Assembly: GCA_021613535.1 (NCBI GenBank)
Contig: CP075496.1
Location: forward strand, 3,472,001 to 3,536,000
Length of the DNA: 64,000 nucleotides
Direction of reading: 5' to 3'
Source of the DNA: Adineta vaga
Taxonomy: Eukaryota > Animalia > Rotifera
How positions within the stretch are numbered: position 1 is the stretch's first letter; the number at the start of each line of letters is the position of its first letter. Under the pieces are notes generated by a model. It searched no databases. It worked only from the letters and a program-made list of their open reading frames with translations, and was not told the DNA's origin. This document shows positions 1 to 64,000 of the stretch, one piece after another. The position numbers and the translations under genes are program-made.

Positions 1-711
1 AATGCTATTATATTCAAAAGCTAATCAGACCATCTACCTGTTTACTTTTCTTCTCGCTGATTTCTAAAATCTAAACACCGAGCAACTAAAACTCATTAAG
101 ATTCTATAAACTAGACTTTTTTTGCACCTCGATATCTATGTGTTTAACCGAGTCTAAAATTAAATTTACAGTTGAAAGAAACTCAGGAAAAAGAATGAAG
201 TAGAAAAAAAACCGTGATTTTACAGCATATTACACAATAAAGTAAGATTTCTTAAATGAAAAAAAACATCGCTCAGTGTATATCTGACTGCAAATATTGT
301 TATATAGCTCATGTTTAAGATGTCATATTTATAGATTTAATTCTGTTAAAGAAAAGGACATTCTTCAACATACAAAAGAAAAAAAGCATCTTAAGAAAAG
401 CAGAAACAAACGTAAATTCGATTCTCTTAATGCACAAAAAGTATTAGAAGTTTCTCGTTGTTATTACTAAAAAGCGAAATCATACTTACTCTTCAGTTTA
501 ATTAAATTTCTCAAGAATAAAATAAATTTTTGAGCGTGATAAACAAGTTTCAATTAACAACAGTTGTCTCTATTGGAATGGACTACTGTAAACGAGACGA
601 GTTTTGTTCTTTATGAAAAGGCCTAATAAAACTTTAAAGATAACTAGATATATATATATATATACTTCTCTTTTTCTGAAGAGAAAGAAGAGAGATTAAG
701 CAAGAAATTCT

Positions 712-737
712 GAGAGAGAGAGAGAGAGAGAGAGAGA
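712..737. repeat. (GA)13 microsatellite
   Basis: Perfect GA dinucleotide run; a (TA)n run lies nearby at ~649-663. Confidence 0.9.
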
Positions 738-2759
738 AAAATGAAAAGAGAAACATTTACACATAGTCCAGCTGTTTATGTTTGTCAACTCGAGATTGAC
801 GTAAAAGAAAAGCAAATATGACATTTCTCTATGAAGAAACGATGTCTTTCCATTATACTTACTTAGATTACAAGAACAGATCAGATAAAAATCTTCTCAT
901 AATTTATTGAAAATGTTCTGAAAATTATCTTACATCATTCCTTAAACTCCTTGAGGACAAATACAAACTTAATGATTTGATTTAATCCTTAAAACATCTT
1001 TTCAGTCATGTCTTGTACTTTCAAAAGAACGAACGAACGAACGAACGCCAACGTATACGTAGGCGTTCTAATACAATCAATCTTAATAAAAAAAAATCAT
1101 ATTTGTGTTCAAAAATCTATTATATGAAATGGACGATTATAACAAATATGGTAGGCGTTCATCTCGAACTGATAATGACATTTCCATTATATATCTATCA
1201 AAATCTGGTGAGATATACCGTTTTACAAATTCCATCAATGTCATGAGTTTTCAATTTGTTTTCTCACACTTCCTTTACATTAATAAGAGATGATTAAATG
1301 AGCAATTAATAATCGTTTTTTTTCGACTCAAGTTGACCTAATAACATCCTATAATTTTAAGGGCATTTTAAAATCCGTTGATTTTAACGTTACAGATACG
1401 TATTGACATATTTATAGAACTCAAGGCTAATTAGATTTTTGTTTTGATGTACTCGTTTATAGCGAAAAAGATTTGAAAATAAGATTACAGAGGCAGATAT
1501 GTTGAACAAGATGAACTAATCCTTTTCCATCAAATACCGCTTAATGAATACTATTTTAGATATCTTGAGTGAGCTTTTGATGCATGTAGATAGAAGAAAG
1601 TACGTTAATATGCATTCGAATTTTGCTTTTCTGAATGTTATAACTTCGCTTATCAATATTTATCAGTAAAAACATCGTATGAAATCAAAATGAGAAGAAA
1701 TAATTAGAACTTACTTGTAAATTGAATTCGAAGAGAGTGAAAAGTTAGTTTCTTTTGTTTATTTGATTTTTAATTCCATACGAAGATTGTTCCTTTAAAA
1801 AATCTTCTTTTTTTTTAATATCACAGAAACTTCGAATGAGAAAATCAAAGCTCGCACATTCTTTCGATTTATTATGAAAGTTACTCAAAGCAATTTCTTT
1901 TTCTAAAACGTAACCTAATGATCATTCATTTCATTGTTATAGTTATTTACAATATAGACAGACTTTTGTTGAGAGTTCCTTCTTCAACGGTAGTTTACTT
2001 ATATTTCCACCTACTCAATGCGTAGCAATATTTTCTCAATAGAAATGTTATTAACGTCAAAAAAAGGTTCCTACCAAAATGGAATAAATATTTATCAAAA
2101 TCTGGTGTATTGACCGAAGGGATTATTCTCTCTAAACTCATGGTTCCAGGAAGTTAAAAGGCACGAATTATCAACAATGTCATATTTAATTGATTATATA
2201 GATTAAATAGATTATTATGTATGAATAATTCATTGACGTAAATACGTATTTAATTTCTCGAGCCATTCAAATAAATATCAGTTGTTATAGATCAATATTT
2301 TGAAGAAAATATATTTGAATAACAAATTTACATGTTCTTCTTTCTAGTTCTTGATGAATACTATCTGTAATAGAATAGCATTCACTATAGAAGACCTATT
2401 TCCGAGAAAAACCAGTTATTTATAACAAGAAAATAAGTAAATTAATGCTATAAATATCTGAACTATTATGTGAAACACTTGTCGACATCCGAGAATGTTC
2501 TCCTGTTCGTGCGTATTCATCGAAGAAAGATCTAGATTGAATCTTAAGATTTTTTTAGTTTTATTATGGAAGAACAGGAGAAGTTTGTAGAAAAAAAGAA
2601 AAAGAAAACAAAACATAAAATATATGTAACATTGAGTTGTTCTATCGTAGCAAAAAATTGTGTTGTTGTTGTTTTTTTCTTCTGTATATACATTTGACTT
2701 GAGAGGAAAACAAAAGCAAACAAACGATGAATACACTTCTTGATGAATGTGTAGAAGAA

Positions 2760-5758
2760 TTAAATCGATTGTTCCGAAGAATTATTTTCAATTGTATTCG
2801 GCATGACAACATGAACATCGATGCGATCAAGACCTGTTGTTTCGTCAGTATTATGAACAAATAATAAATGACCACTATCGATTTGTCCAAGAAGATTTTC
2901 TAGTTCAGCAATATTATGTAATGAATTCTAAAAAGAAAGATAGTGAAATGAATATCGAGAAGATTTTCTATTATTTACATCGGTTGTATCTTCTTCATTT
3001 TGTGTTGATGGAATTCTAGAAAGGAAACATGATTAATTTAGTTCATATCAAATATTCATCGTTTCATAATGAACAATAATGTCTTCATGATGAACAACCT
3101 CTTCAAATACAATAATGACAGCTGGTTAATAAGCGTATTTTGTATTTAGATACAAGTTTATTGTTGATAGAATAGTGTGATCCGAAAACACAGTTTCATG
3201 AAATAAGTGTAAGTATATCGAGTATAGAGTGTGGAGAGAGATCGAAAGATTATCATGATATGATAAGTGCAAGGCTTAAACGATAATCTCAGACGTAACA
3301 ATCTCCTCTTTCATTTTATTATTTGGTTTTAATTAATAACAAGGTATGATCAGATTACTTAAAGTATTATAATGTCAAATGGTTTTATATTGACGTAAAC
3401 AAATGAATACTTCCCTCGAGGTACGTGTCACATAAAATCCTCTTTTTTAAAGAAAGAACTACTTCAGTAAATTATCGATGTGCAACTATGAACTGTTTTA
3501 CAAACGTGATCATTTTTCAGAATGGGAATATGTCTCATTGACTGAATTTAAAGACAAGTAATAACGTACATTTGTTCCAATTTTGATTCAGATTGTGTTG
3601 TCATTACTTCTACTGTATCAGCTACATCCATTGAACTATCGCCATCATCATCATCATCATCTTCATCTATAAATTCTGCACTTTTCTTCAAACGTGTATT
3701 GTTTTTTTCTAAAAACATTTACGAGGAAAATTTTGAAAAACGAAGTAAGAAAATAAACAGAAATTCTTACTCGATTGTAAACGTTTCTCTCGACGTCGAT
3801 TGATTTCCAATGGATCGGATGATGATATCTAGGAAATAAATTAAATCTTCAACTTAATTAATTTAATCGATGAATTCATACTTGTTTAGATTTTCGTTTA
3901 ATTACTCGTCGTTTTCGTCCTTTTGTTTGTTTGTTCGTTTCCATATCACTACCATTACCATCTTCTGATGAATCTTCTGATGGTGAATAAAAACAGGTGA
4001 GATCAAATGGAACACGTTGATCTAGAATATGTTCGAAAAATAAATTCTAAGAATCTTATTTTATCATACTTAAAGCTGAATCAATCAAAGTTCGATTAGC
4101 TTTATCTTCAGTTTTGAATTTTCTTTTGATATCATCTCGATCACGATTAGGAAATACACGTGCAATCAATGTAAAATCAGTTCCACACATTCGTAATGCT
4201 TGATAAAAACGTAATGTATCTAAAAGGATACAATTATAAAATGTGTATAGAAAAATCGAAAATATACCTCGAGTATTCCATCGTTTTCTTCGACCAATTT
4301 TACGATAGCTTTGATGTGTTAAATTGTCATCATTGAATTGCCCTTCAACGATAACTGTATTTCTCGGTGTATCATCCATATTTCGAATATATAAACTAAA
4401 GAAAGATATCTTTATATAAAACAAAAATATACATATTTCTTCAAAAAACGAACCTTTCCTCATCGACAACTAAGAGACCATTAGCATCGATTTTTAATTG
4501 TGGTGCTATACTCGAATTTTGTCCATCAGTACTCGAGATACTCTGTTTACGAACAGGGTCAGCAGAAGTATCTACCGTTGATTTGAGTTTAACTCTAGAA
4601 AATCCAAATGAAAATTGATGAATGAAGAGAAGCAATCAGACATACTCCATAGGATTATCAACAGGATTGTAATGAACAAAATCGGCGATTTTTAATTTCG
4701 ATGTATCAACTGGAACACCTTTGCTGGAACCTGTTTCATCAAGTTTTTCAAGTGTTGCTGCACGACGTTTTCGTATAGTCTAAAAGACTCACAAATTATA
4801 CAAACAATTAAGCTGTTTATTTACCATTTCAGGTTCGACTTTTCCAGCAAGCCGTTGTGCTCGATAGGTTATATGTTGACTAATATATTCACGACTAATT
4901 CTAGTATTCATTCGGTTCGATAAAGGCGGTACTTGATATTGACTGTTATCCATAACTATTGGAGGAATTTCGGGAGTTTCTGTAATCATTGCTTCATTTT
5001 TAGTTGACTCGGTCATATCTACACTCGTTGGAGCATCTAACACTGGGTTTATTTGAGTTTCATTTTCAATAATCGTTCTGAATAAAAATGAGATTGAAAA
5101 AAAAAGAAACTTTGAATGAGAAAAAAACGAACTTAGTAGGTGGTTGAATTATTCGTGTATATGTTATTGATGATGTTGATGAATGTTTTTGACGAAAAGA
5201 TTCACTTTCACTTTCCGTGCCTGAACAACTAGCAGATGGTCTTCAAAAAAACAAACAAAAAAACGTATGTCATGAAGGTAAGAATTAAATAGATTGACAT
5301 ACCGGCGATGATGAATGACGGATTTCACACCGATATTGGGTGTTATTTTTTTTCGAAATAATGGTCTTGCAGTCGGTGTAGGAGCAGGTGGTGGTGGAGA
5401 GGATGGAGCAGTTGAAATAGAAGTAGGTTCAATGGATGGAGCGATTGGAAGAGGATCAGGTGAAGGTGATGGTGGTGGTGCTTCATTTATTTCTTCAACA
5501 TGGGGCACGGGTTCTGAAATAAAACAAAAAGAATATACGTATATCAACATTTAAAGTATTTTTTTTTAGAATAAATGTACCTTCGACGACTGGTAATGTT
5601 GGTTGAGTTTCAACCTGTTCAACGACCTGTTCGTTTTGTGACGAGGGAGCTGGTATCGATTCAGCTGATGTTTCTTGTGATTGCACAGTATTGCTGCTTA
5701 CCGGACGTGTTGTTTGAACATTTGGTTTAACGTTAACACGAGGTCGCCGAAAAGCCAT
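2760..5758 (-). CDS. BDP1: Transcription factor TFIIIB component B'' (BDP1-like), multi-exon
   Basis: Starts MAFRRPRVNVKPNV (ATG 5758). Spliced SANT/Myb domain WNTR|DTLRFYQALRMCGTDFTLIARVFPNRDRDDIKRKFKTEDKANRTLIDSAL, preceded by APQLKIDANGLLVVDEE, typical of BDP1. Acidic 3' exons; the likely last exon NSLHNIAELENLLGQ...SSEQSI* ends at 2760 (3' end less certain). Confidence 0.85.
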
Positions 5759-6055
5759 GATCAATCTAAAGACCCATCGAAACAACGTTTAAACACATAT
5801 CTTACATTTTCTTTTTCTTTTAACATGAATACAATCGCGAGAATATTATTCTCTGAGAAAATTTGATAGTCGAGACGTCTAACGAAAAAAAAATTTCACC
5901 ATCACTCGTTTCTTTTGAATCATATAAAATGTCTATCACATTGCAATCATTTCTTCTATTGGTCAATCAACTTCACCAATGATCTATCAACCTTGCAAAT
6001 CAAATTTCACATTACGTTTCTAGTTTCTTTAGTTACCAATTATTCTCGAAAAAAA

Positions 6056-7446
6056 ATGATTATACAATCACTTCTACGGATTTATTGTCAAATTAGATTT
6101 GCACAATATCTCCTTCAAGTTCGTTGAAATCAAGAAAATTGATACCGAAAGATTTCTTACTTTTTATTCTTTAGTTTATTGCAAATATAATCATTCCTGA
6201 TCATGATGCACACGTTTTCAATCCACCGTCATGGTCATTAAATAATGGAACAACATTAATTAACCTATGTATTGATCAATTCTTCTCAGGTTTACGTCGT
6301 TGGGATGCTGTGCATTTTCTTCATATTGCCAGATATGGATACATCTATGAAAGTTCTCTTGCATTCTTTCCAACCTATCCATTATTATTTATCCGACCGA
6401 TAGCTTATCTTCTCAATCAAATACTTCAAGAATCAAATTCTTATTTATTAAGTTCAATTACGGTTAATTTTCTTATTGGATTCTGTAATACATATTTAAT
6501 CTATAACTTAGCTTTAAAATTTCATTTAACACCAAATCATGCCTATTGGTCTTCGATACTTTATATAATCAATCCTGCAAGCATCTTTTTTCTTGCTCCA
6601 TATTCTGAAACATTATTTTTATTTACTCAATTAATCGGACATTATTTCTTAAAATCTCATCATATTTTCTATTCATGTTTATGTTTTGCATTCGGATCAA
6701 CAATACGTTCAAATGGTATCGTATCATTTGGTTTTATTGTCTATTATTATTTGAAACAAAAACGCATTTTTCCATGGTATTATTTAATTGTATGTGTTTC
6801 ACCATTTCTTCTAACGCAATATTATTTATACAAAGAATATTGTTTCGAGAAAGTGATCTCTCCAGAATTTCAAACCTACGGTTATGAACAAAATTTGGCT
6901 ATGCCTTTAACTAACTTCTCATCTGAATGGTGTCAAAAATCCGTCCCATTGTCATATCAATACGTTCAAAAAACCTATTGGAATGTTGGTTTCTTGAAAT
7001 ATTATACCTGGAAACAAATACCAAACTTTCTGTTAGCTTTACCAGTATATATTATAATTGGTAGTTTTTTGAAACATTGGTTTCAATTAGTCAAAAAAGA
7101 TTTGTGGAGAAGAAAATTAAATTTTCTCTTTGCAAATAAAACGGACGAGAAAAACAAGATTTGGTTGGCAGAAAAAGATTTTCTTCCCCATATAATTTAC
7201 ATGCTATTTTTAAGTCTTTTTGCATTGGTTGTCATGCATATACAAGTGGCAACACGTTTTCTTTTCTCAAGTGGACCATTTCTATATTTGATTTGTGCTG
7301 ATAGGATCAAGCAATATGAGATAAGAAATGGAAATCTTAGGAAAATGTTTTATTTATTTAAGAAAGAAACATTTCTTTTTTATTACTATATGACTTATGT
7401 GATTGTCGGTATTTGTCTTTTTTCGAATTTTTTACCATGGACATGA
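6056..7446 (+). CDS. PIGV: GPI mannosyltransferase 2 (PIG-V), 2 exons
   Basis: Motifs LRRWDAVHFLHIARYGY, AFFPTYP, NPASIFFLAPYSETLF, RSNG, YQYVQKTYWNVGFLKYYTWKQIPNFLLA and C-terminal SNFLPWT. One short intron near 6119-6174. Confidence 0.95.
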
Positions 7447-7492
7447 CATGTAAGAAAGGAAAAATGTTCTATTTTATTTTAGATTAAATTTA

Positions 7493-10400
7493 ATGAGTCG
7501 AAATCCGTTAACGAATCATCGACGACGAGATGATTTGGATGATTATTGGTTCGAAAAAATTGCTGTGGACTCAAAAGTAAGGAGTGTTTATTGTTGAGTA
7601 ATAGAATGAGTATTAAAGTGAAAGTTTATTTAGACAGCTGAAGAAATTCGTGAACATACAATTCCGGAAAATCTTTCACCAGTTGCAAAAACATTGGCAA
7701 TGCTCGAGTAGATGATTTCTTATTCATTTGATTCTATGATTTTTCTCATATTTTTTTTTCTATTAAGTTCTCGATCTGATATACAACGTTTAGCTGGTAT
7801 TCGTCTACTTTCATCTGTTATAAATTCTGATCAAGATGAAACATTTCAACGAATATTACCGAAATTCAAAGTATATTTATATTTCGTTTTGACAAAAATC
7901 GTTTTATTATTCGTAATTTTAGTTGATTATTGAACAAGCAGTTGAGAATGAAGAACATATTGTTGCTGCTGAAACAATTGTTTCAATGATTCGACAACAA
8001 TCATTATCTTATTCAGAATTTATGTCCTTATTTTCACAAATGATATGTGCCTTTCTATTTCCGACTAGTACGAGTCGATTTTCAATCGGTTAGCAATGAA
8101 TATTTTCTTATATCGAAATGAATTGTATATTTTAACTAGATTTTGGTGGTATCTGGTGCCAAGGTTTATGCAATATGATAGATGCATTTCCAAATACAAC
8201 ATCATTTACTTCGGTTTGAATGATTATTTTGAATTCACATCAGAATATTTCGTTTCTTTCTAGTTACTTGATTTAATTTTTAATCGTATTTTACATGGTT
8301 CATATGTTCGAGATCGATTAGCGATTATTCTAGCTAAATTATCATGTCGATTATCATCATCTATGTAGGAGAATATTATAATTATTGAAAGAAGAAAATA
8401 ATTATTTTTCCTTTTAGAGTGGAAAATCGTTTATTACCTGTGTTTAAAAATTTTATTAATGATACAAATGCTGATATTCGTGCACTTGCTTGTGAGAAAC
8501 TACCAACACTTGCACAATCACTTGAGTAAGATATTCCAATACTGATAGAAACAATAGAACGATTACTTTCTCTGTCTTACTTGTCAGAAGAATATGTATT
8601 ATTATTCAGATTTAAATATCTTTCAAAACTATAATACAATATTTAGATCTGATAAAATACCAACATTAATACTACCATTACTTGTGATATTGTCCAAAGA
8701 TGAAAATTTAAATGTACGTCAGACATGTTTTGAATCTTTGCTTGAACTTCGGAATGAATTGAACGATCCTCAATGGAATGAACAAGTTAAAGATATGATT
8801 ACTTCTCTGGTTCAATTTGGTCTATCTTCAAGAACATCGAAATTTCTTACGACTATTGCTGTACATCTTCTTGATCTATGTCATGCATTTACCAGTAAGA
8901 AGAATCACATAGGAATGCCAAATATAATCTCCTATTTTTAGTTTTTGGTATAGATGAGTCGGATTTGATTAATGAAGCTTTTCTACGGTTAAGTCAAGAA
9001 AAAGTAAATCATAAAAAAATTGATTTTCTTCAAATATTGATCTATATCTTCGTAGAACATTCCAGAATTGTCGATTAGCTTGTGCGAAACATTTTTCAGT
9101 AAGAAATCTTTTTTCATACGAAATCGAAAGCTATCTTTATCTTTTCTTTCTAGTCAGTAATTATTTATCTCGGTCCTGAACAATTAACAAATGCATTAGA
9201 AGACACATTTTCTCGATTATGTAATGATAATGATCGAAATATTCCTTCAATGATGTCATCAACCATCATTCATGTAAGTCGAATATAATAGATTTCTTTC
9301 AGGTTTTTGTTTCAATATTGTTTCTATAGGATTTATTTTTAGCTTACAAAATTATATCGTAATAATAACGAGAAAAAATATCTCTCAATTATATGGAATG
9401 GCTTTTTGACTTTATTGAATAATACCAATCATGACGTTATGTTTGCAATAGCAAGAAATTTATTGGATATTTTTCATGGTTTTTCGCGAGAGAAAAATGA
9501 AGGCTTTCTAAATGGAACAATCTCGCCAACATCAGCGGTAAGAATGAAAACGATATTTTTTCCTATAAGAACTCTTACAAGTTGTTTTTAATAGGTTCCT
9601 GACCCTGAAATATTTATTAATCATCTTCTGGAATTTGAACGACGTATATTTGAAACAACTCTTTCATGGCGTTCATATATTCTATGTCTTCAAGCATTTG
9701 TTCATTTACCTTGTTTATTATCAAGTGAACTAATACAAACAAAAATTTTACCACGTGTTTTTACCCGTATATTTACCGTAAGAACAAATTATTCTAAGAT
9801 ATACTTACCTTGCTATCTATTTCTTTCTTTGAAGAAACAAGTCTGTGTTCGAGAAATTGCTGTTGATAGTTATGTTCAATTATTACGAAAGATTCCACGT
9901 CGATCAATACGAAAAAATGCGTTTCAAAAATTGAAAACTGATCTTTTAGCTAATAAATCATTTCAATGGCGTATTATGTATATAAAAGTCTGTCGACAAA
10001 TACTTGTTCATTATTCAAAGGGATTTTTCAAAGAAAATTTTCTCGAAACAGTTCTTTCAATTGGATATGATCCTGTTTTAAATGTATGTTATTCTATTTC
10101 AATATTTTATCATTCAAATATTCGACAATTCTTTAGGTTCGAATTCAATTCATTCCCTTACTAATCGAAATCAAATCAATTCTTCGTTTACCAGCTGATC
10201 GTTTATCTATATCAAGAATTGAAACTATGATGGAATGTTTTCTAACTTCAAAAACGATTACATTACATGATCTGGCTAATAATGGTCTTTTACAATTAGA
10301 TCAAATACGTTCATATAAACCGCTATCAATGTTTTCAAACCATTCGTTAGATGATGAAAATGATCAAATCAAAGAGAATGAAGAAGAACTTCTCGATGAA

Positions 10401-10664
10401 CTCGATTCTTCATCGCGTCGTTCATCGAATAAATCTACTGAGCAATATGTAATAACAAAACGTTTAGCTGACACAACAATATCAAGTAAATCAGTTCCAT
10501 CAATAAAAAGTCCTCGATCTTCGAAGACTTCTTCGGAAGGTCGTTATCGAAAATCATCATTGACTAAACAACGACGTCGACAATCGCTGAATGATAGTAC
10601 AGTATCACGTTTATCACACCAAACAGCAATTAAGAAAAATCTTAAATGTATGAAATCTATATAA
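7493..10664 (+). CDS. PPP4R4: Serine/threonine phosphatase 4 regulatory subunit 4-like HEAT-repeat protein, many exons
   Basis: Spliced N-terminus SK|TAEEIREHTIPENLSPVAKTLAML...DQDETFQRILPKFK resembles PPP4R4. HEAT-like repeats (DENLNVRQTCFESLL, WRIMYIKVC, YDPVLNVR) are followed by a Ser-rich tail. The last codons may instead splice to ~10705. Confidence 0.75.
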
Positions 10665-12451
10665 AGAATAATGACAATTTTTATTTTCACACTCTTTATT
10701 TTAGAAAAATAAAAACTAATTGACGTCGTTTGGTGCAATATAATATCTTCAATGATAATTAGAATTGCCACACAAAACATGGACAAAAGAATATATTCTA
10801 TATAGTCTTCGTTGGTTTAGTTCTTTTTCTATTATGTAATATTTTCAATAGCAATAAGATTGAATTCAATGGAAAAGTTGTGAAAATTTCAATTGATTTG
10901 AAATATAGTGGTGTTTTTTTTTATATAATTCTTCTATGTTTCCGTCCTTGTGAATGAAAATTCTGCTAATACTGTTTTATGTGTGACGGTATTAACGTGT
11001 TCATTGTAAGCAATGCTTTTTTTTCTCCTTGAATGATTCTACTTTTTTGTTTCGTCGATTTTTTCGGTAAAATATATTACTCAATAACATGATCACATTT
11101 TCATTTGATGAATATTTTCATAGACACTTTTGCTTCCCACTGCTTAATATTGATTATGACAGTCTAATAAAAATAAATAAATAAACTTGTACATACATGT
11201 TTGACGTCACTCACTAAATATAGTGTTCTTTTTACGATGAATAAAATAGATCATATGAATGATATAAATGATAATGACACAGGTAAGGACGTATAAAGCA
11301 CATTATACTCTGTGTCTGTGTATCAGAAAAATATAATTGCGAGATACATTTTAGTGGTTCATATTCTATTCTAAAGAAGAATAGACCTGTACAGTTTTGA
11401 ATAACTAACAAACAAATTACAAGATAATTCTTATTCTGCATTGAACCTGTTTACAAATGGAATCTGAACGCCGTTCCAGTATACATCTAAAGCCTAAGTC
11501 AAACTATGGTAAGTGTATTAATTTATATTATAACCGTTATAATAAAACCAAATACTATTTTAAAGATTAATCAAAAGAAATCAGGTTAAATGATCAAATG
11601 ACTTGTTTTATGAAAGGAAATAGAATACACGTATATGTTTAAAAAAGTCAAAATAAATGACATACTCTCATGTCCTTCGAAAGCAAATTTTGTTGTTAGA
11701 TCAATTATAGAAACTATCAGATTACTACTTTTGTTTTCAAATAGAAAAGTATCCGATTTAAGTTTTATCTTGAGTTTACATTTCATCTATCTTTTGAAGA
11801 GGATTGATTTATCGTTCTTTACTTCACATTAATAATTCTTTATAAACATATTTTCCTACAGTACTATCGCTAATAGTACATTGAGGTATTTTAAGTCTAC
11901 ATAACAAAATTGATTTGACGAGATCTTGCGAGAAAAATGACTTGTTTCATTATGCGATCTAATCGTGTAGTTGGCTATGGTTTAATACTTAGTGCTTTCA
12001 AAATAGTCATTAACCTTGAAAAGCTGTTGAAATTCATATTTCTTTTCTTCTCTAACAAAGAAAGACTATCAAAAGACCATTCAACAAAATGTTTGTTTGT
12101 GTAAAAGGTAATATTTATAAACATTTGTCTTGAAAGTAAATGCTTGGAAGATAAGGAAAATGTCGATAATAATTTCACTAGAATGTCAAAGACAAGTGCA
12201 AGCATTTGAAAAGACACAATAATAACGAAAAGGAATTTCGAAAGGAAAAGGACGTCAATTGACGTTTTCGTATGATAACATATTTGATTAAGAGGTTTTT
12301 CTTTATGTGTATGTATATAAAGCTTAAGATCATTTTTTATTTTCATTGGATCGAATAGAAAAGAAAAAGAAAGAGAAGGACTTTATTCTGATTTTTTACC
12401 TTTCTCTTTTTTTCGTTGTTGATCGATTAAACAAATATATACATATACATA

Positions 12452-15400
12452 ATGCCGTGAGTATATCATAATCATCAGATTCCTTTTTACACACATCGAT
12501 ATTATCGGTAAATAGACGTCTTGACACTTTTGCGGACATTTTTTAAATAAGATTGTTAATTCGTGTAAATCGGTTCTTGTCTGAATATTTATCTTTCTCT
12601 ATAGACATAACAAGCCGGCGTCACTCGGACACGGACACCATGATGAGACAAAGTCATCAAAACGAAACCATAGAGGTAAGGTAAGTTTCTAATAAAGAAT
12701 CTTTTGGAACAATACCTTCGATCCATTTATCTTTTATTAACTGAATAAAATTTTTTGAAAGAATGAAAAGCGCACAGAGAGAGAGCGGAGAGAGAAGCAT
12801 AGCTTTTTCTTCTGTAGCAGAAGACAAGATTATTTATCTACAAGGATATCGTGAGTAATTTAAAATACACCTACACAATTGAAAAAAAAGTTTGGATTAT
12901 TAGTGAAGGTCAGAGAAAAAAATAAAGTCAGCTGCTTTTTTATCCTCCGTTTTAATATTCATATCAAATTTTATCGATGACAGCGAAAAGGCATAGTATT
13001 TTTGGCCCTCAGGTATCGAATGTTTGCAAAAGATATTTCATTGGAAGAAAACATCGGTTTTTTTGCTTGATTTTCATAGGCAACTCGACAACCATTTCAT
13101 TTGGGTTTCACGGAAACAGATGTACCACAATTATTTTGTCAATTGGATGTACTTCGTCGATCTGAAGAAGCAGAAGAGTATGCTTACTGGAAAGAAAAAG
13201 CACGGTATGAATAATACATTGATTCCTTATTGTTGGATTTCATTTATATTTTATTTAAAGTTGGGTACGTTTCGAAGAAATAGCAGAAAATGTTCTTGGC
13301 CGTTGGTCAAAACCACATGTCGCAACATTGATGCAAACAGCATTATTAGATTTGAAAGAGTTATTAGGAACTGGAACTATTCTTCTCAGTGTTCAACCAA
13401 CTGATTTATCACAAATTTCACGTAAAAAAAGCCACTAGATTATGATAATTCATCGGTTTCTAAAACAAAAATCTTTCACTTCTAGAAACAATTGTTCAAG
13501 CTTTGATTGATGCTCAGTATATTGATGATACATCCAATGCGCAGAAACTTAGTCGGATTCTCGGTTTACCACATTTTCATCATCATGAAAAACGTTCGGT
13601 GACGAAAACCGCAAGTTCTATTAGTTTAACAAAACAAGGTCTTCACCCAAGTCCAAGTTTTGTTATTAATAATCTTCTACGACGAGGTTCGAATACTTTT
13701 TTTTCGTTTCTCCATCAACTATACTTTCTCTTTTATAGATGATGAATCGGATACGACTCAAGATATGTCCGCACCACAATTAATTAATAGCAAACCATCA
13801 AGTCAAGATATATTGGCTGAACGTGATGATTCGAATAGTGCAACACCACCTTCTGCTAAGGTAAAACATTATTTTTATTGTGTTCATGAGTGGAAAACAA
13901 CGTGTATTCCTTTATTTAAGGATTATAATACAAAATTACAACGAAAACTTAGTCGTAAAACCGAAGGTGCATCGATCTTGATTTGTCCAGTTGATTTTGT
14001 TAAAGAACAAACGATTGTTTTTGTTCGTTTGGAAAATGCAATTGAATTATTAGGAATGCTTGAAATTAAACTTTATTCACGTTTTATTGTTCTTCTCATT
14101 GGTCCAGAAGAAACTGAAAGACAACTGTTACAAATGGGACGAACGATGGCAACAATTCTAACTGATGATATCTGCAGAGAATTTGCATATACAGCACGAG
14201 ATGCTGAAGCTGTTATGCAAATGATGGATCGATTCATGCACGATACATATGTTATTCCACCGTCAGAATGGGATCCATCGATTCGAATTGAACCACCACA
14301 GAAATATACGAGCAAAGTAAAACTAAATGAAAAACACATTGAGTTTTTCATTTTGTAATTGAATTCTAGGAGGAACGGCAAGCTCAAGCACCAGAAGAAA
14401 AAGTCGGACAAGTTGAAGAAATTGATTTAACATCTCATGCAGATCCGACTTTAAAAGCATCGAGAAAGTAAGAAAATATTATTCTTATTTATATTTTAAA
14501 TTTCTTTTTTAGACCATTTCATGGTCTTTTTGTCGATATACGCAATAAATTACCATTTTACATATCAGATTTTACTGATTGTGCTAGTTTACAATGTATA
14601 GCAGCTACACTCTATTTATATCTGGTATGTCTTTGTTCGGTTGTCGCTTTCGGTGGTATGCTTGGCTCAGCAACAGAGAATTACATGGTAAGTTTCATTT
14701 CTATCTTCTATCGAAGCTTACAGATTGAAAAAACGAAAATAAAAACCACAACGATGAATATCATTTATTTTCATATATGGTTACAAATTATCAAACAGCT
14801 GACATGATTTCCCATTCATTCGACTTCAAAGCTTACGCCCAAGAATAATCTAAATATAGAGTTCATTGATATCACTCATTAAGTGTTTGAATTAATTCCT
14901 AAAAACGACATTGAATTTCAATTACTATTGCGTAGTTATTTGCATGAAATAATGTTCATTTTTTCGATCTCTTAGGCTACAATGGAATGTATTCTTGCGG
15001 CTTCAATTAGTGGTATCCTCTATGCTTTATTTTCTGGTCAACCATTGAATGTCCTTTCAGCAACAGGTCCAATGTTAATCTTAGAACGTATTATCGAACA
15101 TCTTTGCAAGTAAGTTAACTTATTTCTGCCGTTTTTTGTGCCAATTTTAACTTTACACGATGTTTTTCAAAGGGATTATCATATAAATTTTCTTGAATTT
15201 CGTTTATGGATTGGTGTTTGGATCTTTATTCTATTATTTATATTTGTCACATTTAATTTAAGCTTTCTTGTTAAATATATAACACGTTTTACTGAAGATT
15301 GTTTTGCATCCTTAGTTGCATTAATATTCATTTATGATGCCATACGAGAAATTTTAAAACTTCGTAAAACATATCCAATTAATTATAATATTAATGCTGT

Positions 15401-18064
15401 ATTAGATTACGCATGTTCATGTGTACTCACAGTAGGTCGTATGAATACAACAGGATCAGCGACTTCTACTGTACCTAATTATTTGTTTACTGCAACAACA
15501 TTAAATGAAACAGCTCAAATGGCATGTAAAGCAGCAGGTGGAAAGCTACTTGGTTCAGGTTGTTCAACACCCGTTTATCATCCGAATATATTCTTCTTTT
15601 CATTACTTCTTTTTATTTTTACCTTCTTTATTTGTATGTCTTTACAAGAATTTCGACAAAGTACATTCTTTCCAACGAAAGTAAGCGAGAAGATACGAAT
15701 TTTTACAGAATTGCTTTATGTTTTTTTCAAATTATTATTTAGATTCGAACAATTCTTGGAGATTTTTCTGTATTAATTGCAATTGTACTTATGTCAGGAT
15801 GGGATACTTATTTACATTTGAATACACCGAAATTGAAAGTTCCAACTGAATTTAAACCAACACGACCACTTGATCGTGGTTGGATCATACCATTTTTTGG
15901 TAAAAATCCGATGTGGACAATACCAATTGCTGTTATTCCTGCTTTAATTGCAACTATATTAATATTTATGGATCAGCAAATTACTGCTGTTATTATCAAT
16001 CGAAAAGAATTTAAATTAAAAGTAAATTAAAAGTTTTATTCATTGGAAGATTTCCATTTTCTTTTCATTAGAAAAAACTTGGGTATCATTTGGATTTATT
16101 TGTATTATCTATTTCAATTTTAATACAATCATTACTTGGTTTACCTTGGTTTGTTGCAGCAACAGTATTAGCATTAACACATGTCAATGCATTGAAAATT
16201 ATGAGTGAAAATTCAGCACCTGGAGAAAAACCAAAATTTGAAGGAATTCTGTAAGCAATTCGTGTGTATTTTATTTAGAGCTTATTTAAGAATTATCTTT
16301 GATTTTAGTGAACAACGTGTTAGTGCACTTCTTATGGCTATTTTAACTGGATTAAGTGTATTCTTTACTCAAGTTTTAAGTGTATGTATTGTGTACATGT
16401 GTTTATCTGAAACTAGAAATGATTAAGATACTATTGAAGGAGAAGACATGAGCTAAAATATTTTACTGTTATATGAATATGAATATTAAGACTGTTTTGT
16501 CCTGAAACAGAAAGGCTGAGCCACATATCTGAAAGGAAGTCAATTTTCATCATGCATTTTAATTTACTTTTTAATCACTGTCATATGAACATGACTTTCT
16601 ACATAGATGTGATAATTTATAAATAGGCTATAATTTCAAATACATGATTATCTCTCATTTCTTTTCGGTTAAATAGATTTTGTTGTTTTAGTACATACCA
16701 ATGCCTGTTCTTTATGGAGTTTTTATGTTCATGGGTGTTTCAGCTCTACGTAATATGCAAGTATGTTATTTTTAATTAAAATTTTTCTGCGTAATACATT
16801 TAATTATGTTACTTAGATTTTTGACCGAGTTTTATTAGTATTTATGCCACAAAAGCATCAACCGGATCATCCATATCTACGTCACGTTCGTATAACACGT
16901 GTTCATTTATTTACTGCCATACAAATTGTATCACTTGCTGGAATGTTTGCTGTAAAGAGTGTTAAATCAATTGCTATTGGTTTTCCATTACTGGTACGAA
17001 TTATTTCTAAATGAAAATGTTTTTTTCAAATTTTATTCTCAACTAGGTTCTTGCAACATGTTTTGTACGTAAATTAATGGATCGCGTGTTTACGCAAGAA
17101 GAACTCTTTTGGTTGGATGATATTTTACCTGGAAAAAATGTTGGTCGTGTTCGTCGTTTATCTGCTACTCGAAATGTTCATATACCAAAAGCAACAAATG
17201 ATTTACATAATGATGAATCATTAACAGTAAATTTTTCTTTTTGAAATTTTATTGAAATTTTGCAAATCATAATCATTTTCAGCCAGCACTTGATAGTTTT
17301 GAGATAAGTCCTTCTCGAAAGATACCAACAAAAAATCTACGAAGTATCAACGAGGTTTGTCGATTGATCATAGTTTTCTTGTTACAAAATTGGATCACTA
17401 AATTGCATGAGATACACATACACACGCATAATAGAAAGATTTTCTTTGATGCTCACTATGCATGATAAATCGATGTCTTCTTTTATCTAGATCATAGAAG
17501 ATCCATCAAAAAAACAGGATTACATGGATAATATTTATTCACCAACAAGTGATTCCGATCCATCACGTACTCCATTAATTGTTGTCACAGAAGCGCTACC
17601 ATCTGAGGAAACACCAGATACAAGTGTAAAGTCTTTTCTCTTTCTTTCTTTTTTCTCTAACATTTCATTGAAAAAAAACGACTAAAAAAAGCTGCTCATC
17701 TAAATTGGATAAGGAAAAATTCATTCTACTCATATGCACCTTATTGCTTATAGGTCACATTTTCTCACGTAAATAATCAAGCAAGAAAATCCATTGAAAA
17801 ACCAACGGTGACCTTTGTTGCTGGCCATCCTGAAGACGATTAAATATCGTTTGTAATAGAAATTATTTTCATCTACACTCTTCTTCTTTGCTTGCTTATT
17901 GCTTAATTAATAGATGAATAAAATTAAATCAGGAAATATTTGAAATAAATCTGCTCATTTTTTAGGAAGAAGCAGAACATTTAATGAATCGTGAACTTTC
18001 ATCCGATCAATATCATGATCATAATGGCAAATTGAGATATAAACCTGGCCCAACCTCTGTATAA
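12452..18064 (+). CDS. SLC4-family bicarbonate transporter (anion exchanger / Na+-coupled type), multi-exon, with alternative termini
   Basis: Motifs WKEKAR|WVRFEE, GRWSKPHVATL, VIPPSEWDPSIRIEPP, LFSGQPL, ITRFTEDCFASLVALIFIY, IFMDQQITAVIINRKE, GYHLDL, EQRVS and IPMPVLYGVFMFMGVSAL. Start and end depend on the isoform. Confidence 0.93.
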
Positions 18065-20115
18065 CAATATTGAAAACATTTTTTCCTCTTCAATCTTCTC
18101 AGTTTTCTGCTTATTATATCACGTTTATTCTCTAAATTTACGCAAATAGCTTCCATTTTGAATCGTTTTTTTTTCTATCACAGTAAATATTATATATCTT
18201 TTTTTCATTTCTTCAAAACAAAATATATTAGTTTACTTTAGTCATGATTGACTCCATCTCAATAAACTTGTTTAATATAATGATATCTTTAGTATGAAAG
18301 AATAATCAAATTCTATTGATAACATTCGAAAATCTCATAAAAAAACAAAAGAGAGTTTTATGAACGAAGAAAAGCTAAATAATTCCGCTTAATATATCAG
18401 CAATCCTTTATATTCGAACAATAAATCACCGAGATAAATAAAAACCAATCAAATATTTTCTTCTAAATGAAACGAAACTATGATTTCTTTTATAAACACT
18501 TTAATGCTATCATTCATGTCAGGGAATGTGAATATATGATGAACAAAACTTCGATGTTAGTATTGTTGAAAATTATTAATTAACTAATTTGAATGAATGA
18601 TCGTGCATAATAGAACAATTACTGTCAAATAAAATTGATCAACTATATAATATACATTATTTATCTGATGAGAAAGAACATAACATTTGAGATAAGTTTC
18701 TCTTCCAAATGTCAAATATAATTTTTACGAAGTCGGTCAAAAGAGTGAAAGTCAGATGATGCATATTTACTTTGTTAAGTAATCCATGTAATTTAAGTTA
18801 GTAGTTTTCTTATCTATATTATATAAAATATAATCCACCCCTCTCTCTCTCTCTTGTTCTCGTTAACAAATTACATATTCGAGGAAATATCAATCGTTAA
18901 TGCACTATCCAAGATGTTTTTTCTCATTCAGAATATAGAATTTACTGAAAGATCTGGGGAAAAAAAAGTTTTTTTCCTCTTTCGTTATATTAATCAAATT
19001 GACAAAGACAAGTCATGTTTCCGGTAAAAGTTTTTTGAAACATTCATTCTAACCTCTTCTTTTATCGTCGAACGCTGTTTTTATATTTATTAACTAGTGC
19101 AAATATCCTATCTGAAGAAGCAAAATAGATTATTAATGTGAACTCATCGTCTTTTCTATTTCTCGTTTTTAGACTCATAAAAGCATTTGCTTCATTCATT
19201 CATTCAATAGATTAGTTGTTTCGATGAGAATAAAGAAAAAAAACTGCCGATGTTAATAAGAGAAAATGACAATGTATGATAATATTTCACTGTTATCAAA
19301 ATAATTAGAACGCATCTTGTTTCTATCCTGTTCATTCATCAGGATATTCTTTCAAAGAAATGACTTGTTTTTTTCGCAGTATATGTGTTTGTAGGGACAT
19401 TGAATTAGTGTGTTCATTTATTTATATCGAATTCTATTTCTTCAACGACGCATAGGAGTTTCCATTTCTTCTTCTTTTTTTTTCCTTAGTCTCGAACTTC
19501 CCGTTCGCTTCTTCCTCTCCCATTATTCAATGTTGCGAACAAAGAAGAGGAACGAGAAAAGAAAAGCAAGAAAACGTTCTATATGAACGAAGAACGGGAG
19601 AGAAAAAACTTGATGAAAATAGCAAGAAAAAACCCGACTTCTGTCGAACTCACACGATCTAATAGCGAATAGAATAGCGATAGAAAGACGTGCGTTTTTT
19701 CTTTTTATTCACATATACACAGAACCTTTCCATTAAACAGCATGTCGAACTCAAAGAAAAAACACAACGAGCATCTTGTTTTGTTTAAAAAAAAATACAA
19801 AAGAAAGGAGACTTTTTTTGCTCTCTATTCAATTTCGAAGCCGTACACGCAAGAATATATTTTCTTTTCCTTACAGTCAAGTATTTTGGTAAGAAAGATA
19901 GTTTAATATTTCCTTTTTGCTGAAAGATATAAAAAGAAGAAAAAATGAAATAGCTTTTGGGAATAAAGATGATGAAATAGAATGATATATGGAAGAAAAC
20001 TAATATTTAGTTCTATAGAGATTAGAAATAATGAGAAAATGAAAGATTTTGGTTTGAAATTATTTATCGGATACTTTTTAGATATAACTCAACAGAAGAA
20101 AAAAAAGTTTAAGAT

Positions 20116-21675
20116 ATGTTTCCCATATTTAATCATAGTAATCATGGCCATATGCCGATTAATATCTCACATTTTGTAACCTATCTAACAAAATCTGCAG
20201 CGATTACCACAACAGCAACTCCAGGATCTATTCCATTGGAAAATCGAACACCAATCATGGCAGTAATTATTTCACTTTATGTACTTATATTTTTCTTTGG
20301 TATTACTGGAAATGCGCTTGTTGTTCGTAAGTACATTGGTCGATCCGATCAATTTTGGAAATCTTTGCTTTTTTATAAATAGTTGTCGTTTGTCGAAATA
20401 AAGCCATGCAAACAGTTACCAATGTCTTCATTACAAATTTAGCTCTTTCAGATATTCTAGTAAGAGATTCGAAATCATGTTTGACAAAGAAAAAAATCTA
20501 CTTAACTTTATTATTACTTTTCTAGATGTGTTGTTTAGCGGTACCATTTACACCTATCTCAGCCTATGGTAATACTTGGCATCTTGGAAAAGTTCTTTGT
20601 CATTTAGTACCAATGTCATTGGGTATATCAGGTAGGAATTTAAAACATATTTTACATAATAATTATTAATTGATTTTGAATAGTTTATGTTTCAACATTA
20701 ACATCATTAGCCATTGCTGTCGATCGTTATTTTGTGATTGTTCATCCATTTCGTTCTCGAATGCGTTTAGGTGTATGTGTATTATTAATTATTGTTATTT
20801 GGATTGTCGGTATATCAATATCGTTACCATTAGCAATCTATATGCGATTTGATAATGGTAAATGTGAAGTAAGTTAACGAAAATAAAAGAAAAAGAGAGA
20901 AAATTTTGGTTTCTATTTTTGAATCGTTTTTTCTTTTCATCTATAGGAATATTGGCCACAATATACATCTCGACGTTTTTTTAATTTTTCATCTTTAATC
21001 TTACAATATTTAATACCATTTTCCGTTATATCATTTAGTTATTATAAAGTTTGGGTTGCACTTGCACGTCGTTCATTACCGGGTCGTACACGAATACGTG
21101 AAGAAGTTGAAATCTGTCGTAAAAAACGAACAAATCGTATGCTTATTGCAATGGTTGTCATCTTTGCACTATGTTGGCTACCGTTAAATATCGTTCATAT
21201 GGTCGCAGAATTTCGTCGTCCAACATTAAATCATTACAAAGTTCTCTTTCTAAGTACACATGTTATTGCTATGTCATCAACAGTTTACAATCCATTTTTA
21301 TATTCCTGGTTAAATGATAATTTTCGAAAAGAATTTCAACAAATTCTACCATGTTTATTTAAAATGTGCTGGTGTTTTAATCGTCGTCGAACTAATAATC
21401 CATCAACACAATTATCAAATATTGTCGATGGAGATGTTTATGATCGTCCATCAACGTATCAATTGCCAGCGGAATCAACGATCGCAACCTATACTCAAAC
21501 CTGTCCGCATGTAAAAAACTCTTCATCAAATGGAAAATTGAATGGTGTACCAATGAAAAAACTTACCAATCAAGATATATGTCTCATTGCACCAACTGAT
21601 GATGCATCTGTACATTTAAATTCTCAACAAGAAACATTGTTTATGTCAACAAATATAACTTCAAATCATATTTGA
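20116..21675 (+). CDS. Class A neuropeptide GPCR, NPY / prolactin-releasing peptide / sNPF receptor family, 5 exons
   Basis: GITGNALV (TM1), VTNVFITNLALSDIL|MCCLAVPFTP (TM2), CHLVP...LAIAVDRY (TM3), FALCWLPLN (TM6), AMSSTVYNPFLYSWLNDNFRKEF (TM7/H8). Confidence 0.9.
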
Positions 21676-23099
21676 CATTGATACTTCTTCCTCTTCTTTT
21701 CTATTTGTGCCTTGTCATATTTAAATAAAAAACAATATCAATCATCGTTACGTGATTTTCTCTTCTTCTTCTTCTTCTGCTCTCTCTATATATTTTTGTT
21801 AGTTTGTTTCCTAATGAAATAAATAAAACTCATTCTCAATCGATGTATATTTGTTATGATTCGATTATGCGGCAAAAAATACGTTAATCAAATCAAATTT
21901 CTTCAACTAGTTATTTAATTCATCAAAGATTTTCCATAAACCGACGCAAAAAAAAAGTATTTATTTATTCATTTAACCGAATATGTTATTAGAAAGAAAA
22001 ATGAATGATTTGCATTCATTGAGTTCGTCGTTTTTTTCTTTTCTATTCTCGCGAGAGAATTTCGAAACCAATGACTTTATCTTAATTAGTATTCGAAACA
22101 ATATTTTCTTCAGAAAAATTCTATCTAATAGAATTCTCAAAGATTATCAATGAGACAATATTCAGGAAGTTCGTTTCTATTTTCTCACTTCGTGTCAGCA
22201 TGCATAATCGGATGAATAGAAAGGAAAAAACGAGCTAATTGATGACTTATATTTTTTAGGACATTTATTATAATCTAGTTCTTCTAATTAACGATCGATT
22301 AATTAGTTTAATGAATTCATTCATGTGAAAATCGATATAAATCGTTGGACTTTTCTTATATCATAAATGACAATATAGAAAGAAGAAGAAGAATGTGAGT
22401 AATTTATAGTTCACTGATAAGAATAGATTGGCTAGGAACATTAGAAATAGATATGAGTTTTCTGGATTTTATCATGAATGTCATTCTGACGTCCTTAAAC
22501 ATCAAGTACAAAAGCAAGAGGTTATATCTCGTTCTGTTGTTTATCCGTGTGAAATAAATATTATAAATAATTATCGTTTCATCTAACGAATCGAATAAAA
22601 TTCAAAACTTCTCATATAGAAAAAGACTATTTGATGCATATTCCAATAGATAGAATATCAAATATAAGTCCATATATTAATCCATCGATATTTTTCTTTT
22701 ATGAATATATATATTCAAGAGAATTTTTTGTAAATATTATTTTTTTGTTCTATCAACAGATGCAAATAATCATGGACAAAGACGAAAACAAATATCAAAT
22801 TTCTTTACTTTGTGATCTATGAAAACGATTGATACTATTAGATTGTCGAAAAAAGGAACAAAATATCTTCTTTCTTTTTTGCTAAAATTTCTTATTATTA
22901 AATTTCATATGATTCATTGTGTAGTTTATTAAAAGAAAGAGTCTTACGAACGTAGAATATGCCCTTTTCTTTCTTTTCCTTTTTTTTTTATAAATAATAC
23001 CAATAATGATTATTATAAAACTTGCAATGTTTTTTTTGCTCGTCGATATTCATTGAATGATTCATTCTATAAAGTCATAACGAAGCGAACGATTTGAAT

Positions 23100-23462
23100 A
23101 TGCAACGATCTCGAAGTGAATATAATTTATTAAAAGCAAATACATATACCGATGATGATTCTGGTATTAGTAACGATTATGATTATTCATCATCAAGTGA
23201 TTTAAATTCATCACGAATGACACTTATCAATGAACCACGTTTAATAACTCAACAATCAAAACACATTCGTCAAACACCTTTTGTTCGATATACATCCGAT
23301 GGAATCATTGAACGTATTCGTCCAGTAACGATGAGAAATAGTCAAAATGGTGATTATATTATTTGTAATACTAAACGAGGCACATATATTGCTTATCGAA
23401 CACCAATTGTACCCATATGGGTCACACAGCTCGTACATGAAATTGAATTACGAGGAAAATAA
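23100..23462 (+). CDS. Hypothetical 120-aa protein, single exon, no recognised family
   Basis: ATG-initiated ORF with coding-like codon style (cgt/cga/cca/aca) and balanced composition, standing out from A/T-run flanks. Confidence 0.6.
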   Translation: MQRSRSEYNLLKANTYTDDDSGISNDYDYSSSSDLNSSRMTLINEPRLITQQSKHIRQTPFVRYTSDGIIERIRPVTMRNSQNGDYIICNTKRGTYIAYRTPIVPIWVTQLVHEIELRGK

Positions 23463-24376
23463 AAGCAAATATGATTAATATATATACGATATCTAATGGG
23501 AATGCTTGGGATATTACTATAATTGATTGAATTTAAAAATATACGAACAAATGTACTTTTTAAGAAATATAAATATGTATAGATAGAGTTCTTTTTTGTT
23601 ATTTATGTTAATGGAAAAATTTGTGTGTGTGTGTGTGCTCAGCGTGCATGATAAATTTTCACTTAATTAAGAATAAAAATAACCAACTATATTCATTAAA
23701 AATATAAATTTAAGTTATAGTCAGGAGACGAGTGAATAAATTGTGAAAATTAATTTCGTATAAATAATAACAGAGAGTAGTACATAAATATATTTCATAT
23801 AGAATTCTTTGTATGAATATTAAACTTTGAATTGTAAATTTTCTGATTAAATCGGTAGAATCCGATTTACTTTAATAAATATTCTTAATTGAAATTTAAA
23901 AACAGACAGAAAGAAGAAAAAAAGAATCTGAGCTTTTACAAATTTGACACTTCAATAAAATCTCATTCCTAATATTAAATTACATACATGCACATGTAAA
24001 CAAAAGAGTGAGAGTGAGAGAGAGAGAGAAACCAAGAAGACAGAAATTCTTAGCACAATGAGCGAAAAGAGAGAAGAAGAAGTGAGGAGAAACAAAAAAA
24101 TAGGCCGAAAGAAAAAACACCTGGTTAGAAAAATAGTATCAAAAGACAGAATAGATATGTACAGACAATTCAAAGAGACAAAAATGACCATAAAAAGCTC
24201 TAGCAAGAATCAGAATTTGTTTGTTTTTTGTCTTGTAAAACATCACAATGAATTCGCTTTTTATCAGAGAATACTAATCTGGAGTTTTGTTATGTTTAGA
24301 ATTGAGAACAAAAAATAAAACAAATTGGTCACTGTGTTGACTAGATTGAATAGTTCTTTAGTTCAATCGACTCTTG

Positions 24377-27300
24377 TCAAGATGATACAAAATTATCAAA
24401 CGAACCCAAATATTCCAATGCTGAACGATAACAAAATTGATATTGATCCTAAAAAGAATTCATCAATTAAATCGCTGTGTTTTATAATATTAGAGATTCT
24501 TTACTTCAGTTTGAACAAGTGCTGGTCGTTGTGTGCGTAGTAATTTCACCGTTTGAAAAACATCAACAACACCTTCATATCGTATTCGTTCAAGAACAAT
24601 ACTTAACGTTAGAAATACACCCGTTCGTCCTGCACCTATAGGAATCGAAAATAAATATATGTTTTATTTGATTTTTCAAAGAAATCATTACCAGCTGAAC
24701 AATGTACAACAATTGGTCCTTCTTGACCAAAACCTTCTTTTGTTTTATGAACTTGTCCAATGAAATCAATAAAACCTTCGCCAACTTTTGGTACACCTTG
24801 TTCAGGCCATTCAGTATAAAGAAAATGACGAACTGTTCGAGATTGTCCATCCTATTACGAAGGAAAACTTGAATATAATCAATTTTAAACATAAGCAAAT
24901 TTCTTACTCTTGAATCTGTCAATTTGAATTCACTTAATAAATATTGCGGCATATTATAAGCACCAACTGGATCAACAATAAAATATCCATAACGTGCTGA
25001 TCGATCTGTTGGCCAATATTGAACACATTTTTCTCTACCCATCTCTTTTAGCTTAGTTAACATAACAATTATTGTTACATTATGTTCCCAAATCATTCTC
25101 CAGAAATCATCGATTGTTTCTGTTAATGGTCCTTGAGTTGCAATATAACCATTCTTAAATCGATAACCCTATATGAAAAGAATTGATTATCTATTGGAAA
25201 CAACAATGTATTTAACTTACATCAATATAAGATGCATTAATATAATCAGATCCTTCGACCCCACGCACAGGTGATAGACATACTCGCGTATTTTCATCTA
25301 GAATGATAAAATTTTGATTCTTTTTTTTTTCGAAAAATAAAATTAACTTACAAGGAAGAATATTCACTAGACGATTTTTGAATTTATTAGCTGGATTATT
25401 TGCACTGAGAAATTTCGATGGTTGTGCTTTGATATTTGACAAACGCTAAACGAAGAATTCTATTCAATCTATTTCTTATTTTGTATTTATTTACTTTAAA
25501 TTCAAGTTCCATATCTGTTAATGAACTATCATTGATTGGTTGTAGTAATCGTTGTAAATGTGTCAATAAATTTCTTGCTAAAACTTCTGTTTGACCTGAT
25601 TGAATGGCTTCATTGATGGCTTCATAAATAAATATATATTGTTCTTCAGTTTGAACAATATAATTTCTATTTTGGAAAACAAAATACAATAAACTATGAG
25701 AGAATTTTCTATGCCTTACCGTTGTGCTCTGAGTAGGGTGACATGTCCATAGATATCAATGGTTTTCTCCTGTTTCAATCTTTCTAATAGAGCATCTACG
25801 ACAATAAAACAACCCGTACGACCGACACCAGCCGAACAATGTACAACTACAGGTCCAGCATCTATTGGATTAAGAACTTTAACGCGTCGAACAAACATTA
25901 AAAATGATGTGGCATGTTCTAATATTCCATGATCTATTCGATAACAAGCACGTTTTAAAATGAGAGAAAATCCCATGAAATATTTCATTCATACCTGGCC
26001 ATGCAGTAAATTGACAATGTCGAATTTCTCGTTTTTCAGGATGACCAGTCTTAATATGAAAAGGAAAACAAAGGTTCATTTGAATATTTTCTCATATAAA
26101 AATCTTACCCATGCTATAGTAAATGTTCGAATACTATACGATGAAAGTTCAATCAAATCTGTTAAAGTCACTTGAATTGATCCATAAATTTCTGTTCCTC
26201 TTGATGGCCAATATTGATCACATTTCAATCGATTTCTTTCTTCTAATTTAGTCATCATAACAATACAAGCTGAATTTGTTTCCCAAATCATTCGCCAAAA
26301 ATCTGCGAATGTATTTGGTAGGGGTCCTTGAGTTGCTATATATGCATTCTGTTTTCGATATCCATCGAGATAATTTGCATTGATATAATCACTTCCTGGT
26401 ATACCATCGATAGAATGAAGAATCACACGAGAATGATCATAAGCAATGACGTTTGCATAACGATTTTTCGGTTTATTATATTCATATTTCGAATTTTCCC
26501 AGGAAAATTGTTGACCTGGATCAATTGACTAAAAGAAAATATTCATGAAAAAAAACGATCTCTGATTTAAACAAGAACATGATGATTTACTTCATATTCT
26601 TGCGAGAATTTATAATTATCAGCAGCTTTTAAACGTTCGAGATGTTCACCAAATTCTTCGATATGTATTGGAGGATGAGCATTTACTGGTACTTCTTTAT
26701 TGATCGTATGATATGTATTTGATAGTTGTGTTCGTCGAAATTCAACAGGTTCATTGGATGATGCTGGTGAAATAGTCGATGGTAATATTGGCATTTGCAT
26801 TTCCATTGTTAAAACTTTTGGTGTTAAATCAAATGGTACGCATTCAGGTGGTGGTGTTAAAGGTTTCTTTTTTGTTCGATTATATTTCAATATAAATATT
26901 ATAATAATTAAAAGAATTAAAAAGATTAAAACTATGATTCCAAATATCCAAAGTAGATTATAGAATGTATCTTGATTTTGTGGTGGAACTAATTTTGGTA
27001 CTAGACTAACTTGTACGGTTGAACTTGATGTTGTAAGATTTTCTTTTTTACGATTAAAACCCCAAGAAACTAATTTGACTTTGCATACACTCATTAATGG
27101 AGAATTATTATAAACTCGATTATGAAATGGTTCCCAATCACGTGTTTCTTTACCATCACCTAACACGAATACTTCCGGTAATTGAGATTCATTAAATACA
27201 GCTGCTGTATAACAACATTCTCTTCGACCCTAGATAAAAAAACAACAACACGTGTTCGTGATGAAGAGAAAAAAAGGCAATTTTGTTTTTCTATACTTCT

Positions 27301-30300
27301 TGTGGAACATATTGTTGATAAGAAATATGTTCAATAAGATGAACAACAACATAATATCGATCAATAGGTCCATTCTTGTTCGAGGCACGGTGAAGACGAA
27401 GATATACTTGTGATGCTTGTGATGATCCACTAGTTGTTTTCGAAAAAGTTCGTCGATCTTGTTCAGGTCGATCAACATACGAAGGTGCATCGTAATCTGT
27501 CGATAAACGTATAGTTGCTGGTCGACTATATATTTTAATTGATGAATGTTCCGATGATGATATTGTACCAGTTAAATTAAATGTATATTGTGTATTAGGA
27601 ACTAATCCTGTTACTAGCCATTCACGTGAACCTTGCGTTGCAGGAAGTGATATGAGACCAGCTAAATTATGATGTGATGTACTACGTGTTGTTCCTAAAC
27701 CATCGACATAATTTTGAATACCTTCATAATGTACCTTGAAGAGGAGAATTGAATGAATAAATCTGGGGTTTTTTTTTGTTCGAAAAATGCAATGACAAAC
27801 CTCAAGTTTTTGTATATGACGACGATGATCAGGATTTGTTTCATTAAAAAGAAATAATAATTTGACACTATTCGATGTTAGATCAACAAAAGTCAGATTA
27901 TATGGTCGACTTAAATGATCGTCATAATGAATAATATCTTTTGAACCTAAAGGAGAAATAAACAAATCTAATTAATTCAATGGAATGAATATCTTTGTAA
28001 TTAAAGGATATGAATTCGGAATAAATTACTTCAATACTTATGAATTTCTTTCTTCTTCTATTAAATTGACAAAGTAGTTTCTTTTCCGACAAGTAACGTT
28101 TGTCTTTTAACGTCATTTGCTTATTCATTTTTTCTCTTGTCAAAAATCTGTCATAAGGACTTTTCACAGAATAACTCAAAATAATTTATTATACCAGCAG
28201 AAAAACTAGGGAAACTTTATAATATATCATAATTAATCGAATACTTTGATTTCATGTCAATTTCATACCTACATTTTCCCATCAAAAATGCCTTGACATT
28301 CAATGATTGATCAAAAAAAAGTAGATGGATTTAACTTGAGTTCTAAGGTTATCAGCACAGGCGCTGAGTTTAAGTCTCTTTGATCCGAACTTGACACATC
28401 ATGTAACCGTTTCTTATTCTCATGCAAAAGTAATTTCCTCCAACATCCATCATATGTCATTAGAACGAGAAGAAAAGAATGTAAAAGTAAGAGCGAACAT
28501 TTCTTGATAACAAATAATATTCTTTGAAACTATCGTATTACTTTGATTCAAATTTTTCAATATCCTTTTAGTTAGAATCCTCATTCAACATTTTCCAATA
28601 CATGATCTAATAATAATATTATTATCATCATCAAGAAAACTAATTTCTCTAAACTTGCCTTACAACTATCGTTTTACTATTCTCTATATCAATCAATTCC
28701 AGTACAAAGACTGATTGAAATCTAATTTAAAAACCAGTTTCTATCTTCCTGTTTCTTGTTCCATTAACTTTTTCAAACATTTTTTTCCCTTAATCTCATG
28801 GGATAAAGATCTTTACAACTGATTATTGATCTCTATGGACGAACTAATAGAATTGATGATTACTATATATATGTGTGTGTGTGAGAATCTTTTTCATAAG
28901 ATTGATCATGCAGTTTTGTATAGAATGATGATGGTCAGTTGAATGGATCAATTTTGCAGACCAATGATTACATGATAGACACATCATCACGTCGATCACC
29001 AGACGGAGATCATTAAAAGAATATGCACATGAAGAATCGATCACGAAGAGACATGTGCACATATTTATCTTTCACTATTTAGAATGCATAGAACATCAAT
29101 TAAGATCAGCAACATCTCATCAGCCCTTTTTTTCTTCTCTTTCTAACCTTGAGAGACAGAAAAAAACAGAAACTTAAAACTCAATGGAAAAAAGTTTCTT
29201 TCTTTTTTTTTCCAAACACTATTTATCTGATAATATACTCTATTCGTTTTAAAAGAATTACTAGTATTTATTCACTCTGATTAATTGAGAAAAAAGAGAC
29301 ATGACATCGACAAGAAAAATATTTTCTGTCATGCAACAAACCATAAAAATTCTCGCTTTGCAATAGAATATTTCAAATAAACTTACGACGGTAGATATCA
29401 GCAACTTGTATTTCAGACAGATCACCTTCACGTGAACTGCTACCCGATGGATAATGTGATTCATGATTAGTTGTTGACGAAAATTCTGCACTAACACGAA
29501 CATTATACATAGCATCAGGTTTTAAGCCACTAATAATTGCTGTTGTTGAACCTGAATTCGGTGGAGAATATAATGACCATTTATTTTCAGGTTTATGATC
29601 TGCTTTATCATTATAATGAATGATATATCGTACTACAGATGGATGATAAACAGGCGACCAAAATACTTGAATTGTTGTGTCATTAATACGAACAACACGA
29701 ACATCACGTGGTGCGGGATCTAAATAAATAAAGATGTTTACATATGTGCATAATATAGATGACTAGAATCAACAAAATGATGAGTAAATAATAAGTTGTT
29801 CAAACAAAAAGGTTTTTCTTTTGTTTAATGTCTTACAAGGTGTTGAACGAGGTACTTGAGCATAATAAATATTTGGACGTATAGTGGTAGTAAAAGTCAG
29901 ATGATGATTTAAGAAGAAGAGAAATATGAGAAGAAGTATGTGTTGAAACATGAAGTATGGCATTAAAATAATGCTTAGCTTGGTATTATTATCGTTGTCT
30001 TTATCATTATATAATAGACGTAAGTTGTTTCTATTCTTTAGTTTTAATACAATAATCTATGATGAAAGACTCATTGGCGAGTTTTTCTTCTTTCTTCTTT
30101 TTCGTTTCTCTTTTTTCTTGTTTTAATAATAACCACAGTAGAAATGGAGAAATCGAGACAGGGAGAGAGAGAGAGCGACAAGAAAACGAGAAGGAAAAAC
30201 GATCAAATTTTACATCTGGGCAATGTCAAGAAAAGAGACTTTCTTTCACTGAACGTTCTTTCTCTCTCTCTCTTACTCAGTATTCCTCTGTTCGCTTGCT

Positions 30301-33300
30301 TTGTTCTCCTTTCTTTCTTCAGGGCAGTTAATGCCATAGAGAGAAAAGAATAGGATGAAGAAGAAGAAGAAGAAGAAGAAAAAATAAGAGTAGATATCGA
30401 CTACTACCACTACTCCTATTCTCACTGCCTTTTTTTTCTGTCTACATAGAATATGCAAACAAAAAAAGAAATGCGCTTTCGCCGCATGAAAGAAAGAAAG
30501 AAAGAAATGGAAAAGAATGGGAACAACATAAAAAAAAGAGTTGTCGAATATAAAAGCATGATGAAGTTGAATCGACCATCATATAGATGTTTATATATCT
30601 ACATCTATACGTGTAATATGAAACTGTAATCATGCATATGATCTGATTTCTGACAAAATAGATTCTATTCTAATTTGCTTATTTGATTGAACATCCATGT
30701 ATGAGAAGAAAGATGCATATTCGATTGAAAAACCTTGGAATTTCTCTTCTATATGTCAATCGATCATACTTCTTTTTCCGTGTAACATCAATCAAATATA
30801 ATAATAGCTGCCACTCATCTAAGTATATGCGCATGAATTCATGAGAAAATGTCGTTCTGTCAACATCATTTCTTACTCTCTTTCTCTTAGTGAATCTTAA
30901 TATGTTTGAAGAAGTTCGAGACATAGAATACATATTGATAAAAGATGACCGACTTAAATTCAATCTTTAAATATTCACATCTTTACTTACTATTTATATT
31001 GACATAAAATTGATATTCAATCTTTGATGAATTTTGTCCATTTCGATCAGAACATAGAGCCGAGAATAAAACTGTTTGATTAGGATGAATACCTACAAAA
31101 GTTTTACTATTAATACAAGAAAATCAAATGTACTTCTTCATTTACTATAAGGGTCGTTAATATTTATTTGAAGATCTAATTTTTTAATTGAATTATCGAA
31201 TGATTGTGTTTGAATCGTTCGATTTTTCGATCCAAGTTCAATCACAGTGATGTAAATTCGATCAATTGCATTAACATTCGATGGTAAATCCCATGTTAAA
31301 CTTAATGTATGTGCATTGACTACATATGCTGTAAGATTACTTGGAGTTAATTGTCCTAAAAAAACAACAACAAAGAAATGAATAATTTGAATTCGCGGGA
31401 AAATTATTTCTTTTTTTTTCTACTCTGAAATATTCATGGATGGATCTAATCTAAATCCTGAAATACTCTTATCAGAAAATTCATATCAAGTTAATAAAAA
31501 GAGTAAACAAGACAAAACATGTCATTTCTGTTGTTTATTCGCAATGAAATGTTATCATCAATTCGATATTTATAATTCATCGAATATTTTCTCGAGTCGA
31601 AATGAAAAAAATACTAATGCTCTATCATCAATAAAAGATCTATGGAAAAATGAAATGAAAATCAATCAATCACCTCTATATGATCTTCCTCCATGTTTTC
31701 ATAAGAATTTTTCATCAAATCAACAAAATTCAACCACCGATTCTCAAATAACTCCTCTTAAGGTTTGAAATATTCAATTCTGAGAATGAAAACAACAATT
31801 TCAATTAAATTAGAATATTTCTTCATCATCACATCAATCATTTGAAAGTCTTCTCCGTCGTTTACCAAGTCCACCAAATAGTGTGATTAGTCTCCAATTA
31901 TCAACTGATGATGTGAGTAAAAGTTATTTGTTTTAATTATATAATCATTCAGACAAAATATAGACGTCTGTAAAGCAAAAGTAATTATATCTGACACTGG
32001 GGTTTCTCGTCATTGACCATTATAAGTTATCCAGACGAGAAACTTCGGTAGACTTGAGCTTTTAAGAAAAAAGAAATCCTAGTGAAAATAACAGGATCTA
32101 TGTTTCCGGAAATAACTAGAAAGAAAAGCATTATCAACATCACGACTTCCATTAGTGTTTCGAAAAGAAAAGGAAAAGAAAACCTAGAAAAGTCTGAACT
32201 TGAATTCAGACAGATTTCTCATCTACATAACTTCTGTCTTTCTTTGAAATCAACCATGATTAGTACTACAGATTTTCGGCTGAGATAAATTACAGAAGAA
32301 AATTAGTTCATGGAAAGTTTAAGACTACACTCGAATCTTAATAAAACACTGTTTTTTTTAATATATAAACCGAAAAAAGAGTCATTCAGATAAAATATGA
32401 AGGAATTCTATTTTGAACTATATAGAGACGTAGGATGTCTCGACGCCGTCCTTCCAATTATTGATAGTTACATAGCAAATATGTCTATTGGTCGAAACGA
32501 TCTAACATCTGTTTAAGACCAAGAATTTAATAACATCAACAAACTAAGCTTGATCTCAATCGAAATCTTTTGAAAGTCTAATTGTATAGATGTTGACTGA
32601 AGAAAATCAATTGGAGAAACGAATTCTAACGTTTTCACAATCTTCTCTTCACCAGGCATGTTGATGTTTATTTTAAATTTCTAAGTTAAATTTGATTATT
32701 TAGTCGACTCTATCTCTTTTTTAAAACAACAGAATACTGATCAATTTTCCGTCGATTCATCATCTTCATTTTCTGATTGTTCCTACTCGAAAACAAGAAA
32801 AAAACTAGTAAATATAACTTTCATCGTTCACAATAACAACAAGAGAAAAAAAGAACGATGATTTCTACATAATAGAAATTAATGAATAAAGAAAATTCTA
32901 TGGAAAGATTGTCTTCAATTCATAATCGATCAAATCAAAAATCAACATTAGTTGACAATAAATGTAATCACATTTCGAAAAACAAGTCATTACTTCCTTC
33001 TCAAAAATCTATTCTAGTCAACAAATCGAATCATCCATCGGATTTATCTCAAATAACAATGACTCAGTTTATTCAAGATATTCATACAAAATATGAAGCA
33101 ATTATTGAATCACCTACAATTACTCAAGCACATTATTCTTATCCGAAATATAAAACTATTCCATCACCATCTGTTCCAAAATGTCTTCGTCAATGTTATC
33201 AATTGAATTGGAATTCAATTGTAGATAAAACTTTTCAATTGAATCTTTTTGATTCATCTCTATTTCAATGGAAGCTTATTCATTCAAATCAACAAAAGAA

Positions 33301-36300
33301 CTATTTTTCTCGAAAACGTTCAACAATCTCATTCAATACATTTCAAACTCCGATTCAATCATTGATAAATTATATACAATCACAACGACAATATGTTCCT
33401 TTGGAATATTCATCATGGAATGTTTCATTTCCTAATTATGATCCTATGAAGTTTTCTTTAAAGAAATTCATTTCATTAAATGGAAAATTATTAAGTAAAA
33501 ATCCTCATGGACGAACTGGTCTTCAGGGTCAAGGTTTCTTTGAAAATGTTGGACCTAATTATTATATCATCTCGATAATTCTAACAAAGAAAAATTCTAT
33601 TTTATTAATTAAAAATTCTTTTAATCGATATGAATTACCAAAAAGTCGAAGTTTAAAGAAAACTTTTCATTATCATACACTTGATATTGTTTATCTCGAT
33701 CATCCATTGAATACAGATGATGCATGGATTGAAATTCAAATAATTCTTATTAGAAAATCATCAAGAAATCGATCGATAAATTCTTGGTTTTCATTCAAAG
33801 AATTATCTCAACGCAATGATATCGAAGATTTTGATTTCAATTTAATCAAATTTTATCTCTAGACGACAAGACTATATCTAATATTCACTCAATGTCCATC
33901 AGACGGTCAATGATGCTTAAGGCGACTCTTTCCATATAGTCTTTAGTAATCAATAATTTCTTTGTGCTTTTTCTTCTTTTCTTTTCTCGCTTATTCACTT
34001 ATCGAATCTATTCGATTTACACATGATTTCACCAGAACTAGTAAAAACGAAGAGAGAGAAAGAAAAGTCTTTCTTTTTTTTCTTGTTATTTCATTTTCAT
34101 TGATTAAATCTAGTAGGAGAATGATCAATAATGAATATTGAAAAATCATCATCTTCTTTGTTTTCTTCGTCTATTTAGAAATATTGTATAGATCTATTCG
34201 AAGAATTTGATCAATCAAGACATTTTCTTCCTTTCACTTCATTCTCGATCAAGTGTCTTTAAGTAAAATATGAATTAGTTGGGTGTCTGTCACGCACTAA
34301 AGAGAGAACGGCTACTTCCGGCAAGAATACACACATGCTCAATTGGACATTACGATGACCAGTTCTCTTTCAACAATCGTGACCTATGACATCGTGATGA
34401 TGTAATCAGAAACAAAACAAGTTTTCCCAGCAGTTAAGAATAGTAAATTAGATACAACATCTTGTTTGAAAACATCACCAGCCGGACAACAATCAATTGA
34501 GCTAACCTCATTAGATATTTTAGTACATTACACAACTGACATATATGCTTTTATTTCTCAGAAATTTCTAACTAACTAACAAAAAATGTATCCACCTGAA
34601 TTGTCGATTGAACTCATTTATCTTTCAGCAGGATGTATATATTCATCATAGAAACAAATCTATACAAAAATAGACAATTACGGATAGACATATCGCCACC
34701 CCCTACTAAGACGCAATGCGCAGTGGAGTACGACTGACTAGTAGCACTATGTCTTTGTGTGTGATGATGAAGGAGAGAAGGAAAAAAAACGCAGAGCATT
34801 GCATAAGAACTTTCATTATTGATTTCTGTCTGTTTAGTAGAATCATAGTGCTACTGCTGTTACTACTATTCCTAATAGTGATGAGCACACACACATCGGC
34901 AAGATAACGGAGGATTCTTTCTATTGAGTTTTTTTCCTTTATAACAATTATTGCTCTTCAATATATAAACAAGAAAGAGAAATAAGAAAATATATATATA
35001 TATAGATATGAAAAAAAAACGCAAAGAGAAAACAGAAGAAAAAGAAAACGTAATTTTTCTTCTCATTTTCTCGTTTTTCGAGCGTTAAGGGCGTGTCTAA
35101 AGATCATCAAGATGATCAATCACTTTTCATCTATATACACGCTAAGTAATCTTTCATAACATATATATATATATACTCGAATTATAAATAATAGAAGGTT
35201 ATGACAAGACAGATAGCACCGAAAAAACCGATTAGGAAGAGATTCTTCATTTAATTCACTCACGAAAATCTTCTTTTGGAACGGTAAATATAAATGGTAC
35301 ACTTGGTTTTCCATCGCCTTTTTTCGTAAAAGCTTTCACTTGTGCATGATATGTTGTTCCAGGTGTTAAATTTCCCACGGTATCCCAATATTGTGTACCA
35401 ATAGTTCCTTCATAATTACGATGAACAATTGGTGGTTGCATTGATAAAGGTGCAAAAACGATCACATAAAAACCTTTTATCATTCCACCAAGTAATGAGA
35501 TATCATCGGGATTATTTGTATCAAGTGGATAGATCCATGATATATTGGCAGTTGTTTGATTAATCATATATGCGCTTACATTAATCGGTGCAACAAGTGG
35601 AACTAAAAACGATAAGATGACGAATACTGACCACATCCGCATACGAATTGCTTGACTGACTGGCTGACGTTGTTCAAAACAGATCGAGCAGATCTACGAC
35701 AACCGACTGTTTCTTTCTGCGTTTCTCCTCTTCTCTCTTTCCTTTCTTCACATCCACCACCATCTATCCGAAATTATTTTCCCTTCTCCTTTTTGCTCTC
35801 TCTCTCTCTCTCTCTCTCTCGTTCTCTTCTCCTCTTTCATTGTCTCTCTTCTCTCCGTCTCATACTTTACAATAAGCATCGTAGAGCACAGGAACAGTTT
35901 ATTCTATTTATTTCATCATCTATTCTTTAACGACACAAAGACAACGATGACGACTTCTTCATTAGAAGATCTCCGCCCTTCTATATTGCAGACGAGCAGA
36001 AGGGAACATGCACACACACACAAATATATATATATCTATCTCAATGCTATGCTATTTGAGAAATTATCCTTTCCGCCGATCATCTGATACTAAGTTCAAG
36101 CTTAAAAAGCACGCTAACGATAAAATTAAATTTTATTCATTAGTTGCTCAATTTTCTTCTTTATTAGAGATATATTTATCTGAATATAATCATATATTAT
36201 TTTTTCATTTCTTTTTTCACATATTTCTATGGTCTAATGATGATCATCAGTTGAGATATTCAAGTGTTAAGACTGTCACTTAAATGAATGAAAGAACAAC

Positions 36301-39300
36301 ACATATTTTTACAAGAGAAATAGACAAGAAGACATTGATGATGTTTTTATTAATTGTGGCATTTCAAATGATATGCATATATATATCCAATGGGACAGAT
36401 AAAATGGACAGTTGTCCGTCTGTCGGACTATTTTGGTTACTAATGAAATGGATAGTTTGAAGAGAAGAAGAAGAACAAGATCAATTGCTACTGTCATTCT
36501 AAATTAGCTGACCAATTCTTCTCCGTTGAATAAAAGAAATTGTCTTAATGCATCTGAAAATATCTTTTCGTTTGGAAATAGTCGTCGTCTTCTTAATCTT
36601 ATTTTGCTTGTTACTTTTTTTATCATGCATAAAAGAATCTGAGTGAAAGGTAATTTTAAGTGGTAGATAGATAGATACTTGTTCTTTTTGTCTTCTCTCT
36701 TCTCATTCAGTTATATAAATGAGTGAACAAGTGTAATAGAGAAGGAAATGAACCTTGGATGTGTCATCTTCCGCTAGAGAAATGCAGTTATCTTATGTGC
36801 ACAATGCAACCAGGCATGGCTGACACATCTTTTTCTTCTTACACATTTTTTTCTATTAAGACTTTTTTTTCAAGACTTGTTACGATTACTAAGCTCATTT
36901 GTCGTTAGTAATAAAGCCGACTAGAAACATCTATATTGATTCTAGTTTCTTTTTACTTCTCCTAAATGTGTTTCAAGAAAAGCTATATTTTGACATGAGC
37001 CGGCTGATAGTAATTGAAAAAAAAAGACGTTAAATGATGACGAGGACATCAGGGGGTAGTAATGATAATGATGACAACGAATTGGAGATATACTCTACTG
37101 GGAATTTTCTTTTTCATAATCATATTCAAAATATCTCTTAAGGAAGACTTTCTCGATCTATCTTATTATAAATTTTTCTGCATGAATAATTTCAATATAC
37201 ATACATATATATGTATGTTGATCATTCAATGAAGCAGGTGTATTATTCGTTAATAGAATTGCGTCAAAGCACAGTTCCGTATAAACTCAATTTACAACTA
37301 TTCATAGAAATTGATTTTATTAACGTAACTTTATACATATATAAGCTTTAATTCATTATTGCCTGTTAACGATTCTCTGCTTGACATAAAGGTCAATACT
37401 TAGTGAGAAGAAAAGAGTAGGTTCGATTGACGATTATTAGTGGGCAAACTTGTACTTTTCTTGTCTTGCGTCATTCCTTCTTTCTTCTACGTAAGAAAAA
37501 AGGGAGGATATGAGAAGAAGAAGAATATGCTTACTATTCTCTAATTGATTAACCGAACACAAATAAAAGGAGAGAAGAATTTCTTTCTTTTTTCATACGC
37601 GATATGATGAGATTGAACAGATCTTGTTCGTTGGTTAAAAGAATTTAGTAAAAGTAATCAAATCGAATCTCATCATTTCTATAAGACTTAATCTAAGTAA
37701 AAAAAAAGGCAAAGAAGATTATATCAAGAGAATATTTTCCTTGTTTGCAAGGCTAAACTTTCTTTTCTTACAGTTAATTCCCTCGATGAAAAAAAAACAA
37801 ATCGTAAATGCTAGAGGGAATACCAAGACGAATTTTGATTTTCTTCGATATAAAATATTTATTTCCGAAGCAAATGATTAGTTTTTTTTTGATTAATTAA
37901 AAACTCAATCGGATTTGTATGTCTGAATATGTATTTATGTTTTCTAATCTTATAAAAAGAAAAATCGATGTTTGAATTAAATCAATCAAATAAGTAAACC
38001 AACGGATTTGACAGAGAAATGTATATATCGAATGATTGATGATAATCAATAACAAGAAATCTTCTCGACTTGTCAAACAATTTGATTGGTAAAGTATCAA
38101 GAAGAAATATATATATATAAATACATATGTATTGTATTCGATCAAGTGGAGAAAAGAATACTATTCATATGTTTCTAATAAAAAGCTATCTGCATAAAAG
38201 AACATGTGAAAGATATTGCTTCAAGGTATATAATAACAATCAATAAATGCCTATTAGCTTGGTCTTTACAATTACAACTTGTTACAATTGAATTTTTACA
38301 CTCTTGAAACTATATAGAGATTATTTTCTAACAAAGACGAGAAAATCTTTTTCATGCTTATTATATGCATTAAGAAGGTGTCTCAAAAGACATGACTATA
38401 GGTAATAAAAGTCATCACGACTTTAACACATTGAATTATGGACGAAAAAGAAATAGATTACAAATCTAAAGTATATGATAACATTCGAAAAAAGAATGTA
38501 CTTGAACACTTGAAATATGAGAAGTGTAACATAAATATCTTCGATAGTTCCTCTATTCATTCGAACAAATCTCGAGAAAAGAAATAATAAAAAAATTTCG
38601 ATTAAAAAACAATCAAATGTAGTGATATCTATTTTAAAAAAAAAGATATTCTTCACATCTTTTCATAATGTCATTGTCAAGATTTAGTTTCACTTCATAG
38701 TGTCATATTGTATCATCAGAATCTGCATGATTCATTAAAGCAAGATCACTGTCATATCGACTTAACAATTCAAATATAGAATAAAAGAAACGCATAAATC
38801 TAACACATCGAAAAAGAATTCTACGCTATTTTGTTTATAAATCTTTATAAATATTTCATTCTTTATCAAGTGTTGAATAAATGTTATTCAATCTTCTTTC
38901 ATGTTTTACATATTTGTTGACAAAGAAAACTTACAACTTCAATTGAATAGTATTCTATGGAGATTATTTATAATTTCATCGAATATTCTAAAAGATCAAT
39001 ATCTTCCTATCTCTAAAGCGCAAATTTGTTTTTCTTCTAGTCTTATACTTGATTAATACACTCTCCAAGGATAAACCATTGTAAAATATTAACATCAATA
39101 GGTTTCTTCGATAAAAAAATACAAGATAATTTCAAAAAACTGATTCTTTTAATAATCAAATCTGAATATTGTATTTGATTAGATACTCTTCAAGTATCTA
39201 ACAAAACAAAAACAAAGAAACTATTCAAGTATGTTCATCGAAAATTCACTTTCAATCGCATATATCTCAAAACATCAGGCAATCATTCATGAAAAAAAAA

Positions 39301-42300
39301 TACTATTCTTTGATCTATCACGTAGAAAGACGAAGGGAAAAAAATACTTATTTCTTTTTTCTTTCTCATTTCTGTCTAGACATTGTCTTAACCAGCCAGT
39401 CAAGCATTGTTTTATTTGAACAGGAAGTTACCTGTTTCATCTGTGATCACTTCTATACGTGTTGATGGACCTGACGAATCTGTATACGAGGAATTGAAAT
39501 AGGGTTGAAGTATAATTTCATATTTTGTTATTGGACGTAATTCATGCAAAGAAATTTGTGTATCATTGGTTTGTTTTACTATCCATGATTGATTGGAATG
39601 AACTGGACGATATTTAACTGTATAACCATAAATATTTGCTGGTAAACGTGTAGGTTTCATCCATGATAAACGTATGAAGTCTTTATCGGTAGCTAATATA
39701 CGAATATCATTTGATATTTGAGCAAAATTATTTGTAATGAAAAAGAATATTGACGAAAGAATAATAATGAAATACAACATATTATGTATCTAAGTTGAAG
39801 TGATAAGAAACGAGTGTTTTTTAAAGAATCGAAAGTACTTGTTTAAGGTTAGATTTAGTTGAATAAATAAACTGGACAATAGTGTGAAGGAAAAAAATTG
39901 AGAAAAGATGATGATGATCATCATTTGCAATCAAGTTTTTCTCTTTATGATATATATATATATAGAAAAGAGAAGAGAACGGAAGCAGAATGGAAGAAGA
40001 GCAAGAACGACCTCGATCATCATCGTCTATTTGAATCGAAGGGAGAGAGAAATATTGCTTTAACTTAATTGCATTGTCCTCAATACATACTGTAAAATAC
40101 AATGGATTGAACGATGGATAAAAAAAAGAAGATGAAGAAAGAACAGAAGAGCAAAAAAAAGATGAAGAAAATCAGTGTATCGACCGATGGTCGCCTAATT
40201 AATTCAAGACAATTTCATTCATCATTTCCACTAACTACAACCGACAAACATCTATCTTCACACATATATATATATACTGATCTATTAATACAAGATTTCC
40301 TGATGCAATAGACTCTCAGTGATAAAGTTTGCCTTTACTCTAACAAAATTTGCATGTGACACATTCGATCTAAATGTCACATAAATGGTTACTTCTTCTT
40401 TTTTTAGCTAGATCTAAATCTAAGAACTCACATACCCTTATCATGCAATAGACATGAAATGCATTGTCCTTTCTTCTTTTGCTCTCATTCTTTTTTTCTT
40501 CTGTAGAGGATTGCATGCTGACGATGTATGTGCTCATTAGTCGTTGAGCACCTGCTTTAAATAAAAACTGTACAACATACATATACTGAGAATAGGAAGA
40601 AAAAAGATGAATGGATCGCAAATGCAATTGAAAAAAAAACGAGAAGAAAAACGTCAGCCATCTAACTTAAAATTGACATCTATCGAGTTCATTGTTCATT
40701 TTTTTTGTTCTTACTTTCCGGTTATTATCGTTTCTTTTTTTCTCTCCCCTTCAATTACTGATTTTTATAACATTTTGTATTCAAGTAGTTTTTCTCGTCC
40801 GTTCATACACTTTTCTATTATGCCCGATTCTCTCTTTCTTTCTCGTTTCTTTTTTCAAATTTCAACATTTACATACAGTGTCACTTTTGTTTACTTCATC
40901 AGAAATCTTTAGATGAGAATTGTATGAAAAATATTATTACGCTCTTATGAACAATTGATAAGATCTAGAAGAGATCAGCCTTGACATACAATTTCCATTA
41001 GAAAAGCAATCGATTAGAATTTATTCCCGAAACAAGAGAAAATTTGCATTTCTTACCATATTTTCTTGCTAAAGTACAATAAATAGCTGATTGTGTCAAT
41101 GCCATATGATTATCATTGTGATCAATAAAAGCTAAATGTAATCGTAAGACATGTTGTTGATTATAATTCAAATTAAACATAGTATTATTAAATTCATATT
41201 TATATAAATCATAAGGATGTTGTTTATTAATTGTTAAAGAAGTTATTGGAATAATTAATTGACGTATAAAATCATTATTCGTTTCTGTTACATCGACATA
41301 ATATAAAATATATTTCTTAATATATAAACGTGATTCATAATCGATCGACCATTGAATAGAAAATAAGTGATTTTTCTCATTCGATGAACATTGAAATTTA
41401 TCAATTGTTGATATTAAATGAGGATTTATTAACGTACGATTAATGATATGAAAATCACTTAAGATAGAACCTTTTGCATTAACAGTAGCAATACGAGTAA
41501 AAAGAAGATAATTTGATGGAATTGTTAGAGTTAAAACATAGAATGGATATGTTCGAACAATGACATGAGACCATTGTTCGAATGGTATTGAAGTATTTAT
41601 TGTGTAATAGAGTACATAATACTAAAAATAATTCAAATAAAACTTTAGTTTTCAACTTCAATACGAATGTCGATAGGAAAGAATAATACAAATAAACTCT
41701 TGAGTTTAAGTGTAAATCAACATGATCAAAGAAAATCGGCACATTTTTTTTTCAAAAAAGATTATTTCCTGAACATTAACAATTGAGATGTACCCTTGAG
41801 AGTTTCGTAACATTATCCTGTCAACTTTGTTTACTATGCTATTTCTTAGATTAACAATGTCATTCTGTAGAATAGAATACAAAATTTTCTGTAATGATTT
41901 TTATCTCATTTTTTTCTGAAGACTCAACTTTGTGAACTTCAAAGTGCATTGTTTGGAGAACTATTTTCAAAATAATTATTAGAAATGTTTTTATCAAAGT
42001 CGCTATCATCGGTCTGATGCTTTCGGACGAGATAAGTGAACTTCCCACATAAAAACTTCCTTTTCATTGCTCTGAAACACAAACTTCTTTTCTCAGATAC
42101 AGTTCAATGAAGTCTATCCACCTCATGAAAAAAGAAAGAAACTAAAGTTATGACAAATAAGTTTATCATTTTACACACAGCTGATCTTTCTGCTTCATTG
42201 CTCAGAAATTCTCATAATCTTTAGTTAATGAAATCATATTTAGAATGAGTTTTTTTCTTACAAAATTCGGTCCATTCGTTGAATTTGGTGGTGTCCAATG

Positions 42301-44448
42301 AACAACAACAGCTGTTTCATTCCAAACATAACCATGAAGATTTTCAACTTTTTCCGGTACAGTTTCGACTGTTTTCACAAGAACTGAATTTGAATAAGCA
42401 GATGGTGTAGCACCAACGAAACCCTTCAATCGAAATTCATATTTCGTATATGGAATTAAATCCATCATCTAAAAGAAATTCTTTTAACATAACAAAAACA
42501 AAGAAATGAAATCTTTACTCGAAATGTAAAACTATAATGTGTCGTTCGTGGATCGACAAGAACTTGTTTATAATCTTGAATATTAATAATATTCATTTCT
42601 TCTTCGTTCATTTCACCATGAGAAGTTGGTAAACGACGATAATAAATAATAAAATGATTAAATCGATCATACCGTCCATTCGATACTCTCCATGTTAATA
42701 AAACACTTCGACTTTGAATATCAGTAGCACTTAACAATGGTTTTGTTTGATTATCTAGAATATATATGTATATATGTACATTCATTTTTTTCATCTTGTC
42801 AATCGATGTCGTTTTCACACACCTGGTATAATAACAGAAATAAATATTTTTGTTGAACCATGCTTATTTTTTGCTTCACAAATATATGTATTCACACCAT
42901 GCATTTCCTGATCAAATCTGAGTAATGCTCGTGTTAAATTTCGTGCAAGAAAATTCGAATCGGATGCTGAGAAGAGAAAGCAAATGAAAATAGGTGATTA
43001 GCTTCATTTTTTTCTTTTTATTAAGAGAAAGAAAACCTCGAATCCAAACAACATCTGCTTCAGGATAACCATCTGCAATACACAGAAGATCTCTAATTCC
43101 ATCATGTTGAAGATCAATTTGAGTATGATTATGTAAATTTTCGCGTATACGAGGATAGATCATGCGTTCTAAATATCAGATCATGCACAAACAAAGAAAA
43201 GACATGCATCGACTATCTCACCTGAAACAATCAATGATCGTATACTGGAAAATGATCGACCAAGAGTATTGGAAGCAATACAAATATAATCACCATCATC
43301 AGCAAGTTCAACAGGATAAACTGACAAGGAACCTATGATGTTAACGGAAGACATTTGTCATTGCAAGTTTAAGAAAAGTCTTCTTTTATTATTTTCAGTT
43401 ATTAGAGTCAAGATTAATTATAGCTTGTCGTTAGATTCCTTCTACTTATTTATGTATTCGTCGTTCTTTTTTTCTTATAGTACTTTGCTTGTTGCATCTT
43501 TTCTTTAGTTTCATCTCATTAGTCGGAAGTTGAAGAATGTCTAAATCAACCTAGGGAATGTTGTTTTTCATCAAAGTTCTAAAGCCAGAAAAGCATATGT
43601 CTCTGTTTAGTTTCGAAAGAAAAACTTCTCAGTTAACATATTCATAATATTCAAAAAGAAAAAAGAAAAAACGTTCATTTTCATACTTGAATGTTTTGTT
43701 TCTTGTATCTTAATTCGTTTACCATCATTTTGTATGAAATGTATTGTTTTTATTCGTTCTGAATGTTCATCAGCAGATGTATTTTTTAAATGTATCCATA
43801 AAAATTGTATTGGATACGGACTTGCTACGGATTGACATTTTGTATGAAATGCGCCACCAATTTGCACTCGTCTTCCAAATGTAGTCGCATCATTTTCATC
43901 GAGAATAAATGGAACATGATATTGTATAGCTAATTTACCTAATTCTCTTTCATTGTACATTCCCATTGATTCATCATATTCATTCATATCATTCAATGGT
44001 AGTTTAACATCGATATAAGCCGATGAAATCATTTCATAAGTTGAATTGATATTTACATGACAGGTATATTTACCAGCGAACATGTCAGGTTCTTTAACAA
44101 CGAGTACACTCGTCGATGTTCCATAATAAAAATCAAAACAATCCGAATTATTAAATAAACGTTTACAATGTGTATCAGTATCATTTGTCTGATCAAATAA
44201 AGATTCATAATGCCAGCGTATTCGTTTGAAATTAATATGATGTGATGTTTGACAAATATGATAAACGAATGCATTAGGTTTATAAACAACAGTTAAATTG
44301 TGTAAATCTCGAAGAAATGATATAGCCAATGTAGTTCCTGTAATGATTAAAAAGAAAACAATAGATACAAAAAAAACAACACAATTGAAAGTTCCGGTTT
44401 ACCTTGAATGAACATCCACAGTTGGTAAATGAACCAAACTACAAACAT
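24377..44448 (-). CDS. Lar: LAR-type (type IIa) receptor protein tyrosine phosphatase: signal peptide, 3 Ig, multiple FN3, TM, tandem PTP D1/D2
   Basis: Signal peptide [15 protein letters not shown]|GTTLA (ATG 44448). Ig domains ([25 protein letters not shown]...YICEAKN) and FN3 exons. [26 protein letters not shown]1 has KNRYANV, YIATQGP, WP|[14 protein letters not shown]; D2 has VHCSAG|AGRTG. Ends [14 protein letters not shown] at 24377. Confidence 0.93.
29837..29963 (-). CDS. Putative alternative first coding exon of the LAR gene: signal peptide only
   Basis: [25 protein letters not shown]..., 127 nt, ending CCT T|GTAAG (phase 1). It is in frame with the FN3 exon 29387-29719 directly downstream. 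Confidence 0.7.
30357..30380. repeat. (GAA)8 microsatellite
   Basis: Perfect GAA run upstream (minus-strand sense) of the 29963 start exon. Confidence 0.85.
31436..33862 (+). CDS. Nested antisense gene inside a LAR intron: low-complexity N-terminus plus degenerate NUDT9-homology domain, about 5 exons
   Basis: The last exon has [38 protein letters not shown] and [14 protein letters not shown], matching NUDT9 motifs. Upstream exons (31436-31762, 31814-31913, ~32590-32660, ~32704-32807) were joined by eye and are less certain. Confidence 0.65.
35264..35642 (-). CDS. FN3 exon of the LAR gene (internal 35264-35602) with an in-frame upstream ATG and hydrophobic leader
   Basis: [23 protein letters not shown]...[20 protein letters not shown]. 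Symmetric phase-1 exon of 339 nt. The upstream extension reads [13 protein letters not shown]. Confidence 0.75.
35796..35820. repeat. (CT)12 microsatellite
   Basis: Perfect CT run about 150 bp upstream (minus-strand sense) of the ATG at 35642. Confidence 0.9.
39432..39780 (-). CDS. Putative alternative first coding exon of the LAR gene: signal peptide + FN3 domain
   Basis: [20 protein letters not shown] followed by an FN3 (LSWMKP...GYTVKYRP...[13 protein letters not shown]). The exon is 349 nt and ends at a phase-1 GT donor. Confidence 0.8.
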
Positions 44449-47400
44449 AGCCAATCAATTCAATCAAAATGATTGCTAGTTTTTCTCGTTTGAAATTCAA
44501 ATCATGTAGGAATTGTAGTTCTATTATTCTTATAAACTAAAAGAACAAGAGAAAATTAACTAGAGAATATGATTCGAATGATGTCATTTGACTGTACTCA
44601 ACGACAACCGATACAGGAAGTACCATCATATCGGACCTCTCTCATATGCCTATCGGGTAGAACGATTGAAAAGAGAGAGAGAGAGAACGAGTATAGTCTT
44701 TGATATAGATTCGATTAGCTCTATCCATCTGTCTGACAAACTTTTTTTTTCTTCTTCTTCTTCATCATCATCATCATCATCATCATTTTCCTTCCTTCAT
44801 AACGTCAACAGAAAAAAAATAGAGGAAGGAAATGAAATGAATCATTCTCGATTCCTCTACACTCTCATTGACAAACCAGTTTCTTATCATCATCATTGCA
44901 TTTTCTATCCTTCAAATGTTCACTAATATATTTATCATTAATTTCGACAGGGCAATAAAAAGAAGAACAAGAAGCTCCATAGTCTCCTAGGACATATTTG
45001 TCGAAATTTATTATAAAAATTTTCTTTTCTCCTCCTAAAAATCGTTTACTTAGCCCTATTGAAATGATTGATAGATCGAATGATGTTACTTCATTGCTGA
45101 TCATCATGTTGATAGTCTCAATGTGAAAGAAAGTGAAGCATATTTTATCACTGATCATTCTCATCTTTAACAAATGATTCTTTGCTTATCTTTTGCTTTC
45201 TGATTGCTGCAACTGCTGTCTTTGTTCTCAAACGTATACAGAGAGAGAGAGAGGAAGAAGATAGAAGAATGTTTGTATCAATCGACAAATCGTTAAACAA
45301 TTACAATTCTTACAATAAACGATATCGGAGTGATAAACGCTTCGAGGGTTGGTAGATATTTCATCGCATGTCTCTCTCTCTCTCTCTGTTTTAAATGAGA
45401 AGAAGAAGAAAAAAAGCGATAGTTTATATGAGCGATGTCGGCATCGATGAAAATGATGATGATGATTTATTTATTGAGTAAATTGAATGCTACAAAGCAT
45501 TTGTATCGAAATGACTCGAAGACTAACCTTGTCAGATTGATAGACATCATTAATTTGACGAATACTGTTCGAATATTGATCACTTGTCGGTGGATAATGT
45601 CATTGTAAGACAATATTATGTGAAAACGAGCAGTAACAAAAAAAATAGGAACTAATTAGTTACTGTTCTTTCCACTATTCCCGGAATACACATCTCTCCG
45701 TACATGCACATTTATTACAAACAGATGAGCGCCTGATTTCCTTTATTTTCCCTGTACACATGAGATGATGTGAAAAAAATTTCCAATCTTTCTTTTTCTT
45801 ACTCTCGTTTTCTCCTCCCTTCTTTTCTCATTTTTCTTCTGTTATTATTAATATTATTGTCGCTTTCTTTTGCATTGCATGTTCTCGTCTCTCTCCCCTT
45901 CTCCCTCTCCCTCTCTCTCTCTTCTTTCGCCTTCACCAAAATCACAAGGCGGAGAAGCGGTTTGCGATTTTGATTATCGTCTTCCTTCTTCTTTTTCTTC
46001 AACTTGTTTCTTTTTCCATAGAAGTAGGAGAAAACTAATGTGAGAAAGAACAAGGTTGCGACAACACTTATTCAATCAACATTTGGGACCGGCAACAAGT
46101 CGATAGCATCAGTTTAGGAAAGATGACTAGAGAAGCAAGGAAATAAAAAATTGTATTAGCTACTAGAATGCATATAACATACATGATCTACTAGATATCT
46201 TCGAAGACATTTCGAGATTTATTAAAAGAACAAAGAATCTCTGTTTTTCACATGACAGAAAGAAGAAAAAAACTGCTGTGACAATGACAATCGATGGTCA
46301 TTTCCAGAATGTTAAGATCTAATCCTTGGAATTACTCACAGTTGTTCTTAGTTTCAGTGCAGAATTAATAAGGAAAACGTGGTATGTTAGTTGTAATGAG
46401 TATGGTGTATGTAGAAGCGCATGTGAGACCTCCTGCTAATAACCTAATCATCAATCTAGTTGTGATTAAACCTACTGGTTTGTTTGCTCGACGTGGTGGA
46501 GAAAATTCATTATGTACTTGGCACACATAGTTATTTCCGGAGCCTTGGCGTAATGAGACAATGATGACAGTGTATCACGGTATATGAACCAAAGAGAAGA
46601 ACATCGCCTGTCCGATTGGCATATCACAAGAATATACTTGAAAAAAAGAGAAAAGGAAAAAGAAAAAGAAAAGAAACAGAAAAATAAAATAGTCAACTAA
46701 TTCAAGTATTATTCTTTGAATGTCGTCCTATTCATTGATAAATATACTTAACATATAGAAATAGTAAACGGAAGAAGAAAAGAAAAAGAAACTTGAAAAG
46801 CATTTAAGTGTATAACATAACTGAAAAATTAACCTGCACTTTAGTATTTTAATTTACTCGCAATTCATTTGCGGCTTTCCTTTCTTCTTCTTCTTCTTGA
46901 ATTTTTTCGTTATAGAATTGCATCATGCATCTGTCAACTTACATTATCACTCAAATAGATCGGTCACGCTTTTCCGAACTACAATAAACAAGAATATTGT
47001 TGAACTATAGATGTCATCTAGATATAATCTCTGGAGAGAGATTGTATGTGAATATACGTGGTTATCGTGTATAACCCATGTTTTCCGTCTCAAATCGGCA
47101 AAGGCGATAAGAAAGAACAAAAAAAGAATTGAGCTTAACAGAAATAAAAAGAAACGACTTATGTGTCCGTACACAATTCAATCATATTTCTTTTTTTCAG
47201 TAAAGAAACTCGTACCGAAATAGAAGAAGAAGAAGAAGAAGAAGGTGAACTAACAATACGTTGATTTCTCAAGCGGGTCGTTTTTCCTTTCTCGCGCTCT
47301 CTTTTTCATTCATATGAAAAAAATTATTGACAAGTACATAGTTTAGAATTGTATATGATCTAAACATGTCACATTATCGATATAATAGACGTTCAAAAAA

Positions 47401-48616
47401 CGATTTTTATCATCGTTGTCGGCAAACAGACGAAGAGATTGTTATTGAAGATAATCTTTTCTCTTTCTTTTTTCGTTAGAACTAATTTACTATGATCTGT
47501 TGAGTTCAACCATATCTAATCGATTTTTCAGGAATACAAAAATACACAGAGGGAAAAATATTTACTTCAATCTTCTTTTCTTGAAACAATGTTTATCATC
47601 TACACGTTTCTTCAATCTAAAAATATCTATTTATGTAGCCCGATGAAAATGTGCAATGGAATTGATTGATTGTTTACTTCTATAGGACTTCGTACTCATC
47701 AATACAGGAGAGAAATTGATGGCAATAGTATTCCTACGAGTCAGTCAGTACCCTTAAGCGATTGCGATGCCCAAGCTAAACACGACGAGCATTTAGTGCT
47801 ACAATGATTTCAATTATCGGATAAGTATGCATCGAAGATCGTGCAACACTATTCCTAACTATTAGAACGTTGATCGTATCAATGCGTAACAACATCCGCT
47901 GCTAATATCGTTTATGCTTCATCATTATGAACTATTTGTTCAATTGATGACGATTGACTCTTGATTTTTTTCTCTCTCGTTCACCAAATCAATAAAACTC
48001 GGATTAGATACACATTGCCACTAATACATTCACATTTTCTTCCATTGTCTATGTTTATATAAGGACACGTTTTTGCCATTAATTAGTTGAACATAAATAG
48101 ATGCACACACACACACATTCTTTCATTGAATTCTCCATAACTTCTAAATGAACATTATATTAATCTCTTCCGTGAAGAGCAATGACCTATTTCTATCTAT
48201 CTTATTAGAATGATTGTTATTCAACTTTCTCCAAATATTATTATATCATTAAGTACCTAAAGTGATAAAAAAGGAACACTAAAGTGTTAATAAATTAATA
48301 AAAAATGCATCATTTATCGATCGTTTGTTTCAGTAAAACTTCTCTTCGATATTATCCGAGCAAATAAATGAACTCTATCTAATTCTGTACGATTTATTTA
48401 AGCTTTACTTGAAGAAAAATCATTGTAACATGCACGATCTAAAAGCTTATATTACTCTATTAAATAATTGTATTGATCGACAGAGAGAAAGAACATATGA
48501 TGTAACATTTTTCTTCCGAATTAATTTAGAAATTTTTATTACAAAACTGGTTTTTTTTTAAATAAAGAACTCGATAAATTGATAAAAAGAAAAAAAATAC
48601 TAAATTGAACTGTTTT

Positions 48617-49322
48617 CTATAAATTTCGACATCGTTGCTTATTTGCTTGTTGATTTTTATGATGATAATCAAGAAGTTTATCGGTTTGAATTACTATTTT
48701 ATCGCGATACATAATATTAAAATTAAACTTTAATGTAAATTCAAATGTAATATTCGAACATAGGTGAACTCGACTGAAATTATCAGTCACATTCGATTGT
48801 AATCTTTCATATCCATTGCCCTTTACGTATCTACCACGATAATGACCTGTTGTATAAATTAATTGTTGAATGACAGGTTTGGATTTCTTCACATAAATTA
48901 TTGAATCTTGATTATATTTTTCACCCAAACGAAATAATTCTTCTAATTCATCTTGTGGTGATTCATTATGTAATATAAGAAAAAAACTTCGTTCTATTCC
49001 ACCATCATATGAACCAATGATCGAGGAGTAGATATAAAAATCTTTAATATCATCAATTAATTTGTTTGTTCGTTGTTGAATGACATAATCGCTTAGATAT
49101 AAATCATTCAACATAGCTGGATTTCTTCCCGCACTTATAATTGCATATCCTCCATTATTCAATAAATGTTCAATCGTTTTCCGTGAAAATGTTAGTGGAT
49201 TAATTGATGACATCCATTCTAAAGAACGAAAATATTTGAAGAAAAGAAAAATTTCGTCAATGAATACCTTCTGTTGTTGGATGGAAACAAGTAACAAGTA
49301 ATAAGGAAATAAAGAGAATCAT
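48617..49322 (-). CDS. Secreted protein with a DUF3293-like / phage-protein-like domain, 2 exons; HGT candidate
   Basis: Exon 1 MILFISLLLVTCFHPTTE, a 49-nt GT-AG intron (49219-49267), then YAIISAGRNP...GSYDGGIERSFFLI...LGEKYNQDSIIY. Confidence 0.7.
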
Positions 49323-49870
49323 TTAATGTTCAATAAGATAGTTTTGAGGATGCAATTATCTTACGAGAAGATTAATGATCTGTAAGCAAAATGAGTTTTA
49401 AACGAAAAAAGAATCGAATTTTTGATGTTATTTTTATTTTTTATTTCTTTGAATTCAATTTATTTTTTTTTTCTATTCCATTTTGACGAGAAGAAAAGAT
49501 GAGGGAAAAACACATACAAGTCGATTGAAGAAGAAGAAGAAGAAGAAGACGACGAAAAAGAGAATGAAGATGTTCTTATACAATTGAAAGGTAAGAAAAG
49601 ATGAATATGATATATATATCAAGAGATCAACAAGCTAATATGACAATAACAATAAGAAAGAGAAGAAAACAGATATAGAATAGGTCTCAATTAATTGTAC
49701 GCGATCAAGAGACAAAAATATATATATAAATAACAAACATATATCATCATTTCGAAAGCACAGTGCTAATTTGAACAATAGGGAAGAATAAACAGAACAA
49801 TAACAAAAAAAAGAGAAAAAAGAAGCATCTAAAGATACATACATATGTATATTGATCTGATCTTTTATTT

Positions 49871-51729
49871 TCATTCACTTGCTAATTGATGAATAAGTGC
49901 TTGTTGTTGTACACAATACAAACTTGCTTGTGATAATTGTTCGTGTTCATAACGTTTAATAAGAATTTCGCATTCTTTACAATTATTTCCGGTAAGAGAT
50001 TTATCAATAAATTGTGCTAAAATTTTAATACCATTTGAAAGTGATTCAAAGGTTTTATATGGTGAACGTTTTTGTAATTCTTCTGGCCAACATTGTTCGA
50101 ATGTTGATGGTTGATTTGGATTGAGAATATGACGTGTGATATATGTTGCACTTGCAGCAATCAATGACGGAGCCAAACCAATACATGATATATCAAGTAA
50201 TGCCATATCGATGAGGAATTTTCCAATTGCATGTTGTTCATCACCTGCACTTGATATGAACGAATAACGACGAAGAAATTGAAGACTAAAATAAAAAGGA
50301 AATTTAAAGACACCATGTATTATTAGTTTTGCTTGTGATTTAGTGAAGAAAGGCAAGCAAGAAACACGTTTTAATGAAAAAACTGTTTCACATGATTAGT
50401 CACAAGGGAAAGCATATTTTCTTATTTACCTGGTTGGTCGATTCAATTCAAAGTGTAATTCATGAAGAATTTTCTTTTCCATTCTTTTTACTTGATCACT
50501 TGTATAAGTATGATCTGTGACATAGACAAGTTCATCTACAGGTGGATGATGAGTTTCCTAGAAATAGAAAAAAGAAAATAGCGTGTTATCTAATCGATAG
50601 TTTCGTCTACAAAAGAGAAAGCTTACTTCAACTTTTGCTGCAATAAGAAATGCAGCAACGGCAATTAATTGTAAATTTTTTTGTGTTACAAACGATGTAC
50701 CAGCTGTTGATGCATTTATACATTGCTGAAGAAAACGATCAAGTAAACCGATGCAACTAGAAAAATAGAAAATAAATTGTTCAAATATTAATTCAATACA
50801 AGTATATCTTATTGTTACTTACATATGCATAGCATCTTGTGATAAATGAAATCTAGCATAAAATAATTGTATAATCCATCCGACAACAATAGTTCGATGT
50901 TTTGTTGTTAATTTCCATGGTCGCGTTGCACTACCATTTGCCATTGTTGCCATTGTTGTTAATGGAAATGATGTTGATGATGATGATGGAACGGTTAAGA
51001 ATGTCGATTGAATTGGATATTTTTTTTCTAATGTATATAGTAAATTCATTATATCAGCAACATAATCCATTGCATATGTTGGATCAATTGGTTCATCATC
51101 TTCATCGGTTTGTAAATCATCATCAGTTAATGCTTGTTCAATAATTTCAATTGTGAATTCTTCGGCTGTATATTTATCAATAATTTGTACAGGTATTATA
51201 ATTGCTTTTTTACGTAATGTATTGGATATTGTTGGACGTTTTGATGCACGATTTTCTTTGTTATCATTACTAATAGAAAATTTTGTTTTGGGTTGTTCAA
51301 CCAAATCCATTTTTTTGACATTTTCAGCTAATGATGCTACAATCTTTTTTCCGAAAAAAAAAGAAAATGAATTCAATGAATAGATCTTATTCAATGAAAA
51401 CTTACAACTTGTTTTAATGTTTCGCCTTCTCCAGTTGAATTATCTAATGAAGAACCTGAAACAATCACAGCTAATTTATGTAATGAACGTCGTCGTTTGA
51501 AGACGATATTGTTTTTTGCACTTGTACTTGATCGTCGAGCTTGAACTTGTTGTTTGTTGAGACCAATTGTAGTTAGATCATTTTCACTTTTAATCTGTTC
51601 ATTTTGAATCGGTTTTAATGTATTTGTTGATGGAGCAAGAATTGAATTGCGAATTTTTGATTGACGTGCTAAGGAAGCTTTCGTTGGACGTGGAACAATA
51701 ACTGATGGACGCTTGATTGATGGTCGCAT
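49871..51729 (-). CDS. B-type (G2/mitotic) cyclin, divergent, 5 exons
   Basis: DYVADIMNLLYTLE; cyclin box HRTIVVGWIIQL...LLDRFL...LQLIAVAAFLIAAKVE|ETHHPPVDELVYVTDHTYT...MEKKIL; PT|SLQFLRRYS; PSLIAASA. Confidence 0.85.
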
Positions 51730-52130
51730 AATGGAAACTTTTGACTTAAAAGACAAGGAAACGAAATGATCTAGAAGATAAACGTTGATAATTATGAAAA
51801 ATTCATCATAAGACAAAGAATGAATTCTGTCGATATTTCACTGAACGATATCGGCAGCCGCGAACAAAGAAATTGAAAATCAAGTAGAATTTTATTTTCA
51901 ATTAATTTATTGAATTTAAAGAAGTTTTTTGTTTGTAATTTTAAAGAATTTTCCGAAAAAAAAGTTTTCTTTTTATAAAGTGCATAGATGTGTTGAAAAA
52001 GTATGGAGGTGAGATAATTCGATGTATTGACCAATGAAATTCGTTCACCTATGAGAATGCAAACGATGTACGGGGCAACTTGTTTTTCTTTTCACTTTAC
52101 TGTCGATCTCGTATCTGATATTGATTAACG

Positions 52131-52261
52131 ATGCGAGCTAAATGGCGTAAGAAACGTATGCGACGTTTGAAACGTAAAAGAAGACGTAAGTTTAAAATAT
52201 ATTTAATTAAATTCATTTAACCTTCGATCTTATTTTAGGTATGCGTGAAAGATCCAAATAA
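52131..52261 (+). CDS. RPL41: Ribosomal protein L41 (eL41/eS32), 2 exons (52131-52185, 52239-52261)
   Basis: The spliced product is MRAKWRKKRMRRLKRKRRRMRERSK* (25 aa), the characteristic RPL41 peptide. A pyrimidine tract lies upstream (~52083-52100). Confidence 0.96.
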
Positions 52262-52486
52262 ACTATCAGTTCATCATCCAAATGGAAAACAACAAATGAC
52301 CTCAAAAATAACCATTAATTCAGATTCAATCTCGTTTACGTTGTTTTTTTTAATGAAAATTTGTTTGTTTTTTAAAATGGATGATGTATATGAATAAACC
52401 GAGACACAAGAAGGAAAATCATCACTAAAACGCATCTTTCATTTGTTTTTCTTTTCTTTTCAATACTCGAATAGATCGATTGAATA

Positions 52487-55400
52487 ATGATATCAGTACG
52501 TATTGTACTCACAGATCATTATATAACAACAGTTAATACACAATTCGATGCTGTCTATTCTAAATTACGACATGTGATAAAACAAGTCCCAATCATTCGA
52601 ATATTCGGGCCGAATGAAGAGGGTATTCGATACGAAATCGAAAACTAATATCTTAATAATAAAATAACTATTTGGCTTTTTCAGGAAAGAAAGTTTGTCT
52701 TCATTTGCATGGAGTTTTTCCATATTTACTTGTCAAATCACTCACAGATGAAATGCGTTATGCTGAACAATTGGCACAAAGTTTAGATATGGCTATTAAT
52801 TTATCATATGAAAAAGGAGATACAGAAACCAAGCATGTCCATGATATAAAATTGGTTGACTTATTGTAGAGATAATCTATTGAATAAGTTGAATTATGTG
52901 AGAAAGACATCTACTTTTATTTAGACCAATCTATGGTTATCATGAAAAGATAATTAAATATTGGAAAATTGAATTCTATAATCCAGCTATCATTCGAAAG
53001 TAAGAATGAGACTTGCAACAAATAAATGAAAGCTTGATAGAAGTTCTCCAGTTGTAACTGCATCTATCGATTAATGGAGAGATACTATCTGTTTTAGAGC
53101 AGCTGATCTTCTCTTGGCTGGAGCTGTAATGAATCAAGAATTTCAACCACATGAAGCTCATGTACCATTTAATTTGCAAGTCAGTCTTTATATATTTTAG
53201 GACAATTTCGAATATTTATTTGAAATTTTCATAGTTCTTTATTGATTATAATCTCTATGGGATGAATTTTATTTTATTTAATAATGTTCAACAGCGGCAT
53301 TCTTCTCATATAACGAGTAAACAATTTATCGAATCGAATCGAATGGGATATAATCTTTTCTATCATTTAGCTAATCTTACGACCGCAAATAATCAGAAAA
53401 CAAAGTAAAGCTGAGATTCTCTAAAACAAAATTATTCTTAGTTAATCATTTTGTATTACAGTATATCATCTCTACAACGAATATCATCCTGTGAACTTGA
53501 ATATGATGTACATATTGATGATATTTGCAATGAACCACCTCAAATAGGTAAAGATATTGCCAATCCTGGTTTACAAGCTCTTTGGAATGGTGAACGAAGT
53601 AGACGAACAAAATTAAACATTACCGCCCGTTTAACACCTCCGACATCGCCAGGTAACACATATTGATAGTAAAATTTTTGTTTTCATATCTGTATAAATT
53701 TCATAGAACGTCCACGAACAAATCCATTTGCTGCAGAGATTCGTCATCAAGAGAAACTTAAAGCAAATATTGAAAAACGGTATGAAGAACAGAATATATA
53801 AATTTGAAATTAGATTGATTGTTCATATAGTCCTCCTGACAATATTGAAACACCACAATCTGATTCACTTGTTAATGATAATGATACAACAATTGATTTA
53901 GTACAAATAGAACGTGTCAATTCCATGAGTACATTGTTTTTCTTTATTGATTGTATGGAAAAAAAAACAACGTTCATGTTGTTTAGGTCAACAAGTGGAT
54001 GATGATATTCTTGTTCAAATGATGGTTAATGATGAAATAAGTGATTCACAAGGCATTGAAAATGATAGCATTCTAGCTGATGTTAAACCACCTGATGATG
54101 ACGAAGAACTATTAGACGACGATGTGTAAATCTTTCATTGATTCATTTCTTCAATCTATTTCTTTATTTCACGTAGACAAAACACAACAATCAACAAGTC
54201 CGTTATCATCACTGGTGTGTCTGAATACATTTTCACGAATCATAATTCTTAAGATATTGTTTTAGAAAGTGAATCTGATTCATTAATTGTACCATCTCCA
54301 ACATCGACAGTAACAAATTCTGAAATATCCTCTCAAACAAGTGAACTTGACCGAGAAGAAACAAAGAAGATTTTAGGAGATTTTTTTGAACGAACTCCCA
54401 ATAAAAATGAAGCAATCTCATCAGATTATTGTTGGTTAGAAACAATCACTAAACCACCTGTACGAAAACGAACAATTAATATTCTCAATCAAAAAATATC
54501 GACACAAATTATTTGTCAAGATATCGAAGATGAAACACCATTCGTTAAATTGGTAAATAGAAACAGATGAATCTTAAAATAGTTCATCACATTGATTCAT
54601 TTAGTTCTCCAATATCCCTGAATTTATCTCGAAACATCATCAACGTACAGATATTTCGCGAACTGAAGAAGACAAAGTCGATCTTAATTATGATAAAGGG
54701 TAAAAACAAATATATTGACTAGCAATGATTTTTCTCTATTTGAAAAGTGCTCAATGGTATGGACCATTACAGCCACCACCTCGACCAGATTATTACAAAA
54801 TATCTAACTCAAAGTAAACGTAGCAAACGTTTTTTTTTATTGCATGAAGTAGCTCATTTTATTAGATCATCGAAAAAGGCAAATATCTCTCGAAAAGTTC
54901 GTCCAACTTTTTTTCGTAAAGAATCAACAAAAACATCGGCATTTCTAAGTAAAATCGGTGTCGAATTAAAACCACGTTTAATTTCCAATACAAGTGATTC
55001 ATTTTCTAACAGTACAACTGATTTTCCTTTGAATCAATCAGACAAAAATGATCTAATGCATGAATGTCAATATTTAACTTTGATTTCATTTGAAATCTTT
55101 TGTCATACAAATGAAACATATGCATTTGCTCTTGAGAAAGATGAAATCTGTTCAATATTTTATACAATTGCAAATGAAACACTAGATGGATGGAAAACTC
55201 ATTCTGCTGTTCTTATCTCTACTCATCATTTACGTGTAATAAAACCTGAATTATTACGAAAATCATTTCGTTCATTAGAAAATAAAACAATCGATTTTGT
55301 CAAAACTGAATTGGAATTAATCGAACAATTTTCTCAAATAATTGAACAAACCGATCCCGATCTATTCGTTTGTTATGATATGAAATTATCCTTATATTAT

Positions 55401-57852
55401 TTAATTAAACGAGCAAAATTAAAATATAATTTAGATTTATTAGTTAAATTTAGTCGTATACCTGAACAACATGAAAACATAACACGAAGTCGAACTCATA
55501 TGAGTGCCGATGGATCAGATGTTCCAATGATTGTTGGACGAGTTTTACTTGATCTATGGAAAATTTTAAGAAGTGAAATAACATTGAATATTTATACATT
55601 TGAAAATGCAGTCTATCATGTTTTACATGAACGTGTACCACATTATCAATTGAATCTTCTTTCGAAATGGTTTATTGACGAAGGTAATGCTAAACTCGAA
55701 GAAAAAAAAAAGGTTGACTCTCTATTTGTATTGTTTTAGGAATGAATCCATCGTTTGGTTTGAGAGATTTTGTGACATTTTTGGATTATGGTTGGACACA
55801 TTCAATAGGGAATTTTCGACTGATTAATGAATTAGATTTAATTAATAAAACATCAGAATTTGCAAGAATCTATGGAATTGAATTTTATCATGTAGGTTAT
55901 ATTACTGAATTCGATTATTGATATCTACTTTTTCATGTAGGTTCTTTCTCGTGGTTCACAATATCGTGTGGAATCAATGATGATTCGATTAGCAAAATGC
56001 TTCAATTATGTTACAGTTACTCCAGATAATAGACAACGATTACATATGCGTGCGCCAGAATGTATTCCTTTAACTCTTGAACCTATTTCAACCATCTATT
56101 TTACACCTATTGCCGTATTAGATTTTCAATCCCTTTATCCATCGATAATTATGGCTTATAATATTTGTTATTCAACATGTCTTGGACGTATTGATCAACT
56201 TGATCGACAAGGACCATTTAAATTCGGTTGTACATCATTGACTATACCAAATAAAGTATTAGCTAATCTTAATCTTGATACAGATGTCTTTTGTTCACCA
56301 AATGGTAATGCATTTGTGAAAAAACATATTCGACGAGGACTTTTACCTATCATGTTAGAAGAAATTCTAGCAACACGTGTTATGGTTAAGAATACAATGA
56401 AATTAATTGATAAGAAATCAACACTTTATCGAACATTAGATGCAAGACAATTGTGTTTAAAATTAATTGCTAATGTTACATTTGGATATACATCGGCTAG
56501 TTTTAGTGGACGAATGCCATGTGTTGAAGTAAGTATTTACAATAAAATATATTGTAGTGGCTTTTAATAGCCTTTTGTTTATAGCGAAAAATAAGTCAGG
56601 CAATTTTATAGTTCTAACTTTTTTATCATAGATTGGTGATACTATTGTTCATACTGCTCGTACAGTTCTAGAACGAGCGATTGATTTTATTAAAACTAAT
56701 TCACATTTTGGTGGTCGTGTTGTTTATGGTGATACTGTATGTTTATTCTCATGCTTTTATTTTGAAATTTCCTCACGAATCGATTCATTTTAGGATTCTT
56801 TATTTATTCAATTTCCTCATTCAACTCGTGCTCAAGCGTTTGAACAATCCCATTTACTTGTTAAAGCACTCAATCAATTATATCCTTCACCCATTAAAAT
56901 TAAATTCGAGAAAATCTTTATGCAAAGTGTTCTCGCATCAAAAAAACGTTATGTCGGTATGTCCTATGAAACTGTTGATCAACAACAAGGTAAATTCGAT
57001 GCCAAAGGTATTGAAACAGTACGTCGTGATACTTGCTTAATTGTATCGAAGATTCTTCAACATTCTTTAAAATTACTATTTCAAAGTAAAGATATAACGC
57101 GTGTTCGACGTTATGTACAATCAGAATGTGAAAAAATCTTAACAAATCGTTTGAATTTATCGGATTTTATCTTTGCAAAAGAATATGGTGGAAGAAAAAG
57201 ATATCACCCATCTGCTCCGGTTCCAGCTTTACGTATTGCACTTGAACGAGCAAAAACTAATCCATTAGCTGAACCGAACCAAGGCGAACGTGTACCCTAT
57301 CTTATCGGATTAAATAATGAATTTCCTAATGCAAATCTAATTGATTGTGTATGGACATTAGATAATGTTCTGGAATTGAAATCTTCATTTCAACTTCATT
57401 CAATGTATTATATTAAAAAACAAATTTTACCGGCACTTGATCGTTGTTTAGCATTGATTGGTGTGAATTGTCTCAAATGGATTGATGATTTAGCAATTGA
57501 ATTGAATACAAATGAAAAACAACAAGGACAAATATTAGATGATAACTTTCAAAGATCAAATCTTCGAAAACGTTGTATCATATGTTCACAATTAACAAAT
57601 ACACCTATATGTAATGATTGTCGGGAAGAAGAAGATCTCTCTGAGACGATGATTATTTGTGAAAATAAAGCGAATAAATTAGAAAGACAACATGCTCATT
57701 TACAACGATTATGTTTAACATGTTCAGATCGGATGGATGGATGGTTTCAATGTTCATCCACTGATTGTCCAGTTAAATTTCGTGTTCAAAAAATTACACA
57801 ATCAATGCAAAATGCACAAGAAACAAGAATGTTTATAAATAATGAATGCTAA
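52487..57852 (+). CDS. REV3L: DNA polymerase zeta catalytic subunit, multi-exon
   Basis: MISVRIVLTDHY, VPIIRIFG, CLHLHGVFPYL, PHEAHVPFNLQ|FFIDYNLYGMN, SSCELEYD, NPGLQALW, VLSRGSQYRVESMM, LDFQSLYPSI, LKLIANVTFGYTSASFSGRMPC, YGDT|DS, KKRYVG, FDAKGIETVRRD, and C-terminal CysA/CysB clusters. Confidence 0.96.
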
Positions 57853-58039
57853 ATTTTCCACGTATTTTCTCTCTCTTTCTCTCTCTAATTGTGATATGAT
57901 AACTTTTATTTCAATAAACAAGAATAAACTGTGATCAAATATACGAAAATTGAATAATGGGACAAATCGATTCGTTACGATATTGTTCACACGAGTTTAT
58001 TTTACTATTCTAGGAAGGTAACATGTCTTCTCACATAGT

Positions 58040-59554
58040 TTATATATTCGGAGAGACTGCGTCTTGATCTTCATCATTTATTCTCTCTGCATTAATCACT
58101 GTATCTGTAGTTATTGTAGATAGATTGTCTGATGTTGTAACTTGCGGTACGCGACAGAATACTAATGCTATCAAGACACCCAATCCACTCAGACCAATAC
58201 CAGCATACAATGCATATCGATAACCTTCTAAAGGAGTTTTTCCTCGTTTGAGCATTTCACTTTCAATTGTTCCAGCGATACCCAAACCCAATGATATAGA
58301 CCAGTTTATAGCTGTATTAAGCATACTTGCGGCTACACCTTGTTGATGAATAGGCATTCGATTGCTTATTACTAGAGAGGCAGCTGGAAAACTGATATCC
58401 ATTCCAAATGGTGTTAACGCTGTAGCTATAAATACTTGTATCCAATAGGTTTGATCAGGAGGTGCTGTCGCAATAAGAATATTACCAATGCAAAAGAAGA
58501 TCATCGATGCCATTAAAAGATAATGAGCTGGTACTCGACCATATAGTTGAGAAACAATAACAGTAGCCATAAGACCAAAGATTACCAATGGAGATAACAT
58601 GGCTGTCGTTAGTAAAGGTGACGCATGATGAATATTTTCAAGAAATTGAACAATATAATAGATGAATATACCAAAACTTGACCAACCTAAAGCCATACAT
58701 CCGAGAACACCTGGAAAACCTGCTACAGACCAAATAGATAATGGCATAATTGGTTCTTTTGTTTTCATTTCAATAAAAATAAAAATACCAATGATCAAAA
58801 TACTAGCAATTAATACACCGTAAACATATGGCTTATCCCAACCGACAACAGGTCCTTCATTCCAACAGTAGATAAACAGAACTAGACCGACTGTTCCTAC
58901 AATTGCACCGTATATATCAGTTTTACCAGTTGGATGGACAGCTACTGATAATTCAGTTGGTACAACAACATACGTTAAAATAGCTAAAATATAACAAAAA
59001 ATAGCTAATGCCCAATGTGCCCAAGGCCACCATAATAATTCAGCAAATAAACTTCCAAAAAGAGCACCTAAAATAAATCCAGTTGGAGCTGTTGCACCAA
59101 AAATTGAAAAAACAACGGATTTTCTCACACCGACAGGATATGTTCTCGCGAGTAGAGCTACCGCGTTTGGTAAAAGCATTGTTGGACCTATTCCTTGAAA
59201 TGCTCTCATTACATGAAAATAAATTCCATTATTTATATAGGCTGTCATCGCAGTTAAGAGACTGAAAATCGAAAACATTACATATCCAATTATAACTAAT
59301 AATTTATGTCCAAAAATATCACCTAATCGTCCAGTAACCATAATAAAAACGCCAACAGTTAACGAATATGCTGCTAATGTCCATGGTAATTCAGCATTAT
59401 TTGTAATACCAATATCAGGACCAATTATATGTAATGGAACAAGAACATTTCCTAATGCCGCTTGTGTTAGTAATTGTGCACAAGATAAAGTGCTAACAAA
59501 GAGTATTTCGTGAAAAAGATTACGCAAACAGGAAGGACGTTCATCTAAACTCAT
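58040..59554 (-). CDS. 14-TM MFS transporter, fungal DHA2 ATR1/AMF1-like; intronless HGT candidate
   Basis: 504-aa single ORF with EILFVSTLSCAQLLTQA, WTLAAYSLTVGVFIMVTGRLGDIFGHK, RAFQGIGP, FGATAPTG, FGMDISFPAA and QQGVAAS. Confidence 0.9.
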   Translation of the reverse strand: MSLDERPSCLRNLFHEILFVSTLSCAQLLTQAALGNVLVPLHIIGPDIGITNNAELPWTLAAYSLTVGVFIMVTGRLGDIFGHKLLVIIGYVMFSIFSLLTAMTAYINNGIYFHVMRAFQGIGPTMLLPNAVALLARTYPVGVRKSVVFSIFGATAPTGFILGALFGSLFAELLWWPWAHWALAIFCYILAILTYVVVPTELSVAVHPTGKTDIYGAIVGTVGLVLFIYCWNEGPVVGWDKPYVYGVLIASILIIGIFIFIEMKTKEPIMPLSIWSVAGFPGVLGCMALGWSSFGIFIYYIVQFLENIHHASPLLTTAMLSPLVIFGLMATVIVSQLYGRVPAHYLLMASMIFFCIGNILIATAPPDQTYWIQVFIATALTPFGMDISFPAASLVISNRMPIHQQGVAASMLNTAINWSISLGLGIAGTIESEMLKRGKTPLEGYRYALYAGIGLSGLGVLIALVFCRVPQVTTSDNLSTITTDTVINAERINDEDQDAVSPNI

Positions 59555-59930
59555 GGTATGGTATTCCTTCAGTTATTTATAGAATATATAGCAATGAGAA
59601 AGTGAGAAGGAAAAAAACTGTTATATTTTTGTTCTCTTTCATAGGTGGATGATATTTAAAATTATCTTCTTTGTCATCATCTCAACACAAATTTGATTAC
59701 ACCGTTATCATCTACATGTTATTTTGTTTGTGAAAAATACTCTAACATGCTGACATATTTAAAAATAAGAAATCTTTTCTTTTGGATTTATATATATATA
59801 TATCCTTAAAATATAGTGGAATAAAAATAACAATAAATATATATGAGATAACAAATTGAGATCACCTAATAAAATATCATGGAATAAAAAAGAGAGATTA
59901 TTGCATATTTTTGTTCATAAAATTCTTTTC

Positions 59931-62108
59931 TCATTTGGTTAATTCTTCAACAACTTTTCGTACTTCATCAGCCAATGTATCCGCTTCATTTTGTGTTGTT
60001 GCTTCAGCATAAACACGAACAATATCTTCTGTACCGGATGGTCTTCAATAAGAGCAAAAATGACAGACATATAATTGAAATTGAAATAGTTATATTCTCC
60101 TACCGAACAAATGCACGACCAGATGGATATTTCGAAACAAGTTCATCAATACATTCTTGCAAATGAGCAGGTGCTATACAACGTCGTTCAGCGTCCGTTG
60201 TTTGTATCATTGTTCGATCTCGAACAGCTACTTTCAATTGTCGTTGTGGTAAATCATCATATAAATTTAACCATCCTTCAAGATTCATATGTAAGACAGA
60301 AAGAATTCCTTCTGTTGCTAATAAATCAGCTATTGCATCTCCAACTGTTTCATTAATTATATTAATAAAAGCTCGAATTTGATTAGCAGCTAAACGTTCT
60401 TCCATTGTTCGTCTAAATCATTTCTATTTAAGAAAACAAAGAACAATCATACTCTCATAAACTTACTTTGGATCTTCAATTGCCACTTTTATTTTACTTT
60501 TTAAATCATCACTAAAGACTACCTAAATAAATCTTAACAATAATACCATCATTTCAGAAAAAATCATCTATCTCATACTGTTCCATGTCCATTAGCTTCG
60601 AAATAGATACCCATATCATAATCAAGTGCTTTATGATGTAAATATTTTACACCCGTCGGTACACATGCTACAGGAACTTTCTAAAAACAAAAGTTTTTAT
60701 ATTCTTAGATGAATTATTAAAGATACTTTACCATTTTATTAACAAGGTAATCTGTCGATCGTCCATTGGCATATGCTGTTTGTATGACACCAATTTTTAC
60801 ATCATTAAATAATTTTGCTTCTTGTAATTTCTTTGAAAGAAATGAGGCAAATAAAACTGAAAATCGATCTCCATCAAGTAAACGAAATTGATTCGTTTTA
60901 TCAATAAAAAAGTAAACTAAACGATCAGCATCACCGTCAATTGAACAATATTTTGAATAATTTGTTAATGGAATTCCATCAGGTGCTTTTTGATAAAGTT
61001 TAACATAATCAGCACCACACTAAATCGTATTAATGATTTTTCTGAGGTTTTTTTTCTCCAAATCGATCTTCTTACTTTATCATTCAGACGACCACGTGTT
61101 CCATCATTGAATAATTGAATTTGAATATATTTTGCTAATGTTTGACGCATATATGCGAGTTTCATTGCTCCAATTCCATTGGCAGCATCAATAGCAAGCG
61201 GTTCAAATCGTTGAATATTCGGTGTCATCTAAGAAAATTATAAGGAAAAATAAGGTTCGAGATCGAAAATAGAGATGCTTTTACTTCAATTAAATTTTGA
61301 AAAGCTGTACATAATTTATCAAAATATCCAGCTTCAGTATAATGTCCATAGAGACCATCATCATTATAACAACGAACAGCATAATGAAGTTGTGGTGTTG
61401 TCATCAATTCTATTTTTTTGGAAACAATGAATTCAAAGAAAGGTTATCGAGGCTATACTTTCTTACCAAAATCCATTATTGTTGTATATAATGCTTGGGC
61501 AGCTCGTTTAACAATATTGGCCAACAATGGACTACTTTGTCTAAAAATATATATAATTTTCTATAAATTTATGAAAATGTACTGAAACCAACCGAGTATC
61601 ATAAGCAATAGCAACAATTCCTTCATCATTTGCTTGAATATTCAATTCATTCATTAATGTTTCCAAATATGCCCATAAGATATGAATATCATCACTATAT
61701 CAAATAAATACAATCCATCTTAATTTTATTGATATTCTATAGAAGATTCGTTACTCAAGACTAGATAGTTTATTTGCATAAATTTCCCATGTTTGATCTA
61801 ACATTTCACCAAATGGATCAATTAATTTAACACCATTATCATATTCAGGATTATGTGAAGCAGTAATCATTGCACCAATGCAAGCTATCAATATAAAATG
61901 CATTGTTATAGATTGCTGAGAATTGTATGAACTAACCTCGTTTCACTTTTGATCGAAGTGCAGCTAGAAGTCCAATTCGAATCATAATCCATGGAAGTGT
62001 ATCAGCTCGTGCTCGAAAACCAGCTGTTCCATAACCCATAATAATGCCTTCTGGTTTCGGATATTCCAATAAAAGTGTCATGAGTTTTTCTTTTACAATA
62101 TGTGTCAT
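59931..62108 (-). CDS. PGM3: Phosphoacetylglucosamine mutase, multi-exon
   Basis: [82 protein letters not shown]|[14 protein letters not shown]. Confidence 0.96.
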
Positions 62109-62290
62109 GATGATCAATTCTCTTTTTATTCTTCAACTGATTGCTATGATCTAAAATAAATGTAGAATCATCATCAACATCGAATGATATTTATTTCGAT
62201 AAACTTTAAACTAACAAAACTATATGCCTTTTCGTGTGTATGCAAACTATTACGTGAGGATAAAATCAATTATAGAAAACTAAGATTTAT

Positions 62291-63135
62291 TTATTTGGAG
62301 GCAACTTTGATTTCCATTGAATACTTTAAATTATTATCACCATTCAATCCAGCTTCAATTCGATCTCCTCTTTTAACTGCACCTACACCAGCCGGTGTAC
62401 CAGTTAAAATTAAATCTCCATGTTCAAGAGTAATATATTTGGAAATATAGGCAATTAAATCCGGAACAGAAAAGATCATATCACGTGTATGACCATTTTG
62501 TTTCATCTTTCCATTAACACTCAACCAGATATTGACGGATGATGAAAGACTAATTTTATTTTTATCAATAAAATCTCCACATGGACATGATGTATCGAAA
62601 CCTTTCGCAAGTAACCATGGATGACCTTGCTTTTTCAATTCATCTTGAACTTTACGACTAGTCATATCTATTGCAACACAATATCCACCAACATTCTGTT
62701 CGGCTTGTTCTTTCGTAACATTTTGACATTGCTTATCAATAATAACACCTAATTCAACTTCATAATGAAGTTCATCCCAATCAGATGGAACCTAATTAAC
62801 GAAGAGAAGTTTGTTCTCATCTCTTAAATGAAAAATCTTGATTTTCTTTCGTACTTTAATTTCACTAGGTGGCACAACAAAAGCACTAGGTGGTTTCATA
62901 AAAATCATTGGTTTAGTTGGTATAGCCTGAAGAAAAGATGTTTTAGATATTGACGAAAAAATTAAAGTGAAAATCTTTTATTACATTGCCCAATTCATTA
63001 GCATGTTCACTGAAAAATGTTAGAATTTAATCTTTAAAGTAATCAAAAGTATTTATTCTACCTGTAATTTCGTCCAATACAAATAATTTTCTTACAAATT
63101 GATCGAAAGTTTTTCAATGTACCCGCCGCTGCCAT
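62291..63135 (-). CDS. FAHD1: Fumarylacetoacetate hydrolase domain protein 1 (acylpyruvase / oxaloacetate decarboxylase), 4 exons
   Basis: KIICIGRNY|SEHANELGN, PMIFMKP, LHYEVELGVII, AIDMTSR, PWLLAKGFDTSCP, GDLILTGTPAGVG. Confidence 0.95.
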
Positions 63136-63335
63136 TTACGAAAAGCTTATCTTTGTTTCGTTTCGTTTGCTCTATAGTCAATAGATCTGAAATTTGAATC
63201 TGAATTATCGTCGTGTCTGTCTGTTCTATACCATAATTTTGATTGATGCATACAATCGATCAATTGGAGTGAAGATAGATGTCTTTCTTTTTCATCTGTT
63301 TACTCGTCAATCAATTCTTTTGATTAGTAGTCAAC

Positions 63336-64000
63336 ATGGAATCAACTATTTCAGAAGTAATTCTTTTGCAAATGAATTTTCTTCTAGAAATATGATTGAA
63401 TTTTTAGAATCAAGTACGAGAAAATTTAGTACTTTCAGTATGGCCTAACTCAAAGCATTTGTTGACAATTGATCCAACTTGTTTAGCTACTTCCGTATGA
63501 AAAAGAATTTCGTCTATTTATATATTTATTTCTTTGGATTGATAGTTATGGCTTCGAACTCAAGGATATTCTTATTCAATTATCAGTGCCAATCGACAAT
63601 TAGCAATGATCTTTGGTAAGATTAAAAAATATTCTATTTTCAAAAAAAAAAGAATTATTTATTTGATTATTCTCGAAAAAGGAACTTATCCAACATTACA
63701 TGATGTTGTAAATAAGAAACATTATGTTGGTTTTGATTCAATATATCAATACAGTCGAACATCGGATGTCAGTATTGATTGTTAATTTATTAAATCTAAA
63801 CAAAATCTTGTTTTTCTTTTCTAGCCAACAGCTGATGAACTTGCTTTATTAGCGACATTTAAACGACTATTTGTTCCAGCATTTGTATGTATTCTTTTGA
63901 TATCTTTCATTTAGTATCGTATTGTTCATTATAGATGCATTCACAATGGATTGATGAAACGAATAAATCATCAGTTCATACTTTATATCATTATACGATT
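63336..64000 (+). CDS. Metaxin-1/3-like mitochondrial outer-membrane protein, 5' part (runs off the window)
   Basis: Spliced by eye: MESTISE|NQVRENLVLSVWPNSKHLLTIDPTCLATS|LWLR...|YPTL...|PTADELALLATFKRLFVPAF|MHSQWIDETN. This resembles the metaxin motifs LPSxDxxCLA and ADTLAF...LLP...WID. Confidence 0.65.

Follow-up and report, generated by a model that had tools for sequence, protein, structure and literature searches.

The C. elegans gene ptp-3 (PTP-3A/B/C), the closest described system to the locus reported here, produces three transcripts with independent promoters, and its PTP-3B form has five FN3 domains (PMC4418752). In type IIa RPTPs, FN4–7 are alternatively spliced, and skipping of FN4 is known in vertebrate LARs (PMC9346286). 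Neurexin alpha, beta and gamma arise from internal promoters that give an alternate signal peptide and a shorter, nested ectodomain (PMC10084454). The sDscam genes and clustered protocadherins are arrays of tandemly duplicated paralogous cassettes (PMC4835542). No paper on a bdelloid LAR was found in our literature search.

Within a 64,000-nucleotide stretch of the Adineta vaga genome (the window), we identified a LAR gene in which four internal and distal first exons appear to feed a single phosphatase. In our preferred reading, to which we assign a probability of roughly 0.6, one LAR gene with four transcription starts would produce a ladder of ectodomains, nested for the most part, on a single TM-D1-D2 part. 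We refer throughout to the Ig module (44448–41057), exon A (39780–39432), exon B (35642/35602–35264), exon C (31355–30991), exon D (29963–29837), exon E (29719–29387) and exon K (from 27946). All coding features lie on the minus strand; the non-coding blocks described below are given without strand.

The phosphatase gene and its constant region

Database searches were run exon by exon; locally, exon translations were joined to keep track of the reading frame and to compare domains with those of three LAR proteins. In the 100.8-Mb, six-contig genome, where the window occupies C4:3472001–3536000, a search with the D1 exon gave one close match besides the locus itself, a second copy on C1 (91%), the next matches being at or below 60%. 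The C1 copy retains the entire exon order as well as the upstream cyclin gene. Our comparison set comprised this copy and some 20 further loci, taken from other bdelloid assemblies and from metagenomes, with counts that include alleles and near-identical contigs and so are not fully independent. Homologues were found in Adineta, Rotaria and Didymodactylos. The long bdelloid loci share one exon order, and synteny and orientation are preserved in every locus. A large protein search did not find a full-length bdelloid protein.

Tandem PTP domains, D1 with its WPD loop and D2 with the motif HCSAGAGRTG, occupy positions 24377–26528, with the stop at 24377. The D1 exon of the window is 74–75% identical to the three LAR proteins. 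For the D1 exon of the C1 copy, the best PDB matches are PTPRS, LAR and PTPRD, with PTPRS/LAR scoring ~367–370 bits and the next family 269 (both chain domains summed). Type IIa features present in the gene include tandem D1-D2 domains closest to LAR/PTPRS/PTPRD, and an FN3 array of up to 9 repeats followed by a single TM helix, in which dIII and the membrane-proximal domain are predicted without a Pfam match. This sequence evidence identifies the locus as a bdelloid rotifer's LAR (type IIa RPTP) gene, of which C1 carries a single second copy.

Upstream of the phosphatase domains, the FN3 of exon K, a membrane-proximal FN3-like domain, the TM helix and the juxtamembrane region lie at 26590–27946; they were delimited by local comparison only and are constant. 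The initial annotation placed the start of the constant region here, at 27946. Comparison of loci moves it further upstream, to exon E (29387–29719), the first constant FN3. The intron between E and K measures 1440 nt in the window, but 54 nt in C1 and 63 nt in locus L037, and it is absent from L028, where the two exons are fused. Because this intron is very short in C1 and absent in L028, E is constant, and by this comparison the shared region begins at 29719, not 27946.

Four collinear exon paths run stop-free to the TM exon. The GT donors after 41057, 39432, 35264, 30991, 29837 and 29387 and the AG acceptors before 35602, 31355, 29719 and 27946 are all present, with every cassette junction in phase 1, and the linkers DET|VP and STP|YP are collinear joins. 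These elements agree with what had been listed originally. The use of phase 1 as evidence for free splicing, however, carries little weight. Ig and FN3 exons are generally in phase 1 by default, as are 11 of the first 13 junctions in the longest path here, and because phase 1 is the gene's default, the argument is uninformative on recombination.

Four conserved leaders

An ATG followed by a hydrophobic stretch is present at each of the four proposed starts, 44448, 39780, 35642 and 29963. The first leader exon (44403–44448), delimited by comparison of loci, comprises 15 signal-peptide-like codons; the ATG, the hydrophobic stretch and a phase-1 GT donor are found in 12 of 12 loci. Exon A (39432–39780), defined by comparison of homologues, fuses a signal peptide to a private FN3 and ends in an invariant phase-1 donor. 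Its leader was recovered in 78 of 81 homologues and the remaining 3 are N-truncated, with a slight ascertainment bias possible because the query included the leader. By genome search, exon A occurs only at this locus and in the C1 copy. A conserved non-coding block upstream of it, at 39950–40200, is a candidate promoter or 5′ UTR.

Exon D (29837–29963), likewise delimited by comparison of loci, is a leader-only first exon, consisting of a signal peptide and ~20 residues that contain a conserved R-x-x-I-Y-Y motif. The ATG, hydrophobic core, R-x-x-I-Y-Y motif and phase-1 GTAA donor are found in 11 of 11 loci and in A. steineri. Upstream lies a further conserved non-coding block (30180–30340), which could again be a promoter or 5′ UTR.

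The start at 35642, originally listed only as a possibility, proved to be the most intricate of the four. Exon B (35264–35642, by comparison of loci) encodes an FN3, and its in-frame leader, 35642–35603, overlaps the 3′ end of an intron. An invariant YTAG acceptor stands at 35602 in 17 of 17 loci, with a Leu codon that always ends in A. Upstream of this acceptor, an in-frame, stop-free ATG occurs in all 17 distinct loci, 14 of which have it at exactly −12 codons; at the control acceptors of C, E and K an in-frame upstream ATG was seen in only 2/11, 0/11 and 2/11. In-frame stops are absent from the B leader in the 17 loci, compared with 4/11, 1/11 and 7/10 at control acceptors. The residues of the leader are almost exclusively L, I, F, V or S, and codon position 2 hardly varies (entropy 0.1 versus 0.9 and 0.54). 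The leader is a short one, and outside the FN3 there is no clean site for its cleavage; that of Didymodactylos is longer, at 33 in-frame codons, which could be chance. Since the acceptor is kept in 17 of 17 loci, B would also receive splices from upstream, and we take it, from conservation, to serve as a first exon and also as an internal one. A conserved GA-rich non-coding block at 35660–35920, upstream of the leader, is the putative promoter or 5′ UTR of this start.

Exon C (30991–31355; 31355–31146 plus 31092–30991), also delimited by comparison of loci, is an internal FN3 that has no leader. Its acceptor and donor are conserved, and its inner intron is missing in C1 and several relatives. 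We sought a fifth leader, for exon C, among the loci and found none conserved, nor did five large introns of 10 loci contain another conserved leader exon. The introns that precede exons A, B and C are long and conserved and include many non-coding blocks.

As all four leaders are conserved in the C1 copy and in other bdelloids, comparison lends good support to the four first exons. The originally proposed presence of more than one internal first exon in a single LAR gene, conserved across bdelloids, is thereby supported.

The long form, exon A and the probable isoform ladder

The Ig module encodes three diverged Ig-like domains (42823–44337; exons 44337–43687, 43332–43222, 43168–43037 and 42966–42823), assigned from an open frame, Ig-type look-alikes and weak Pfam Ig matches below the cut-off. 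The region has no PDB match and no match to LAR Ig domains, and genome search finds it in only two copies, this locus and C1. A canonical LAR Ig query against the genome returned only ~30% matches elsewhere, nothing above generic similarity. By these searches the Ig region is unusually diverged, and because it has no detectable similarity to LAR Ig domains, ligand binding may differ from that of other LARs. Three FN3-like domains, dI–dIII, follow at 41057–42754 (exons 42754–42519, 42468–42262 and 41621–41057), dI and dII recognised by Pfam and dIII predicted without a Pfam match. The best LAR match of dII is FN2, and the FN3 of exon B matches FN5 best in three LARs, so that the domain order is collinear with LAR; these two matches are consistent with promoters inserted into an ordinary LAR series.

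The module closes with a phase-1 donor at 41057 that is kept in 14 of 14 loci. Its invariance bears on whether 44448–41057 might instead be a separate secreted protein, with the phosphatase gene starting at 39780. More than half of bdelloid transcripts are trans-spliced (PMC1925144), and the addition of a spliced leader could free the downstream mRNA from a precursor common to both. Such a fission would suit the Ig region's lack of recognisable LAR similarity, the A. ricciae and A. steineri models that end the Ig gene at ~705–725 aa, and a conserved block that follows the donor. We nevertheless judge it decidedly unlikely: besides the strong, invariant donor, the interval from 41057 to exon A contains no conserved acceptor for a terminal exon and no conserved polyA hexamer in the compared loci, read-through tails are unconserved, and synteny and orientation do not vary. 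A terminal exon in the conserved block itself was considered and rejected, as the block lacks a consistent acceptor, frame or polyA signal and looks regulatory.

Where the 41057 donor leads determines whether the long form contains exon A. The nearest conserved in-frame acceptor downstream of this invariant donor is that of B, and for this reason the Ig form probably skips A. Within A, no phase-1 AG is conserved before the first FN3 strand; AGs are scattered or fall after the strand, and L036 has none before position −6. The A exon of the window does contain weak phase-1 AGs, L|A in 6 of 12 loci and K|D in 11 of 12, and bdelloid acceptors can be pyrimidine-poor (7–13/14). If the long form took in the A FN3 through such a weak internal acceptor (L|A, T|D or K|D), the gene would be fully nested, a LAR with the canonical 3 Ig and 9 FN3-like domains and a ptp-3-like ladder from four promoters. 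The resulting domain count speaks for this arrangement, as do the frequency of the K|D AG, the resemblance of the A|B linker TDETVP to the LAR FN4–FN5 linker TDEDVP, and three public models (P0025, L016, L034) in which the 41057 exon is spliced to weak AGs inside A. However, no single upstream AG position is conserved, and the K|D site is an AAG that Lys codon bias accounts for; splicing there would delete the first strand of the FN3. The linker score, moreover, does not single out FN4, and another LAR FN3 gives the best score with the A profile. Full nesting therefore seems rather unlikely to us. In our preferred reading, too, exon A may be the ancestral FN4 to which a leader was added. The public models also disagree with one another, others cutting the locus into 2–4 genes, and they look ab initio because model ends read into introns.

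In the mostly nested ladder that we prefer, active promoters, all splice junctions, the cleavage of the signal peptides and the receptor's function are deduced from the features described above. A transcript starting at 44448 would encode 3 Ig domains and dI–dIII, with 41057 spliced over A into B (35602) and then C, E and K, giving ~1310 residues before the TM helix with 3 Ig and 8 FN3-like domains. The start at 39780 would supply the private FN3 of A, then B, C, E and K (~730 residues, 6 FN3-like). From 35642, the product would comprise B, C, E and K (~630 residues), five FN3-like domains in the PTP-3B architecture. Lastly, the start at 29963 would join a short leader to E and K (~440 residues, 3 FN3-like). 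The third and fourth isoforms would be truncated versions of longer ones. In a strict-subset test, the B and D starts are subsets of the long ectodomain, while A has no conserved acceptor; exon A is probably the only true alternative to the Ig module, with the first and second isoforms the sole mutually exclusive pair. By analogy with ptp-3A/B, cell- or stage-specific promoters would select receptor length and ligand-binding surface.

The initial annotation had gone further, proposing a different, non-nested ectodomain for every promoter and combinatorial splicing of the cassettes, as in protocadherins and sDscam. The non-nested part survives for exon A against the Ig module, the one exclusive pair, and the uniform phase of the cassette junctions and the long, block-rich introns before A, B and C also accord with the proposal. 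It fails for the B and D starts, which are nested: the exon at 29963 is only a leader onto a constant exon, the 35642 leader precedes an internal exon with an invariant acceptor, and the 31355 exon is leaderless. Nor are the cassettes tandem paralogues, since the FN3 exons are 18–29% identical. With E constant, phase 1 the default, and only four starts whose number and order are fixed across all loci, we hold this model to be very unlikely. A related reading, in which the four starts are combined with combinatorial splicing of the phase-1 exons A, B and C (e.g. A-C, A-E, 41057-C, B-E), strikes us as quite unlikely. If true, it would yield many non-nested ectodomains, a small receptor-diversification system made from an ancestral FN3 series and not from duplicated cassettes.

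Relation to ptp-3 and other receptor systems

Like ptp-3, the rotifer locus is a sole LAR gene, predicted to give independently promoted transcripts whose ectodomains differ on one TM-D1-D2 part; by conservation, it has internal first exons with their own signal peptides. The form predicted from the B start has five FN3-like domains, as do PTP-3B and a short vertebrate LAR form (PMC4418752). The two genes differ in that there are four starts here and three in ptp-3, that the rotifer first exon A carries a whole private FN3, seemingly absent from the long form, and that one rotifer leader, that of B, lies within the 3′ end of an intron. With PTPRF/LAR, PTPRS, PTPRD and Dlar the gene shares an FN3 array, a TM helix and D1-D2, preceded here by three Ig-like domains. 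Unlike in these other type IIa RPTPs, its diversity would come from first exons, mini-exons were not identified, and the Ig region has no PDB or LAR match. Because E is constant, exon D can be likened to the leader exon of beta-neurexin, an analogy of gene layout only, as the proteins are unrelated.

The gene also resembles clustered protocadherins and sDscam in placing alternative signal-peptide first exons on shared 3′ exons. Those systems combine cell-by-cell promoter choice with isoform-specific homophilic binding. Here, by contrast, four non-paralogous starts lie inside an ordinary LAR domain series. We rejected membership in this class because duplicated paralogous cassettes are missing, given the low pairwise identity and the single A exon per copy, and because a leader does not accompany each cassette: C has none, E is constant and B is also internal. 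The locus is not a protocadherin-scale code.

Two properties of the gene are out of the ordinary. One of its first exons brings an entire private FN3 with it, and its use would exclude the Ig module; and one signal peptide is encoded inside a splice-acceptor tract, placing a dual constraint on the same nucleotides. Our reading also corrects the annotation of a gene that public bdelloid models break into 2–4 pieces. More broadly, promoter-chosen ladders of LAR ectodomains, known from nematodes, probably exist in a spiralian lineage too, including the five-FN3 form, and whether such ladders are ancient or arose convergently becomes testable.

Genes and open frames around LAR

Upstream of the type IIa receptor phosphatase gene, LAR, lies a cyclin gene (49873-52300, minus strand), and this synteny is retained in the second LAR locus of the same genome (the C1 copy), in Rotaria and in A. 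steineri. Between LAR and the cyclin gene sits a 233-codon open frame (48620-49318, minus strand) that matches Pfam S-AdoMet_lyase (PF23780) above the cut-off, with an E-value of 3e-8. No counterpart of this frame was found in the C1 region; the frame may represent a gene gained by horizontal transfer. A Rhodopsin-family GPCR gene (20113-21672, plus strand; Pfam 7tm_1) lies downstream of LAR and is encoded on the other strand, and a gene of this family is likewise found downstream of LAR in the bdelloid locus L037.

Intron content of LAR

The presence and size of LAR introns vary by lineage at two positions. The intron within FN3 exon C (31093-31145) is present in the window and absent from the C1 copy and from loci L015, L019 and L028 of other bdelloids; the intron separating the first two constant FN3 exons, E and K (27947-29386 in the window), ranges from 0 to 1440 nt across the compared loci.

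Nested within the intron between FN3 exons B and C, and antisense to LAR, is a 328-codon open frame (32876-33859, plus strand). A Pfam search with this frame returned no match and no counterpart was found in the C1 copy; at the equivalent position in A. ricciae, a gene of 311-451 aa has been called. One motif of the frame is reminiscent of NUDT9-type ADP-ribose pyrophosphatases.

Conserved non-coding blocks

The large LAR introns carry dense conserved non-coding blocks at 34150-34860, 36700-37300, 40930-41020 and 28900-29110, whose conservation extends even to the C1 copy. GATA-like and TGTCA motifs are present in several of these blocks, which are likely enhancers.
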